Assembly (NCBI GenBank): GCA_965223155.1
Contig: CBDCVR010000013.1
Coordinates: 832,001 to 896,000, forward strand
Reading direction: 5' to 3'
DNA: 64,000 nucleotides
Source: Candidatus Multivoradales bacterium
GTDB taxonomy: Bacteria > Acidobacteriota > Thermoanaerobaculia > Multivoradales > JAHEKO01
The translations under genes and the position numbers were made by a program. Position 1 is the first letter of the stretch. Every line of letters starts with the position of its first letter. The notes beneath the pieces are model-generated. The model saw only the letters and a program-made list of their open reading frames with translations. It made no database searches and had not been told where the DNA came from. Shown here piece by piece: positions 1-64,000 of this stretch.

Positions 1-160
1 CTCCTCGCCGCCTTCGGCTCTCCGCTAAGATCCTGGCAGGATCGTCCTCCTCGTGCAACTCGGAGGAATCGGGAGTCTACCAAGACCGGACCCTCTCCGA
101 AGAGAATCGCGATCCGAAGAAAACGCAACTCGGAAAGGCCCGATCTCGTAAGGCGATACA

Positions 161-2125
161 GTGGCTACCTCGCACTCCAAGCACCCCTGGCTGCGCCGGA
201 TCCTGCTCCTTGCCGCCTTTCTGGTCGGCGCCATCGCCTTGGTCTCGGGCCTGGCCGGCTATCTGTTCGGCTCGTCTTCGATCATACTGGCGGCGGAGCT
301 CCTGTTCGCAGGCGCCTTGTTGCTGTTCCTGTTCTGGGGCTCCTGGTGGCTGATCCGCAAGTTCCTCTGGCGCGTCGGGCGCCGGCTGGCGTTCTCCTAC
401 TTCCTGATCGGAGTGCTGCCCATCCCTATGGTGGCGGCCTTGACTCTGCTGCTCGCCTATTTGATCTCCGGGTTCTTTCTGGGCCACGTCTACCGCGACA
501 CGATGGCGGCGCTCCAAGACGACCTCGCCGCCACCGCCGAAGCCTTGGTCGAGGGCCGCGAGCCCACCGAACGAGTTCCCGGCACCGAGCGCATGACCGC
601 TCTCTACCGGGATGGGCACCGCGTCTCCGGTGCGGCCAGTCTGCCGTCGCTTTGGCCGGAAGCGCTCGATGGCTCGAGCTACCTCGAAATCGGCGACGGC
701 GAAACCACGCTCATGGGATCGGCCCAACGCGGCCGGCACCAAGCCCTGGTGGTCTACTCGGGCGATCTGGCCGCCGAACTGAGACGCAGGGGCAAGATCT
801 GGGTCGATTTTTCCCGCTCGGACGACCCCGAGCGCAAGTCGCGCGTCCGCATCAACTGGAATGGGCGCGAGTACGCGCTGCAGCCGCTCCTGGCAAGCCG
901 CGGCTCGAAGGAGCGCGCCCGGTATTTCGCCGGCCAGGCCAAGACCAACCTCCTCGCCGATCAGCCCATCCTGTGGTGGAGCGACGTCTCGACCGCTTTG
1001 CCCCGGCTGGCGACCGGCGACACCACCGAAGAGTCGGTCACCGCGACCTTGAACGCCACCCCCCGCGCCGTCGCCCGCTACCTGCACTCCAGCTCGGCGG
1101 AGGTGGACACCGCCGCCTGGGCGGCCCTGATCTCGGCGGCCAGCCTCCTGACCGCCATCTATTCAATCGCGGTGGCGATGGCGCTGTTCATGATCTTCAC
1201 GGTGAGCCGAGCCGTGAATCGCCTCAGCCGGGCGACCGAAGCGGTCCAGGCCGGCGACTTCTCCACCCGGATTCCGGTACGCCGCACCGATCAGCTCGGC
1301 GAGCTGCAGCGCTCCTTCAATTCCATGGCCGGCAACCTGGAGGAGCTCGTCGCCACCTCGGCGCAAAAGGAGATCCTGGAAAAGGAGCTAGCCATCGCGC
1401 GCGACTTGCAGCAGAGCCTGCTGCCGTCCAACCTGCCGCGCTCGGAAGCGGTCGAGTTCTCGACCCTGTTCGAGCCCAGCGCCGCCATCGGCGGCGACTA
1501 CTTCGACATCCTCCGCGTGGACGACACCCGGATCGCGGTGGTGATCGCCGACGTCTCGGGCCACGGCCTGCCCACCGGCCTGCGCATGGCCATGATCAAG
1601 GCCGCCCTGGGGATTCTGGTGGAGGAGGAAAAGGAGCCCCGGGAGATCCTCAGCCGGCTCAGCCACATGGTGCGCTCGGAACGCGAGGACCGCTTTTTCG
1701 TTACCGCAACCGTTGCGGTAGTGGACTTCGCCGACGGCACCGTCGATCTCACCAACGCCGGGCATCCCCCCACGTATCGCGTCCGGGACGGCGAGGTCGA
1801 AGAGATCTTGCTGCCCGGCAATCCTCTGGGAGCGCTAGGCGAGGACTACGGCAACGACCTTCTCCGGCTCGAGCCCGGGGACCTTCTCGTCTGGCTGTCC
1901 GACGGCCTCATCGAGATCGTGGATCCGGACGGCGAGCCCTTCGGCTACGACGGCATCGTCGAGGCTCTCTCGGGCGTCGAGGCCAGCGCCGAGATCGCCC
2001 GCAACCGCATCGTCCAAGCGGTCGAACACCACGCCCAGGGACTTCCCGCCCAGGACGATCAGACACTCGTGGTGATGCGCTACAAAGCGGCGACGCTGTC
2101 CGGCGACAGCCCCAAGAACCCGTAG
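161..2125 (+). CDS. Membrane HAMP-domain PP2C (SpoIIE/RsbU-type) phosphatase
   Basis: TM helices, HAMP ([11 protein letters not shown]...[11 protein letters not shown]), PP2C motifs GGDYFD, ADVSGHG, NAGH, SDGL, DDQT. Confidence 0.9.
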
Positions 2126-2796
2126 ATCCGCCGGATGTAGGTGCGGGTCTCGCGAAATGGGGGCACGCCGCCGTAGCGCTTGACGTTGGCTTCGCCCGCG
2201 TTGTAGGCAGCCAGAATGCGCGGCAGATCGTCGCCGTAGCGATCGATCAGCCAGGCCAGATAGGTGGTCCCCGCTTCGATGTTGGCTTCGGGGTTGAAGA
2301 GATTGGCCGGCGAGACGCCGAAGCGGTGGGCGGTGGCCGGCATCAGCTGCATGAGGCCTCGCGCGCCCTTGATCGACACGGCGCGCTCGTCGAAGGCGGA
2401 CTCGGCGCGCACGATCGCCGCGACCAGGGCGGGATTCAGATCATGCCGCTCGGCCGCGGTGAAAATGAGCTCGCCGAAGGGCGTCTCGGGAACCGAGTCG
2501 TCCTGGGTAAAACCCAACGAGATAGACGTGGCCTGACCGGAGTCACCGGCGGGCGCGGCGGCCTCTGGCTCCGGCCACTCCACCTCGTCGTCCACGATGC
2601 GCTCGACCGAGCCCAGGCCCACCCGCATCGCGCCCCCGGAAGCGAAGCGCAAGACCACGGCCTCGCCTTCGACCCGGAAGCCCTCCACGCGCAGGAAATG
2701 TCCGCCCGAGAAGACCACCAGGTCGCCGGCGCTGGGCAACGCCGAGAAGACGAGAGCGGCCACGGCCACGAGCAACCTGGCGGGGGGCTTTCCCAT
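2080..2796 (-). CDS. Secreted lytic transglycosylase (SLT domain)
   Basis: Signal peptide [15 protein letters not shown]; [27 protein letters not shown]. Start moved to ATG 2796. Confidence 0.9.
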
Positions 2797-2918
2797 GCGG
2801 CCGATTCTACTGAACCGGCTTCCGCAAGCCCGTCGCGGCGACCCAGCGAATCCCAATAGCCGAAAAGCGTTCCTGTTCTCCCGGGCCTCCGGGTGGCTCC
2901 AGGGGGCCGGACGGGACG

Positions 2919-3851
2919 CTAGGAGCGCGGGTGAAACCGATCGTACAGGCTGCGCAGCCGTTGCTCGTGAATGTGGGTGTAGATCTGGGTGGTCGAGATA
3001 TCGGCGTGGCCTAGCATGGCCTGCACCGAGCGCAGGTCGGCGCCGTGCTCCAGCAAGTGTGTCGCGAAGCTGTGGCGCAGGACGTGCGGCGAGAGATCGG
3101 GTACCCCGATCCTGGCCCCGTAGCCGCGCAGGATCTTCCAGAAGCCTTGCCGGGTCATGCCTCGGCCTAGCCGGCTCACGAAGACCGTCCCGTGGCGGCC
3201 CCGAGCCAGCTCCGGGCGCACCTCGGCCAGGTACCGGCCGACCCACTCCTCGGCCGCCTCCCCCATCGGCACCATGCGCTCCCGGCTGCCCTTGCCCAGC
3301 ACCACCACGAAGCCCAGATCCAGCCGCACCTGAGAGACTTCCAGTCCGACCAGCTCGCTCACGCGCAAGCCACAGGCGTACACGAGCTCTAGCATGGCCC
3401 GGTCGCGCAGGCCGAGCAGAGTCTCGACGTCCGGCGCGGCCAGCAAGCGCTCGACGTCGCCCTCGCGCAGCACCCTGGGCAGGCGGCGCCAAAGCTTCGG
3501 TAGCTCCAGATTGACCGCGGGATCATCCGTTCGGTCTCCGATCTCGACCAGGTGCGCGTAGAAGCCGCGAACGGCCACCAGAGCCCGGCGTACGCTCGCC
3601 GGAGCGAGGCCGCGCCCCCGTAGCCCCCGCAGATGAGCGGTCAGCTCCTCGGTCCGAGCCGTCAGTAAGTCGCCGCCGGCCTCGTCCAGGGTGTCCGCAA
3701 GTTGGCCCAGATCCCGCCGGTAGGCGAGCACGGTGTTGCGGGCCAGGCCGCGCTCCAGAGCCAGGGCTTCCAGGAACCGCTCCAAGGCCCGCCTGCCGGG
3801 CGTGTCTCGCGGCCGCGAACTCGCCTCGCCGGCGTTCCGCCGCCCGGTCAA
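2919..3851 (-). CDS. xerD: Tyrosine recombinase XerD
   Basis: [40 protein letters not shown]. Confidence 0.9.
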
Positions 3852-5098
3852 GACCGCGGCCGGGCGCCGTGGCGCGCGCAGATCGCGGTGATGTCGGCTT
3901 CCGCCAGCACGGTCTCCGAATCCTTGGCGCTGCCGAAGATCTCGGTCACCAGGGCTTCGGACGCCTCATAGCCGCGGCGTTCCAGCCAGTAGACGACATT
4001 CGACTGGCCGCTCATCGGTCCGATCTCGATCTCCTGGTAGCGGCCGATCCAGGCCGCGGGCACTCCGGAGTAAATCCGGTCGGCCAGCCAGTCGTCTCCT
4101 TTGGCGTGGGCCTTGATAATCGCCGCCGCGTGGACGCCGGTGCCGGTGCGAAAGGCGTCCCGGCCCAGCACCGGATAGTTGTCGGTCAAGGGCACGCCGG
4201 TCGCCCGCGCCACCAGCTCGCAATAGGCGGGAAGCTCGGTCAGATCAGAGTCGATCCAGCCCAGAAGCTTGAGGTTCACCAGGAGAAGGTCCATGGGCGT
4301 ATTGCCCACGCGCTCGCCAATGCCCAGAGCCGTTGCGTGCAGACGGTCCGCACCGGCGCGAGCCGCGGCAATCGAATTCTCGATAGCCAGGCCCCGGTCC
4401 CGGTGCCCGTGCCAGTCGACGGCGACGCCTTCGGCCACCTCGTCCACCGCCCGGCGCACGAAGGCCACCACCCGGGCGGCTCCGCGGGGCGTCGCGTGCC
4501 CGACCGTGTCGGCGACGCACACCCGCCGGGCTCCCGCCCGGACGGCGGTTTGGTACAGCTTCTCGAGGTCCGTCGGGGCCGCTCGGGTGGTGTCCTCGGT
4601 CACGAACATGCAGGGCAGATCGTGGCTCACGGCCAGGCCCACGGCCTCTTCGGTCAACTCCAGGAGCCGGTCCAGAGTCCAGTTCTCGGCGAACTGGCGG
4701 ATCGGGCTGGAGCCCAGAAAGCAGGCGACCTCGATCGGCGTTCCAGCCGCCTGCGAGCATTCCACGATAGGCAGGATGTCCTGGCGCAGCGTGCGGGCGG
4801 CGCAGTTGGGCGCCAGGGCCAGGTCATGCTCGACGATCTCTCGCGCCAGGCGAGTCACCGAGCGGACGACGTGGGGCCCGGCTCCCGGCAAGCCGATGTT
4901 GGCCGAGTGGATGCCCAGCTCGGCCATCTTGTGCAGAATCTCGACCTTTTGCTCCAGGCTGGGATCCAGCACCGAAGGCGACTGCAACCCGTCCCGGAGG
5001 GTCTCGTCGTTGAGCTCGACGGCGCCGCCGAGCGGCGGCTCCTCGCCGCCGCCGGCCTCGTTCCAGTCGTGAATCAGGGCCTCGTCCGGTCCGGACAT
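3848..5098 (-). CDS. leuA: 2-isopropylmalate synthase family protein (short, no regulatory domain)
   Basis: DETLRDGLQ, HGHRDRG, GIGERVGN; adjacent to leuB-like gene. Confidence 0.7.
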   Translation of the reverse strand: MSGPDEALIHDWNEAGGGEEPPLGGAVELNDETLRDGLQSPSVLDPSLEQKVEILHKMAELGIHSANIGLPGAGPHVVRSVTRLAREIVEHDLALAPNCAARTLRQDILPIVECSQAAGTPIEVACFLGSSPIRQFAENWTLDRLLELTEEAVGLAVSHDLPCMFVTEDTTRAAPTDLEKLYQTAVRAGARRVCVADTVGHATPRGAARVVAFVRRAVDEVAEGVAVDWHGHRDRGLAIENSIAAARAGADRLHATALGIGERVGNTPMDLLLVNLKLLGWIDSDLTELPAYCELVARATGVPLTDNYPVLGRDAFRTGTGVHAAAIIKAHAKGDDWLADRIYSGVPAAWIGRYQEIEIGPMSGQSNVVYWLERRGYEASEALVTEIFGSAKDSETVLAEADITAICARHGARPRS

Positions 5099-5143
5099 CG
5101 AACCGATCTTACAGGGAAGCGGCGGCGGACCCGGGAGCCGGGC

Positions 5144-6235
5144 TCAGGAAGCCGGAGCGGTCTCGGCCGCGGCCAGCGCCGCCGCCAGGGCGTCTCCGAC
5201 CTCGGAGGTGGTCGCCTTGCCGCCTAGATCCGGAGTGGTGAGGCCCGCACGGATGGTCTCGGCTACTGCCTCTTCCACCGCCGCCGCCGCCTCGGCGTGC
5301 CCCAGCTCGGCCAGCATCAGGCTCACCGACAGAACCGCGGCAACCGGATTGGCGCGGCCCGTGCCCACGTACTTGGGGGCCGAACCGTGCACGGGCTCGA
5401 ACATCGAGGTCCTGCCGGGATGCAGATTGGCCGACGCCGCGATCCCCAGCCCGCCCTCGAGCGCGGCGCCCAGGTCGGTAACGATGTCCCCGAACATGTT
5501 GGTGGTCACAATGACGTCGAAGGACTCGGGCCTGCGCACCAGTTGCATGGTGAGCGCGTCCACGAACAGGTGCCGCGGCTCGATCTCGGGATAGCGTTCC
5601 GCGACCTCGTAGAAGGTCCGTTGCCAGAGATCGTGACCGTAGCGCATGACGTTCGACTTGTCCGACATGCACACGCTCTTGCGGCCGTGCCGGCGAGCGT
5701 ACTCGAAGGCCGCCACCACCACCCGCTCGACCCCCTTGCGCGAGTACACGCACTCCTGAAGCGCGATCTCGTCGGCGGTGCCCTGCTTGAAGTTGCCGCC
5801 GACGCCGACATAGGCGCCTTCGGTGTTCTCCCGGAACACCACGAAGTTGATGTCGTTCTTGGTCTTGCCCTTGAGCGGGCAGAGCCGGTCGTCGAGCAGC
5901 TTGATCGGGCGGAAGTTGATGTAGAGATCCAGCCCGAAGCGGATCCCTAGCAGGATGTCCGCCGCGTGCTTCATGTCGGGCACCCTGGGGTCGCCGTAGG
6001 CGCCGATGAGGATGGCCTCGAAGTTGTCCCGGAAGTCCTCGAGCGCGCCGTCGGGCATGGTCTCGCCGGTCTCGAGGTAACGATCCGCGTTCCAAGGCAG
6101 CTCGACGACATCGAAGTCGAGATCCCAGCGCCCGGCCACCGCGTCCAAAACCTTGAGAGCCTCGCGGGTGACGTCGACGCCGATGCCGTCGCCGGCCAGG
6201 ACAGCGATTCGTTGGAACTGCTTCGAGCCGGTCAT
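5144..6235 (-). CDS. leuB: 3-isopropylmalate dehydrogenase family protein
   Basis: GDGIG, RENTEG, DKSNV, NMFGDI, FEPVHGSAP. Confidence 0.8.
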   Translation of the reverse strand: MTGSKQFQRIAVLAGDGIGVDVTREALKVLDAVAGRWDLDFDVVELPWNADRYLETGETMPDGALEDFRDNFEAILIGAYGDPRVPDMKHAADILLGIRFGLDLYINFRPIKLLDDRLCPLKGKTKNDINFVVFRENTEGAYVGVGGNFKQGTADEIALQECVYSRKGVERVVVAAFEYARRHGRKSVCMSDKSNVMRYGHDLWQRTFYEVAERYPEIEPRHLFVDALTMQLVRRPESFDVIVTTNMFGDIVTDLGAALEGGLGIAASANLHPGRTSMFEPVHGSAPKYVGTGRANPVAAVLSVSLMLAELGHAEAAAAVEEAVAETIRAGLTTPDLGGKATTSEVGDALAAALAAAETAPAS

Positions 6236-6240
6236 TCCGC

Positions 6241-7413
6241 TCAGCCTCCTCCGACCAGCCGGCACAAGTGCCCTGTCAGGATCGCCAGGTAGTTGCCCAG
6301 CGCATACCCGATGAGCGCCATCAGGATCGAGGCGGGCACCAGGCTCTCGCGATGGTAGGCGGCGACCACGGGCGCGGACGCGGCGCCACCGACGTTGGCC
6401 GCCGAGGCGATCGCCGCGCTATGAACGTCAACCTTGAACAACCAGGCGCCGGCGAGACAGAAGAGGCCGTGAATGGCTATCCAGATGGCGGCTCCAGCCA
6501 GAAAGGCCGGCGCCTCCCGAAAGCCGGCCAGCGACGCGGTCGCGCCCATGCGCGCCACGAAGACGTAGAGGATGGCCATGGCCAGCTCGTGGGAGCCGGG
6601 AATGGACTTGGCGGCCGTAAACGACAGAGCGATACCCAGCGTCGTGACCAGCAAGACCACCCAGGTCGAGGTCGAGATCACGGTCTCGCCGCCGAGCTGC
6701 ACCTCCGGCAGCCGCGGCGCCAGCCAGCCGGAGAACCAGGTCGCCGCCATGGCGATGACGCCCAGATTCAGGTAGTCCTTGAAGTTCGCGGGCCGGGCCT
6801 CGCGCACCTCGGCTTGAGCGGCGGCCTCCATGCGCGCAATCCGGTCTTCGGCGACGCCGGTCCAGCGGTTGAATCGGTCGGCGAAGTTCTTGGACAGCAG
6901 CAGCAGTGGCAGCCAACCGACGTAGATGACGGTGTCGGCCAGGACCGCCAGACCGAACTGATCGCTGGGCGTCTCGAGGGCCGCCGCCGCCGCGGCCATG
7001 TTGCCGGTCCCCCCGATCCAACTCCCGGCCAGTGTCCCGAAACCCTTCCAGGTCTCCGGACCCAGCCAGGCCTTGACCGCAAGAAACCCGACCGGAGCGC
7101 CGACCACGATTCCGACCGTGCCCAGGAGCATGACGAAGATGCCCCGGCCCATGATCCGGACCGCCGCCCCGACGTCGACCGAAAGGAGCAACAGCACGAT
7201 GACCACCGGCAGGCCGTAGGTGCGCAGCACGTCGTAGGCCGGCGAAGAATTCGGCAGCACGCCCACGTTGCGCAGGACCACCGGGATCGCGTAGATCCAG
7301 ATTAGCGGCACCACGTACTGGAAAAGCCGCCACCCGGTCGTCTTCTCGAGCCAAAAGAAAAACGCCGCGATCCCTATCAGCGCGGCCATGACGGCTCCAG
7401 GCGACTCGATCAT
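6241..7413 (-). CDS. DUF819-family multi-pass membrane protein
   Basis: About 10 TM segments; GSWIGGTGN and ASAANVGGAASA motifs. Confidence 0.8.
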   Translation of the reverse strand: MIESPGAVMAALIGIAAFFFWLEKTTGWRLFQYVVPLIWIYAIPVVLRNVGVLPNSSPAYDVLRTYGLPVVIVLLLLSVDVGAAVRIMGRGIFVMLLGTVGIVVGAPVGFLAVKAWLGPETWKGFGTLAGSWIGGTGNMAAAAAALETPSDQFGLAVLADTVIYVGWLPLLLLSKNFADRFNRWTGVAEDRIARMEAAAQAEVREARPANFKDYLNLGVIAMAATWFSGWLAPRLPEVQLGGETVISTSTWVVLLVTTLGIALSFTAAKSIPGSHELAMAILYVFVARMGATASLAGFREAPAFLAGAAIWIAIHGLFCLAGAWLFKVDVHSAAIASAANVGGAASAPVVAAYHRESLVPASILMALIGYALGNYLAILTGHLCRLVGGG

Positions 7414-7478
7414 GCGGGCGGAAACATATCAGAGCGGCCCTTCGGCGCGCCCACCCTCACGTCGATCGCCGGCTCGCC

Positions 7479-8234
7479 TCAGCCGACCGCCGGGATCCCG
7501 GGGCCCACTGCCGGCTCGGTCTCGGCCAAGTACTCGAAGGACGCCTCCAGCCGACTCTCCAGCCAGGCCGAGTGCACATGGAGCCCAGCCGCCGCCTCGG
7601 GCTCGCCGCCGGCCGCCTCTAGGGCCGCCGGGACCAAGCTGGTGCCAGCCAAGTCCACCGCTAGCGGCAGAGGCGCCGGGGCATCCGCGGCGATCTCGGT
7701 CCGCCGAAGCCTGCCCCGCGTCCAGCTCACGTCGGCCCGCGCCCGGAAGTAGCGCACCGTCCGCTCCCAACCACCCCCGAGAGGCTCGGATGGAACCTCG
7801 GGAGGCGCGGGCCGGGCCCGGACGTCGAGCGTTGCGCCCGCCGCGACCGACCAGCTCCAGGAGTCGCCGCGCGTGCCGGGAGCGCCGAGCTCCGGATAGG
7901 CGAACCGCGCCGCCCGGGCCAACTTCCCGGCCACCAGGCGCGCGCTGGGAAGCACCCAGTGCGGCAGGTAAACGGCGAAGACCCAGGCCAGGGGCGTGCC
8001 GTCGGCGGCCGTACAGCAAGCTTGCAGCTTGCACTCAGGAACGTTCATCCGTGTCAGCGCCGCCGGCGGCAAGGGGCTTTCTTGGCGGAAGAGCAGGGCG
8101 GATACGAAGACCCGAGGATCTCCGGTGCCGGCCGGCCGGTCGTAGCGCAGGCCGGGAGGCGGATCGGGCAGAACCTCCGCCGCCAGCGCCCAGTTGATCC
8201 TCAGGCAGTCATGAATCGCGGTCCGGAACACCAA
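7479..8234 (-). CDS. Hypothetical protein (weakly DUF2071-like)
   Basis: Fills the gap in a minus-strand gene run; plausible composition. Confidence 0.55.
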   Translation of the reverse strand: MVFRTAIHDCLRINWALAAEVLPDPPPGLRYDRPAGTGDPRVFVSALLFRQESPLPPAALTRMNVPECKLQACCTAADGTPLAWVFAVYLPHWVLPSARLVAGKLARAARFAYPELGAPGTRGDSWSWSVAAGATLDVRARPAPPEVPSEPLGGGWERTVRYFRARADVSWTRGRLRRTEIAADAPAPLPLAVDLAGTSLVPAALEAAGGEPEAAAGLHVHSAWLESRLEASFEYLAETEPAVGPGIPAVG

Positions 8235-8362
8235 CGCCGGCGGTCTCCACTCCTAGCAGCTCGTCGTACACGTCGAAGGGTCGCATCGTTTGCGCTACGG
8301 CACTGGATCTCGGACGCCGCACGCCCGGTCCAACCCCGCCTCCGCGCGGGCGGCCCGCTTCC

Positions 8363-8665
8363 TTATTCGGACTCGTCTCCGCCATCCGCCTCGACAGGCA
8401 GGTCCTTATGGGCCCCGTCGCAGTAAGGCGGCCCGGCCGTGTGCTTGCACTGGCACAGGGCGACGCGCTTGGGCTCGTCCAGATCGAACCGCATGGGTCG
8501 AAACGAGGTCCCCTTGTGGGAGCCGTCGCAAAACGGCTGCCTGGTCGAGCGGCCGCACACGCACCAGAAGTGCCTTCCCGCGTCGAGCTCCAGAACCGCC
8601 GGCATGCGCGCCGCGATCTCCGGCGTTTCGTCTCCGGCTTCGTCCTTGATCTCTAGGTCAGCCAT
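8363..8665 (-). CDS. CDGSH iron-sulfur domain protein (two CDGSH motifs)
   Basis: WCVCGRS..PFCDGSH and CQCKHT..PYCDGAH; AAGGAGG RBS before ATG 8665. Confidence 0.9.
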   Translation of the reverse strand: MADLEIKDEAGDETPEIAARMPAVLELDAGRHFWCVCGRSTRQPFCDGSHKGTSFRPMRFDLDEPKRVALCQCKHTAGPPYCDGAHKDLPVEADGGDESE

Positions 8666-8679
8666 CGGCACCTCCTTGG

Positions 8680-9762
8680 TCAGACCGAAAGGATATCGCG
8701 GCTGTCCAGGCCGACCTCGGCGAAGCCGGCCAGCAACCGCTCGCGCAAGGCCGCCCGCTCGTCGTCGGCCGCAAAGGCATCGGCGGCCGCGTCCAGGGTC
8801 AAGGCCGCGAGGCCGGCGCCGCCGAGGCCGGCGAGGGTGCCGGAAGCCAGCAGCTCTCCGGCCAGGTCGCATCCGAAAAACTCCGGATCGTCTGTCGCCA
8901 CGGACCAGCGCGCACCCGCTCGGGCGAGCGAGCGCAGCGGATGGCTCGTCATCTCGTCTACGAGCCCAAGCTTGAGATTCGAAGTCGGACAGAGCTCGAG
9001 CGGCAGCTGGGCCTCGACCAGCTCGGCCACGAGATCGCCGTCCTCGACGCTACGAAAGCCGTGGCCGATTCGCCTCGGTGAACAGACCTCGAGCGCTTCC
9101 CGGACCGACGCCGCTCCCTCCTGCTCCCCCGCGTGAACCACGGTTCCCAATCCCTCGGCGGCGGCCACCCGGAAGTGCTCGCGAAACGGAGACGCCGGGT
9201 AGCTCTCCTTGCCGGCCAGGCCCAGACCGACGACATAGCGGCCGCGATGCTCGAGCGCCCATTCCAAGGTCCGGTCGGCCCAGGAGTAGTCGACGTTGCG
9301 GACAATGTCGGGAATCCAGCGGACTGAGATCCCCAGGTCGCGCTCGCCGCCGGCCACGGTCTCGGCCAGGGCGTCGGCGACCTCGTCCACGTTGGCCCCG
9401 TTGGCGGCGTGGGTGGACACCGTCAGGTACACCTCCGAGTAGACGATGTTCTGCGTGGCGCGCTCTGCCAGGAAGTCCCGAACCGCCATCTGAAAGTCCT
9501 CGGGATCCCGCAGGCACCGGGACACCGCGAGATATACCTCGACGAAGCGCTCGAAGCCGTCCACTTCGAACCATCGCCGGATCCCGGCTTCCGTGTCGGC
9601 GGGTAGGACGACTCCGCGCCGCCGGGCCAGGCGCAGCAGCGTGGCCGGCGCGATGGCGCCTTCGAGATGAACGTGCAGCTCGACCTTGGGCATCTTCCGG
9701 ACCTGCTCTTCGAGCGCGGGGTCCGGAACCGCAGGCTCCGCTCCGGCTGCTGTCCGGGTCAC
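8680..9762 (-). CDS. add: Adenosine/adenine deaminase
   Basis: ELHVHLEG, HAGE, RIGHG, TDDP. Confidence 0.85.
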   Translation of the reverse strand: MTRTAAGAEPAVPDPALEEQVRKMPKVELHVHLEGAIAPATLLRLARRRGVVLPADTEAGIRRWFEVDGFERFVEVYLAVSRCLRDPEDFQMAVRDFLAERATQNIVYSEVYLTVSTHAANGANVDEVADALAETVAGGERDLGISVRWIPDIVRNVDYSWADRTLEWALEHRGRYVVGLGLAGKESYPASPFREHFRVAAAEGLGTVVHAGEQEGAASVREALEVCSPRRIGHGFRSVEDGDLVAELVEAQLPLELCPTSNLKLGLVDEMTSHPLRSLARAGARWSVATDDPEFFGCDLAGELLASGTLAGLGGAGLAALTLDAAADAFAADDERAALRERLLAGFAEVGLDSRDILSV

Positions 9763-10256
9763 TCGCTGCGCTTGGCGGCCATGGCGGCCAGAGCCGCGGC
9801 GGGAACGAGACCTTGGAGCTGGCCGCCAAGGAAGAAGACTTCCTTGACCAGACGGCTGGACAGATAGATGTACTCGTCCTTGGGCATCAGGAACACGGTC
9901 TCGACGGCGTCATTCAGGCGCCGGTTCATCAGCGCCATCTGGAACTCGTACTCGAAATCCGAGACCGCGCGCAGGCCACGCACGATGACGCGCGCTCCGA
10001 TGTCGTCCATGAAGTCCACCAGCAGGCCCTGGAAGCTCTCCACCCGGCAATGCGGATGGCGGGCGACCTGCTCGCGGATGAGCTCGACGCGCTCGTCGAC
10101 CGAGAACAACGCTTCCTTGGTCTCGTTGTGGAGCACCGCCACGATCACTTCGTCGAAGAGGGGACAGCAGCGCTCGACGATGTCCAGATGGCCGTTGTGG
10201 ATCGGGTCAAACGACCCGGGATACACCGCGATGCGAGACGAATTCGGCGAGCTCAT
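9759..10256 (-). CDS. coaD: Pantetheine-phosphate adenylyltransferase
   Basis: YPGSFDPIHNGH, RGLRAVSDFEYE, SSRLVKE. Confidence 0.95.
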   Translation of the reverse strand: MSSPNSSRIAVYPGSFDPIHNGHLDIVERCCPLFDEVIVAVLHNETKEALFSVDERVELIREQVARHPHCRVESFQGLLVDFMDDIGARVIVRGLRAVSDFEYEFQMALMNRRLNDAVETVFLMPKDEYIYLSSRLVKEVFFLGGQLQGLVPAAALAAMAAKRSE

Positions 10257-12484
10257 GGTAGGTGGCGGGAGAGATCGAACGTCACCACATTGTGGGCCGC
10301 ATCGGTAACGCGAAGCAAGACCATCTCGGGCGTGAGGGACCGAATCGGCAGGAGCACGGTCTCCCGCACCCCGTCCAGGAGCCCATCCGCCGCCGGCGCC
10401 GGCAGCCATGCCTCAGCGTCCATGCTGTAGAGCGCCTCGATCAGCGGATTGGCCGCATCCAAGACTTGCACGGTGAACGTGCCTGTGTCGGTACTCACCT
10501 TGCCCAGGGTCGGAGGCGTGTGATCCACGATCACGGGTTCGCTCACCTGCTCGGCGGAGAGCGCCGGCTCCAGGTCCTTGGCGGCGCGGTCCGCAACCTC
10601 GAGCTTGAACCGGTAGACCCCATCCGGCAGGGCGGTGGCGTCGAAGCTCCAGTACGAAGCCTCGAGGTCGTCCTCCATTAGCAGCCAACTGGCTCCGTCT
10701 TCGTCGCGGCGAAAGAACAACCGATACCGCAGGTCGTCCTTGTTGGGATCCTCGGCCTCCCAAGACAGGGTCCGGTAGCCCCTCTTCCACAACGTCTTGC
10801 CCTTGCGCTCCCTCGAGGGAGAGCTTGCCTTGAGCGGGGTGAAGATGCCATTGCGGTCAGGACGCGAGGGCTCGAAGGTGGTCGAACCGGCGCCGCCGGG
10901 AGGCGCGATGACCTCGCCCGGAGACAGAACCTCGAGCGACTTGATCCGCGGCCGGAGGTTCTGCTGCCGGTAGGAGACCGTAACCCTGCTGAGATCGGGA
11001 GAATCGCCGTTGGCCGAGGTCAGCTCGGCGCGCCACTGGAGGTACCGGCCGGGCGGAACCACCGCAAGCGACAGCTCGCTGCCGCCGGCTCGGGCCTCGC
11101 CCCCGCTCCAGGCCGACCAGGTTCGATCGGGGCGCGAGCTCATGCCGCTGCGATAGGAAAACCGGATCTCGGTGCCCTTGGGCCGCGCGCCCACCCAGCG
11201 CAGAGTGCCGAAATCGGCCACCGCCTCGGCGTCCAGAACCGGGCCGAGATAGGTTCCTACCCGCTCCGGCCGGCCCGAGGTCGCGAACAGAGCCGCTGAA
11301 TTCGTGGTGGCGTAAACCGGCCCCGAGGCGCCTCCCAACACAGCCACGACCTGACGCTCGTCAAGATCCTTTTCGAGCACCAGGGTGGTTCCCCGAAGGC
11401 CAAAGACCTTGCCCTCGAGACCGGTCCCGATCCAAAGCCGATCGTGGCTCCAGTGAAGCGCATACACGGTTTCGGCCTTGAAGCGCGCCACGCTATCGAC
11501 GGTGCCCTCGGCGCCGATGCGCAGGATCTCGGAGCGCGGCCCCTGGAAACCGGAAGGCCGGGTGCCGACCGCCGGGCCGCCGTGCGGCTCACCCTGCGAG
11601 GTCACCGTGACCCGCACCTCGCCGCCGCCGGATCCGGACTCCTCGCCCGTGTTCGCGGCGGCCCCGGGCGCCGGTCCGGCCGGCGGCAGCTGCTGCTTGG
11701 TCAGATCCACCCAGCTGGCTTCGGACGCGAGCACGGCTGCGTAGCAGGCGCCGTCTTCGCCCTCGGCGAACGCCACCACCTCGGGCTGCTCGGCGTCGTG
11801 GAGCGTCCGCACCTTACGCCCGCCCTCGCTCAGCCGCAGTACCAGGCCGTCGCCGGCCGTGCCCACGAGAACGTCACCGTCGGCCAGGATCTTGATGGTC
11901 CGCAAATGGGTGTCGGCGGAGTCGAAGAGCACTTCCCCGCCGCCATCGGGCCCGACCCGGAAGAGCTTGCCGCTGGTGCCCGTAGCGACCAGAAGCGAGC
12001 CGTCCGCAGCGCCCTCGATGTCCCAGATATACGTCTCCCCCGGCGAGAACAAGTCCTCTCCGGCTCCGTCGCGAATCCGGTAGACGCCGCCGTTGGGCGA
12101 GCTGCCGGCGTAGACCGTTCCATGGTCATCGGCCCATACCGCAAAGATCTCCGGCTCCGGCGCCACGAACAGAGTCTGGATCGAGCCGTCGTCGCCGACC
12201 AGCACGACCTTGCCGCCGTTGCCGGTGCCCACCACCCACCCGCGCGGGTGACGAGCCACGCTCAAGAGAAACGGCTCGCCGATCTCGGCCAGCCGGTCCA
12301 CGTGCTCGGCCAAGGACAGCTTCCCGAGCCGGTCGATGGCGATGCCCTCCAGGGTGCCCTCCAGGAACTCGGCCTGCGAGGCCATCTCGAAAAATCGGAC
12401 CTCTCCGGCCGCCCGCGCCGAGCTCGCCGGAAACGCCGCCAAGCCAGCCACCAAGAGGACCGCTACTCGTTTCGTGCCACGCAT
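10253..12484 (-). CDS. Secreted beta-propeller/beta-sandwich hypothetical protein
   Basis: Signal peptide; repeated G-x-(L/V)-Y-x-GT..G propeller blades; co-oriented with the S55 gene. Confidence 0.7.
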   Translation of the reverse strand: MRGTKRVAVLLVAGLAAFPASSARAAGEVRFFEMASQAEFLEGTLEGIAIDRLGKLSLAEHVDRLAEIGEPFLLSVARHPRGWVVGTGNGGKVVLVGDDGSIQTLFVAPEPEIFAVWADDHGTVYAGSSPNGGVYRIRDGAGEDLFSPGETYIWDIEGAADGSLLVATGTSGKLFRVGPDGGGEVLFDSADTHLRTIKILADGDVLVGTAGDGLVLRLSEGGRKVRTLHDAEQPEVVAFAEGEDGACYAAVLASEASWVDLTKQQLPPAGPAPGAAANTGEESGSGGGEVRVTVTSQGEPHGGPAVGTRPSGFQGPRSEILRIGAEGTVDSVARFKAETVYALHWSHDRLWIGTGLEGKVFGLRGTTLVLEKDLDERQVVAVLGGASGPVYATTNSAALFATSGRPERVGTYLGPVLDAEAVADFGTLRWVGARPKGTEIRFSYRSGMSSRPDRTWSAWSGGEARAGGSELSLAVVPPGRYLQWRAELTSANGDSPDLSRVTVSYRQQNLRPRIKSLEVLSPGEVIAPPGGAGSTTFEPSRPDRNGIFTPLKASSPSRERKGKTLWKRGYRTLSWEAEDPNKDDLRYRLFFRRDEDGASWLLMEDDLEASYWSFDATALPDGVYRFKLEVADRAAKDLEPALSAEQVSEPVIVDHTPPTLGKVSTDTGTFTVQVLDAANPLIEALYSMDAEAWLPAPAADGLLDGVRETVLLPIRSLTPEMVLLRVTDAAHNVVTFDLSRHLP

Positions 12485-12488
12485 CGAT

Positions 12489-14624
12489 TCACCTCTCTTG
12501 ATCCTTCGACCCGTCCGGAGGCTCCGTCCCCGCCGGACGAGCCGGCGGGCTGGTGGTCTCCGTGCCGCCGTCGCCGGCCTCGGCGGCCTGCGACGGTGCC
12601 GGCCCGCTCCGGCGCACCGAGGGAACCAGCGGGCGCGCGCGCTTCACCTCGAGATCGATCCTGGCCAAGCCCTCGAGCGGACGGTCGAGCGGCACGGTGA
12701 TCTCCTGGGTTACGGCCACGGGCAGGGGCCGGGCCTGGCGCGCGCCGGACGCCGTCCAGTAGGACCGAATCGAGCCCGGCAGGTCCGGCAGCACCTCGCC
12801 GCGCACCGCCAGCCCGGGGGCTGCCACGATCCCCAGCACCCGGAGCTCCGAGCGCGAATGAAGCGAGTTCAAGAACTCCACCGCTTGCTCGAAGCTGACC
12901 GGCTCGAACGGCTCGAAAGCCAGGCGGGCGGCGTCGGTACTCAGGCCGTCGCCCACCAGCAACGTGTACCGGCCCTCGGCCAGGTCGGTGGGGATGTCCA
13001 CCCCAACCACGCGCCGCTGCCGAGGCCCACGGTATTCGGCGAGATCCACGTACACCTGAATCCGGTCTCCGGGCCGCACCACGGTGCTCGAAGCATGCGC
13101 TTCCTCGAGCGCCAGGAGGCGAGGCGCTGGATGCGGCGTCAGATCGACTTGAATGCCCTCGATCGACACGTCCTCGAGACGGTTGTTGAGCACGTAGCTG
13201 ACGAACGTGAACATCTGTACCGCCGCGGTGATTCCCGAGCCGGCGCCGTCAAAGCTCTGCCGGAGCGCGAGCTCGCCCGCCTCTCCGAGATCGAACCGAA
13301 CGTCCAGATCAAGGCTCTCGAGAGCGATCGAAGGCGTGCCGGAGCTCAGCGCTCCCAAGAGGCCGATCGCGGCCAGCGAAGGCGTCACCGCGGGGATCCG
13401 GGCCAGCGACAAGGACAGGTCCCGGCGGGGCTCGCCGCCGATCGCGATCTGCATCGGCACGGTCGGCGCCCGGCGTCCGATCGTGCCGTGAATCCCGGTG
13501 TGGTGGTCGAAATCCACGGCGCCGACGACCTGACCCAGGTTGGCGAGCTTGAACGAGGTGACTTGATTCGAGACCACGGTCACGATCTCGGCCGGAGCCA
13601 TGGGGATCTCCACGGCGCCCAGTCCCAGGAAGGGATGTCCAAAGGCCAGCACCTGGGCACCCGAACGCTCGGTGACGGTTCCGGTAGCCGCCAGCTTGAG
13701 ATCACCATCGACCAGAACCGCGGCCACCGCCGTGCCCGCCGCCAGCAGATCCTCGCCGGCAGCGACCAAATTCTCATCGGCGCCACCGGCAGCCTCCGAA
13801 CCGGCCAGGCTCCCGAGAGCGGTCACGGCGCCCAGCTCGGTGCCCAGGAGCTCGCGGGCCGCCGGACCGAAGCCGCCCATCACCATCTGGACGGCGGCTG
13901 GCGCTTCGCCCAGAACGGGCGCCCGCAAACTCGCCAGGGACGCGCGCAGGAGCCGCTCCATCCGTGTCTCATCGTGCCCCTGCTCCAGGTGCTCCGGGTC
14001 TCCGGTACCCGCATGAAAGTCTTCGTCGTGCCGCCCGTCCAGGCCGGCCGGACCGATCGCATCTCCCAGGGCCGTGCCTGGCAAGAGGTCGGCAAGGCGC
14101 ACGGCCTCGGACCCCGGCCCGGCGCCGGCCGGCCGCGCGAGTCCGGTGGTCCCAAGCCGGGGAGCCAGAGCGATCGCGCGCATGCTGGCCGCCGGCGTGA
14201 TGCCGGCGATAGGCTCGTTCGCGAACGACCAACCGAACGAGACCGCGCCTAGGAGACGGCCGTCAACATACACCGGGCTTCCGCTCATCCCGGCGATGAC
14301 CCCCGTTTCCTCCAGGTTCTGTCCCTCGAGCCGGGCCAGGACGTAGGACAGCCCGGGCTGCAGGTTCTGGAGAACGCCGAGGACCTCTACCTCGAAGCGC
14401 TCGATCTCGTTGCCCGAAAAGACGCTGACGCCGTATCCGCGCTGACCCTTCCGGACTTCTTCGAGTGGCAGGATCGCCGTAGGCGAAGCGGCTTGCGCCA
14501 CAGGCAAGCCGGGAAGAACCGAGCCGGCCAGCGCCGTGATCGCTGCGAACGCCCCGAGCCGGGAGCCGTGCCGTCGGTTGCACACAAATCGATGCAACGC
14601 GGTGAGCCCAAAGCGCAATCGCAA
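12489..14624 (-). CDS. SpoIVB peptidase S55 domain protein
   Basis: GVIAGMSGSPVY.DG.L.GAV, AFGHPF; start codon uncertain. Confidence 0.85.
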   Translation of the reverse strand: MRLRFGLTALHRFVCNRRHGSRLGAFAAITALAGSVLPGLPVAQAASPTAILPLEEVRKGQRGYGVSVFSGNEIERFEVEVLGVLQNLQPGLSYVLARLEGQNLEETGVIAGMSGSPVYVDGRLLGAVSFGWSFANEPIAGITPAASMRAIALAPRLGTTGLARPAGAGPGSEAVRLADLLPGTALGDAIGPAGLDGRHDEDFHAGTGDPEHLEQGHDETRMERLLRASLASLRAPVLGEAPAAVQMVMGGFGPAARELLGTELGAVTALGSLAGSEAAGGADENLVAAGEDLLAAGTAVAAVLVDGDLKLAATGTVTERSGAQVLAFGHPFLGLGAVEIPMAPAEIVTVVSNQVTSFKLANLGQVVGAVDFDHHTGIHGTIGRRAPTVPMQIAIGGEPRRDLSLSLARIPAVTPSLAAIGLLGALSSGTPSIALESLDLDVRFDLGEAGELALRQSFDGAGSGITAAVQMFTFVSYVLNNRLEDVSIEGIQVDLTPHPAPRLLALEEAHASSTVVRPGDRIQVYVDLAEYRGPRQRRVVGVDIPTDLAEGRYTLLVGDGLSTDAARLAFEPFEPVSFEQAVEFLNSLHSRSELRVLGIVAAPGLAVRGEVLPDLPGSIRSYWTASGARQARPLPVAVTQEITVPLDRPLEGLARIDLEVKRARPLVPSVRRSGPAPSQAAEAGDGGTETTSPPARPAGTEPPDGSKDQER

Positions 14625-15323
14625 CTAGCCGCCTCCCTCCACAGAGATTTCCACAGAGTCTGCGGAAAAGCCGTCGGCGTCGAGCGCCTCCCGACCCACG
14701 AGACCGGCCAAGCGATCGCGCTCGAAGGCTCCCCACCGCAGGACCCGGACGCCATCTGCTCCGGGCTCGACCAGAGTCGAAGGCGGCCCCCCTTCGAGAG
14801 GCCCGCCATCCACCACCGCCGCTGGGCCGGGGGCCGTTTTCAACAGCGCCGCTACTGCCTCCGGATCCAAGCACGGCGGCTCGCCGCTCCGGTTGGCGCT
14901 GGTCGCAGTCATGGCCGCGCCGGTGCGGGCCAGCAGCTCGCGCAGCTCGGCATGCGCCGGCACCCGCACCGCCAGGGAACCGCCGCCGGCAGCCGCCGGC
15001 AACGGTCGCTCGACCGGCAACACCAGCGACAAAGGCGCCGGCCAGGCGCCGGCCAGGGTATCCGCGTAGCTGTCTTTCCTGATTCGCATTCCAAGCCCGG
15101 CGAGCCGCATCGTATCCGCAACCACCACCGGCAGGGGCATGCCGCGCGGCCGCCCCTTGAGAGCGTATACGGTCTCCACGGCCCCGGCGTTTTCGGGATC
15201 GACTCCCAGACCGTATGAGGACTCGGTCGGGAAGGCCACGACCCCGCCCGCGGCAAGAAGCTCCGGAAGCTCAGAGGCGGCGCGGCGCCACTCCCACCAG
15301 ACGACGTTCCCCGACCTATCCAT
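14625..15323 (-). CDS. tsaC: L-threonylcarbamoyladenylate synthase (TsaC/Sua5)
   Basis: PTESSYGL, KGRP, TSANRSG. Confidence 0.9.
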   Translation of the reverse strand: MDRSGNVVWWEWRRAASELPELLAAGGVVAFPTESSYGLGVDPENAGAVETVYALKGRPRGMPLPVVVADTMRLAGLGMRIRKDSYADTLAGAWPAPLSLVLPVERPLPAAAGGGSLAVRVPAHAELRELLARTGAAMTATSANRSGEPPCLDPEAVAALLKTAPGPAAVVDGGPLEGGPPSTLVEPGADGVRVLRWGAFERDRLAGLVGREALDADGFSADSVEISVEGGG

Positions 15324-15344
15324 GGCTCGGCCTCGGTCTCGCCC

Positions 15345-17087
15345 CTAGCCCGAGCCGGCGATGAGCTCGGCCGCATGCGATCGGGAAAGCTCGGTGATCT
15401 CCGAGCCCGCCAGCATTCTCGCGATCTCTTCGACGCGGGCGTCAGAGTCCAGAGCCTCGACGCAGATCCGGGTGCGCCCACCGGCGATTGCCTTACGGGC
15501 TTGAAAATGGAGATCGCCGAAGCTCGCCACCTGCGGCAAGTGCGTGACGACGAGAACTTGGCCGCCGTTCGAGAGACGGTGCAGTTTCGTCCCCAAGGCC
15601 GCAGCCTCGGCGCCGCCGATGCCCGCGTCCACCTCGTCGAAGACCAGTCCCGGGGCCGCGGTGCGCTCCGCGTTCGTGGACTCCCTCGAGCCAGGCGCAC
15701 CGTCCGAGCCGGCGGCCAGCTGCAGCGCTAGATAGAGGCGGGCCAGCTCGCCGCCCGAGGCGACCTTGGCCACGGGTCCGGCGGCTTCACCCGGGTTGGC
15801 CCTGAGAGTGAATACCACCCGGTCCGCGCCGGCTGCAGAGAACTCGACCGGAGTCCCTTCGAGCTCCACCGGCGAACCGGCCTTGGGCACGATCTCGAGC
15901 TCGACGTCAAACTCGGCCTTGCCCATCGCGAGATCCGTCAGTTCGCGATGCACGCGTTTGGCCAGGTCCGCGGACCATCCGTGCCGGGCCTTGGAGAGTC
16001 GCCGGGCGACCTTCGAGTAGTTCGCCACGGCCTCGGCCAGGCGCATCTGCAAGCCAGCGCGATCCTCCTCGTCGGCCTCCAGGTCGCCAAGCTCGTCTTC
16101 GATCGTGGCGAGGTAGGTCAGCGCCTCGGCCGACGACCCTCCGTACTTGCGGAACAGACGCTCCAGCAGCGCCAGCCGGTCCTCGAGCTCGTCCAGGCGC
16201 CCCGGCTCCAGATCCACCCGGTCCAGCTCGCCGCGCAGCTCCCCCACCAGGTCCTGAAGCTCGCCCTGAAGGCCGTCCAAGCGCTCTTGCCAGGCCCCGG
16301 CCTCGGGCAGCCAGGCACCCAGACCTTCGAGGAGCCGCCCGCACCGTCCGATGCGGTCGAAGGCCGAGCCCTCCTGATCGAAAAGCGAGCCGACCGATTC
16401 GCCCAAAGCCTCGCTGATGGCCTCGGCGTTGCGCAGCCGGTCCCGGTCGCGGCGCAGCTCGACCTCCTCGGCCTCGCGGAGGCCGGCGCTCTGGATCTCA
16501 CCGATCTGAAACCGCAGCAAGTCGATTCGCTCGAGCCGCAGTTTGTCGCTGCCCGTGGCCCGCCGCCAGCGTTCCAGGGTTCCAAGAAGGGTCTCGTGGG
16601 CGGTGCCGGTCTGTTCGAGGAGCGCCGCCGCCTCGGCTCCGGCGCTGGCATCCAGCCAGCGTCTCTGGAGCTCGTTCGAAACCAGCCCCAGCTCGTCCCG
16701 CTGGGTATGAATGCGGAGCAGATAGGGCGCCAGACGCGCGAGCAGGGCCAGCGTCACCGGCCGGTCGTCGAGGTAGACGCGGTTCCGTCCCGAACGGCTG
16801 ATCTCTCGGCGCACCACGACTTCGGCGCCGGGCTCGAAGCCCGCTTCCTCGAGCACCGCACGCCAGCCCGAGCCTCTTGGCTCGAACCGGCCGTCCACCG
16901 ACAGCGCCTCGGCATCGGCCCGGATGAGGTCGGTGCTGGCGCGCGCGCCCGCCAGCAGGCAAAGCGCATCGATCAAGAGGGACTTCCCGGCACCGGTCTC
17001 GCCAGTCAGGACGTTCAATCCCGGGCCGAACTCGACCGAGACGTCCTCGATGACGGCGAGGTTCCGAACGTGCAGCTCTCTCAGCAT
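15345..17087 (-). CDS. recN: DNA repair protein RecN
   Basis: GETGAGKS, ASGGELAR, FDEVDAGIGG, VTHLPQVA. Confidence 0.95.
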   Translation of the reverse strand: MLRELHVRNLAVIEDVSVEFGPGLNVLTGETGAGKSLLIDALCLLAGARASTDLIRADAEALSVDGRFEPRGSGWRAVLEEAGFEPGAEVVVRREISRSGRNRVYLDDRPVTLALLARLAPYLLRIHTQRDELGLVSNELQRRWLDASAGAEAAALLEQTGTAHETLLGTLERWRRATGSDKLRLERIDLLRFQIGEIQSAGLREAEEVELRRDRDRLRNAEAISEALGESVGSLFDQEGSAFDRIGRCGRLLEGLGAWLPEAGAWQERLDGLQGELQDLVGELRGELDRVDLEPGRLDELEDRLALLERLFRKYGGSSAEALTYLATIEDELGDLEADEEDRAGLQMRLAEAVANYSKVARRLSKARHGWSADLAKRVHRELTDLAMGKAEFDVELEIVPKAGSPVELEGTPVEFSAAGADRVVFTLRANPGEAAGPVAKVASGGELARLYLALQLAAGSDGAPGSRESTNAERTAAPGLVFDEVDAGIGGAEAAALGTKLHRLSNGGQVLVVTHLPQVASFGDLHFQARKAIAGGRTRICVEALDSDARVEEIARMLAGSEITELSRSHAAELIAGSG

Positions 17088-17150
17088 CCCAGGCGCCTCC
17101 GGACCGCCATCGGGGCTTGCTGAGAACGTCTCATCCCGGAGGCCGAGTTC

Positions 17151-17534
17151 CTAGTGATTCCAGGTTGTCGCCACGGCCTCCGGGTCCTCCTGGATGTGAC
17201 GCTCGAAGCAAAGAAAATCATAGTAGCCGCAGCGGGCTGTGCCCGGGAACTCGCGGCAGATCTTGGGCCGAGCCTCGTAGATCCCACACTGGCGCGTCTC
17301 GGGATCCAGAAATCTGCAGGCGGTCCCGAAATGCTCGTCCTCCCGATGACGCAAGATCCGTTCGCCCTTCTTTTCACCCTTCTTGGTGTACTTCTTACGA
17401 GCCTTGCCGACCGAGATCCCGAAATGCCGGGCCAGCCGGGCCAGGTCCTTCTTCTTGACTTCGATGTTGGCGTAGGTACAACAGTACGCTGGACAGTTGT
17501 TGCAGTTATAGAAGACGCGGGCACCGCTCGCCAT
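17151..17534 (-). CDS. YkgJ-family cysteine cluster protein
   Basis: CNNCPAYCC...C.FLD...C.IYEARP.ICREFP. Confidence 0.85.
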   Translation of the reverse strand: MASGARVFYNCNNCPAYCCTYANIEVKKKDLARLARHFGISVGKARKKYTKKGEKKGERILRHREDEHFGTACRFLDPETRQCGIYEARPKICREFPGTARCGYYDFLCFERHIQEDPEAVATTWNH

Positions 17535-17598
17535 CTGCCGATCTTATTCGCTTTCGCGCGCTCGTTCGCCCGGCGGCTTGCCGAGCCTCACGGCGGGT

Positions 17599-18297
17599 CT
17601 ACTGGCAGCAGTCGATCAGCGCCTGGAGGTCGTGCACCGTGATGTGGTGCTTCGGGTCCACGGAGACGAATTCCTTCTCCTTGAACTCGACCACAACCTG
17701 GTTCACTCGTTCGCGAGACGCTCCGACGAGGGACGCGAGGTCGGTCTGGGTCAGACGCAGAGGAATCCGAACGTCCTCCTTCTGCCCGGCCTGGCCGTAG
17801 CGCTGCGCGAACGCCAGCAGTTGACGGGCGACACGGCCTCTGACGTCGAGGCTGGACAGAGCCTGGATCTGTTCGTTGGCCAACCTCAGACGGCGGCTGA
17901 GCAACCGAACCAGGTTGTACGAGAGCTGATTATTGGTTCGGAGCGTCTGCAGGAAGGCCGCTCGATCCATGCCCAGGCAGACGCACTCTTCGAGGGTCAG
18001 CACGCTGGCCGAACGCCCCGAGCTGCCGATCATACCCATCTCGCCGAAGGTATCCCCCGGACCCAGGAACGCGAGGATCACCTCCGAACCATCGAGCTGA
18101 TCGACGTAGATCTTCACCGAGCCGTGCAGCATGATGTAGACGACCTCGCCCGGCTGAGCGACGGTGATGATGTTGGTCCCCGCCGGAAACGTCTTCCGGT
18201 GTAGGAGCTGTTCGTTGAGCCGGCGCAGGTCGGCCTCGGCGAGGCCCTCGAACAGGGTCAGGTTCGACAGGACGGAAAGCTCCTCAACAGCCGGCAT
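17599..18297 (-). CDS. Crp/Fnr-family transcriptional regulator
   Basis: cNMP domain FGE...RSASV; HTH LTQTDLASLVGASRERVN. Confidence 0.95.
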   Translation of the reverse strand: MPAVEELSVLSNLTLFEGLAEADLRRLNEQLLHRKTFPAGTNIITVAQPGEVVYIMLHGSVKIYVDQLDGSEVILAFLGPGDTFGEMGMIGSSGRSASVLTLEECVCLGMDRAAFLQTLRTNNQLSYNLVRLLSRRLRLANEQIQALSSLDVRGRVARQLLAFAQRYGQAGQKEDVRIPLRLTQTDLASLVGASRERVNQVVVEFKEKEFVSVDPKHHITVHDLQALIDCCQ

Positions 18298-18436
18298 CGA
18301 CGCGATTTCCTCCTTCTATGGTCCCGAGTTACGCTTGTTCGAGCGCTCCGCTCGAGGCGCTCCAATCAAGGATGTTCCGGTTCCGAGATTGTAGCACCGA
18401 GACGGCGCCTCCGGCGTCCCGACACCGCGGTCCACA

Positions 18437-19480
18437 TTACGAACCGGCCCGAGCCTCGACGGCCGCGCATACCGCATCCAGATCCGCGAGCCCTGAGCGG
18501 TAGCAGAGTCGCTCGACCGGCAGGCTCACGACCACCTGCGCCAGGGCGTCGAGCCGCGCCGGCGCCAGCCCCACGGCCTCCACCAGCCGGGCATGGAACG
18601 CGAAACGCAGGAGCTCGACTACGCCCTGCCGGCGAGAAAGCGGCTCGAACGCCACGCCATCGTCCTGCCATTCGCGGCGCGCCTCCGACTCGGCGGCGGC
18701 ATCGGCAACCCGATCCAGAACGAAGAGCGCATCCAGCAAGCCGCCCAGGGACCGGCGCTGCCAGCGCCCACGATCGCCCACCGCCAGGCGCCGCTTCGAG
18801 CCTCCGAAGGTCTCCCGCGGCAACTCATGGCGCTCCTCGCCCACGAAGTAGCCGGCGATCTCGTCGGCCAGCGTCAGCTCGGGCACGCCGGGTAGGTGCT
18901 CGACGGTCTCGTCTGCAGGCCGAACCGGTAGGACGTCGCCGGTGACGAGGGCATGCCCCCGAGCCAGGAGAGCCGCCGCAAGGGTGCTTTTTCCGGTACC
19001 GCTCGCGCCCAGAAAGCCGACCCGCCGGCCACTTCCGGCAAGTTCGACCGCCGCGGCGTGCAGGCAAAGCCAGCCTCCCATCTCGAGCCACAGCGGCAAA
19101 GCCGTACCCAGGAAATAGGCTTCGACGGCGTCGTCGCCGACGTTCTCCAGCCGGCGAACGGTCACGATCGAGTCCGGTCTACCGTACTCGTCCCAGGAAT
19201 AGCCGAGGTCAAGGAGACGCCCGACCCGCAGAATGCCTCCTGGGCCATCTTCTTCCCGAAACCGCCCGAACCGATAGTAGGGAGTACCGTCGGCCAGGCA
19301 CAGAGGACTCGTGTAGATCCAGTCCGCTTCCGGCCCATCCTCAAAGGGATCCCCGGGCTCGACCTCGCACAGCTCAAGGTCCGGGACCACGCCGCTGCCG
19401 GGCTCCAAGGGCGCAGCCGCTGCAAACGGAAGCGCAACGCTGTGCCCAAAGAGGCGGTACGCGAAGGGCCCTTTCGACAT
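18437..19480 (-). CDS. HPr-kinase-like protein (putative lasso peptide kinase)
   Basis: LHAAAV, Walker A GASGTGKST; lies in the lasso cluster. Confidence 0.8.
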   Translation of the reverse strand: MSKGPFAYRLFGHSVALPFAAAAPLEPGSGVVPDLELCEVEPGDPFEDGPEADWIYTSPLCLADGTPYYRFGRFREEDGPGGILRVGRLLDLGYSWDEYGRPDSIVTVRRLENVGDDAVEAYFLGTALPLWLEMGGWLCLHAAAVELAGSGRRVGFLGASGTGKSTLAAALLARGHALVTGDVLPVRPADETVEHLPGVPELTLADEIAGYFVGEERHELPRETFGGSKRRLAVGDRGRWQRRSLGGLLDALFVLDRVADAAAESEARREWQDDGVAFEPLSRRQGVVELLRFAFHARLVEAVGLAPARLDALAQVVVSLPVERLCYRSGLADLDAVCAAVEARAGS

Positions 19481-19536
19481 CTGCGAAGCCTATCTCGGAA
19501 GCCTTGGTTCCTTCCGCCGAAGCGCCTAGAAACGGG

Positions 19537-21288
19537 CTAGAAGTGAGCCCGGAGCCAAAGCTCGAGGCAGATGGCGTTCCAGAAGGAGAAATCCCGATGT
19601 GCGCCGCGCCGAAATTCCTCCAGATGGCGCCGGAGCGGCGCGGGTTCCACAAATCCGAGGTCCGCAGCGCGCATGTCGTGGGTCAAGTAGACCAGTTTGT
19701 CCACCACCGCTTCAGCAAAGCCGACCCTGGCGAGCTCCACGAGACTGGTCTTGGGCGCAATCAGAACAGTCCGCGGCAGCCTCCCAGCGAGAGCCTGCCG
19801 TAAGACCCGCTTGTCTAAAGGGTGACGATAGAAGACATCGGTGGGAAGCTTCCAGGCAAATTCTTGGAGGCGTCGGTCCCAAAGCGGAAGGCGGACGTCG
19901 ACGCCCATCTTCCGCGCCATGGCGGTCACGTAGCCGAGATTCTCGATCTCGACCTGATTCGTGAGGCTTCGGTAGCGTCGCTCCCGGCTAGGCGCCAGAG
20001 CCGGTAGGGTCCGCGGCACCGCCCGCTCGGCGTCGACCCCATCGTGAAGCGATGGCGTCAGCCAAGGTAGCGGCCGCCACCGAGCGCGCTTCCACGGCCG
20101 GCCCATGCGGGACAACCAAGGGCGCAAGGCGAGGTGCCAAAATAGGAAGCCCACTCCTAGTTCGCGGCTCGCAGCTTCCTCCTCGAGCTCATCGGCCAAC
20201 CGAGCCCAGCGGCCCTCGGCAAGAAGCTCGGGATGGGCGCTTACCTGCCCGCCGAAGAGATTGTCGCCGCCCATCCCCAAGAACAGGCAACCCACCTCCT
20301 GAGCCGCCGCCGCCGCCACCAGGACATGAAGCCATTCGGGATAGGGCGTCATATGCGGCGAATCGGGCGAGGACGGCACCCGTTCCTCGGCCAGCGGCCA
20401 CAACTCACTGGCCTCGACCTGGTGATCTTCGAGGCCCAGCGCCCGGACCACCGCCGAGGCCTGGCGGCTTTCGTCCAGGTCCGGGAAGTCCGAGTACACA
20501 GCCCGGATGGCATGGACGGTACCGGTGGGCGCAACGCCACGAGTGGCGGCGGCCAGTGCGGTCGAATCCAACCCGCCACTCAGGGCGATACCGGGGGGGC
20601 CGACGTCAGGCAGGTAGGAAGCCACCACGTCCTCGAGCAGCTCCCAGAACTCGGAAGCCGCTTCGGATAACGACGTGGTCCGCACCGCGGCCTCCGGATC
20701 CAAGCACCAGTAGCGAGAGAGCGAACACCGCCCATCAGTCAATAGCGCCAGGGTCCCTGGCGCCAGCCTCCGAACTCCCGAGTAGAAGCTCGCTTGGGAG
20801 GCGCCGGGAAGGCCGGCGAGAAAAGTTGCCACCACGCAGGCATCGGGTACGACCCGACCGCACCACTCCGCCACACGCCGAGCGCTCGTACCGATCGCCC
20901 ACCCGGCACCGCCCTTGCCGGTAGCCCGAACCCGGGCCTCAGAAAGATACAAAGGGTGGGCGCCAGTTCGATCGGCGATCGCAAGCAGCCTGCGCGACCG
21001 AGCCTCCCAGACGACCAAGCTAGCCGAGCCCTCGAGCTGCCGCGCAGCACCTATGGGATCCCGATCCCGGAACAGATGCCCGACCAGATCGGACAATCCA
21101 ACCGCCCTTCCACCGCTGCCCGACTCGGAGTCCCTTCCGACGAAACTCCGGTTGGCGAGATGCCCTGAGTGATGGACGCGGACCGCCCCGTTACCGGGAC
21201 CGGTCGGGTCGATCACTAGCCGCCGTCCGCCACCACTTACGAGCCAGATTCCCTCGTCGTCCCAAACGACAAGCTCGGACGACGGCAA
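19537..21288 (-). CDS. Asparagine-synthetase-like lasso cyclase (C protein)
   Basis: LSGGLDS PP-loop, GMGGDNLF, RLPLWDRRL, DKRVLRQA; no N-terminal catalytic Cys; directly follows the precursor. Confidence 0.85.
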   Translation of the reverse strand: MPSSELVVWDDEGIWLVSGGGRRLVIDPTGPGNGAVRVHHSGHLANRSFVGRDSESGSGGRAVGLSDLVGHLFRDRDPIGAARQLEGSASLVVWEARSRRLLAIADRTGAHPLYLSEARVRATGKGGAGWAIGTSARRVAEWCGRVVPDACVVATFLAGLPGASQASFYSGVRRLAPGTLALLTDGRCSLSRYWCLDPEAAVRTTSLSEAASEFWELLEDVVASYLPDVGPPGIALSGGLDSTALAAATRGVAPTGTVHAIRAVYSDFPDLDESRQASAVVRALGLEDHQVEASELWPLAEERVPSSPDSPHMTPYPEWLHVLVAAAAAQEVGCLFLGMGGDNLFGGQVSAHPELLAEGRWARLADELEEEAASRELGVGFLFWHLALRPWLSRMGRPWKRARWRPLPWLTPSLHDGVDAERAVPRTLPALAPSRERRYRSLTNQVEIENLGYVTAMARKMGVDVRLPLWDRRLQEFAWKLPTDVFYRHPLDKRVLRQALAGRLPRTVLIAPKTSLVELARVGFAEAVVDKLVYLTHDMRAADLGFVEPAPLRRHLEEFRRGAHRDFSFWNAICLELWLRAHF

Positions 21289-21297
21289 GACCCGAAA

Positions 21298-21459
21298 CTA
21301 GGTACCGGAGGCCGGCGGGTCGGACCCAAGCCCGTCCGACGGAAGACCACCGCCACCGAGGGTGATGCGCCGGATGCTCCCGAAGCGCTCCAGCCTGGGC
21401 GGCGAGTACTCGCGACGCTTCCCGATAGAAGCCTCCCGCCGTACATCCGTTGATTTCAT
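21298..21459 (-). CDS. Lasso peptide precursor (53 aa; leader 34 aa, core GGGGLPSDGLGSDPPASGT)
   Basis: Leader Y-17, P-14, L-12, G-8, T-2 (YSPPRLERFGSIRRITL); core G1 with D8 acceptor; alternative ATG at 21465. Confidence 0.88.
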   Translation of the reverse strand: MKSTDVRREASIGKRREYSPPRLERFGSIRRITLGGGGLPSDGLGSDPPASGT

Positions 21460-21550
21460 ACCCATTTGCCGGCTTCTAGTGCGGAGGAGCGCCGCCGAAT
21501 TCGAGTCGAGCAACGATACACCGATCTGGCCTGATGTGCAAAGGAAACGA

Positions 21551-21844
21551 TCACAGCGGCTTCACTTCCAGAAGTCCCTGGTCGGCGAGCTCGGTGACCA
21601 AGGCGACAACGTCTCGCCGGAGGCGCTCCGCCGTCACGTCGTACTCTGCCATGGCGCTGCGCTCGACCTCCCCTACCGGCTGCCCGTCGGCCAACGCGTT
21701 CCACAGAAACGTCCCGACCTCATCCAGACCGAAGTACTGACCGGAACCCAGATGCAGCAGGACGGATTCGCCTCCGAGATCTCGAAACAGAACGTCATCC
21801 GGAACCCGGAAGCGGGTCTCGGGCGCGAGCAAGTCCTCAGCCAC
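21551..21844 (-). CDS. PqqD-family RiPP recognition element (lasso B1)
   Basis: VLFRDLGGESVLLHL..GQYFGLDEVG..LW..L...EYDV....L..D...L...GLL; probable GTG start at 21844. Confidence 0.92.
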   Translation of the reverse strand: MAEDLLAPETRFRVPDDVLFRDLGGESVLLHLGSGQYFGLDEVGTFLWNALADGQPVGEVERSAMAEYDVTAERLRRDVVALVTELADQGLLEVKPL

Positions 21845-21888
21845 GCCGCCCTCGACAGCCGATCTGGTGGCCGCTAGCATCCCAATCT

Positions 21889-23031
21889 ATGGCTCCTAGA
21901 AAACAACGAGTCATGACCGCTCCCGGCTCTCCGCCGCCGAGAATGCCACATCCCGCGGCCTGGCTGGCAAATCTGGTCGTGTTCGGACTCGTGTTGGTCG
22001 TCTGGTGGGTCCAAGGCTCGAGCCCGCAGCTCTACTACCGGATGGTCCAGGAGGACGGCGCTCTGGAGTGGTCTACTTTCTGGGCCTTCTTGCTGGCAGG
22101 AATTGCCTTCGGATACTCCGCAGTCGCCGCAATCCGGAAAGAAAAGAAGCGCTCCGCGTCGCTGTTCCTCCGGCTGGACCTCTTGGTCGCGATCTTCTGC
22201 TTGTTCGTAGCGATGGAGGAGATCTCGTGGGGTCAGCGCCTCTTCGGCTACAGGCCGCCGGCCTACTTCTTGCGCGAGAACTTCCAGCAAGAGCTCAACG
22301 TCCACAACGTCCTTGGCACCGACCTTCGCAAGTTGGCGCTCAAGGCCGTCGTTCTCGGCTACGGAATCGTGCTGCCGGCACTCGGCGCCCTGCGTGCTCC
22401 GCGCCGGCTCACCCGGAAGCTCGGACTGACGATTCCACCAGCCGCCCTGATGCCGGCATTCCTGGCTACGTTCATGGTCTACCAAAGCTATCCCTGGAGG
22501 TTTTCGGGCGAGCTCGTCGAAGCGATGCTCGGACTGGGTTTTCTGGCGACGGCTTCCGTTGCCGTCCCGGAGTGGTCCGGAGTTCGAGCACTGGCCAGTG
22601 CCATGGCCTTGACGGCGATTCTGGGCCTGGCGTCGTTCGCCTATTCTAGCGTTAGCGGCAACGACGACCCGACCCGAGTCCAGGCTGCCGCCGCCGAGAT
22701 CGAAGCCCTGGCCACCGATTTCTCGCCCGGAGGGCTGCCCATCTCTCGATGCAGCGTTCATAAGCGGGTCTTTTCTTGGGCCGAGAAGTACGGAGCGGTC
22801 GAGCGGCTCCGTCGCGGCAGCTTCGCCTCGCTGATCAACCGGGGACTGCCGGAAGAGCGGGTTGAGTACTTCATCGACCCCTGGGACAGTTCGGTCTGGC
22901 TGCGGCACAAATGCGGACCCGGAACCGAGATCGCCTTCCTCTACTCATTCGGCCCGAATCGCCGCCGCGACTCCACCGAGTGGGAAATCCGCGGCGACGA
23001 CATTGGTACCGTCTTCTTCTCCCGTCCGTAA
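21889..23031 (+). CDS. Multi-pass membrane protein with C-terminal GspG/T2SG-like domain
   Basis: EDG.LEW, EEISWGQR, ELNVHN motifs; C-terminal DPW...LYSFGPN...GDDI. Confidence 0.7.
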   Translation: MAPRKQRVMTAPGSPPPRMPHPAAWLANLVVFGLVLVVWWVQGSSPQLYYRMVQEDGALEWSTFWAFLLAGIAFGYSAVAAIRKEKKRSASLFLRLDLLVAIFCLFVAMEEISWGQRLFGYRPPAYFLRENFQQELNVHNVLGTDLRKLALKAVVLGYGIVLPALGALRAPRRLTRKLGLTIPPAALMPAFLATFMVYQSYPWRFSGELVEAMLGLGFLATASVAVPEWSGVRALASAMALTAILGLASFAYSSVSGNDDPTRVQAAAAEIEALATDFSPGGLPISRCSVHKRVFSWAEKYGAVERLRRGSFASLINRGLPEERVEYFIDPWDSSVWLRHKCGPGTEIAFLYSFGPNRRRDSTEWEIRGDDIGTVFFSRP

Positions 23032-23105
23032 CAGAGCGCCCGCCGCCTCGCCCTGAGAAAGCTTAGGCGCTTCGGCCTTGAAAGCGATCTCCTCGGCCAG
23101 CCCTA

Positions 23106-26100
23106 CTACAGCGAGCACAATGCGCCGCCGTGCTTGCTCGATCCCGAGAGAACCACGAAGTCACCGGAGATCAATCCCGGACCAATCGGCTGCGAGCAAC
23201 TCGTGTGGATCATCGTATTGAGGGCTCCCTCGACATAGAGTGTTATTTCGGTACCCAGCGTGCCACTGAAGCTCTTCTTTCCGGCAGCCGGACCGTAGAC
23301 CGTGAAGATGTCGCCCGGCTCGAGATAGCCCTCAAAGAGCACGTCGGTCGAGCCACCGCGCCGGCCGTCGACCCGCACGACGCCGGCCGTATCGCCAACG
23401 TACATCATGGTCAGGACGCTGACCTTGCCCTTGCACTCGCCGCAGTCCTGGTAGCCGAAGTCGAGGTCCAGCTGGTTCTCACCCGGTGCCAGGATGTAGG
23501 TCGTCTGGTTGTCGAGCGTTCCATCGAAGTCGTAGGTCGGGAAGAAGCCCGCCGGCAGTGTCGAGGTGTCGATCACGACGGTGTACTCGCCGCTGGGCAG
23601 AGTCTCGAACAGGTAGGAGCCGTCGCCCCCGGTGGTATCCGTCGCAATCTCATTGCCATCGGCATCCAGCAGCCGAACGACCACGCCGTTGATTCCCGGC
23701 TCAGCCGCATCCTGAACGCCGTCGCCGTCCAGATCCATCCAGACCCGGTCGCCGATCGAACCAACTTGCCGGTAGCCGAAATCGACGTCGTCACGGGTCT
23801 CGCCAGGCATGAGAGAAATCGTGGTCATGTGGTCGAGCGTGCCGTCCAGATCGAACGTCTGGGACGAGCCGCTCGGCAAGCCGTCGGGCACGACCACGAT
23901 TGTGTAGTCGCCCGTCGGCAGGTTCGAGAAGGTGTAGTTGCCATCTCCGGAGGTGACCTGCGTATCGATCACGTCTCCGGTCACAGGATCCACCAGCTGC
24001 ACGGTCACGCCGTTGATGCCCGGCTCGCCCGGATCCTGGACACCGTCGCCGTCCAGATCCTCCCAGACCCGGTCGCCGATCGAGCCCAGACGCTGGTAGC
24101 CGAAGTCGATGTCGTCACGATCCGACTCGAGGCCTCCCACGAAACCGATCGAAACGTCAGTGGAACCATCCAGGGTTCCGTCCTGCTCGAACGTCTGCAC
24201 CACGCCGCTGGGCAACGTCGTACCGTCGATCATGACGTTGTAGTCACCCGGGGGCAGCGACGTGAAGCTGTAGAAACCGTCGTCGTCGGTGGTCGTATCG
24301 GCCACGAAGTTGCCGTCACCGTCGTAGAGCACGACCCGGACGCCCGGGATCCCGGGCTCCCCGGCATCCTGCACGCCGTCACCGTTGTCGTCGTACCAGA
24401 CGTAGTCGCCGATCGAGCCCGGAGGCACCAGACCGAAGTCATACGTCAGGATGTTGGCATCGACCACCGTGTCGGTAATCGAGTTCGCCGTCGTGTAGCT
24501 GTACCCAGAGAGGGCTCCTTGGTCGATGTAGCCAAAGCTCTCGTCAACGACGTCGGCACCGGCGACCACCACGAGCCGCTCGTAGTCGAGGCCCGCCTGG
24601 GTCGTCCCGACAAGGCCGGCGAGGGCCGAGTTCATGTCGGTCAGCTCGACACCGTAGCCGGTCGAGCGCAGACCGCAGAACTGAATCACGCCGTCGGCGT
24701 CGGAGACGTCGCTCGCAAGGACATCGCCGCCACCCGAGGTCAGAGTCGCGGTAACCCCGGCGATGGGCGTGTCCGAACCGCCCGGAGCCGGCTCGTAGAG
24801 ACCATCGGCATCGGCGTCGTACCAGACCCGCTCACTGATGCAATAGCGCTCGGCAGGAGCCAGGGCCTGGTACCCAAAGTCCGCGGCGAGATAGACATCG
24901 CCCGCGGCCACGTTGATGTTCTGAGTCGGCCCCAACGGGGTCGTCAGGGTCAAGTCGGCAACCAGTCCGGCCGCGTCGATCACGACGACCGTGTAGCAGC
25001 CGGGAGCCAGGTCGCCGAAGAAGTACGAACCATCGGGCCCGGTCTTGGTCAGCGCCAGGCTCGTGCCCGGATCCGTGCAGTCCTCGAGACTCAAGGTCAC
25101 GCCGCCGATGCCGGCCTCTTCCGGCTCACGCACGCCGTTGCCGTTGTCGTCCAGCCAGACGAAGTCGCCGATCGCGGCCAGAGTCGGATCGATGGTGTAG
25201 CCGAAGTCCAGATCGTTAAAGGTCTCATCCGTGGTGATCGTGCGCGATACGCTGGGATTCGTGCCTCCGCTCAGCGTCAAACCGGACGGTAGCGTGCTCT
25301 CATCGACCTGGGTGCAGTACGTGTCGGCCGCCAAGTTGTCGAACCAGTAGAAACCGTCCGCATTCGTCTGCGTGGCCTCCTTCGACACCAAGCTGACGCA
25401 ATCCACCAGCCGCACCGTCACGTTGCTAAGTCCGGGTTCGCCACCGTCCTGGGCTCCGTCCCCATCCACATCTAGCCACACCCGGTCGCCCACCGCGCCC
25501 GTCGGAACCGGCGCGAAGTTCTCATCCGCTACCTCGACCGTGTAGGTCCCCGGCACCACGTCATAGAAGTACATGCCGTCGGCGTCGGTCACCCGCTGGC
25601 CGATAACGGTACCGCTCGAGTCGAAAATGTTGACCACCACGCCCGGAATCCCGTCTTCGCCCGGATCCTGGGTGCCGCTCTCATCCAGATCCAGCCAGAC
25701 CGTGTCGCCGATCAGGTAGGGATCCGGAGGACAGACGGGGGCGCCGTTGATCAGGCCGCAGGCGACCTGCTCGAAACGCCAGAAATTACTGTTGCTGAGA
25801 TCCAGTCCCCGCACCTCGACCTTCCACAGCCCGGAGGGCAGGAGCCCACCACCCGCGACCAGATGGTCGGGATTGTCGGCGGCGTCGGTCGAGATCAAGA
25901 ACTGCTCCCATTCCCGCTGCCCGGAGGGGTTGTCGTTGTCGTAGACGTTGGCGTTCGGGCCTCGCACCGCGTAGCGCACGCACGGGCTCCTGAGCACCAC
26001 AGGGTTAGTGCTGTCGTCCTCGGGGTTCCCCGCTCCCTGAGCGCCCTCTGCCACCGCGTCGGGCCCCGCGAAAGGCGGAATCCCCGAGCTGTTGAAATCG

Positions 26101-27059
26101 TCCGTGTCCGAGCAGGCCTCCGCAACGCCGGACGCCGTCAGGCTGTTGCCGTGATCGAAGTCCCCGTCCCAGATGCGAAGCGCCTGAATGTTGAACGGCA
26201 CGTCCAGAAAGAAGGCGTACATGCCGTCGTAGGTGGTCGGCGCGTTCTGGTGGTCGAACGGCACGCCCGGGTTGTTCAAGATGAACTCCGCCAGGGTCGG
26301 GTAGACGACGAGCTGCTCGTTGTTGCCGAGGCCGAAACCGCCCTCGAAACCGAACTGGGCGCTGAAGACCGCCAGCGGAACGTCCGCGAAGACCTTGTAG
26401 TTCGAAACACCTTCGCAGCCCGCCGGCGCGGGATCGACGTCACACTCGGGAGCGTCCTTCAGATCGATGACGACGTTGTAGAAGGCGGTGTCGCTTCCAG
26501 GCAGCGCGGCATCGGGGTTGCCGTCGCCGTCACCGTCGATCTCGACGAAAACGTCCCAGAAGTCGTTGTTGGGCATCCGCGCCGGACTCGCGGTCCAGAC
26601 ACCGGCCGGATCGGCCAGCGGATTGTCCTCGTTGCCGAACCACTCCCCGACCATGTCGGCGGGATTGGTATTGCCGATGCGCGTGGGATCCTCGAACATC
26701 CGGACCCGGATCGCCCGGGTGCCTTCGTCCCAATGGCCCTGGGTCGGAGCGAAACAGGTTGCGTCCACCGACGGCCAGTCCAGCACGCACGGATCGCCGG
26801 TGTCGCCATCGAACATCCGGAACAGAAACGTGCCGCCCGCCTTGTCGACCGGAACCGAGAGGCCGACCGAAGTGGTCTGGTCGCTGAGCCCGGCAAAACC
26901 CGAGACCGCGGACAGGAACTTGGCGTCGGTAACGTCCTCGCTCGGGAAAGCCGTAAACGGTCCCGCCGTGAGCTGGGCCGAGGCCGGAGCTACCGCCACT
27001 GCAATCAGCAGCGCGGTCGCCAGCGTGATCGAAAAACCCTTGTACATTCTCGTCGTCAT
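23106..27059 (-). CDS. Secreted SdrD-B-like repeat surface protein, short paralog (1317 aa)
   Basis: Signal peptide; 7 IGD.VW.D.DGDG..D..EPG units; C-terminal Cys-rich IHTSCSQP domain. Confidence 0.88.
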   Translation of the reverse strand: MTTRMYKGFSITLATALLIAVAVAPASAQLTAGPFTAFPSEDVTDAKFLSAVSGFAGLSDQTTSVGLSVPVDKAGGTFLFRMFDGDTGDPCVLDWPSVDATCFAPTQGHWDEGTRAIRVRMFEDPTRIGNTNPADMVGEWFGNEDNPLADPAGVWTASPARMPNNDFWDVFVEIDGDGDGNPDAALPGSDTAFYNVVIDLKDAPECDVDPAPAGCEGVSNYKVFADVPLAVFSAQFGFEGGFGLGNNEQLVVYPTLAEFILNNPGVPFDHQNAPTTYDGMYAFFLDVPFNIQALRIWDGDFDHGNSLTASGVAEACSDTDDFNSSGIPPFAGPDAVAEGAQGAGNPEDDSTNPVVLRSPCVRYAVRGPNANVYDNDNPSGQREWEQFLISTDAADNPDHLVAGGGLLPSGLWKVEVRGLDLSNSNFWRFEQVACGLINGAPVCPPDPYLIGDTVWLDLDESGTQDPGEDGIPGVVVNIFDSSGTVIGQRVTDADGMYFYDVVPGTYTVEVADENFAPVPTGAVGDRVWLDVDGDGAQDGGEPGLSNVTVRLVDCVSLVSKEATQTNADGFYWFDNLAADTYCTQVDESTLPSGLTLSGGTNPSVSRTITTDETFNDLDFGYTIDPTLAAIGDFVWLDDNGNGVREPEEAGIGGVTLSLEDCTDPGTSLALTKTGPDGSYFFGDLAPGCYTVVVIDAAGLVADLTLTTPLGPTQNINVAAGDVYLAADFGYQALAPAERYCISERVWYDADADGLYEPAPGGSDTPIAGVTATLTSGGGDVLASDVSDADGVIQFCGLRSTGYGVELTDMNSALAGLVGTTQAGLDYERLVVVAGADVVDESFGYIDQGALSGYSYTTANSITDTVVDANILTYDFGLVPPGSIGDYVWYDDNGDGVQDAGEPGIPGVRVVLYDGDGNFVADTTTDDDGFYSFTSLPPGDYNVMIDGTTLPSGVVQTFEQDGTLDGSTDVSIGFVGGLESDRDDIDFGYQRLGSIGDRVWEDLDGDGVQDPGEPGINGVTVQLVDPVTGDVIDTQVTSGDGNYTFSNLPTGDYTIVVVPDGLPSGSSQTFDLDGTLDHMTTISLMPGETRDDVDFGYRQVGSIGDRVWMDLDGDGVQDAAEPGINGVVVRLLDADGNEIATDTTGGDGSYLFETLPSGEYTVVIDTSTLPAGFFPTYDFDGTLDNQTTYILAPGENQLDLDFGYQDCGECKGKVSVLTMMYVGDTAGVVRVDGRRGGSTDVLFEGYLEPGDIFTVYGPAAGKKSFSGTLGTEITLYVEGALNTMIHTSCSQPIGPGLISGDFVVLSGSSKHGGALCSL

Positions 27060-27079
27060 CGTCCTGTCTCCCCGATCGA

Positions 27080-27304
27080 CTATGCCGTGTCGCGTTTCCG
27101 GCCGAGCGCGGACTCCGAAGTTGCGCTCTTGCCGCTGTCATCCAAGCCCGCAGTCAGGAGCTCGGCGATTCTCGAACCGTCGCCCATGAAGCGCTCTTCC
27201 CCGGTCCGCAGGTCCCGCAAGAAAAAGCGCGGCCCTTCCTCGGTCCCCGGTTCGCGCCAAACGCGAACCAGATAGGAGGTGCTTGCTTGGGGTGTCGTTT
27301 CCAT
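27080..27304 (-). CDS. Small hypothetical protein (74 aa), paralog of 34480-34704
   Basis: SYLVRVWRE...FFLRDLRTGEERF conserved with synonymous changes between the two copies. Confidence 0.7.
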   Translation of the reverse strand: METTPQASTSYLVRVWREPGTEEGPRFFLRDLRTGEERFMGDGSRIAELLTAGLDDSGKSATSESALGRKRDTA

Positions 27305-27392
27305 CTCGGCGTTCTTTCTTCGATGCGTCAGTTGGTCATGCCACTGTCGGGGCCGAACTCGGTTCTTCATCGGATGCAAGCATGCCCGGAAC

Positions 27393-27434
27393 GCGTCAGG
27401 GCAGCGTCAGGATTACATCGACATATCGAGATAT
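27393..27434. promoter_or_regulatory. Putative operator: GCGTCAGG direct repeats (11-bp period) plus ATATCGAGATAT inverted repeat
   Basis: Repeats at 27393 and 27404; motif conserved at 34844-34885 while the flanking DNA has diverged. Confidence 0.6.
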
Positions 27435-27746
27435 GCGAACTGGCATTACAGAAATTTGCCGACCACCTCGGGCAGTCCGCCACTGGAAGCACCTTCCTTC
27501 GGCTGAGCTCCAGCTCGACGGCCAGGCGACCAGCGACAGCCGCCGCTTGGGCCAGGATCCAGGTACCCGACACCCAGTTTGCGGCCGCGCCACCCGTTCC
27601 GATCCGACAGCCGGACCAAAGGTCCAGGTCGAGGCGAGACCGCCGCGTCAGAAGTCGGCCAAGAGACGGCGTCGCCTTGCCACTGCCGATCCGGGGCCGC
27701 CGCGTTGCGGGCCACTACCTCAAGAACAGCCGCAACCGTCCTGCCC

Positions 27747-27867
27747 GCGGCACAAATGCGGGGCCGGAACCGAGCCTTCCTCTACTCAATCGGCCCGAAT
27801 CGCCGCCGCGACTCCACCGAATGGGAGATCCGCGGCGACGACATCGGTACCGTCTTCTCGCGCCCGA
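27747..27867 (+). pseudogene. Degraded duplicate of the 3' end of gene 21889-23031
   Basis: Matches 22902-23028 with substitutions and small deletions (FLYSIGPNRRRDSTEWEIRGDDIGTVFS). Confidence 0.85.
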
Positions 27868-27873
27868 AGGCTG

Positions 27874-30800
27874 CTAGGCCCCTCCGTGCTCAATGCAGAG
27901 CTCGTAGTCGCCACGGCCGCTGTAGGACCGAACCTTCCACTTGTAGTAGCCAGCGGTTCCGTTGTACTGGATCGATTCGTCCGAACCGGCATGCGTGGCG
28001 TAAGCCACTCGCTCCCAGGTACCCGCCGAGCCGTTCCACTTGTACAAGTAGAGGTCGAAATCGGTGCCGGCGTCCGCCGAGAGGACGCCGCTCTGAACGC
28101 CTCCGTTGCTGTAGTAGTAGGTGCCGTCCGGCTGCCAGTCATAGTCACCCGAACCGGACAGGTAGCCCGTGTGATGGCTACCAGAGCAGCCTTCGCAGTC
28201 GATCACGATCTCCACCCAATCCAAGCAGAAGAGCTCGTCGGCACCGCCGTACTTGTTGGTCACCCGGAAGCGAATCGTCGTCTCGTCCGAGATGAAGGCT
28301 GAGATGTCGATCGACTCGGTGCCCTCGGCGGAGCCCGAGATGCCGTCAATAACCTGGAGAGTGGTCCAGGTGACGCCGTCGGTGCTGATGTCCAGAGTGA
28401 CTTGGTCGTCGGTGTCCACCGAGTTTCCCGCGATCCAGCGGAAGCTCAGGTTTGCACTGGTGGCGCCAGAGAGGTCGGCCGTACGCTGGACGCTCGGCTG
28501 CGTTCCGGAATCGGGATAGTCGTCCAGGGTCAGCAGCCCGTTGTGTACCTGGGCCTGGCCCGAAGCGGCGCCACCGCCGTTCGGATCCGACTCTTGCCAG
28601 GGTCCTGTCCAGGTCAGGCTGCCGTCGTTCCGCGAGTACGAGCTATCGGTCGAGAACGTGTCTTTGTAGTTGCCATCGACGCAAGAAGTCTCGCAATCGA
28701 TCGCGATGTGAACGTTGTCCACCTTGAAGTTCTCGTCCGTGCCGCCGCCGTAGTTGGCCGCCACGCGGAAGCGAATCCGGGTGTTGGCGGACGCGTAAGC
28801 GGTGATGTCGAAAGTCTTGGTTCCGCTCTGAGCGCCACTGAAACCGGTGAAGTCGTGCAGCGTCGTGTAGGACTGACCGCCGTCGGAGGAAATCTCAGCA
28901 ACCACCCAGTCGGAGGTGTCAACTCCACCGTGGGTCTCCCAGTAGAAGCTCAGCGTCGCGGAAGACGCGTTGGCCAGATTGACCTCGCGCGCGGCGCTCG
29001 GCTGGGTGCCGGTATCGGGATAGTCGTTGAGCACCAGGCGGTTCCAATTGACCGTGACGTTGCCGGCATTGGGACCGGCTCCGGCCACGTCGTTCTCGAT
29101 CCAGCTCGACGCCCAGCTCAAGCTGCCGTCGTTGTTCGAGAAGGACACGGAGTTGAACTCGTCCCGCACCGTACCTGGAACGCACTCGCCGTCCTCAGCC
29201 CGGTAGCCGAAGTCCACGTCCGTCCGATCCTGGCCAGACGCCAGACCGACCGAGGTCGTGTCGTCGAGTGTGCCGTCCAGGTCGAAGGTCTGTTCGAAGC
29301 CCTCGAGGGCGCCGCCAGAGGCGAAGTTGGAGCTGTCGATCTCGACCGTATAGGTACCGGCCTGGAGACCGTCGAAGGTGTAGAAGCCGTTGCTGCCGGT
29401 GGTCTGCATGGTGACACCGCCGGAGCCGTCGATCAGGTTGACCTTGACGCCCGAGATCCCGGGCTCGCCGTCATCCTGAACTCCGTCGCCGTCGAGGTCC
29501 TCCCAGACCCGGTCGCCGATCGAACCCAGCTCGTTGATAACGACCGTGGAGGGATCGCTGTCCGAGACCTGGGTGCCGCCGGCGGTGGTCCCGCTGACCG
29601 AAGCCACGTTGGTAAAGCCAGCCGTGACGTCGGTCACGGTGCAGGTGTAGCCGGTCGAAGCCCCTGCCGCCAGGTCGCCGATCACCTTGTCGCAAACCGG
29701 CGCCAGCGGATCGCTAACGGTTACGCCCGTCAGATCCACGTCGCCGGTGTTGGTCACGACGATCTCGAACGTCACGTCGCTGCCCTCGTTGAAGGTCCGG
29801 CTGTCGGCGCCTTCCGCCTGCTTGCGGATGTCGATCGACGGATCCAGAACCGTAACGGTCGAGGGATCGCTGTCGTTGACTTGCATCCCGTCGGGACCGA
29901 TACCGGTCACCGAGGCGATATTGGTGAACCCGGAAGTGACGTTCTGGACCGTACAGCTATAGCTGAAGGTCGCGCCGGGGCCCAGATCGCCGATGTTGCG
30001 ATCGCAATCGGGCGCCAGCGGATCGGCCACGACCACGTTGCTCAGGGGCACGTTACCGGTGTTGGTCACCACGATGTCGAAGGTCACCGCGCTACCAGAC
30101 TCAAACGAGCGGCTGTCGGGACCCTCCGCCTGCTTGCGAATGTCGATCGATGGCGTCATATCGAGCGGACACAGCGTGCCACCGTGCTTGCTTGAGCCGG
30201 ACAGAACGGTGAAGTCTCCGGAGATGAGGCCTGGACCAATCGGCTGCGAGCAGCTCGTATGGATGGTCGTGTTGAACTGTCCGTCGACGTAGAGATGAAT
30301 ATCGGTACCTACCGTGCCGTCGAAGCTCTGCTTGCTCGAGGGTAGACCGTAAACCGTGAAGATGTCGCCCGGCTCGAGATAGCCCTCGAAGAGGACGTCG
30401 GTTGAACCGCCGCGCTTGCCCTCGACCCGGACCACCCCGGCCGTGTCACCGGTATACATCAAGGTCAGGACGCTGACCTTGCCCTTGCACTCACCGCAGT
30501 CCTGGTAGCCGAAGTCGAGATCCAGCTGAATCTCGCCCGGACCCAGGGAGTAGGTGGTCTGGTTGTCGAGCGTGCCGTCGTAGTCGAAGGTCGGGAAGAA
30601 GCCCGCGGGGAGCGTCGAGGTGTCGATCACGACGGTGTACTCGCCGGGGAGAAGGTTCGTGAACTTGTAGGAACCGTCGCCCTCGGTCGTATCTGTCGCG
30701 ACCTCGTTACCGTCGGCATCCAGAAGCCGCACGATCACGCCGTTGATGCCCGGCTCACCCGCGTCCTGCACACCGTCACCGTCCAGGTCGTTCCAGACCC

Positions 30801-33800
30801 GGTCGCCAAGCTCGCCCAGCGCACGGTAGCCGAAGTCGGCATCGGTGACGACGTCACCCGCGCCCAGTACGACCTGGGTGGAGTGGTCGAGCGTGCCGTC
30901 CCGGTCGAAGGTCTGCTCGAGACCCTCGAGGGGACCACCCGGAGCAACGTTTGACGAGTCGATCTCGACCGTATAGTTGCCCTCCGGCAGGTTGCCAAAG
31001 GTATAGATGCCATCGGCACCGGTGGTCAGCATGGTAACGCCGCCGGAAGAATCGATCAGATTGACCTTGACGCCCGGAATGCCGTTCTCGCCGGCATCCT
31101 GGACGCCGTCACCGTCCAGATCCATCCAGACCCGATCGCCGATCGAGCCCAGACGCTGGTAGCCGAAATCGACGTCGTCACGGGTCTCGCCAGGCATGAG
31201 AGAAATCGTGGTCATGTGGTCGAGCGTGCCGTCCAGATCGAACGTCTGGGACGAGCCGCTCGGCAAGCCGTCGGGCACAACCACGATTGTGTAGTCGCCC
31301 GTCGGCAGGTTCGAGAAGGTGTAGTTGCCATCTCCGGAGGTGACCTGCGTATCGATCACGTCTCCGGTCACAGGATCCACCAGCTGCACGGTCACGCCGT
31401 TGATGCCCGGCTCGCCCGGATCCTGGACACCGTCGCCGTCCAGATCCTCCCAGACCCGGTCGCCGATCGAGCCCAGACGCTGGTAGCCGAAGTCGATGTC
31501 GTCACGATCCGACTCGAGGCCTCCCACGAAACCGATCGAAACGTCAGTGGAACCATCCAGGGTTCCGTCCTGCTCGAACGTCTGCACCACGCCGCTGGGC
31601 AACGTCGTACCGTCGATCATGACGTTGTAGTCACCCGGGGGCAGCGACGTGAAGCTGTAGAAACCGTCGTCGTCGGTGGTCGTATCGGCCACGAAGTTGC
31701 CGTCACCGTCGTAGAGCACGACCCGGACGCCCGGGATCCCGGGCTCCCCGGCATCCTGCACGCCGTCACCGTTGTCGTCGTACCAGACGTAGTCGCCGAT
31801 CGAGCCCGGAGGCACCAGACCGAAGTCATACGTCAGGATGTTGGCATCGACCACCGTGTCGGTAATCGAGCTCGCCGTCGTGTAGCTGTACCCAGAGAGG
31901 GCTCCTTGGTCGATGTAGCCAAAGCTCTCGTCAACGACGTCGGCACCGGCGACCACCACGAGCCGCTCGTAGTCGAGGCCCGCCTGGGTCGTCCCGACAA
32001 GGCCGGCGAGGGCCGAGTTCATGTCGGTCAGCTCGACACCGTAGCCGGTCGAGCGCAGACCGCAGAACTGAATCACGCCGTCGGCGTCGGAGACGTCGCT
32101 CGCAAGGACATCGCCGCCACCCGAGGTCAGAGTCGCGGTAACCCCGGCGATGGGCGTGTCCGAACCGCCCGGAGTCGGCTCGTAGAGACCATCGGCATCG
32201 GCGTCGTACCAGACCCGCTCACTGATGCAATAGCGCTCGGCAGGAGCCAGGGCCTGGTACCCAAAGTCCGCGGCGAGATAGACATCGCCCGCGGCCACGT
32301 TGATGTTCTGAGTCGGCCCCAACGGGGTCGTCAGGGTCAAGTCGGCAACCAGTCCGGCCGCGTCGATCACGACGACCGTGTAGCAGCCGGGAGCCAGGTC
32401 GCCGAAGAAGTACGAACCATCGGGCCCGGTCTTGGTCAGCGCCAGGCTCGTGCCCGGATCCGTGCAGTCCTCGAGACTCAAGGTCACGCCGCCGATGCCG
32501 GCCTCTTCCGGCTCACGCACGCCGTTGCCGTTGTCGTCCAGCCAGACGAAGTCGCCGATCGCGGCCAGAGTCGGATCGATGGTGTAGCCGAAGTCCAGAT
32601 CGTTAAAGGTCTCATCCGTGGTGATCGTGCGCGATACGCTGGGATTCGTGCCTCCGCTCAGCGTCAAACCGGACGGTAGCGTGCTCTCATCGACCTGGGT
32701 GCAGTACGTGTCGGCCGCCAAGTTGTCGAACCAGTAGAAACCGTCCGCATTTGTCTGCGTGGCCTCCTTCGACACCAAGCTGACGCAATCCACCAGCCGC
32801 ACCGTCACGTTGCTAAGTCCGGGTTCGCCACCGTCCTGGGCTCCGTCCCCATCCACATCTAGCCACACCCGGTCGCCCACCGCGCCCGTCGGAACCGGCG
32901 CGAAGTTCTCATCCGCTACCTCGACCGTGTAGGTCCCCGGCACCACGTCATAGAAGTACATGCCGTCGGCGTCGGTCACCCGCTGGCCGATAACGGTACC
33001 GCTCGAGTCGAAAATGTTGACCACCACGCCCGGAATCCCGTCTTCGCCCGGATCCTGGGTGCCGCTCTCATCCAGATCCAGCCAGACCGTGTCGCCGATC
33101 AGGTAGGGATCCGGAGGACAGACGGGGGCACCGTTGATCAGGCCGCAGGCGACCTGCTCGAAACGCCAGAAATTACTGTTGCTGAGATCCAGTCCCCGCA
33201 CCTCGACCTTCCACAGCCCGGAGGGCAGGAGCCCACCACCCGCGACCAGATGGTCGGGATTGTCGGCGGCGTCGGTCGAGATCAAGAACTGCTCCCATTC
33301 CCGCTGCCCGGAGGGGTTGTCGTTGGCGTAGACGTTGGCGTTCGGGCCTCGCACCGCGTAGCGCACGCACGGGCTCCTGAGCACCACAGGGTTGGTGCTG
33401 TCGTCCTCGGGGTTCCCCGCTCCCTGAGCGCCCTCTGCCACCGCGTCGGGCCCCGCGAAAGGCGGAATCCCCGAGCTGTTGAAATCGTCCGTGTCCGAGC
33501 AGGCCTCCGCAACGCCGGACGCCGTCAGGCTGTTGCCGTGATCGAAGTCCCCGTCCCAGATGCGAAGCGCCTGAATGTTGAACGGCACGTCCAGAAAGAA
33601 AACGTACATGCCGTCGTAGGTGGTCGGCGCATTCTGGTGGTCGAACGGCACGCCCGGGTTGTTCAAGATGAACTCCGCCAGGGTCGGGTAGACGACGAGC
33701 TGCTCGTTGTTGCCGAGGCCGAAACCGCCCTCGAAACCGAACTGGGCGCTGAAAACCGCCAGCGGAACGTCCGCGAAGACCTTGTAGTTCGAAACACCTT

Positions 33801-34446
33801 CGCAGCCCGCCGGCGCGGGATCGACGTCACACTCGGGAGCGTCCTTCAGATCGATGACGACGTTGTAGAAGGCGGTGTCGCTTCCCGGCAGCGCGGCATC
33901 GGGGTTGCCATCGCCGTCACCGTCGATCTCGACGAGAACGTCCCAGAAGTCGTTGTTGGGCATCCGCGCCGGACTCGCCGTCCAGACACCGGCCGGATCG
34001 GCCAGCGGATTGTCTTCGTTGCCGAACCACTCACCGACCATGTCGGCCGGGTTGGTATTGCCGATGCGCGTGGGATCCTCGAACATCCGGACCCGAATCG
34101 CCCGGGTGCCTTCGTCCCAATGGCCCTGAGTCGGAGCGAAGCAGGTTGCATCCACCGACGGCCAGTCCAGCACGCAGGGATCGCCGGTGTCGCCGTCGAA
34201 CATCCGGAACAGGAACGTGCCGCCCGCCTTGTCGACCGGAACCGAGAGGCCGACCGAAGTGGTCTGGTCGCTGAGCCCGGCAAAACCCGAGACCGCGGAC
34301 AGGAACTTGGCGTCGGTAACGTCCTCGCTCGGGAAAGCCGTAAACGGTCCCGCCGTGAGCTGGGCCGAGGCCGGAGCTACCGCCACTGCAATCAGCAGCG
34401 CGGTCGCCAGCGTGATCGAAAAACCCTTGTACATTCTCGTCGTCAT
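27874..34446 (-). CDS. Secreted SdrD-B-like repeat surface protein, long paralog (2190 aa)
   Basis: 9 SdrD-B units, Cys-rich domain, two DUF11-like repeats (VTF.IVVTNTG.V.L), two beta-sandwich repeats (NDGSL.W...W.E), C-terminal PPC-like domain (DFDLYLYKW...DESI.Y). Confidence 0.88.
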   Translation of the reverse strand: MTTRMYKGFSITLATALLIAVAVAPASAQLTAGPFTAFPSEDVTDAKFLSAVSGFAGLSDQTTSVGLSVPVDKAGGTFLFRMFDGDTGDPCVLDWPSVDATCFAPTQGHWDEGTRAIRVRMFEDPTRIGNTNPADMVGEWFGNEDNPLADPAGVWTASPARMPNNDFWDVLVEIDGDGDGNPDAALPGSDTAFYNVVIDLKDAPECDVDPAPAGCEGVSNYKVFADVPLAVFSAQFGFEGGFGLGNNEQLVVYPTLAEFILNNPGVPFDHQNAPTTYDGMYVFFLDVPFNIQALRIWDGDFDHGNSLTASGVAEACSDTDDFNSSGIPPFAGPDAVAEGAQGAGNPEDDSTNPVVLRSPCVRYAVRGPNANVYANDNPSGQREWEQFLISTDAADNPDHLVAGGGLLPSGLWKVEVRGLDLSNSNFWRFEQVACGLINGAPVCPPDPYLIGDTVWLDLDESGTQDPGEDGIPGVVVNIFDSSGTVIGQRVTDADGMYFYDVVPGTYTVEVADENFAPVPTGAVGDRVWLDVDGDGAQDGGEPGLSNVTVRLVDCVSLVSKEATQTNADGFYWFDNLAADTYCTQVDESTLPSGLTLSGGTNPSVSRTITTDETFNDLDFGYTIDPTLAAIGDFVWLDDNGNGVREPEEAGIGGVTLSLEDCTDPGTSLALTKTGPDGSYFFGDLAPGCYTVVVIDAAGLVADLTLTTPLGPTQNINVAAGDVYLAADFGYQALAPAERYCISERVWYDADADGLYEPTPGGSDTPIAGVTATLTSGGGDVLASDVSDADGVIQFCGLRSTGYGVELTDMNSALAGLVGTTQAGLDYERLVVVAGADVVDESFGYIDQGALSGYSYTTASSITDTVVDANILTYDFGLVPPGSIGDYVWYDDNGDGVQDAGEPGIPGVRVVLYDGDGNFVADTTTDDDGFYSFTSLPPGDYNVMIDGTTLPSGVVQTFEQDGTLDGSTDVSIGFVGGLESDRDDIDFGYQRLGSIGDRVWEDLDGDGVQDPGEPGINGVTVQLVDPVTGDVIDTQVTSGDGNYTFSNLPTGDYTIVVVPDGLPSGSSQTFDLDGTLDHMTTISLMPGETRDDVDFGYQRLGSIGDRVWMDLDGDGVQDAGENGIPGVKVNLIDSSGGVTMLTTGADGIYTFGNLPEGNYTVEIDSSNVAPGGPLEGLEQTFDRDGTLDHSTQVVLGAGDVVTDADFGYRALGELGDRVWNDLDGDGVQDAGEPGINGVIVRLLDADGNEVATDTTEGDGSYKFTNLLPGEYTVVIDTSTLPAGFFPTFDYDGTLDNQTTYSLGPGEIQLDLDFGYQDCGECKGKVSVLTLMYTGDTAGVVRVEGKRGGSTDVLFEGYLEPGDIFTVYGLPSSKQSFDGTVGTDIHLYVDGQFNTTIHTSCSQPIGPGLISGDFTVLSGSSKHGGTLCPLDMTPSIDIRKQAEGPDSRSFESGSAVTFDIVVTNTGNVPLSNVVVADPLAPDCDRNIGDLGPGATFSYSCTVQNVTSGFTNIASVTGIGPDGMQVNDSDPSTVTVLDPSIDIRKQAEGADSRTFNEGSDVTFEIVVTNTGDVDLTGVTVSDPLAPVCDKVIGDLAAGASTGYTCTVTDVTAGFTNVASVSGTTAGGTQVSDSDPSTVVINELGSIGDRVWEDLDGDGVQDDGEPGISGVKVNLIDGSGGVTMQTTGSNGFYTFDGLQAGTYTVEIDSSNFASGGALEGFEQTFDLDGTLDDTTSVGLASGQDRTDVDFGYRAEDGECVPGTVRDEFNSVSFSNNDGSLSWASSWIENDVAGAGPNAGNVTVNWNRLVLNDYPDTGTQPSAAREVNLANASSATLSFYWETHGGVDTSDWVVAEISSDGGQSYTTLHDFTGFSGAQSGTKTFDITAYASANTRIRFRVAANYGGGTDENFKVDNVHIAIDCETSCVDGNYKDTFSTDSSYSRNDGSLTWTGPWQESDPNGGGAASGQAQVHNGLLTLDDYPDSGTQPSVQRTADLSGATSANLSFRWIAGNSVDTDDQVTLDISTDGVTWTTLQVIDGISGSAEGTESIDISAFISDETTIRFRVTNKYGGADELFCLDWVEIVIDCEGCSGSHHTGYLSGSGDYDWQPDGTYYYSNGGVQSGVLSADAGTDFDLYLYKWNGSAGTWERVAYATHAGSDESIQYNGTAGYYKWKVRSYSGRGDYELCIEHGGA

Positions 34447-34479
34447 CGTCCTGTCTCCCCGATCGATCTCCCCGATCGA

Positions 34480-34704
34480 CTATGCCGTGTCGCGTTTCCG
34501 GCCGAGCGCGGACTCCGAAGTCGCGCTCTTGCCGCTGTCATCCAAGCCCGCAGTCAGGAGCTCGGCGATTCTCGAACCGTCGCCCATGAAGCGCTCTTCC
34601 CCGGTCCGCAGGTCCCGCAGATAGAAGCGCGGACCTGACTCGGCTCCCGGCTCCCGCAGTACGCGAACCAGGTACGACGTGCTGGCTTGGTGGGTCGTTT
34701 CCAT
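34480..34704 (-). CDS. Small hypothetical protein (74 aa), paralog of 27080-27304
   Basis: METTHQASTSYLVRVLRE...YLRDLRTGEERF. Confidence 0.7.
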   Translation of the reverse strand: METTHQASTSYLVRVLREPGAESGPRFYLRDLRTGEERFMGDGSRIAELLTAGLDDSGKSATSESALGRKRDTA

Positions 34705-34843
34705 CTCGGCGTTCTCTTCCTGTTCTCTGTCTCGATGCATCACCGAGCCCCTTTCCGATCGCCGAGGTGCACCTGCATTCCCGTCAGGGAATCGCCGGCC
34801 CCGAGCTCGGTTTTTCTCTATGGCGGGCGAGGCTGGCCGGCGA

Positions 34844-34885
34844 GCGTCAGGGCAACGTCAGGGCGAAATCGAAATATCGAGATAT
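34844..34885. promoter_or_regulatory. Putative operator: (G/A)CGTCAGGG direct repeats (11-bp period) plus ATATCGAGATAT
   Basis: Repeats at 34844 and 34855, in the divergent intergenic region before the BTAD regulator. Confidence 0.6.
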
Positions 34886-35004
34886 ACAAACTTTCGTAAG
34901 GAACTTGACAGGCGTCTGGCATGCTAGACTGAGCGCCGGGCTCTAGCACCGACTTCCCCTACAAACCAAACGTCCAACGGGTATTCCGCTCGACCTCCGC
35001 TCCC

Positions 35005-37254
35005 ATGCAACTCGAAATTCGGCTCCTGGGTGGTTTCGAGGCACGCTTGGGCGACCGCTCGGTGGAGCGGTTCGAGTCGCAAAAGGTCCGAGCCTTATTG
35101 GCGTTTCTGGCACTCAACCGAGCTCCGGTTGACCGGGACCGCCTGGCCGGCCTGTTCTGGCCGGACCGCTCCGACGAAGCCGCACGCCGGAACCTGCGAC
35201 AGGCCCTCTACAGCATTCGCACGGCCCTGGCCCAAGAAGCGGGCAGCCAGCCCACCTTGGAGGCCTCCCAGAGCGCGGTCGGACTGCATCCGGATCTGGA
35301 ATGCCGCGTGGACGTCGAGGTCTTCCGCCGGAACCTCAGGGAGGGCCTGACCGACCAAGGACCCGACCCGCAGCGGCTGACCGACGCGGCCCGTCTCTAC
35401 AAAGGCGACCTCCTGGCCGGTTTCTTCCTCAAGAACTGCATCGAATTCGAGGAATGGCTGGTCACCGAGCAGGAGCTCCTGCGCGAGGAAGCGCTCGAGG
35501 TGTTCCGCACCCTCGTCCAGATCTATCTCGCCCGCGGCGAGCATCGCGTCGGCATTCAGTACGCCAAACGCCTGCTGGCGATCGATCCGCTCTCGGAAGA
35601 AGCGCATCGCCAACTCATGAGCCTCTATACCCTTGCCGGCCGGCGGAACCGGGCCCTGGCCCAGTACGAGCAGCTCCTGAACACCCTGCAGCAGGAGCTG
35701 GGCGTCGAGCCCCTTGACGCGACCAAGAACCTCTACCGCTCGATCCTGCTGGAAGCCAGCGGCCAAACACCGGACAAGCCCGACGAGGACGCAGCGCCGC
35801 CGATCGTGCCGCTGGTCGGGCGCTCCGAGGCCACCGAAGCACTGCAAGAGACCTGGCGTTCGGTCCTCGCCGGCGAAGGGCGCCTGACGGCTCTCGTGGG
35901 CGAAGGCGGCGTCGGCAAGAGTCGGCTGGGCAAGTCATTCCTGGATCGAGCCACCTCGAAACGGCACGCCATCGTGCTGCGGGGACGCTGCTACGAGGCG
36001 GCGCCTCTCGTCAGCTACCGGCCGTTCCTCGAGATCTTGCGAGCGCTGTTCACGGACGTCTTGGTCGATGAGCCCGAGACTCTGCAGTCGCTCGATCCCC
36101 GGCACCTCGCCAACCTTCTCCACCTCTATCAGGATCCACTCGAGGGTCCCCTCGCCGACTTGGGCTTGGAGAGCCTGCCGGACGCCAATCCGGACGGCAT
36201 CGGGGCCTCGCTGGCCGCGCTGATCGACGCCATGATCGCCGCCGGTATCGGCGACGCGCGGCCGGTGGTGCTCATGCTCGAGGACGTGCAGCACGCCGAC
36301 GGCGCCAGCCGCCGTCTCCTCGAGGCTCTCGTCGAAGGCTTGGAGCGACGGCCGCTTTGGATCCTGTGCACCTGCGAGTCGGAGCGGACGCTTCGCCCCG
36401 CGATCGCGGCGGCCGGAGCGGCTTCCCGGTCGCTAAATCTCGGCCGTCTCCACTACGAAGACGTCCAGGAAATCGCCAAGGCTCTGGTGGACCTGGCCGG
36501 TGTCCCGGAGCTGACCGAATTTCTCTGGGCCGCCGGCGGCGGCCTACCGCTGGCGGTGACCGAGCTCATCAATCTCCTGTGGGACGAGAAGGCCCTGGTC
36601 CCGGCCGGTCCCGGGCATTGGTCGCTGGATCGAGACCTCGCCGCCATCGACGCTCCCACCGATCTGACCGAGCTCATCGGCCGGCGGGTGGACAAGCTTC
36701 CCAATTCGGCCCGCCGCCTGCTGTCGCTGGCTGCCATCATGGGACATCAGTTCGAGGTCGATGCGCTCGCCACCGCGGGCAACGAGCACATGACCGTCGT
36801 CGAGACCTTCGTGCGCCTGACCCTGGAACGCTGGCTCCTGCGCCAGTTCCCGAAGGCCTGGTCCCGAGCCGGGCTGCAGAAAGACCTCGTCCTCTGGGCC
36901 CGCGGGGCGCGCCGGGGCTTTTTCGAGTTCTCGCACCGATCGATCCGGGTCGCCGTCCTGGAACGCATCAACCCGCTGCGCAAGCGCATCATGCACGGAG
37001 AAGCGGCCAGTGCCCTGGCGAGCCGGCATGCCGACGACGTCGAGGACTTCAGCGAATCGCTGGCCTTCCATTTCTTGGCAGCCGGTGACCCCGCCGCCGC
37101 TCGCCCGTGGCTCGAGCGCTCCGCCCAGCGCGCCGAAGAGGTCGGTGGCCACGAGATCGCCGACGAATACCGCTCGCTCGCAGAGCGGGCGGCCGAGCGC
37201 GAGCACCTGCGCGCGGTCGACGGCCCGCGCCCCCTCACTCGGCCCAACCGCTAG
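35005..37254 (+). CDS. SARP/BTAD-domain transcriptional regulator with AAA ATPase
   Basis: wHTH (LLAFLAL..V.RD.LA.LFWP..ARRNLRQAL), BTAD (DPLSEEAHRQLM...ELGVEP), Walker A GEGGVGKS, LEDVQ, GGLPL. Confidence 0.9.
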   Translation: MQLEIRLLGGFEARLGDRSVERFESQKVRALLAFLALNRAPVDRDRLAGLFWPDRSDEAARRNLRQALYSIRTALAQEAGSQPTLEASQSAVGLHPDLECRVDVEVFRRNLREGLTDQGPDPQRLTDAARLYKGDLLAGFFLKNCIEFEEWLVTEQELLREEALEVFRTLVQIYLARGEHRVGIQYAKRLLAIDPLSEEAHRQLMSLYTLAGRRNRALAQYEQLLNTLQQELGVEPLDATKNLYRSILLEASGQTPDKPDEDAAPPIVPLVGRSEATEALQETWRSVLAGEGRLTALVGEGGVGKSRLGKSFLDRATSKRHAIVLRGRCYEAAPLVSYRPFLEILRALFTDVLVDEPETLQSLDPRHLANLLHLYQDPLEGPLADLGLESLPDANPDGIGASLAALIDAMIAAGIGDARPVVLMLEDVQHADGASRRLLEALVEGLERRPLWILCTCESERTLRPAIAAAGAASRSLNLGRLHYEDVQEIAKALVDLAGVPELTEFLWAAGGGLPLAVTELINLLWDEKALVPAGPGHWSLDRDLAAIDAPTDLTELIGRRVDKLPNSARRLLSLAAIMGHQFEVDALATAGNEHMTVVETFVRLTLERWLLRQFPKAWSRAGLQKDLVLWARGARRGFFEFSHRSIRVAVLERINPLRKRIMHGEAASALASRHADDVEDFSESLAFHFLAAGDPAAARPWLERSAQRAEEVGGHEIADEYRSLAERAAEREHLRAVDGPRPLTRPNR

Positions 37255-37305
37255 CAGGCCGGGCTCGGCCTGACGGTCTCGCCGGCATCCGGCGGACAGA
37301 TCCGG

Positions 37306-38208
37306 CTAGCCGCCCAGGCCCAGAGTCGCCCGGATGACGTGCTTTGCCACCTCGGGATTCTCCCGTAGACGCCGTATGGAGTACGGATACCAATCGCGGC
37401 CGTAGGGAACGTACACCCGCAGCCGGTGCCCGCGGCCGAGCAAGATCGAGCGCAGCTCCTCATCCACCCCCAGCAGCATCTGAAACTCGTAGCGATCCCG
37501 CGCGACATCCAACCGATCCAGAAGCACCTCGGCTTCGCAGGCAAGGTGCTCGTCATGGGTGGCGATGCCAACGTAAACGTCGTTGCGCAGGAGCTTGTCG
37601 AGGGCGGCCGTGAAATTGGCGCGCACGGTTTCGTAACCCTTCCAGGCGATCTTGCGGGGCTCGATATAGATGCCCTTGCAGAGCCGAACGTTGGGTGTGC
37701 GGGCCGGCAACGCCCCGACGTCGTCCAAGGTACGGCGCATGTAGGCCTGAAGCACGGCGCCGACGTTGCCCAACTCTTCCTGAACCGACCGGTAGATTCT
37801 CAGGGTGACTTCGGTGACGCTCGAATCCTCCATGTCGATGCGCACGAAGTTGCCGTACCTGGCGGCGGTCGCGGCGATGCGCCGGACGTTTTCGCGGCAG
37901 AAGTCCTCATCCACCTTGAGTCCCAGGAGAGTCAGCTTGATCGACACGTTGGCATCCAAGCCGGCGCCGTCGATGTCCGCGAACAGCCGCTCGTACTCCT
38001 CCACGGCGGCCTCGGCCTTGCCTCGCTCGCTCACTTCTTCGCCCAGTAGATCCAGAGTCGCCATCGCCCCCTCTGCGTTGAGCTTCCGGACCGACGCCAG
38101 AGCGTCGTCCCGAGTTTCGCCGGCGACGTAACGACTTGCCACCCGGCCCACTAGGAACCTCGGCACCAGAGGCAGGGTGGCGACGATCAGCCGGCTACTG
38201 AGATTCAC
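37306..38208 (-). CDS. Monofunctional proline dehydrogenase
   Basis: YVAGE, SIKLT.LG, RIDMED, RLCKG.Y, ATHD, YVPYG..W..Y..RRL.E. Confidence 0.92.
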   Translation of the reverse strand: MNLSSRLIVATLPLVPRFLVGRVASRYVAGETRDDALASVRKLNAEGAMATLDLLGEEVSERGKAEAAVEEYERLFADIDGAGLDANVSIKLTLLGLKVDEDFCRENVRRIAATAARYGNFVRIDMEDSSVTEVTLRIYRSVQEELGNVGAVLQAYMRRTLDDVGALPARTPNVRLCKGIYIEPRKIAWKGYETVRANFTAALDKLLRNDVYVGIATHDEHLACEAEVLLDRLDVARDRYEFQMLLGVDEELRSILLGRGHRLRVYVPYGRDWYPYSIRRLRENPEVAKHVIRATLGLGG

Positions 38209-38226
38209 CGCGGCCGCGCGTCCCGC

Positions 38227-39582
38227 TTAGTTGGCGCTCGGAGCGTCGTCGGACCGAGGGTCGCCGTTGCCATTGCCGTTGGCAGCCACCCAGCGCACCG
38301 ACTTGGAGCACGGGCAGACGCCGCCGACCCGGCTGAGCGCGGGCATCTGCTTCGATGCCTCACCGGCGGTCAGCTCGTCGTCATCGTCATGGACCCGCAT
38401 CAGGAGCTCGACGTAGCCCTTGAAATCACGTCCCGCGCGGTAGACGTCCGGCAGATGCTTCTGGAGCTCGGTGAGATAGGCCTCGACGTCGTCGAAGGCC
38501 TCGCCCTCGAAACCGACCAGCTCGAACGCCGGTACGCCGCGCCGCCGGAAGAAATGCGGGTGCGGCGCGCGGATCAACTCCTCATAGGCGATGCCGCGCA
38601 CCGTGCCGCCGTCGGCCAGGAGCTGATCCAGAACCTCCTCGGCCTGAGCGGGCGAGACCTCGGGCAGGCGCGCGCGGATGAAGCGCAAGTTGAGATCCCG
38701 GAAGACCTTCTTGACCTCTTCGAGATAGTCGGCCTGAGCCTCGGCGTTCTTCATCGGCTTCAAGCCGAAGCGCACGTTGGTGCCGCCGCCGCGCTCGTCG
38801 CCGAACATCTCGAGCCCGCGCGGCAGCCACTTGTTGATCGCCTTCTGGATGTCCGCCGTGCTGACGAAGTGAGAGCCGCGGGCGGCCTTCTCCATGTAGC
38901 GGCGCAGCGGCACCACTCCGGCGGCGAGATGAAACGCCTCCTCGCGCAGCATCTGCGGCATGCTCTCGGCCATGGGCTTGTAGGCGCTGACCTTCTGCAT
39001 CGTGAGCTGGTACTTGCCGACCCGATCGATCAGCGCGCAAAAGGTGACGTTATCGATGAACGAGTCAAAGTCGATGTTGAAGGCGCCCAGGATGTGCGAG
39101 CCCGTACGCATGGACAGGATGCGCTCGACCATGTCCTCTTCGGAGACGTCGGAGACGCCTGACCAGTCGTCTTCGAGCAGCAGGTGCAGCATCTGGTAGC
39201 CGTGGCGCAACTCTTCGGCCATCATGCGCAGAATCCAGACCTGCTCTTCTTCTTCTTGCGCCCGGGCCAGGGTGAGCTGGTGCTGCTGAATCGAGCCGAA
39301 CTCGGTCGAGGCTTGCGCCTGGATCGCTCCCAGCAGGTGCCCCGCCTGCTTGGGATGCATCTTGCCCGCCTTCTTGAACTTGTCGTTGCCCTTGAGGTCG
39401 CCGCACTCGATCTCGTCGCACATCCCGAGCTCGCGGTAGGCGCACAGGCGAAACTGCGGATCGCGGGGGAAATAGGTGTCCCAGGTCTCGAGCAAGAAAT
39501 CGTAGTCGGGCAAGAAGCGGTCCCGCCACTTCTCCACCGCTTGATGGAACTTCTTGGGTAGCTCGGTTTGCCTGGTAGTCAT
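38227..39582 (-). CDS. BoxB/PaaA-like di-iron ferritin-fold oxygenase subunit
   Basis: STEFGS.QQ, EELRH, ILGAFN, DRVGKYQL, EEAFH. Confidence 0.75.
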   Translation of the reverse strand: MTTRQTELPKKFHQAVEKWRDRFLPDYDFLLETWDTYFPRDPQFRLCAYRELGMCDEIECGDLKGNDKFKKAGKMHPKQAGHLLGAIQAQASTEFGSIQQHQLTLARAQEEEEQVWILRMMAEELRHGYQMLHLLLEDDWSGVSDVSEEDMVERILSMRTGSHILGAFNIDFDSFIDNVTFCALIDRVGKYQLTMQKVSAYKPMAESMPQMLREEAFHLAAGVVPLRRYMEKAARGSHFVSTADIQKAINKWLPRGLEMFGDERGGGTNVRFGLKPMKNAEAQADYLEEVKKVFRDLNLRFIRARLPEVSPAQAEEVLDQLLADGGTVRGIAYEELIRAPHPHFFRRRGVPAFELVGFEGEAFDDVEAYLTELQKHLPDVYRAGRDFKGYVELLMRVHDDDDELTAGEASKQMPALSRVGGVCPCSKSVRWVAANGNGNGDPRSDDAPSAN

Positions 39583-39609
39583 GGTTCTCCTCGTTCGATC
39601 AGAAGCCGG

Positions 39610-40074
39610 TCAGGAACCGGCCTCGTCGAACCGCTTGACGAACGGCCGAAGGCCCGCGGGCTCGAAGCCGAGGGCATCGAAGAATTGAGCGATGCCCGTC
39701 ATCTCCTCATCGACCAGTGTACGCACGCTGGTGGCTCCCCGGCGCCGAAAGTGTTCGAGCATTGCCTCGGCCAATCGCCGGCCGACCGAGCGCCCGCGCG
39801 CCTCGGGGTCGACCCCGAGGACCTCGATCCAGCCGGTCGGCTCTTCCAGGCCGAACTCTCCGGACCGGACCTCGCCCATCATGAAGCCGATCACCCGGCC
39901 GTCGCTTTCGGCGACCACCGAGGCCTCCGGATCGCGCCGCATGTAGTAGCTCAGGCGACTCTCCCAGACCTCGGGCCGGTAGCCGCCGCCGATCTTCTCG
40001 TCCAGAGTTGTGATGTCCCCCAGATCCGTGTCCTCCACGGCCCGGACGCGTACGTCTTGAGAGGCTTCAGGCAT
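39610..40074 (-). CDS. GNAT N-acetyltransferase
   Basis: LGVDPEARGRSVGRRL, FFDALGF. Confidence 0.88.
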   Translation of the reverse strand: MPEASQDVRVRAVEDTDLGDITTLDEKIGGGYRPEVWESRLSYYMRRDPEASVVAESDGRVIGFMMGEVRSGEFGLEEPTGWIEVLGVDPEARGRSVGRRLAEAMLEHFRRRGATSVRTLVDEEMTGIAQFFDALGFEPAGLRPFVKRFDEAGS

Positions 40075-40281
40075 TTCGATTGTCCCGGAAGACGACCGGA
40101 AGTAAGGACCGGCCGACGCCAAAATTCTATCGCCCGGCGCCCGCCCCGTAAACCGCCGCGCCGCGTCCCGGACCGATCCTGGATCGGCCCCACTCCGTCT
40201 CGACGGTCCCTAAGATCCGTGCGGCCAGCCGAACTCGGCAAGGCTCAGAAGTTGGCTAGAAAACCCGCTCGCGGCCGTCGT

Positions 40282-41226
40282 TCAGCTCCGCGCCACGTGC
40301 TCGTGGGCGTGGTAACTGCTCCGCACCAACGGTCCGGCCTCGCAATGATCGAAGCCCAGTTCGAGAGCCGCTTCCCGGTACTTGGCGAACTCGTCGGGAT
40401 GGACCCACCGGTCCACCGGCAGGTGACCGCGAGTCGGCTGCAAGTACTGCCCGATCGTCAGAATCTCGACGCCGGCGTCTCGGATGTCGTGCATCGTCGC
40501 CAGCACCTCGTCCGGGGTCTCGCCCAAGCCGACCATGATCCCGGTCTTGATGCGTCCGGAGTAGCGGCCGTCGCTGCGACGGTGCGCCGCCTCCCGCAAG
40601 AGTTCGAGCGAGCGGCGGTACCGGCTTCCAGGCCGGGCCACGCGGTACATCCGCGGCACCGTTTCGACGTTGTGCGAGAACACCGCTGGCCCGGCGGCTA
40701 GCACGACCTCCAGCGCCTCGGGAACCCCGCGAAAGTCGGGGGTCAGCAGCTCGACCGCGGTCGCCGGGTTCCGGCGGTGAATGGCCTCAACGACCGCGCG
40801 GAAGTGTCCGGCGCCGCCGTCGGGGAGATCGTCGCGATCGACCGAGGTGATGACGGCGTGCCGAATTCCCATCGCCCGAACCGCTTTCGCCACGTTCGCC
40901 GGCTCCTCGGGATCCACGCCGGGATCGGGGCGGCCCGACATCACCGAACAGAAACCGCACCGGCGGGTACAGATGTCCCCGAGAATCATGAACGTGGCGG
41001 TGCCATGCCGTCCCCAGCATTCATAGATATTGGGGCACCGGGCCTCCTCGCACACGGTGTTGAGCTTGAGGTCGGCCACCAGCCGGCGCACCTCGTGGTA
41101 CCTGGCCGGCGTCTCCAGCTTGATGCGTAGCCATGGCGGACGAGGTTCTCGCCGGCCGTTGCTGGACTCGGTCTCGGTTCCAGCCCCAGGGCCGGCTCCG
41201 GAGCCGATCTGAACCAAGCGGCTCAT
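40282..41226 (-). CDS. lipA: Lipoyl synthase
   Basis: CEEARCPNIYEC, CTRRCGFC, RSSYHA. Confidence 0.96.
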   Translation of the reverse strand: MSRLVQIGSGAGPGAGTETESSNGRREPRPPWLRIKLETPARYHEVRRLVADLKLNTVCEEARCPNIYECWGRHGTATFMILGDICTRRCGFCSVMSGRPDPGVDPEEPANVAKAVRAMGIRHAVITSVDRDDLPDGGAGHFRAVVEAIHRRNPATAVELLTPDFRGVPEALEVVLAAGPAVFSHNVETVPRMYRVARPGSRYRRSLELLREAAHRRSDGRYSGRIKTGIMVGLGETPDEVLATMHDIRDAGVEILTIGQYLQPTRGHLPVDRWVHPDEFAKYREAALELGFDHCEAGPLVRSSYHAHEHVARS

Positions 41227-41345
41227 CGCGCAAGTGTACCGGATGGCACAACGGGCCGAAGGCCTGCCGGCGGCGCGACGACGCGCCGACCGCGCAACTG
41301 GCAACCGGTCAGCAGGCCAAGTCAGCGACCTGGCCGGCGACCCAA

Positions 41346-42053
41346 TCAGGCGACCCGATCGGCGCCGCGAACCGCAGCCGGCAACTCGGCGACGCGCTCG
41401 TAGTCGAAGACTTCGGCGAAACGATCCATCGCCGCCACGGCTACCGCCTTCAGGGCCGGAACCTCGCTCGGTCGCTCGTGTTCGATCGAGGTCATCACCA
41501 CCCCGGGGAGCCCGCAAGCCACGATACCTGCGAACAGGGACAGGTCGGTGGCAACGTTGAGGGCGAAACCATGAGTGGTGACCCAGCGGCTCAAATGGAC
41601 GCCGATCGACGCGATCTTGCGCTCCTCCACCCAGACCCCGATCTCGGCCTGCTCGCGACCCGGGGCCGCGGTGATGCCGAAGCCCTCGAGCACCCGCACA
41701 AGCACCTCCTGGAGGTCACGCACGTACCGACGCACGTCCTTCCTGTCTGGAGCCAGATTCAGAATCGGATACCCGACCAGCTGGCCCGGACCGTGGTACG
41801 TCACCTGCCCTCCCCGGTCAGTCGAGGCCAGATCGATGCCCTCTCCGGCCAGCATCTCCGGACTCAGCAACACGTCGCCCTCGCTCGCGGACCGGCCCAG
41901 CGTGTAGATGTGCGGATGCTCCAAGAGCAGCAGGTAGTCCGCGTCTCCGGCTCGCACATCCGCGCGTAGCCGTTCCTGCAGGGCGGTCGCCTGCCCGTAC
42001 TCGAGCCGGCCCAGATACCCGGCCCTCAGCGTCCTCTGTCGACGCGTCGTCAC
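41346..42053 (-). CDS. lipB: Octanoyltransferase
   Basis: LEHPHIYTLGR, RGGQVTYHGPGQ, KIASIG, HGFALN. Confidence 0.95.
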   Translation of the reverse strand: MTTRRQRTLRAGYLGRLEYGQATALQERLRADVRAGDADYLLLLEHPHIYTLGRSASEGDVLLSPEMLAGEGIDLASTDRGGQVTYHGPGQLVGYPILNLAPDRKDVRRYVRDLQEVLVRVLEGFGITAAPGREQAEIGVWVEERKIASIGVHLSRWVTTHGFALNVATDLSLFAGIVACGLPGVVMTSIEHERPSEVPALKAVAVAAMDRFAEVFDYERVAELPAAVRGADRVA

Positions 42054-42189
42054 CCGCCCATTCTAGGCGTTTCGGAAAACCCGGCCGAGTTCCGTCAGAA
42101 AAACCGGGGGTCGCGGCAACCCAAGTACAAGAGGGCAACAAGAGCCGATCATGGGGACCGGTTTCGGAGTGCCCTCGGAGGGTTTCCGA

Positions 42190-42429
42190 ATGACCGCCAT
42201 CCGCAACAACCGTCGCCTTCTCGCCGCCCTGTGCCTGGTTCTCGCCAGCCTGGCCTTCGGCACCACGCCGGCAGCCGCCACCGAGACCCGCGTCCCGGCC
42301 GTCGAAGAACGCCTCCAGGAACGGATCTCCGACCTCGTCTTCCACGTTCAGGCGTTCCTCGCCGGCTGGCTCAACCAGTTCGAGAGCGCCCGCGAAGAAG
42401 AAGGGGCGAAGCTAGAAGACGGCAGCTAA
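42190..42429 (+). CDS. Small secreted peptide (79 aa)
   Basis: GGAGGG RBS; Sec signal MTAIRNNRRLLAALCLVLASLAFGTTPAAA; host-like GC3; acidic tail EEEGAKLEDGS. Confidence 0.75.
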   Translation: MTAIRNNRRLLAALCLVLASLAFGTTPAAATETRVPAVEERLQERISDLVFHVQAFLAGWLNQFESAREEEGAKLEDGS

Positions 42430-42437
42430 TCCGTTCG

Positions 42438-42471
42438 GGAACGCCCGGTCTTCTCCGGAGCCGGGCGTTCC
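42438..42471 (+). terminator. Stem-loop after the peptide gene (terminator/attenuator or mRNA-stabilising hairpin)
   Basis: Perfect 11-bp stem GGAACGCCCGG / CCGGGCGTTCC; no U-tract. Confidence 0.5.
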
Positions 42472-42518
42472 TGGACAGCCAGACGGGCGGGTGGTAGCTT
42501 GTTGCGACGGAAAGTCAA

Positions 42519-43049
42519 ATGGCTGTGTCCAACGAGTACCGACGCACGGATGTCGATGACATCGTCGGGCTGTTCCGCTCTAGGTCAAGACGGCTGTTGG
42601 TTCGCTTCCGGATTCCCGTTGAGGACGCCGAGGATTTGGTTCAGGATTCACTCGTTCTCTTCCTGCGAAGGCAGCCGGACACGAAGAACGAAGTCGCTTG
42701 GCTCGAAGCAGCCCTTCGATATCGGTGCCTGACCTATTGGAGGGAGCGCCGAAGGCAAACGTACCTTCAGGTGGACCAGTCGATTCTCGAATCCCTCTCG
42801 GAAAAAGATCCGCCGAAACAGGAGCATCGCGTTTTTCTTCACGAGCTGTCATCAATCGTCGACTCGTTGCCCAAGAAGTGTCGCGTTCTACTCAGGCTCA
42901 GATACAAGACCGACCTGAGGCCTGCCGAAATCGCAGACCGACTTGGCTACCGCCGGAGCGGGATCTACAAACTCATCGACCGATGCATTGGAGTCGTAAC
43001 CCGCAAGATCTTTTCCTCCGGATTAGCAAGGCCGAGACGCTATCAATGA
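42519..43049 (+). CDS. ECF-type sigma-70 factor
   Basis: Region 2 DAEDLVQD; region 4 LPKKCRVLL.LRY...AEIADRLG. Confidence 0.9.
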   Translation: MAVSNEYRRTDVDDIVGLFRSRSRRLLVRFRIPVEDAEDLVQDSLVLFLRRQPDTKNEVAWLEAALRYRCLTYWRERRRQTYLQVDQSILESLSEKDPPKQEHRVFLHELSSIVDSLPKKCRVLLRLRYKTDLRPAEIADRLGYRRSGIYKLIDRCIGVVTRKIFSSGLARPRRYQ

Positions 43050-44401
43050 ACCACTTCTCGGCCGAGCAACTTCAGCGATTCTCAGCAGGCAAGCTACCTC
43101 GGAAAGAGCGGGTGATGGTCGCTAGGCACTTGGTGAGTCGCTGTCCCAAGTGCATGCAGATCGCCGATGTCCACTGGAAGAACAGCTTCGCTGGGACCTC
43201 TTCGTCAACTTCTACTGAGGACGACTACTCCGAAGCCTTCGAACGAGGGATCGAAAAGGGATACAGCACTTGGACCCTACTCGGACGCGAACGGAGAGGG
43301 GTCGATGCCCTGTTGCAAGAGCTTCTTGAGCTCCCAGCGAGCCGACAACAGCTCGTCACTGCAAACAGCCCCAGATACTGGAACGCCACGCTCTGCCGGG
43401 AGTTGCTGGAAGAAGCAACCACAGCAGGTGGCTCGGACACCTCACATGCCGTTCATCTCACGCGGTGCGCGATCCAAATCAGCCAGAAGCTTGAGGAAAG
43501 CAAGTACGGCAAGGCTCTGGTCTCAGACCTGCAGGGGCGAGCCTGGACAACGCTCGGATCGATCCTGAGGCTAGCGTCCGACTACGATGGAGCAGAAGAA
43601 GCCTTGACAAAGGCTGCCTACTTCCTCCACACGGGAAGTGGTGATGAGCTAGAAGCCGCCCATCTACTTGCGGTGCAAGCCAGTCTTCTTGTCGCTCGGA
43701 GAAACTTCGATCAGGCATTGCGGATTCACAAGAAGCTGGACAGGGTTTATCGACGCCGCGGCGACAGGCACATGGTCGGCAGAGTTTTCTTGAAGAAGGC
43801 GTGGGTCTTCGCGAAGATGCATGATTCGACGAGGGAGATTGAAGCTCTAAGACAGGCTCGAACTCATCTCGATCCGGCCCAAGACCCGAGGCGTTGGGCC
43901 ATTGCTCAACATCATCTACTTGCGGTATTTGTCGACCAAGGTGAGCTTGAAAAGGCGCAGTCGATGGTCCTAGGTGTCCGCGAAGCGCACTTGGCGCTAG
44001 GGGACGCTCTGGCTCTCATTCGCCTCGAGTGGCTCGAAGCTCGAATCGCCTACAAGAAAGGCGACCTGGCCGAGGCCACGGCCAAGCTCAAGAGCGTTCG
44101 CGACCAGTTCGTTGAGCGGGAGATTGGGATCGACGTCGCGCTGTCGTCCCTGGAGCTGGCCGAGATGCACGCCTCGCAGGGCGAGGTCGAGGCGGCCAAG
44201 GCCCTGCTCGCCGAAGCCATCCCGATTCTCAAGGCCCTCCGGGTAGGCCCCGACACAGTCGCGGCGATGGCCTTCCTCGGCGAGCTGGTCGCTCGCGAGA
44301 CGGTGGAACGCGAGATCTTTCGCCGCGCCGTTGCCTTCGTGCGCAAGGCCCAGAACGATCCCCAGGTGCGCTTCGAGCCCGCCGAGCTGCTAGGCGACTA
44401 G
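43046..44401 (+). CDS. Zinc-finger anti-sigma-like domain fused to TPR repeats (451 aa, soluble)
   Basis: ATGA overlap with the sigma stop; H...L.RF..G.L...E...V.RHLVSRCPKC; TPR-like helices (AWTTLGSILRLASDYDGAEEAL); no TM segment. Confidence 0.8.
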   Translation: MNHFSAEQLQRFSAGKLPRKERVMVARHLVSRCPKCMQIADVHWKNSFAGTSSSTSTEDDYSEAFERGIEKGYSTWTLLGRERRGVDALLQELLELPASRQQLVTANSPRYWNATLCRELLEEATTAGGSDTSHAVHLTRCAIQISQKLEESKYGKALVSDLQGRAWTTLGSILRLASDYDGAEEALTKAAYFLHTGSGDELEAAHLLAVQASLLVARRNFDQALRIHKKLDRVYRRRGDRHMVGRVFLKKAWVFAKMHDSTREIEALRQARTHLDPAQDPRRWAIAQHHLLAVFVDQGELEKAQSMVLGVREAHLALGDALALIRLEWLEARIAYKKGDLAEATAKLKSVRDQFVEREIGIDVALSSLELAEMHASQGEVEAAKALLAEAIPILKALRVGPDTVAAMAFLGELVARETVEREIFRRAVAFVRKAQNDPQVRFEPAELLGD

Positions 44402-44449
44402 GACCGGCCAGGGCTTCCGGCGCGGCCGCGCCGATCCGGGTCCGGTCTC

Positions 44450-45889
44450 CTAGAGGAAGGGATCCAACTCGCCCCAGGTTTCCTCGGCCAGGGTGCGCTT
44501 GACATCGTTCATGAAGTGGTCGGCGTCGGCCCCGTCCACCAGCCGGTGGTCGTAGGTGATCGCGAAGTACGACATATGCTTGATGGCGATGATGTCGTTG
44601 CCTTCGCGGTCCATATCCACGACTGGACGCTTCTCGATCGCGCCCAGGCCCAGGATCGCCACCTGCGGTTGATTGATGATGGGGGTGCCGAAGAGCGAGC
44701 CGAAGACCCCCGGATTGGTCACGGTGAAGGTCCCGCCTTGCACCTCGTGCGGCTGGAGCTTCTTTGCGCGAGCGCGCTCCGCCAGGTCATTGGCGGTCTT
44801 GGCCAGCCCGACCAGATTGAGCTGGTCGGCGTTCCGGATCACCGGCACGATGAGTCCCCAGTCCAGAGCCACCGCCATGCCGACGTTGATGTCTTTCTTG
44901 AACACGATGTTGGTGCCGTCGACCGAGGCGTTGAGCTTAGGGTGCGCCTTGAGCGCGCTTGCCACGGCCCGGAAGATGAACGGCATGTACGTCAGCTTGG
45001 TGCCGTGGGCGGCCTGGAAGCCGCCTTTAGCGCGGTTCCGGATGCGGGCCACGCGGGCCATATCGATATGGAAGACCGTGGTGACGTGGGCGGAGGTAGC
45101 CTTCGAATAGGTCATGTGCGCCGAGGTGATCTGGCGGATCTTCGACATCGGAACGATCTCGACGCTATCGCCCTCCGAGTACGGCGCCACCGAAAAATCG
45201 CCGGCGTCTCGACGCATCGGAGTCACGACCTGCGCCTGGACCGCGCCCGACGGCGCCGGCGTCGGAACCTCCGAAGCCGCCGCGGCCGCTGGCTCGGCTG
45301 GCTCGGCAGGGGCGGCGTCCGCGCCACCTCCGGCGAGAAAGGCCTCCAGGTCCCGCTTGGTTACCCGGCCGTGGATCCCAGTCCCTGAGACCTGCGAGAG
45401 ATCGACCCCGGCCTCCTTCGCCATCTTGCGCACCACCGGGCTCGAGAACTTGCGGACCCGCTCGGTATCCGGGTCGTCGGCACCGGAGCCATCCGAGAGG
45501 TCTGAAGAATCTGGGTCATCGGAGCCAGCGGAGCCAGCAGAGTCATCGGAGCCAGCGTCCGAGGTCGGAGCTTTCGCGGCGGCCTTCTCCGCCGGCTCGC
45601 TGCCGGCGGCAGCAGGCTCGGCCTCGGCTGGAGCCTCCCGAGGCTGGTCTCCGGGCTCGCCCAGGATCGCCACGATCTCGTTGATGGCAACCGTCGCGCC
45701 CTCCTCGAACTTGACCTCCAGCAAGACGCCGTCGGCCGGGCTCGGGATCTCGGCATCGACCTTGTCGGTCGAGATCTCGAAGAGCGGCTGATCGCGCTCG
45801 ACGCTGTCTCCGACCTTTGCGAGCCAGCGGGTGATAGTACCCTCGGCGATCGACTCGCCCATCTGCGGCATGATGACTTCGGTTGTCAT
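44450..45889 (-). CDS. sucB: 2-oxoacid dehydrogenase E2 dihydrolipoamide acyltransferase
   Basis: Lipoyl domain STDKVD, E3-binding SPVVRKMA...GTG..GRVT, catalytic DHRLVDG; substrate specificity not certain. Confidence 0.85.
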   Translation of the reverse strand: MTTEVIMPQMGESIAEGTITRWLAKVGDSVERDQPLFEISTDKVDAEIPSPADGVLLEVKFEEGATVAINEIVAILGEPGDQPREAPAEAEPAAAGSEPAEKAAAKAPTSDAGSDDSAGSAGSDDPDSSDLSDGSGADDPDTERVRKFSSPVVRKMAKEAGVDLSQVSGTGIHGRVTKRDLEAFLAGGGADAAPAEPAEPAAAAASEVPTPAPSGAVQAQVVTPMRRDAGDFSVAPYSEGDSVEIVPMSKIRQITSAHMTYSKATSAHVTTVFHIDMARVARIRNRAKGGFQAAHGTKLTYMPFIFRAVASALKAHPKLNASVDGTNIVFKKDINVGMAVALDWGLIVPVIRNADQLNLVGLAKTANDLAERARAKKLQPHEVQGGTFTVTNPGVFGSLFGTPIINQPQVAILGLGAIEKRPVVDMDREGNDIIAIKHMSYFAITYDHRLVDGADADHFMNDVKRTLAEETWGELDPFL

Positions 45890-45937
45890 GAAGCTCTCTC
45901 CATCGGGCCGGGCCGGGTCGGGCTCGACCGGTCCGTT

Positions 45938-47332
45938 CTAGACGTGAATGGCGTGTCCCGCGGCCGCGTGGGCCGCCTCGGCCATCGCCTCCGACAAGGT
46001 CGGATGCGCATGAATCGTGCGAAACAACTCTTCCGTTGTGGATTCGATCTTGAGTGCTACGCAGGCTTCGGCAATGAGGTCCGTCGCCCGGGTTCCGATG
46101 ATGTGGACCCCGAGAAGCTGGTCGTGCCGAGTTTCGCGTACGACCTTGACGAAGCCGGCGGTCTTGCCTTCGATCGCCGCCTTGCCCGAGGCCGAGAACG
46201 GAAACTTGCCAACCGCGACCTCGTAGCCCCGCTCACGAGCTTCGGCTTCGGACAGGCCGACGCTTCCGACCTCGGGCTCGCAATACGTCACCGACGGAAC
46301 CTGGTCGTAGTCGAGCGGCCGGGTCTCGGCTCCGGCCATGTGCTCAGCCGCGACGATGCCCTCGGCCGAGGCGACATGCGCCAACCAACGGGTCGGAACC
46401 ACGTCTCCGATCGCGTAGATCGAAGGCACGGACGTCTGCAAGAACTCGTTGACCGTGACGTAGCCGCGCTCGGTCGCCACGCCGGCCTCGTCCAGCCCCA
46501 GCCCTTCCGTGACCGGCGCACGCCCGATGGCAATCAGGAGTATCTCGGCGGTCACCGGCTCTTGCTTGGCGTTCTTCTCCAGTACCACTTCGACCGCGCC
46601 GCCCCGAACCTCGGCTCCGGCCAACTTGGTCGCGGTCTTGACCTTGATGCCGCGCTTCTTGAAATTGCGAGCCAGCTCCTTCGAGATCTCTTCATCTTCG
46701 AGCGGCAGGATCCTGGGCAACATCTCGACCAGTGTGACCTCGGAGCGAAACGAGCGAAAGATAGACGAGAACTCGCTTCCCACCGCTCCCGATCCGACCA
46801 CAACCAACGACTCGGGGACCCGGTCCACTTCGAGCAGGTGATCGGAGTTGACGATGTGCCGCCCATCGGTTGGCGCCATCGGAATCTCGCGCGGTACCGA
46901 GCCGGTCGCGATGAGGATGTTCTTAGTCTCGATCCGGCGCGTGCCGTCCGGGCTCGCGACCTCGACAACTGAAGGCGAGACGACCCGGCCGAGGCCGTGG
47001 ATCCCTTCGATCTTGTTTTTCTTGAACAGAAATTCGATGCCTTTTGCGTTCTTGTCGACCACGCCGCGCTTGTAGGCCTGGGCGGTCTCGAGCTCGAGCT
47101 CGGGATCGCCCACCGCAACGCCGAAGCGGCCGGCCTCGCGCACCTCTTCGAGCACGTTCGCTGTGTGGAGCAACGCTTTCGTGGGAATGCAGCCTCGGTG
47201 GAGACAGGTCCCGCCGAACTTGGGGTCCTTCTCGACCACGGCTACGTTGAACCCCAGCTGAGCCGCCCGAATGGCGGCCACGTAGCCTCCTGGGCCGCTG
47301 CCGATGACAACCAGGTCCTTCGCGTCGCTCAT
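45938..47332 (-). CDS. lpdA: Dihydrolipoyl dehydrogenase
   Basis: GSGPGG, GGTCLHRGCIP, HAHPTLSE. Confidence 0.95.
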   Translation of the reverse strand: MSDAKDLVVIGSGPGGYVAAIRAAQLGFNVAVVEKDPKFGGTCLHRGCIPTKALLHTANVLEEVREAGRFGVAVGDPELELETAQAYKRGVVDKNAKGIEFLFKKNKIEGIHGLGRVVSPSVVEVASPDGTRRIETKNILIATGSVPREIPMAPTDGRHIVNSDHLLEVDRVPESLVVVGSGAVGSEFSSIFRSFRSEVTLVEMLPRILPLEDEEISKELARNFKKRGIKVKTATKLAGAEVRGGAVEVVLEKNAKQEPVTAEILLIAIGRAPVTEGLGLDEAGVATERGYVTVNEFLQTSVPSIYAIGDVVPTRWLAHVASAEGIVAAEHMAGAETRPLDYDQVPSVTYCEPEVGSVGLSEAEARERGYEVAVGKFPFSASGKAAIEGKTAGFVKVVRETRHDQLLGVHIIGTRATDLIAEACVALKIESTTEELFRTIHAHPTLSEAMAEAAHAAAGHAIHV

Positions 47333-47375
47333 CGTCCCGCTCACTTTATCCCTTCGCGGCCGATCGCCGTCGCTT

Positions 47376-48239
47376 TCATTCGGCCGCCACCGGCTCGACC
47401 GCGAACCGGCCCGGCTTGTCCTCGATGAGGTGCCCGACGGGGACGTCAGGATCGTGCTCGAACACACATAGCCAGCCTTCATCGAAGGCGCGCGGCAGCC
47501 AGCGTTGCTTGTTCTCAAGGGTCTCGACCGGATAGAGATCAAAGCCCATGATCCAGGGAAGCGGCACATGCGCCGTGGTCGGCACGAGATCCGCCCAGTA
47601 GACGGCGCGCTCGGCCCCCGAGCCTCCGGCCCCCCCACCTCGGATACAGACTACGCACATGTCCGCGTTGTGGCCCGACACCTTGACCGCCCGCACGCCG
47701 GGAATCGGTTCCGCCTCCCCATCGAACTCGCGTACCACGCCCGCCTCGAAGAGCGGCTGCCAGTTGCGCTTGTCGTAGCTTGCCCGGTCCCGAAGAGTGG
47801 GATTGCGGGCGTGGGCCAGCTCGCCCCGCTCGATCCAGTAGGTGGCGCGCGGGAAGGTCGGTACGAGCTCGGCACCGTCACTCCGGGTATTCCAGCCGCA
47901 GTGATCGAAATGGAGATGGGTCAGAAGGACATGATCCACGTCCTCCAAGGAGAAGCCGGCCTCCTGGATCGACTCCGGCAGCCTTCGGGCTCCTTCCTCC
48001 AGGCCAAAGATGTCCGCGAACTTCTCGTCGTTCTTGTCCCCAAGACCGGTGTCGATGAGCACTAAGCCGGCCTCGCTCTGAACCAGCAGGCAATTCGTGG
48101 CCATGCGAATCCGGTTGCGCTCGTCCGGAGGGGCGACTCTCTGCCACAGAACCTTCGGCACAACCCCGAACATGGCCCCTCCGTCGAGCCGGAAGCCGCC
48201 GTCGCTGACCACGTGAAGATCGAACTCGCCCAGCCGCAT
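47376..48239 (-). CDS. MBL-fold metallo-hydrolase (YtnP-like)
   Basis: LDGGAMFGVVP, THLHFDHCG, FEHD. Confidence 0.9.
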   Translation of the reverse strand: MRLGEFDLHVVSDGGFRLDGGAMFGVVPKVLWQRVAPPDERNRIRMATNCLLVQSEAGLVLIDTGLGDKNDEKFADIFGLEEGARRLPESIQEAGFSLEDVDHVLLTHLHFDHCGWNTRSDGAELVPTFPRATYWIERGELAHARNPTLRDRASYDKRNWQPLFEAGVVREFDGEAEPIPGVRAVKVSGHNADMCVVCIRGGGAGGSGAERAVYWADLVPTTAHVPLPWIMGFDLYPVETLENKQRWLPRAFDEGWLCVFEHDPDVPVGHLIEDKPGRFAVEPVAAE

Positions 48240-48318
48240 CGGGAGCGAGAGTCTATCGAACCCGGCGGGAGGCCGGTTTGACCCGTACCGGCTCGGAAGA
48301 GGACAATCCGACCGCGTC

Positions 48319-49500
48319 ATGCGAGACCACACCGCAGCCGATCCGCCCGGCGAAGTCGCCCTCGTCCTGACCGGAGGTGGGGCCCGCGCCGCCTACCAGG
48401 TCGGCTTCCTGCGGTGCCTCGCGAACCATATGCCCGAGGCCCGGATCCCGATCATCACCGGCGTCTCGGCCGGCGCCATCAACGCCGTCTACCTGGCCTC
48501 GCACCGAGGCAACCTGCGCGAAGCTGCCGACGGCCTCTCGGCCCTGTGGGAGTCCCTGGATCCCGAGGACATCTACCGGGTAGGCACCTGGCATCTCTTC
48601 GGCAACATGATGCGCTGGGGCTTGCGCCTGCTTTCGGGTGGCTCGAAGGCCGCGCCGGAGCCCGACAGCCTGCTCGACGTCACCCCGCTACGGAACTTCC
48701 TGCGGGTGGCCCTCGACACCGTCGATGGCCCCATCGAAGGAATCGAGCAGAATCTCGAAAGCGGCGAGCTTCGGGCCGTGGCGCTGTCAACCCTGCGCTA
48801 CGCTACCGGTCAGACCATCACCTGGGTTCAGGGCCGGGACTTCGATGCTTGGGAACGGCCCCGGCGCCGCGGCGTCAAGTCGCGGCTGACCATCGAGCAC
48901 GTGATGGCCTCCGCCGCCTTGCCGCTGATGTTTCCGGCGGTCGAGATCGGAGACTCCTGGTACGGAGACGGCGGCATCCGGCTGTCCTCGCCGCTGGCGC
49001 CGGCCATCCACCTCGGCGCTGACCGCATCTTGGCGATCTCGACCAAGCAGAGGAAGGACTTCACCGAGGCCGACGACCCGGACTTTACCGGCTACCCACC
49101 ACCGGCCCAGGTCGCGGGCACCATGCTCAACGCCGTCTTCCTGGACGCCATCGATCAGGACGCCGCCAACCTGCGACGGATCAACCGCATGCTCGAGCAC
49201 CTGCCCGAGCACCGGTACGGTCAGCTCCGGCCGATCCAAACTCTGGTGCTACGGCCCTCGGTGGACCTGGGACGCCTGGCGGCCAAGTTTGAGGCCAAGC
49301 TCCCAGGCGCCTTCCGCTTTCTGACCCGCGGTTGGGGCACCAAGGAAACCAGCAGCCCAGACTTCCTGAGTCTTCTGATGTTCCAGAGCGACTACCTGTG
49401 CGAGCTCATGAGAATCGGCCAGCGCGACGCCGAAACCAGGCTGGACGAGATCCGGGAGCTGTTCGCGCCGCTACCGGGCGCCTCAGCCAAGGACGCCTGA
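48319..49500 (+). CDS. Patatin-like phospholipase
   Basis: GGGARA, GVSAG, DGG. Confidence 0.9.
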   Translation: MRDHTAADPPGEVALVLTGGGARAAYQVGFLRCLANHMPEARIPIITGVSAGAINAVYLASHRGNLREAADGLSALWESLDPEDIYRVGTWHLFGNMMRWGLRLLSGGSKAAPEPDSLLDVTPLRNFLRVALDTVDGPIEGIEQNLESGELRAVALSTLRYATGQTITWVQGRDFDAWERPRRRGVKSRLTIEHVMASAALPLMFPAVEIGDSWYGDGGIRLSSPLAPAIHLGADRILAISTKQRKDFTEADDPDFTGYPPPAQVAGTMLNAVFLDAIDQDAANLRRINRMLEHLPEHRYGQLRPIQTLVLRPSVDLGRLAAKFEAKLPGAFRFLTRGWGTKETSSPDFLSLLMFQSDYLCELMRIGQRDAETRLDEIRELFAPLPGASAKDA

Positions 49501-49645
49501 AGAACCGCTTCCCAGTCGCCGCCGTCCTAGCCAAAGCGTGCCCGTGCCGTGACCGTTCCACGCAACAGACTCCAGAAAACGGGAGCGAGCTTCGAGAGAC
49601 TCGCTTCCGGCCACCACTCGTATCGTCTACCTCGAGTACCACTTT

Positions 49646-50105
49646 GTGAACCACGCCAGACGCTTCCGATTCCTGCTCCTACCAATCTTCCTGGCCGGCT
49701 GCGCGTCACAGCCCGAGCGGCCGGTCGCGGTAGTGCCGGAAGCGCTCGCTCGCATCGCGGACCAGCTCCACGTCTCTCCGGCGGTCATCGACGGCGACCG
49801 TGTCTTCGTTTCCGGGGTCGTCGCGGTCCTGCGCGAGCCTGGCGCCGCCGGCCTGGAAGCGGCCTTCGTCGCCGCCTTCGAGCGCATCGGCCGGATCCTC
49901 GCCGAAGCCGGCGCCTCGGGGCGGGACGTGGTCGATATGACCACGTACCACGTCGACCTGGACGGGCGGAAGACGCTCTTTCTGGAAGTCAAGGATCGCT
50001 ACCCTTGCCAGCAAGCCATACCCAGCCTGGACGGCGATCGACATCGAAGGCCTGTGGACCGCAGAGGCCATCACCGAGATCAAGGTCGTCGCCCGGCCGC
50101 GCTGA
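49646..50105 (+). pseudogene. RidA-family lipoprotein with a one-base insertion near 50003
   Basis: Lipobox LAGC; SPAV..GD.VFVSG; the shifted frame gives the expected PYPAWTAI...EIKVVARPR* ending at 50105. Confidence 0.8.
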
Positions 50106-50174
50106 GCTTGACCAGACCGGAAGAGACCGGCAGTCGACGGCTACGCGCCGCCGACTCAGCAGCTCCGCTCGCGG

Positions 50175-50648
50175 CTACCCGTCCCGGCCGCCGCTGCCCC
50201 CGTCCGGATCGGTAGGCTCCTTCTCCGGAGGATCCGCACCGGCGGTGGTGCAAGGGCCACAGGACTCCTTATAGTTCGTATAGGTGTCGCGACCGTCACC
50301 ACCCGCGCAGTCCCGCTTCTTGTACGTACACACCTCGAGTCCCTGCCCCCCTTCCGGGAGCGAGCAAGGACGGGTGAACGTACCCTCCTCGAAGCCGGTC
50401 TGCCAATCCCCGGGATTGCAGTCTTCCGGCTCCGGAGCTTCCAAAGCTCCCTCGTCTCCGGCGCCTTCGACTTCGGCCGTGGGTCCGGAGTCCCCGGCCA
50501 ACTCGCCCGCGGGAGCGGTGCCTCCGGCCGGAGTCTCGGCCCCGACCTCGAGAGAGACTTCGCCGGCGGACTGGGTGTCGTCACAGGCGGCGAGGCCGAA
50601 CAGCAGTAGGAGCGATCCGCAAATTCGTAAGATTCTTTGTTGTTTCAT
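50175..50648 (-). CDS. Hypothetical lipoprotein with Cys-rich C-terminal domain
   Basis: Lipobox LAAC; acidic linker; six Cys in about 60 aa. Confidence 0.65.
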   Translation of the reverse strand: MKQQRILRICGSLLLLFGLAACDDTQSAGEVSLEVGAETPAGGTAPAGELAGDSGPTAEVEGAGDEGALEAPEPEDCNPGDWQTGFEEGTFTRPCSLPEGGQGLEVCTYKKRDCAGGDGRDTYTNYKESCGPCTTAGADPPEKEPTDPDGGSGGRDG

Positions 50649-50788
50649 GTGCCGAAGCATACCAAACGCCGCTCACCGTCTACCCAGCCTCACGTGCACG
50701 CTCGTCCGGGTTCACCGAGAGCCGAAAACCTTGCGGTGATTCCCGAGAACGCGGTACGATCCCGCCGTCAACCGTAAGGAGGTGCGCA

Positions 50789-51184
50789 ATGTCGCAACGC
50801 TCGATTCTCGCCGCGATCGCGGGCGCGATCACCCTGTTTGTGCTCGGATTCGTGATCTACGCTGTCGTCCTCAAGGACTTCTTCGCCTCCAACGGCGCCG
50901 CCGTCGTGGAGGCTCCGGTCTACTGGGCCATCGCCCTGGGCGAGCTCGCCTTCGGCGTCCTGCTCGCCTACATCTTTAGCCGCTGGGCCTCGATCAGCAC
51001 CTTTGCCGGCGGATTCCAGGGCGGAGCCGTCCTCGGCGCACTCATCGCCCTGGGCATCGGGCTGGTTCAATTCGGCGCCCTGGGCGGGCCGAACCTGACC
51101 GCGGTCATCGCGGACACTGTCGTCTCGGCGGTTCGGGTCGGGATCGCGGGCGGCGTAGTCGGCATGGTTCTCGGCCGCGACTAG
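50789..51184 (+). CDS. Small 4-TM membrane protein (DUF1761-like)
   Basis: TAAGGAGGT RBS; four hydrophobic helices. Confidence 0.75.
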   Translation: MSQRSILAAIAGAITLFVLGFVIYAVVLKDFFASNGAAVVEAPVYWAIALGELAFGVLLAYIFSRWASISTFAGGFQGGAVLGALIALGIGLVQFGALGGPNLTAVIADTVVSAVRVGIAGGVVGMVLGRD

Positions 51185-51195
51185 GGCCTCGTCGG

Positions 51196-51909
51196 CTAGC
51201 GCAGCTCAAAGCGCACGGTCAGCGTGTAGCGGACGGCGATTGGCCGCCCGTCGAAGGTAGCCGGCTCGAAGCGCCAGCCGCTGACCGCGGCGACCGCCGC
51301 CTCGGTCAGCCCGAAGCGCAGTCCCTTGAGGACCTCGAGATCGGTGACGCGACCGTCGGTTGCGATGACCGCGTCGAGAATGACCACGCCGCGCTCCCGA
51401 ACCCGCCGGGCCGCCTCGGTGTAGGCGGGCTCCGCGCCAGACTGCCGAACCGGACGCTTCATGTCGCCGCGAAATCGAACCGGAGCCTCCGTGACCGGAG
51501 GCGGATCCGGAATCGCCGCCTGAGCGATCGTAGGAACAGCCGGGATCGCCACCGGTACCGGCTCGAACCTCGGGACATCGGGCTCGGGCGCCGGCGGCTC
51601 CGCTGGCAGCAGTTCGGCCGGCACCGGGATCTTGACCGGCGACTCGATCGGTTGCCGTTCCGATTCGACGACCGGCAACGGCTCCTTCTCCTTGAGCGCC
51701 ACGCGAGTGGTCGGAAAAATGACGGCCTCGACCTTGGGTGGGAGGACCGTTTCCTCTTGGACCCAGCGGACTACGAAGAGCCCAGCGTGGAGCACCGCCG
51801 CAAGCGACAGAGCCACCTTCCAACGCTCGCGATCCTCGCGGCGATCCGACTCGATCGCGGGCGCCCAGTCCGGTGTCGGCGATTGTCTCGGCGGTCGGCT
51901 CCTGCGCAT
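51196..51909 (-). CDS. TonB-family energy transducer
   Basis: TM with S...H (SLAAVLH), Pro-rich linker, TonB-C PAYTEAAR...WRFEPA. Confidence 0.88.
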   Translation of the reverse strand: MRRSRPPRQSPTPDWAPAIESDRREDRERWKVALSLAAVLHAGLFVVRWVQEETVLPPKVEAVIFPTTRVALKEKEPLPVVESERQPIESPVKIPVPAELLPAEPPAPEPDVPRFEPVPVAIPAVPTIAQAAIPDPPPVTEAPVRFRGDMKRPVRQSGAEPAYTEAARRVRERGVVILDAVIATDGRVTDLEVLKGLRFGLTEAAVAAVSGWRFEPATFDGRPIAVRYTLTVRFELR

Positions 51910-52202
51910 CGTGACGTCTCCCTTCTCTGAGTTGGACACGGCGGGAGCCTGCGGGGTTCCGGCCCAGGCATCACACTGCGCAAGGAAGACTTCCGACTAG
52001 ATCGCCGCTGAAGCCCTCAGATCAAAGACGCCGCCAGCGAACATCTTGCTCGACGGTTTCGATGAGATCTCCCGCAACTGGTCCCAACGATCAACCACCT
52101 GTCCCCGCGCGTCGGCGGCCGAAGCGGCCCCCGTATTGCTTTCTGGGACAACCTTCTGCCGGGCGTAGCCCACCTCGCAACCGGTGCTCGGGAGCAGGCC
52201 GA

Positions 52203-53023
52203 CTAGGGCCTGTTAACACTTAAGGGTTAGGATCGTATAAGCTCCGTGCATGGAAATCACGGAGAAACAGTACGAGCGCATTGCAGATTGCTTTCCAGTG
52301 CAGCGAGGCAACGTCAGCGTGCCGAATGTTCAAGTGCTGAACGCAATTCTCTACGTTGCCGAACACGGCTGCAAGTGGCGCGGGCTCCCGAAACGATTCG
52401 GGAATTGGCACACGATCTACACTCGCATGAACCGTTGGTCCAAGAACGGCGTGTTGGATCGGGTGTTCGCGCGGCTCCAAGAGGAGCAGATCGTGCGAGT
52501 CAAGATCGAGGCCGTGTCACTTGACAGCACGATCGTGCGGGTTCACCCCGACGGTACGGGAGCATTAAAAAAAACGGCCCCCAGGCCATTGGAAAGTCCC
52601 GCGGTGGATGGACCACCAAGATTCATATGGTTGCCGCAGATGCTCGAACAGCCATCACCTTCTGCCTCTCGCCCGGCCAAGCGCACGATGCGCCCGTCGG
52701 CCGATGCTTGCTGAAAGACCTGGGCCGACCGAAGCAACCGATCGCGCTTGTCATGGACCGAGCCTACGAAGGCAACGAAACCCGACAACTCGCTCTGAAT
52801 CTCGGCTATACCCCTGTCGTGCCACCCTTGAGCACTCGCCTTCGGCCCTGGGCCTACGACCGGCTCCTCTACAAACGTCGCAACGAGATCGAACGGCTCT
52901 TTCGCCGGCTCAAAGGCTACCGGCGCATCTTTTCCAGATTCGAGAAGCTCGACGTCATGTACATCGCCTTCATCCATTTCGCCCTCATCGCTGATGCACT
53001 GCGACAGTGTTAACACGCCCTAG
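52203..53023 (+). mobile_element. IS5-family insertion sequence (IS427-like group)
   Basis: Terminal IRs CTAGGGCCTGTTAACACT / AGTGTTAACACGCCCTAG (1 mismatch); CTAG at both ends; two-ORF transposase. Confidence 0.93.
52250..53013 (+). CDS. IS5 transposase (orfA/orfB joined by -1 frameshift at A8, 52567-52574)
   Basis: GCKWRGLP..FG.W.T.Y.R..RW, DST; -1 frame G.SRGGWTTKIH, DRAY, RNEIERLF..LK..R. Confidence 0.9.
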
Positions 53024-53465
53024 TCCTTCAAAGCTGCCCGCGAGATCGCCCGGCAGGGAGTCGTCATCATTCCGCAGAACCAGTTCCTTTCGCGGCCCTG
53101 GCGTTCTCGGAGGCCATGCTGGACAACCGGCAGGCCACCCTGGGTGCAATCGACCGCGCCGCGGAGTTGCTGGCCCCCGATCGCTTCGTGGCGCCACAGT
53201 TCGACGAATCTCGCGCCGAGACGAGGAAGAGGCCGGAGACTTCATCGAGCAGAGGCCGGGGCGCTGCTACGACGAACCACTAAGGATCCTCGTGCTACGA
53301 CCCAACCCTCCACGGGATCCGCTACGGGACTACCCGCGCTTCGAAGGTCTGGTCGACCGGCGATCGGCCCAAGAAGGCCGCCGCCACCCAGCCACTCCGC
53401 GATCTCGGGCCGACGAAGCAAGGTCAAGCTCGAGAGTCCAGCTGGCGGCTACATGCCACATCAAT

Positions 53466-54776
53466 CTAGCCGGGACAAGGCGACCAAGACAAGGGCACCA
53501 TCTTCTCAGCCGTTTCCAGGAAGATCAGGGCTCGGAACTCGTCCCGAGGGACCATGACGCGTCCGTTGACTTCCTGTGGGGTGCCATGTGGGAAGAACGG
53601 CTCGGACGTTCCCGGGAAGTCGAGATCGATCAGAAGGAAGGGTTCTTCCAACTCGTGCAGCTTTCCCTCGAGCGACGACGGACTGGCGACGCCGGTCGAG
53701 CCACAACCGACCCCGGGCCAGTCGATGTGGCTTTCATAGGCGACGAGACCTAGCGCCTCGTACTCCGCACCCAGTTCTCCTTTCAGGACGGATCCCATCG
53801 GCAGGATGCCCGACGCGGTACCGAAGTAGGTCCCGCCCGACGAGATATGGCTGTTATGGGCCCAGAGAGCCGTTTTCGCGCCGGGAAAGCGGATCTCGCG
53901 AATCGCGGCGGCGATGTATGCCATTCCCCGATCCCGTTCGCCAAACGCACGTGCAGGTTCGGTTTCCCGGAAGAACTCTTCGAGGTGCCACGATCGAAGG
54001 CCCACGATGTGGATCCGAGCCCATTCGATGTCCGCGGCCGTCGCCTTTCGCGCACGGACGAGGCGCCCACCGCGGCGATCCAGAAACTTCCAGCCCCGTG
54101 TCAGAGCTTGGAGACAGCGCCTGTTCTCGGCATCTGAGATTGCCCTGCTCCTCGAGAAGTAGAGACTGGCGCTTCGTGCGGTCGCGCCAGCGCATTCATC
54201 CAGCCATCTGACTTTTCGGTTGGCGGCTCCCACTCCGAACTGCTGCAGCAGCAGCTTCAAGCGCGGCGCATCGTCCCAGCCCTGCTGATGGTCAAAACCG
54301 TAGAAGTGCAGCGGATCTCCGGGGTTCCTCTGGTTGTACCGACACATCCAGAGAACAAGATCTCGCACGCTCTCGTTCTGCCACACACCGAACAAGCCCC
54401 CGATTGCCGCCTCCGGCGTGCCCTCGCAGGTCTCGACATACGTCGCGACGCTCTCGGCGCGGATCCACGGGCTCTCGAAGCCAAACACCCGGTAGCCATG
54501 TCGGGTTACCAAGTACTTGAAGAGTCTGAACTTGGCTCGTGAGAAGCCGCGCGTCGTGTGCACGTCCTCGCCAAGGCCCAAGACCTTGACGCCTCGAACG
54601 ATCTTCTTCAGAGGGTTGAGATCGCTCACGGCCAGCGTCTCTTCGATACCGTCGAGCCGGTAGATGCCCGGCAGGATTTCCTCATTCGCCTGCACCGACG
54701 TCGCGGAGATTCCACCCAAAGACATAGCCAAAGCGAGGACCAGGAGCCGGGCAAGAAAACCAGGGGCTGATCGCAT
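53466..54776 (-). CDS. Secreted erythromycin-esterase family protein
   Basis: LGLGEDVH, FGFES, FYGFD, RDRGMA, LWAHNSH; GGAGGAGGT RBS. Confidence 0.85.
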   Translation of the reverse strand: MRSAPGFLARLLVLALAMSLGGISATSVQANEEILPGIYRLDGIEETLAVSDLNPLKKIVRGVKVLGLGEDVHTTRGFSRAKFRLFKYLVTRHGYRVFGFESPWIRAESVATYVETCEGTPEAAIGGLFGVWQNESVRDLVLWMCRYNQRNPGDPLHFYGFDHQQGWDDAPRLKLLLQQFGVGAANRKVRWLDECAGATARSASLYFSRSRAISDAENRRCLQALTRGWKFLDRRGGRLVRARKATAADIEWARIHIVGLRSWHLEEFFRETEPARAFGERDRGMAYIAAAIREIRFPGAKTALWAHNSHISSGGTYFGTASGILPMGSVLKGELGAEYEALGLVAYESHIDWPGVGCGSTGVASPSSLEGKLHELEEPFLLIDLDFPGTSEPFFPHGTPQEVNGRVMVPRDEFRALIFLETAEKMVPLSWSPCPG

Positions 54777-54995
54777 CGAAACCTCCTCCTTCGGACGTCG
54801 ATTGACTTCTTCCTCCCAGAAGCAAGAACCGCGCCGAACCTGCGGAACTGGTCAAGCGACACGACCGCGCATGCCCTGCGGATCGGGTTCCGGTCACTCG
54901 GCCGGCCGGCGGCCGACCTCGTCCTCGACCGAGGACGACGACCGGATCGACTTCGGGCGCGAGCCACCTCTCGAGTCGTATCGCTGCAGCGGCCG

Positions 54996-55769
54996 CTACT
55001 CGGTCGGCCGCCGCTCTTCCCACCGAGTCTCTGCCCACTGCTCGAGACCGTGCTGTGTCCGGTAGTGATAGGCGAACTTCTTCGCCTTGGCATCACCCGC
55101 CAACCATCGAATCGGCAGAGTGAGACACCCTGGCGGCTTGTCGGACTCCGGGCGCCCGCCGGCGGTCAACGCCGACAAGTCGCTCAGCGTCTTGAAGGCC
55201 GCGAAGACCAGGAAAAAGCCTCGCGGTCCCCCAAACCACTCCATCCCCACCATGCCGAAAATGATGGTCGCGTGCACAACAACTACCCGACCGAGGACCC
55301 GGCTCGCAAGACGCCGGATCCAGGCGAACTTGCGCGAGCCGATGCCGACCGCGTCGTAGCCGAACCCTCCAAGGAGCAACAGTGCGACGATTCCCAGTCC
55401 CCGGACCAGGGCGCCCGCATCGACACCCGCCGCCTCCGGAAACTCATTGGGGATCGCTAGAAACAGGACCGCGGCGAGAAACACCGCGTGGCCACCGGTG
55501 AAGATGAGCCCCGTGCTCAGAAACTCCGAAAGGAAATCCCCGCTTCCCGCCTTGCGGAAACCGGAGGAAAGGCTCGCCTCCCAATGCCCCCGCTTCCGGG
55601 TCGCCCGCCGGTGCAGCCAACCACGGAGTCCGACGAGGAGAATGAGGAGTACGTTCTCGCACCAGTAGAGCGCCAGCGCTGTCGAGGCACTCCAATTCGC
55701 CGCCAGCACTCCGAAGGCGGGCACCGAATTGACGCCGAGCACCTGAACGAGGCGAACGCTCCAGCCCAT
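54996..55769 (-). CDS. DUF6498-like membrane protein
   Basis: N.VP.FGVL...WS....L.LYW.EN, H..FL, RVVVVH.TII.G. Confidence 0.65.
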   Translation of the reverse strand: MGWSVRLVQVLGVNSVPAFGVLAANWSASTALALYWCENVLLILLVGLRGWLHRRATRKRGHWEASLSSGFRKAGSGDFLSEFLSTGLIFTGGHAVFLAAVLFLAIPNEFPEAAGVDAGALVRGLGIVALLLLGGFGYDAVGIGSRKFAWIRRLASRVLGRVVVVHATIIFGMVGMEWFGGPRGFFLVFAAFKTLSDLSALTAGGRPESDKPPGCLTLPIRWLAGDAKAKKFAYHYRTQHGLEQWAETRWEERRPTE

Positions 55770-55966
55770 GGACCGCGCCAGCGTACCTCACCCCCGTGGT
55801 GGGATCTTGGATCGATGTTCTCGAACCCGAAGCCGGCTGCTGTGATCCATCCAGCGTCAGAGACGCACGAAGGCATGGAGCCGCTGGGCGACGAAACCGG
55901 AAGACCGTAGAATCTCTCGAGAGCAAGCACCCCAGTCGCGTCAGCGCTAAGATTCCCTCGAGACCG

Positions 55967-57109
55967 ATGCGACACACCACCCGCTACCTTCTGCATCTCC
56001 TCGCCGTCGCCCTCGTAGCCGCGATCTTGGCGTGGCCCGGAGCGCTCGAAGCGGCTTGCGAGACCACGATCGATCTGGGGCGGGGTCCGGTGCGGGTCGT
56101 GGTGCCGGACTCCTACGATCCCGACCGACCGGCGCCGCTCGCGATTCTGCTCCACGGCTACGGCAGCACAGGCGACTGGTGGCGCAATTACCTCAAGTTC
56201 GACCAAGCGGCCGAAAGCCGGGGCATGGTCTTCGTCTACCCAGATGGCTCGGTCGACTGGCTGGGGAACCGTTTCTGGAATGCCACCGACGTCTGCTGCG
56301 ACTACCAGGCCGTCGGGATCGACGACGCCACCTACGTCCGGTCGCTCATCGACGCGATCGGCGAGCAGTGCAACATCGACTACCGCCGGATCTACTTCAT
56401 CGGCCATTCGAACGGCGGGTTCATGTCCTATCGTATGGCCTGCGACTACGCACCGTTGGTAGCCGCGGTCGTCAGCCTCGCCGGCGGGACCTATCTCGAC
56501 CCGGCGGACTGCCGGCCGAGCGCTCCGGTTCACGTTCTACAGATCCACGGCACCGAGGACGTCGAGTATCCCTATGAAGGCAGCATTGCCTACGCCATTC
56601 CGACCGCAGTCGAAAACGCCGAGATCTGGGCAGGCTACAACCGCTGCGCCATCCAGCCCCGGGACGGCGGGACCCTGGATCTCGACCGCGGCATCCCGGG
56701 GCAGGAAACAGACATCTCCCGCTACGACCGGCAGTGCAAGCCGGGTGGATCTGCCGAGCTCTGGACCGTCTGGGGAGCTGGCCACGAACCCTCCCACGAC
56801 GGCAGCCTCTCGGACACGGTCACGGACTTTCTCCTCGAGCACCAGAGCTGCCGCGGCCGCGAGCGTCTTGCCAAGATCCGTTGCGACGCTCGTCGCGGAC
56901 GCCTCAAGGTCAAACTCCGCGGCGCCTTCCCCAACGACCCCGTCGAGATCTCGGTACGCAGCGCCTCCACGCACCGCTCCAGGCAGACCAAAGTCAACCG
57001 CCGTGGCAACGCCACGGTCGTCTTCCGCGATCTGGACCTCGACCGGGGCGAGGTGACGGTCGAGTGGAACTGCTCGGGCACCTCGACCCGGAAGATTGTT
57101 TGTCGATAG
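55967..57109 (+). CDS. Secreted LpqC/PHB-depolymerase-like alpha/beta hydrolase with extra C-terminal domain
   Basis: LHGYG, FWNATDVCC, GHSNGG, IHGTED, GAGH. Confidence 0.85.
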   Translation: MRHTTRYLLHLLAVALVAAILAWPGALEAACETTIDLGRGPVRVVVPDSYDPDRPAPLAILLHGYGSTGDWWRNYLKFDQAAESRGMVFVYPDGSVDWLGNRFWNATDVCCDYQAVGIDDATYVRSLIDAIGEQCNIDYRRIYFIGHSNGGFMSYRMACDYAPLVAAVVSLAGGTYLDPADCRPSAPVHVLQIHGTEDVEYPYEGSIAYAIPTAVENAEIWAGYNRCAIQPRDGGTLDLDRGIPGQETDISRYDRQCKPGGSAELWTVWGAGHEPSHDGSLSDTVTDFLLEHQSCRGRERLAKIRCDARRGRLKVKLRGAFPNDPVEISVRSASTHRSRQTKVNRRGNATVVFRDLDLDRGEVTVEWNCSGTSTRKIVCR

Positions 57110-57159
57110 GCGGCCTCGCCAGATCAGGCCGTCCAGCGCCCGACGGCGGACCGGCCTCC

Positions 57160-58050
57160 CTATCTCAGAGGCTCGAATCTCCCCCGGGCCGTCACCAGCC
57201 CATCAGGTAGCGAAACACCGGAAGGTCCCGCTGCCTGCAACTCGAAGTTGATGGTCAGGTTGTATCGAGCCGCAACGGGTTGGCCGCCGATTCGTGCCGG
57301 TTCGAACCGCCACTGCGAGAGGGCGTCCACACCAGCCAGGTCCAACCCGTGCGACAACCGCTTCAAGATTCGAAGCCTCGTGACACGTCCCGTACAGTCG
57401 AGGATCGCCTCGAGGAGGACGTCGCCCGTGATACCCGCTATTCGGGCGGCAACCGTATACCGAGGGATCGGCCAGAAGAGCTTCCTTGGCGGCGTAATCT
57501 CGCCCTCACCGTTCTCGGGCGGCGAGCAGGCCAGAAAGCTGTCGGACTCGGACAATGTCGTTTCGAGCGTTACGCGCTGGAAAGGACCGAGTCTTGGCAT
57601 CCTCCGGAACCGAGCTCGCCAGAGGACCAGGTCGCCGGCTTGGAGCCGAGGCAGGGGACCGACATCGGCCAGAAGAGCGTGCTGCTTGACCCTGCCACGC
57701 ACCGAGTGCTTCTCGACGATGTCCGTCTTCCCGTCATCGTCCGTGTCGCGGTGGACTTCGATATCGATCACGATCGAGCCTCGGCCCGGCCTCTTCTCAA
57801 GGGTCCGCCAGTAGTCGAACCGCAGGTGGCCGCCCTTCTTCAGATCCCGCGGAACGACCAGCGTCCCCTGCCATGACTCCGGGTGTCGGGCAAACCAATT
57901 CCCGGTCCTGAGGAAGTCCTCGGCCGAGACCACACGATCGGCAGCGGCCGGCTGAACCATCACGATGGCCAGGAAGAGCCCGACCCAGAGAAAGGCCGCT
58001 CGTATCCGCCTTCTTGGCGCCCGAAGCTCCATCTCCGAAGTCACGGGCAT
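57160..58050 (-). CDS. Secreted unknown domain fused to TonB C-terminal domain
   Basis: Signal peptide; PRYTVAAR..G.V.LEA...WRFEPA. Confidence 0.75.
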   Translation of the reverse strand: MPVTSEMELRAPRRRIRAAFLWVGLFLAIVMVQPAAADRVVSAEDFLRTGNWFARHPESWQGTLVVPRDLKKGGHLRFDYWRTLEKRPGRGSIVIDIEVHRDTDDDGKTDIVEKHSVRGRVKQHALLADVGPLPRLQAGDLVLWRARFRRMPRLGPFQRVTLETTLSESDSFLACSPPENGEGEITPPRKLFWPIPRYTVAARIAGITGDVLLEAILDCTGRVTRLRILKRLSHGLDLAGVDALSQWRFEPARIGGQPVAARYNLTINFELQAAGPSGVSLPDGLVTARGRFEPLR

Positions 58051-58547
58051 GCCGGCTCGCGCAAAGTCGCCTCCAGTGAGGCACTCTCGTAGGCCCCGAG
58101 TGGAGGCATGCCGATCAACCGTGATGAAACTCGAACGACATCTCCATCGCGAAGAGACAACGGCTCGACCGTCGTGCGCCGAAAGAGCTGCCGAAAGACT
58201 CCTCCCTGGAGCCGTCGCCGCTCGACCGGACGGAGCTTGCCTCCGGCATCACTGCGCAGGACAACGATCTTGGAGCGGACCCTGCCTCGGTCCGGCTGCT
58301 CGGACGAGCTTCGCCAATACATCAGGTCCAGACGTGCGACTAAGTCCAGATTGACCTCGATCACCTGATCGATCGACATCAGATGTGGCTTCTGGCGGAG
58401 ACCGGCCACCTCCGACGTCGCGGATTCGGCCACTACGCATTGCGCGCTTGCCGTTGAAGACGCGCCTATGCTCAGGAGCCACCAACCCGTGCACAAAACT
58501 GCCCGCGCGGCAACGCGAATCACGCTGTTCTGTCTCGAGTCCGACAT
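58041..58547 (-). CDS. Secreted hypothetical protein, paralog of the N-terminal domain of 57160-58050
   Basis: Shared YWR....P.RG, L..GD.V, MP.LG, LE.TL motifs; start uncertain. Confidence 0.6.
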   Translation of the reverse strand: MSDSRQNSVIRVAARAVLCTGWWLLSIGASSTASAQCVVAESATSEVAGLRQKPHLMSIDQVIEVNLDLVARLDLMYWRSSSEQPDRGRVRSKIVVLRSDAGGKLRPVERRRLQGGVFRQLFRRTTVEPLSLRDGDVVRVSSRLIGMPPLGAYESASLEATLREPACP

Positions 58548-58739
58548 CGATCCCAAGCCACTCACCGAAGCAACCGACTCGAGTGTCTCATGGAGCACCA
58601 GGATTGGCGAGTGACCGCCGCGGGCGTTGCTGCTCTCCAGTCCGCCTGCTTCTGGCGCAGCCGATCGCCCGGGGCGCCAGTCAGACTCCTCAGGTGCACC
58701 TCGATTTCGGCATAGATCTCGCAGCCGTGTCACGAAGAA

Positions 58740-59537
58740 ATGCCTATCGCGCCAAAACGACCGATTCTTGCCCTGTCGTGGTTCCTGGCAGCAGCCCTAA
58801 CGGCACTGCCGGCTCGTTCGATCGACTGGAAACCGCAAATGGTCGTCCTGGCTTTCGTGGATGATCTGGACTCGGCAAGGAAGGAGGCGGAGCGCGCCAG
58901 CTACCTTCTCGACTACGGGATCGACGAAGTGTCGCTCGAGGAGCCCAGCTTGGCTCGGGAAATCCAAGGGCCTCTCATCTCCGTTCACCGAACCGCTCAT
59001 GGTCGGTTCGAGATCTCGAGTTTTCTGGGCGCCGAGCAACAAGTCGGAGGAGCTCTCAGAAAGGCCCGACAATTCTTCCCGGCAGCCGAGATCCGTCAAG
59101 TCACCAAGCCAGGCGAGCCGCGGCTGGTTCCCTACCGCAGGACAGGTGTCGTCATCGCGGGCAGTTACGGGACCTACGAAGCCGCACTCTCGGCCGCAGA
59201 CGAGTTGGCGACTGCTTCCGAGTTTGAGATTGGAACCCGCGGACTCGTCTATTCCGCAGAGTACGGCCTCCACTGGCCGGATGGGACCGGCTCTGGCGAG
59301 ACTTGGAGTTTCTTTCCCCGCAGGTACGACGACAGCTGCGGCGACGACCGAGCCGCACCTTGTCTGACAGTCGAGCCCTCCGCAGCCTACCGAGGCTTCG
59401 CTCCTGGCTACTACATCCTGGTTGCCGGGGTGCTCTCTCGGGGGCCGGCACGAGCCCAGCGGTTGGAGTCGGTACGCACGCACGTGCCGGATGCATTCGT
59501 CAAGGAGACCAACCTCTGGTTCGGCTGCACCCGCTAG
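58740..59537 (+). CDS. Secreted hypothetical protein (SPOR-like segments)
   Basis: Signal peptide; VIAGSY.TYEAA..AA, VPDAFVK. Confidence 0.6.
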   Translation: MPIAPKRPILALSWFLAAALTALPARSIDWKPQMVVLAFVDDLDSARKEAERASYLLDYGIDEVSLEEPSLAREIQGPLISVHRTAHGRFEISSFLGAEQQVGGALRKARQFFPAAEIRQVTKPGEPRLVPYRRTGVVIAGSYGTYEAALSAADELATASEFEIGTRGLVYSAEYGLHWPDGTGSGETWSFFPRRYDDSCGDDRAAPCLTVEPSAAYRGFAPGYYILVAGVLSRGPARAQRLESVRTHVPDAFVKETNLWFGCTR

Positions 59538-60409
59538 CCCTCGCCACCCTCCTCGCCCTCACCGCGGCGCTGGCTTGCGCGGCCGCACAACCGGGCGGCG
59601 ACCCACCCGTCGCGGTCGGCGCATCGCCCGGCGACGGCCTCGAGATCCGCTGGGTCGCCAACGAGGGGTTTCTGGTCGAAGGTGCCGGCAAACGAGTCTT
59701 GATCGACGGGCTGGTCGGACCAATCGACGGCTATCCGGCCCTGCCCAACGCGCTGCGGGATCCGATCGAGTCCGGCCGCGGCGAGTGGGGGCAGATCGAC
59801 GTCGCCATCGCCAGTCACAAGCATCGTGACCATTTCGACGCCGGCTCGGTCGCGCGTTTCCTTGTGGCGAATCCCTACGCCGTCTTCGTCTCGACGCCGC
59901 AGGCAGTGCGCCAAGTCGAGGAGTTGATCCAGGACCCGACAACTCTGGCGCGCGTCCACGCGATCTTGCCTGCCGAAGGGGAGGTCCAGAGCTTGGACCT
60001 CGGCGGGGTCGCGGTCGAAGTCCTCAACCTTCATCATGGGCGGCGCACGCCTCCGGTCGAGAACCTGGGAGTCGTCGTGACTCTGGGTGGGCGGAGCTTT
60101 CTCCATTTCGGCGATACCGAAGCCAAGATGGAGACGTTCGAGCCCTATCTGGACGTGTTGCAGGGAGTCGACGTGGCGCTTTTGCCGTTCTGGTTCCTGT
60201 CGAGTGCCTGGCGCGCCGAGCTAGTCCGCGACGACATCGCTCCGGTTTGGACGGTTGTCGGTCACCTACCCACTCGGGACGCTCCCGCCGGCTACTTCGG
60301 CCGTTGGAACAACTACGATGAGCTGGTTGCCACGATTCGGAACGGATTCCCGGACGCCTGGATCCCGCAGGCTCCGGGTGAGTCGAGACGCTACGGCACA
60401 GAGGACTAG
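59516..60409 (+). CDS. Secreted MBL-fold metallo-hydrolase
   Basis: NEGFLV, LIDG, SHKHRDHF, HFGD; probable CTG start with AAGGAG 8 nt upstream. Confidence 0.8.
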   Translation: MVRLHPLALATLLALTAALACAAAQPGGDPPVAVGASPGDGLEIRWVANEGFLVEGAGKRVLIDGLVGPIDGYPALPNALRDPIESGRGEWGQIDVAIASHKHRDHFDAGSVARFLVANPYAVFVSTPQAVRQVEELIQDPTTLARVHAILPAEGEVQSLDLGGVAVEVLNLHHGRRTPPVENLGVVVTLGGRSFLHFGDTEAKMETFEPYLDVLQGVDVALLPFWFLSSAWRAELVRDDIAPVWTVVGHLPTRDAPAGYFGRWNNYDELVATIRNGFPDAWIPQAPGESRRYGTED

Positions 60410-60567
60410 AGCCCGACTCCCGACGGGCGCCGACTGGTTCGCTCATCTCACAAGAGCGGCCATTCGAGCGATCACCGGCAACGCGCCGAGCGCCCTGCCT
60501 TGCGGGTCGGGCCTCCACTACCCGTTCGTGCGTTGCGCGGGACGCTCCGGATGGCTAGGTTGAAGGG

Positions 60568-60663
60568 TGGCGCGAAAGGGCAAAGCCGGCGAAAGCCGGT
60601 GACGCAAAGCCGCGTCTCCTCCCGCCCTCTCCGGACGAAAGACCGCCGGGCTGCCGAACGCTG
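60568..60663 (+). ncRNA. Cyclic di-GMP-I (GEMM) riboswitch
   Basis: GGGCAAA-GCCGGC-GAAA-GCCGGT-GACGCAAAG-CC...GG-CTGCCGAA matches the consensus, with GNRA-capped P2 and a pairable P3. Confidence 0.88.
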
Positions 60664-60710
60664 GATTGCCTGACGCGATGGAGTGTCAGCGAGACAGGCA
60701 GGAGGTTGGC

Positions 60711-60866
60711 ATGAACCGCATCATCACTCACACCGCCAAGCCCGGCGGAACGATTCGCGCGGTCGCGGGCATCACCCCGAACGGCCGGAGTTGGAAGCCG
60801 TGTTCCCGCGACGAGGCGGTAGCCGACGACCACAGCTATTTCGTGGCCCGCCCGGACGACGCCTAG
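60711..60866 (+). CDS. Small protein (51 aa), possibly a truncated DUF3892-like protein
   Basis: GGAGGT RBS; directly downstream of the riboswitch. Confidence 0.5.
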   Translation: MNRIITHTAKPGGTIRAVAGITPNGRSWKPCSRDEAVADDHSYFVARPDDA

Positions 60867-60920
60867 CAACCCAGTCGCGCTCGAGCTAGCGGTCCGGAGC
60901 ACCAGCCCCCTTCCGATCGC

Positions 60921-62753
60921 CTAGTGCTCGGGCGCGGCTTCGATGACCACCGCCGGTCCGGCCCCTTCCGGCTCGTGAATGGTGTCGATCAACTCCCGCA
61001 CCGACCGCGAGGGTCCGGGAGCGAACGGGGTCAGGGCAAGCGTCACGGCGAAGTTCAGAAGCATGCCGACGACGCCGATGCCCTGCGGCCCGATGCCGAA
61101 GCACCAGTCGGGCATGCCGGCGTACACGGAGCCGATGATGTAGGTGGCGGTAAAGCCGATTCCCACGACCATGCCGGTAACCGCGGGCACCGTGCCGACT
61201 CGCTTCGAGAAGATGCCAAGGACGATCGCGGGGAAAAAGCTCGCCGCCGCCAGGCCGAAGGCGAAGGCCACGACCTGGCCAACGAAACCGGGTGGAAAGA
61301 TGCCGAGAAGCCCCGCCACCACCACGGCAAAGCCGATCACCACCCGCCCGACCATCAGGCGCCGCGCCTCGGAGGCCGTCGGATCGAGGATCCGGAAGTA
61401 GAGATCGTGGGCGACGCTCGACGAGATGACGAGAAGCAGTCCGCTCGCGGTTGACAGAGCCGCCGCCAGGCCGCCGGCGGCGACCAGGGCGATGATCCAG
61501 TCCGCGAGCCCGGCCATCTCCGGAGTCGCCAGCACGATGATGTCCCGGTCCGGCCCAGCTAAGCCGCGTTCCGCCAGGGTTCGGCGCCCGTCCCGCCCCT
61601 CCGAACCTCCGCTCGAGAGCCACTTCTGATGCTCGATCCGGATTACGGCGACCTCCGCGGCCGGCAGCTTGCCGCTCCGGAAGATCTCGTTCCCACCCTC
61701 CTCGCCCGGACCGTGGTACGCGACCCGGCCGTCCCCGTCGTCGAGCCAGAGAATGAGCCCGGTCTGCTCCCAATTGTGGAACCAATCCGGCAAGTTCTCC
61801 TCGGCCTGGCCGTGCAGGCTCTGGATCATGTAGTAGCGGGCGAAGGCTCCGGTCGCGGGCGCGGTCAGATACAACACCGCGATGAAGAGAAGCGCCCAGA
61901 AAGCGCTCCAGCGCGCCGCCCGCACCGACTTGACGGTATAGAAGCGCACGATGACGTGCGGGAGCCCCGCCGTCCCCACCATCAAGGCCAGGGTGACGCA
62001 GAAGACGTTGAGCTTGTTCCAACCCCCGCCGAAGGCCTCGGTGTAGCTGCCGAAGCCGAGGTCGGCGTGGAGTTGGTCGAGCTTTGCTAGCAGCGGCACG
62101 CCGCCGTCCAGCAGCCGGCTGCCCATCCCGATCTGGGGAACCGGATTGCCGGTGAGTTTGAAGCTGATCGCGATCGCCGGAATCAAAAAGGCCGTGATCA
62201 GCACCCAGTACTGAGCGACCTGGGTCCAGGTGATGCCCTTCATCCCTCCGAGGGTGGCGTAGGTGAAGACAATCGCCATGCCGATCACCACGCCAACGTT
62301 GATATCGACCTCGAGGAAACGCGAGAAGACGATCCCGACCCCGCGCATCTGGCCGGCAACGTAGGTGAAGCTCACGAAGATGGCGCAGACGACAGCCACC
62401 AGGCGGGCGGCGTTCGACTCGTAGCGGTCGCCGACGAAATCCGGCACGGTGTAGTGGCCAAACTTCCGAAGGTAGGGCGCCAGCAGGAGGGCGAGGAGGA
62501 CGTACCCGCCGGTCCAGCCCACGAGATACATGCCGCCCGCGTAGCCGAGAGTCGAGATCAGCCCGGCCATCGAAATGTACGAAGCCGCGCTCATCCAATC
62601 GGCCGCGGTCGCCATGCCGTTCGCCATCGCCGGCACGCCACGGCCGGCGACGTAGAACCCGGTCGTATCGCGCACCCGGCTCAGCCACGCGATCGCCAGG
62701 TAGGCCCCGAACGTGATCCCGACGAACGCGAAGGTCCAGAGCTTGATGCTCAT
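60921..62753 (-). CDS. actP: Sodium:solute symporter, cation/acetate (ActP-like)
   Basis: NGMATAADWMSAAS, GTAGLPHVIVRFYTV, AAALSTASGLL. Confidence 0.85.
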   Translation of the reverse strand: MSIKLWTFAFVGITFGAYLAIAWLSRVRDTTGFYVAGRGVPAMANGMATAADWMSAASYISMAGLISTLGYAGGMYLVGWTGGYVLLALLLAPYLRKFGHYTVPDFVGDRYESNAARLVAVVCAIFVSFTYVAGQMRGVGIVFSRFLEVDINVGVVIGMAIVFTYATLGGMKGITWTQVAQYWVLITAFLIPAIAISFKLTGNPVPQIGMGSRLLDGGVPLLAKLDQLHADLGFGSYTEAFGGGWNKLNVFCVTLALMVGTAGLPHVIVRFYTVKSVRAARWSAFWALLFIAVLYLTAPATGAFARYYMIQSLHGQAEENLPDWFHNWEQTGLILWLDDGDGRVAYHGPGEEGGNEIFRSGKLPAAEVAVIRIEHQKWLSSGGSEGRDGRRTLAERGLAGPDRDIIVLATPEMAGLADWIIALVAAGGLAAALSTASGLLLVISSSVAHDLYFRILDPTASEARRLMVGRVVIGFAVVVAGLLGIFPPGFVGQVVAFAFGLAAASFFPAIVLGIFSKRVGTVPAVTGMVVGIGFTATYIIGSVYAGMPDWCFGIGPQGIGVVGMLLNFAVTLALTPFAPGPSRSVRELIDTIHEPEGAGPAVVIEAAPEH

Positions 62754-63139
62754 GCTTCGGAGGTCCTTGCTGCCTCCTCCAGAGCGGCACCTGCCGAAGC
62801 AGCATCTTCCGAGAGGATCCGTTCGAGCTCTCGGTGGTGCTCGGCGTCCAGGCGATTGAGCCTCAAGCAGTAGACCAAGATCAGCAAGACGAAGACCACG
62901 ATGCTCCCCTGCTGCGCGAACCAGAATCCCAGAGGAAAGCCGCCGAGCCGAAAGCCGTTGAGCCAGTCCGCCGCGAGCACTCCGCAGCCCAGGCCGACCG
63001 CGGCCCACACCAGCAAGAGACCCACCATGATCCGGACGTTGCGGCTCCAGTAGCGCGCGACCGCATCGGCAATCCGCGGGTCGCGCACGTCCGGGCCGCT
63101 GTCGCGACCCACCGAGCTCGGGTTTCGATCAGTCATCAT
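62750..63139 (-). CDS. DUF4212-family small partner of the solute symporter
   Basis: YW..N, GFPLGFWFAQQGSI; overlaps the symporter start. Confidence 0.88.
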   Translation of the reverse strand: MMTDRNPSSVGRDSGPDVRDPRIADAVARYWSRNVRIMVGLLLVWAAVGLGCGVLAADWLNGFRLGGFPLGFWFAQQGSIVVFVLLILVYCLRLNRLDAEHHRELERILSEDAASAGAALEEAARTSEA

Positions 63140-63324
63140 GAGCCTGTCGCAAAGCGCGCCGAGTCTACCTCCGTGCCGGGCACTCCCTTCCCCGAAATCC
63201 TGATAGCCGTCGCTCCTGCCCTCTCGCTATACTCGGAAAAATTGATTTTCAGGGCGTCGGGATGAAACGCCCCAGAACTCGTTGACCGGCGACAGCATCC
63301 CCTCTGCCGCCGAAAGGAGAGGCC

Positions 63325-64000
63325 ATGAAGAAACCCCTAGCGATTGCAGCGATTGCAGCACTGGCGACCCTGGCGATCGCGGCCAGCGCCGCCGCCATCA
63401 CCTTTGGAGAGCCCGACGGCGACGCGCATCCTCACGTCGGAACGCTCCTGTTCGTGCAGGACGGCGTCGGCTTCTTTAGCTGCACCGGCACCCTGATCAG
63501 CCCGACGGTGATGCTCACCGCCGGACACTGCGTCGAAGGCAATGGCAATGAGAACGACGTGACCTACGTTCGATTCGACGAGGACGCCCTCGAGGGCATC
63601 GGCGATTTCGGATCGCTGCAGGACTGGCTGGATGACCGCTGGATTCTGGCCGAAGACGTCATCCCGCATCCCGACTTCGACGACTTCAGCGCCTTCCCGC
63701 ACACCTTCGACGTCGGACTCGTCATCCTGCCCGATCCGGGTGTGTCGCTCTCCACCTACGGGATGCTGCCACCCCTGGGCTTTCTCGACGACGTCCTGGC
63801 GCAGCCCGGGAACTCCTCCAACTGGTGGACCGCCGTGGGCTATGGGTCGCAGGGCGTCTTGGATCCGTTCTCCGGCAACGACTACGCCCGCTACCGCTCG
63901 ACGGTCCGGCTCATCGAGGTCAACAGCTTCGACACCGGACCCGGGGCGAGCGCCAAGTTCACCAACAATCCCGGCGGCGGCAAGGGAGGCACGTGCTTCG
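63325..64000 (+). CDS. Secreted trypsin-like serine protease (partial, runs off the window)
   Basis: GGAGAGG RBS; signal peptide; CTGTLISP..LTAGHC, DVGLV, ends in GGTCF. Confidence 0.88.
   Translation, partial: MKKPLAIAAIAALATLAIAASAAAITFGEPDGDAHPHVGTLLFVQDGVGFFSCTGTLISPTVMLTAGHCVEGNGNENDVTYVRFDEDALEGIGDFGSLQDWLDDRWILAEDVIPHPDFDDFSAFPHTFDVGLVILPDPGVSLSTYGMLPPLGFLDDVLAQPGNSSNWWTAVGYGSQGVLDPFSGNDYARYRSTVRLIEVNSFDTGPGASAKFTNNPGGGKGGTCF

Follow-up and report, generated by a model that had tools for sequence, protein, structure and literature searches.

The window (the whole 64-kb stretch of DNA that was analysed) contains three plus-strand genes that are flanked by minus-strand genes, lipA (40282-41208) and lipB (41346-42053) on one side and the E2 gene (44450-45889) and lpdA (45938-47350) on the other. 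The first of the three, divergent from lipB, encodes an exported peptide of 79 aa (P0001, 42190-42429), the second an ECF-type sigma factor of 176 aa (P0002, 42519-43049) and the third a protein of 451 aa (P0003, 43046-44401), which combines a zinc-finger anti-sigma (ZAS) domain with TPR repeats. A preliminary description had set three plus-strand genes against an lpdA-E2-lipB-lipA run and had proposed translational coupling of the sigma gene to the third gene; each of these elements was recovered, the coupling as an ATGA overlap at 43046-43049. Its term 'inserted', if taken to mean a recent event, did not hold: the same arrangement is found in three other genomes (L001-L003). Recent horizontal insertion was rejected, since the synteny is common to these genomes and identities within the unit scale with those of the flanks. 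The host is a diderm (two TonB genes in the window). No oligopeptide importer or permease (Opp) was found among the 38 ORFs scanned in the window, nor any further copy of the ZAS-TPR family elsewhere in it. PADLOC defence models, Rfam over 41800-44700 and tblastn searches of plasmids with P0003 and P0062 gave no match.

For comparison we used the window and four related loci (L001-L004), all from Thermoanaerobaculia/Acidobacteria MAGs. L001-L003 are syntenic with the window and L004 has different neighbours. An adjacent small signal-peptide ORF was a check set beforehand, and a homologous ORF lies directly upstream in all four related loci; counting the window, the peptide ORF precedes the sigma/TPR genes in 5/5 loci, on the same strand and 68-129 nt from the sigma gene in every case. 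The sigma factor of L004 is truncated (region 4 is missing) and the zinc finger is absent, and the peptide and the TPR protein persist there in the same gene order. The TPR protein of L004 shares 59% identity with another representative that lacks the zinc finger, so this form is not a one-off. Identities within the unit are 32-34% for the peptide, 38-39% for the ZAS-TPR protein and 49-50% for the sigma factor, compared with 77% for E2; by this measure the peptide gene evolves fastest within the unit. The L001-L003 pair, the sole informative one for dN/dS (most pairs have reached saturation at synonymous sites), gives pN 0.273 versus pS 0.571 for the peptide ORF. Since pN is below pS in this unsaturated pair, the peptide ORF is under selection. 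Lipoate/dihydrolipoamide (thiol/disulfide) genes surround the unit in 4/5 loci.

The peptide ORF, which has homologues at the same position in all the related loci, begins with a predicted signal sequence (residues 1-30, 42190-42279). Its N-terminus is basic (RNNRR), a hydrophobic stretch follows from residue 10 (Kyte-Doolittle 14-residue mean 2.76) and AAA precedes T31 at the cleavage site, itself a by-eye reading. The signal sequence is the best-conserved portion of the peptide. The mature part (residues 31-79) is strongly acidic, with a net charge of -6 across the last 45 residues; at ∼ 45-50 residues and with a conserved helical middle it exceeds a typical pro-peptide spacer in both length and conservation. 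The 79-aa ORF with a signal sequence was borne out, whereas the 'amphipathic middle' of the preliminary description is moderate only (hydrophobic moment 0.3-0.5). In-frame GC1/2/3 of the ORF is 0.71/0.47/0.84 and resembles that of neighbouring genes; within the window, GC3 is 0.82 for the peptide gene versus 0.66 for the sigma and 0.69 for the ZAS-TPR gene. We rejected a lipoprotein, as the Cys of the signal sequence has no preceding lipobox (by eye), and Tat export, as the twin Arg is missing in L002 and P0020.

The peptide family has 26 members in two tail subfamilies. The window peptide ends in GAKLEDGS (residues 72-79, 42403-42426), which matches the G-x-x-[ILV]-[ELV]-D that ends its relatives: G72 is invariant and [ILV][ELV]D is terminal in 6/8 close relatives (IED, ILD, IVD). 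The window tail is LEDGS, whereas most close relatives have a terminal Asp. In the other subfamily Q[MIL]DP[DN]G is terminal in 18/18 members, with 2-3 tandem RGQ[MIL]DP[DN]G units. Conserved C-termini in neighbouring peptides were to be looked for, and a shared motif, tandem in one subfamily, was indeed found; it forms the extreme C-terminus in 24/26 family members.

Several candidate regulatory elements accompany the genes, all on the plus strand. Upstream of the peptide gene, a promoter-like box (42115-42143) consists of GGCAAC (42115-42120), AGAGG (42130-42134) and AC, candidate ECF-type -35/-10 elements that show no variation when the window is aligned with L001-L003. The box occurs once in each of these four sequences and is absent from L004; it is kept in the four loci with a full sigma factor and absent where region 4 is missing. 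We infer that the box drives the peptide gene as an ECF-type promoter, although its target could also be lipB, the divergent gene, instead. A Shine-Dalgarno-like GGAGGG (42177-42182) precedes the peptide ATG by 7 nt, in a G-rich block kept in L001-L003. Between the peptide and sigma genes the hairpin of the preliminary description is present as a GC-rich 20-bp stem without a U-tract (42433-42476). The peptide-sigma intergenic region of the window folds with z = -4.33 (as good in 0/200 shuffles); those of L002 (z = -1.54) and L004 (+0.31), taken whole, fold no better than shuffles. The hairpin is a candidate terminator, attenuator or transcript stabilizer. A terminator scan returned minus-strand sites only, at chance level (4 found versus 2.3 expected), and did not list this hairpin. 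The extended -10-like element TGGTAGCTT (42492-42500), of putative function, lies ∼ 20 nt before the sigma ATG, where the window and L001-L003 share the pattern TG[GC]TA[GT]C[TC]T. A sigma-70 promoter scan found 0 sites and no full promoter.

The assignment of P0002 as an ECF sigma factor is supported by TIGR02937 (sigma70-ECF), which reaches 52.7 bits (cut-off 42.9) and spans residues 29-159 of 176. The Pfam models Sigma70_r2 (residues 22-79; 23.2 versus a cut-off of 24) and r4_2 (residues 109-152; 18.4 versus 25.7) both fall just below threshold, and none of the named ECF subgroups reached its own cut-off. On these profiles we classify P0002 as a divergent ECF (group 4) sigma factor.

P0003 carries the motif RHLVSRCPKC (H28-x4-C33-x2-C36) and an upstream H3. 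These residues are the putative zinc ligands of a predicted three-helix anti-sigma domain (residues 1-49, 43046-43192). The earlier zinc-finger anti-sigma assignment gains support from a profile of the N-terminus, which matches the solved anti-sigma domains of DdvA (2.3e-6), RslA (4.2e-5) and ChrR (7e-4) with a one-residue gap; the ChrR match spans residues 1-59. A ChrR-type NCBIfam model also matches P0003 (3.6e-4). Among the best 150 relatives, the spacing is H-x4 in 97 and the canonical H-x3 in 30 (97/127 H-x4). H3 is retained in at least 90% of 100 relatives; the invariance of H28, C33 and C36 in the family alignment partly reflects which rows were chosen. The anti-sigma gene adjoins or overlaps the sigma gene in the window (ATGA) and in L001-L003. 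At the sequence level there is good support for reading the N-terminus of P0003 as a putative zinc-binding anti-sigma domain of class I, in which the ZAS motif has the variant spacing H-x4-C-x2-C. The third protein had been described as soluble, with H-x4-C-x2-C followed by TPR repeats, and this picture stands (TPR_12 at 2.5e-9). [quoted passage not shown] No CHAT domain was matched in P0003.

In the AlphaFold2 model of P0003 (pLDDT 94.3), the three-helix bundle is followed by a flexible segment (residues 50-57), a long linker helix (residues 58-95, 43217-43330) and the TPR solenoid (residues ∼ 98-449, 43337-44392), the presumed sensor domain. Model confidence is lowest in the flexible linker (pLDDT 55-77) and higher in the long helix (> 86) and the TPR repeats (> 90). 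Foldseek retrieved LGN/Pins together with the Rap and NprR receptors as the nearest solved folds (RapJ-PhrC 8.3e-6, RapF 6.7e-5, NprR 7.8e-5, RapI 1.7e-4; TM 0.46-0.54), and RapI superposes on the model with TM 0.54 and rmsd 4.9. Eukaryotic LGN/Pins match the fold as well as Rap and NprR do, and sequence-level searches with P0003 return generic TPR proteins only and show no RRNPP relationship.

The family of P0003 comprises 4,423 clusters (50% identity) in metagenomes at E ≤ 1e-30, and is apparently a large, undescribed one. zf-HC2 matches 9/100 relatives; because current zinc-finger models barely recognize the family, it has probably been missed by ECF context surveys. An XRE HTH replaces the zinc finger in 4 of the best 150 relatives, and these HTH-TPR proteins indicate that the TPR module is interchangeable between output domains.

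Several known systems share part of this architecture. In ChrR-RpoE of Rhodobacter sphaeroides, and likewise for RsrA and RshA, a cytoplasmic anti-sigma factor is encoded just after the ECF sigma factor, as here. ChrR also resembles P0003 in having an N-terminal zinc anti-sigma domain and a C-terminal sensor domain, according to the accessible part of PMC8999054. However, the C-terminal domain of ChrR is a cupin and that of P0003 a TPR solenoid of ∼ 350 residues, and the H-x4-C spacing and the conserved exported-peptide gene alongside set P0003 apart from ChrR, RsrA and RshA. The best solved match to the N-terminus is DdvA of the DdvA-DdvS pair of Myxococcus xanthus (8rlz_A 2.3e-6; 8rot_B 7.1e-5), an anti-sigma factor that, like P0003, bears TPR repeats (PMC11506125, in excerpt). 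DdvA is transmembrane with a periplasmic TPR-CHAT portion and is thought in the same excerpt to act by proteolysis; P0003 is without membrane segment or CHAT. In ECF42, cytoplasmic TPR repeats control an ECF sigma factor (excerpts of PMC7826278 and PMC8999054), but there they are fused to the sigma factor and no anti-sigma factor is involved, whereas here they are fused to the anti-sigma domain.

The Rap-Phr/RRNPP systems (Rap, NprR, PlcR, PrgX, Rgg) likewise place a cytoplasmic TPR receptor beside a small signal-peptide gene. Rap proteins consist of an N-terminal three-helix bundle, a linker helix and TPR repeats, which is the plan predicted for P0003, and they hold their target by bundle and linker until peptide binding releases it (PMC3601965, in the part available). 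HTH-TPR relatives of P0003, with an XRE HTH before the same TPR module, add to the likeness. On the other hand, PMC10075063 treats RRNPP systems as characteristic of the Firmicutes, whereas the unit lies in a diderm acidobacterial host and the putative held target is a sigma factor, bound via a zinc finger. RRNPP outputs are an HTH or a Rap-type bundle, in Firmicutes and their mobile elements; the output domain of P0003 is a zinc-finger anti-sigma domain. The mature part of the window peptide is also longer and acidic, and the window has no Opp. The RRNPP-like circuit of the preliminary description is upheld in part: the soluble TPR protein, the upstream peptide ORF with its conserved C-terminal motif and the presence of Rap and NprR among the nearest solved folds agree with it, whereas no Opp was found in the window and the sequence searches showed no relationship. 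An RRNPP-like reading of the unit is a plausible hypothesis.

We suggest that the three genes may form a single peptide-gated sigma/anti-sigma module, in which the C-terminal motif of the exported peptide is the TPR ligand that frees the sigma factor; we hold this to be a real possibility, somewhat short of probable. The co-encoded ZAS-TPR protein would keep the ECF sigma factor inactive in the cytoplasm, the step of the model that is well supported. The architecture suggests that the TPR solenoid acts as the sensor, tied to the anti-sigma domain by the flexible segment and the long helix, and that ligand binding to it would reposition the N-terminal bundle and so free the sigma factor. Conserved linkage points to the acidic C-terminal motif of the upstream-encoded peptide as the ligand; the peptide might be exported, processed and taken up again, or be met before export. 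Freed sigma factor might then transcribe the peptide gene from the GGCAAC box, and read-through of the hairpin may add transcription of the sigma factor's own operon, closing a self-reinforcing loop. A specific form of this model, a peptide pheromone with RRNPP logic outside the Firmicutes and in a diderm phylum, whose motif re-enters the cytoplasm and binds a Rap-like anti-sigma TPR domain to free an ECF sigma factor, is in our view rather doubtful. That the peptide is exported whereas the putative TPR receptor is cytoplasmic counts against a peptide ligand, as do the diderm host with no importer found in the window, the long and conserved mature part, the strong conservation of the signal sequence and the LEDGS tail of the window peptide.

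A serious rival, though on balance a somewhat unlikely one, is a redox or zinc switch as in RsrA, RshA and ChrR, with the peptide as output. Oxidation of the Cys/His site would release the sigma factor, the TPR repeats would serve as a scaffold or bind another cytoplasmic protein, and the exported peptide would merely be the main regulon product, an envelope or extracellular factor. The H/H/C/C site is retained in ZAS-TPR relatives, the thiol/disulfide genes (lipoate, dihydrolipoamide) around the unit in 4/5 loci would suit such a signal, and the soluble ZAS anti-sigma factors characterized in the available part of PMC8999054 answer oxidative signals. The conserved ECF-like box directly upstream of the peptide gene points the same way, since a box in this position suits the peptide as output of the sigma factor at least as well as it suits the peptide as input. 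A switch of this kind would leave unexplained a TPR domain of ∼ 350 residues that thousands of relatives retain and that is also found joined to an HTH, the pairing of peptide and TPR protein in L004 in the absence of sigma region 4 and zinc finger, and the terminal, tandemly repeated peptide motif.

The pairing in L004 bears equally on the idea that the small exported protein is an unrelated neighbour, inherited along with the sigma operon, and that the TPR domain has another partner. The window and the three syntenic loci share ancestry and so weigh hardly more than a single case. A promoter-like box precedes the peptide gene and a hairpin follows it, and the GC3 of this gene in the window departs from that of the sigma and ZAS-TPR genes. 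Yet the gene order is the same in L004 despite a different neighbourhood, only 68-129 nt lie between the peptide gene and the same-strand sigma gene in 5/5 loci and pN < pS speaks for selection on the peptide ORF; mere co-travel seems to us quite unlikely. Alternatively, the TPR domain could monitor the pre-peptide in the cytoplasm, binding the acidic C-terminus of the unexported precursor so that the sigma factor reports the balance of synthesis and export with no re-import. The topological problem of an exported peptide and a cytoplasmic receptor would then disappear, and the unusually strong conservation of the signal sequence, the free C-terminal motif in 24/26 peptides and the terminal Asp in 6/8 close relatives would fit. 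We regard such monitoring as very unlikely, however: the portions of the literature on sigma/anti-sigma systems available to us hold no precedent for it, and tandem motif repeats would rather be expected in peptides that are processed and released.

Few soluble anti-sigma factors have a known input; PMC8999054 names a change of conformation on oxidation, partner switching and a single case of mechanosensing. We consider the unit a real, new form of ECF sigma/anti-sigma system. Were the peptide the ligand, peptide sensing in the cytoplasm would not be confined to the Firmicutes, and sigma release would join its outputs. Should the pheromone reading be true, the mechanism may extend across the very large unannotated ZAS-TPR/HTH-TPR family in environmental bacteria. 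If the peptide is not the ligand, the ZAS-TPR family is still a new and easily testable type of anti-sigma sensor. Pairs of ECF sigma and anti-sigma factors rank among the principal signalling devices of bacteria. The peptide linkage is seen in five loci, compared with thousands of clusters in the ZAS-TPR family. TPR co-chaperones with a 'carboxylate clamp' bind a C-terminal EEVD, and the resemblance to the unit lies in an acidic, Asp-ending free C-terminus beside a TPR protein, on a peptide that in the window is exported.

Three plus-strand genes lie inside the minus-strand lpdA-E2-lipB-lipA run, an arrangement claimed in the preliminary description and borne out by the coordinates and the Pfam-confirmed flanks. 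A 79-aa ORF (P0001, 42190-42429), a 176-aa ORF (P0002, 42519-43049) and a 451-aa ORF (P0003, 43046-44401), whose ATG overlaps the P0002 stop codon as ATGA, are bordered by lipB (41346-42053) and lipA (40282-41208) on one side and by the genes for the E2 acyltransferase (44450-45889) and dihydrolipoamide dehydrogenase (lpdA, 45938-47350) on the other. P0002 scores 52.7 bits against TIGR02937, the ECF sigma superfamily model (cut-off 42.9); no named ECF subgroup passed in the subgroup model scan. P0003 contains TPR repeats (TPR_12, 2.5e-9) and the motif H28-x4-C33-x2-C36, with an extra His as residue 3; its N-terminus (residues 3-41) weakly matches ChrR-type anti-sigma factors (3.6e-4). No stretch of the protein is hydrophobic over enough residues to cross a membrane (19-residue hydropathy peaks at 1.34), and P0003 is soluble, as had been proposed. 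A profile of 22 N-termini matches the solved anti-sigma domains of DdvA (2.3e-6) and RslA (3hug_B, 4.2e-5), as well as full-length DdvA (7.1e-5) and ChrR (7e-4); all these alignments carry a gap of a single residue between the His and the Cys. The original sigma/anti-sigma reading is sound, and an ECF sigma with a translationally coupled cytoplasmic protein bearing a zinc-type anti-sigma (ZAS) N-terminus is well supported.

The ZAS-TPR family is noteworthy in being large, unannotated and readily testable. A word-indexed search with P0003 gave 10 relatives; the family profile found 78,697 at E <= 0.001, 16,599 at 1e-10 and 4,423 at 1e-30 among 1.84 billion cluster representatives, the weaker sets surely including generic TPR proteins. 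The best 150 relatives each exceed 358 bits, and most have 430-470 aa and align end to end. H-x(3,4)-C-x2-C occurs in the first 120 residues of 127 (x4 in 97, x3 in 30). Pfam scanning of all 23 others revealed an XRE-type HTH in four (P0041, P0042, P0102 and P0159) and no recognised N-terminal domain in the other 19. Across 100 aligned members H3 is conserved in at least 90%, and the invariance of H28, C33 and C36 is partly an artefact, the rows having been chosen for the motif; Pfam zf-HC2 detects nine of the 100. Five proteins of 900-1160 aa (P0041, P0042, P0054, P0057 and P0102) have two copies of the family TPR module each, with an XRE HTH at the start and/or middle or, in P0057, zf-HC2 at the start, and resemble two receptor units fused in tandem. 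Since the same module stands behind an XRE HTH in relatives, its distribution argues for a portable input domain.

The AlphaFold2 model of P0003 (pLDDT 94.3, pTM 0.85) has helices at 6-13, 19-30 and 34-49, a floppy segment (50-57), a long helix (58-95) and then an unbroken TPR solenoid up to residue 449. Rap proteins share this bundle-linker-TPR plan. In the PDB, Foldseek places Pins/LGN at the top (6e-6, TM 0.55) and RapJ-PhrC second (8.3e-6), with RapF-PhrF, NprR, RapI (TM 0.54, rmsd 4.9) and designed and kinesin-light-chain TPRs lower down. By predicted fold, these matches show a superhelix of the peptide-binding type; they do not show that P0003 descends from RRNPP proteins (Rap/NprR/PlcR/PrgX/Rgg-type TPR peptide receptors), and sequence searches gave generic TPR proteins and no RRNPP relationship.

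P0001 is predicted to be exported because its N-terminus is basic, its hydrophobic core begins at residue 10 and AAA precedes residue 31; the remainder is strongly acidic. A word-based search returned only P0001 itself (1 match, 2 candidates). With the ZAS-TPR protein, 29 pattern matches were obtained in genome contigs, four of which encode a relative, all in Thermoanaerobaculia/Acidobacteria MAGs (loci L001-L004). The preliminary description had called for a search beside homologous ZAS-TPR genes for signal-peptide ORFs, and one is present in every locus examined: all four have a small same-strand ORF with a similar signal sequence 68-129 nt 5' of the sigma gene. The five peptides are alignable, and their profile recovered 26 proteins at E <= 10 from 2,919 candidates (nine below 1e-15), all judged family members by inspection. 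In the one pair without saturation at silent sites (L001-L003), pN is 0.273 versus a pS of 0.571. P0001 is most likely a real gene because of this pN < pS, the alignable family, the positional homologues in four loci, the GGAGGG 7 nt 5' of its start, and a codon-position G+C (0.71/0.47/0.84) equal to that of neighbouring housekeeping genes.

In eight of the 26, P0001 among them, the signal sequence is conserved (MKSLRNNRRILGAILLTLVCF...), the helical middle varies and the tail reads G-x-x-[ILV]-[ELV]-D. Six of the eight stop exactly at this tail; the window peptide ends in LEDGS and P0019 in VDPCEEDGSC. The remaining 18 resemble the L004 peptide and, by regular expression, carry tandem RGQ[MIL]DP[DN]G units (two copies in 11, three in seven), the unit forming the end of all 18; P0026 has a degenerate third copy. 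The last 45 residues are acidic in every member. Since a short motif is fixed at the free C-terminus and its copy number varies among close relatives, one expects from the sequences a processed, functional end rather than a spacer.

L001-L003 have the gene order of the window, lipB (-), peptide, sigma and ZAS-TPR (+), E2 and lpdA (-), the L002 contig stopping short of E2. Identity between the window and L001/L003 is 77% for E2, 77-79% for lpdA, 56-61% for lipB, 49-50% for sigma, 38-39% for ZAS-TPR and 32-34% for the peptide; by this gradient the unit is old in the lineage and faster-evolving than its neighbours, the peptide fastest. G+C is 54-59% across 42500-44000 versus about 66% around it, and GC3 is 0.66 for sigma and 0.69 for ZAS-TPR against 0.82-0.84 for the neighbours, peptide gene included. 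In L001-L003 both genes equal their neighbours in GC3, the low G+C being peculiar to the window genome, where the sigma/anti-sigma pair may have undergone allelic replacement by a lower-GC relative.

L004 holds a variant module (5736-7191) among different neighbours, with an ExbD-like gene 5'. Its sigma has only 87 aa, which align to region 2 alone (27% identity, pairwise E 5e-4), and its TPR protein (403 aa) begins past the zinc finger. Immediately 5', the peptide gene persists and encodes two RGQMDP[DN]G units. The zinc-finger-less form is a lineage and no accident, because the L004 protein is 59% identical to the likewise zinc-finger-less P0182; it is 44-45% identical to zinc-finger-bearing relatives. 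The pair always retained, in the window and L001-L004, is peptide plus TPR protein. About 2 kb 5' of the L004 module, a 66-aa ORF (3308-3508, +) possibly encodes a small secreted disulfide-rich peptide; its product combines six cysteines with a signal sequence.

The window and L001-L003 share GGCAAC, AGAGG and AC without variation in the region 5' of the peptide gene; L004 was omitted from this alignment because its upstream region lacks similarity. The GGCAAC box occurs once per locus, is single in the 64-kb window and is absent from L004, whose sigma lacks region 4. In L001-L003, AAC lies about 17 nt 5' of CGAAT/CGTAG (CAAGA in the window), an arrangement we take to resemble ECF promoters. 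The box may just as well control the divergent lipB. On the lipB strand (42051-42065 and its L001-L003 equivalents) a TAGAAT/TACAAT -10-like box suggests a leaderless lipB mRNA, since it lies only 6 nt 5' of the lipB GTG in four syntenic loci. TG[GC]TA[GT]C[TC]T is conserved 5' of the sigma gene across four loci; a simple sigma-70 scan found no full sigma-70 promoter. The hairpin reported after the peptide gene is present as a 20-bp stem (42433-42476; z = -4.33, 0/200 shuffles as good) without a U-tract. A strong stem-loop follows the peptide stop codon in all five loci, and in L004 a U-run follows the hairpin. Whole intergenic folds beat shuffles in the window (z = -4.33), L001 (-3.41) and L003 (-4.85) and are no better than shuffles in L002 (-1.54) and L004 (+0.31).

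The preliminary description proposed an RRNPP-like circuit with sigma release as output. From the architecture, the TPR solenoid would be the sensor, coupled to the anti-sigma bundle via the flexible segment and long helix; from linkage, its input would be the C-terminal motif of the co-encoded peptide. We hold the full chain, from anti-sigma hold to peptide input, tentatively, and hypothesize quorum sensing on one strong structural analogy. The main obstacle to a peptide ligand includes topology: the peptide is exported, the receptor is cytoplasmic and the host is diderm (TonB genes lie in the window). No Opp is encoded within the 64 kb. RRNPP systems are depicted as a Firmicutes trait (PMC10075063). 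Monitoring of the peptide precursor in the cytoplasm before export would place peptide and receptor in one compartment, yet we consider this improbable. That the small ORF is an unrelated neighbour is also improbable.

A redox or zinc switch, with the peptide merely an exported product of the sigma, is the most credible of these alternatives and only somewhat less probable than the full chain. A non-canonical ECF review lists oxidative conformational change, partner switch and mechanosensing as soluble anti-sigma mechanisms and points out uncharacterised soluble ZAS groups (PMC8999054). The ECF reclassification counts 10 groups with soluble anti-sigmas, further ones probably having been missed; TPRs appear there fused C-terminally to ECF42 sigmas and within a FecR-like anti-sigma near ECF267, with no other mention seen (PMC7826278). 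DdvA combines a ZAS domain with TPR-CHAT in a transmembrane arrangement, unlike the cytoplasmic ZAS-TPR protein (PMC11506125). Full-text searches, subscription journals aside, yielded no description of a cytoplasmic ZAS-TPR anti-sigma or of an anti-sigma linked to a peptide. Soluble ZAS anti-sigmas paired with ECF sigmas are a known kind of system, of which the TPR- and peptide-linked form seems new.

Elsewhere in the window, Pfam assigns an asparagine-synthase-like gene (19537-21288), an HPr-kinase-C-like gene (18437-19480), a Crp-type regulator (17599-18297) and a CxxCxxCC protein (17151-17534), all on the minus strand, beside two plus-strand ORFs without assignment (21362-21877 and 21889-23031). 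By resemblance, 17151-23031 is a candidate RiPP cluster of the lasso-peptide type. SdrD_B and CarboxypepD_reg repeats fill two giant surface-type paralogues of 1317 and 2190 aa (23106-27059 and 27874-34446, -), the best Pfam stretch being 882-964 in both. A 749-aa BTAD + AAA_16 regulator of SARP/AfsR-like architecture (35005-37254, +), upstream of the lipoate genes, gave no match to the ZAS-TPR profile. Pfam also identifies a XerC/D-like tyrosine recombinase (2919-3851, -) and an N-terminal fragment of an IS4/5-family transposase (DUF4096; 52250-52714, +).
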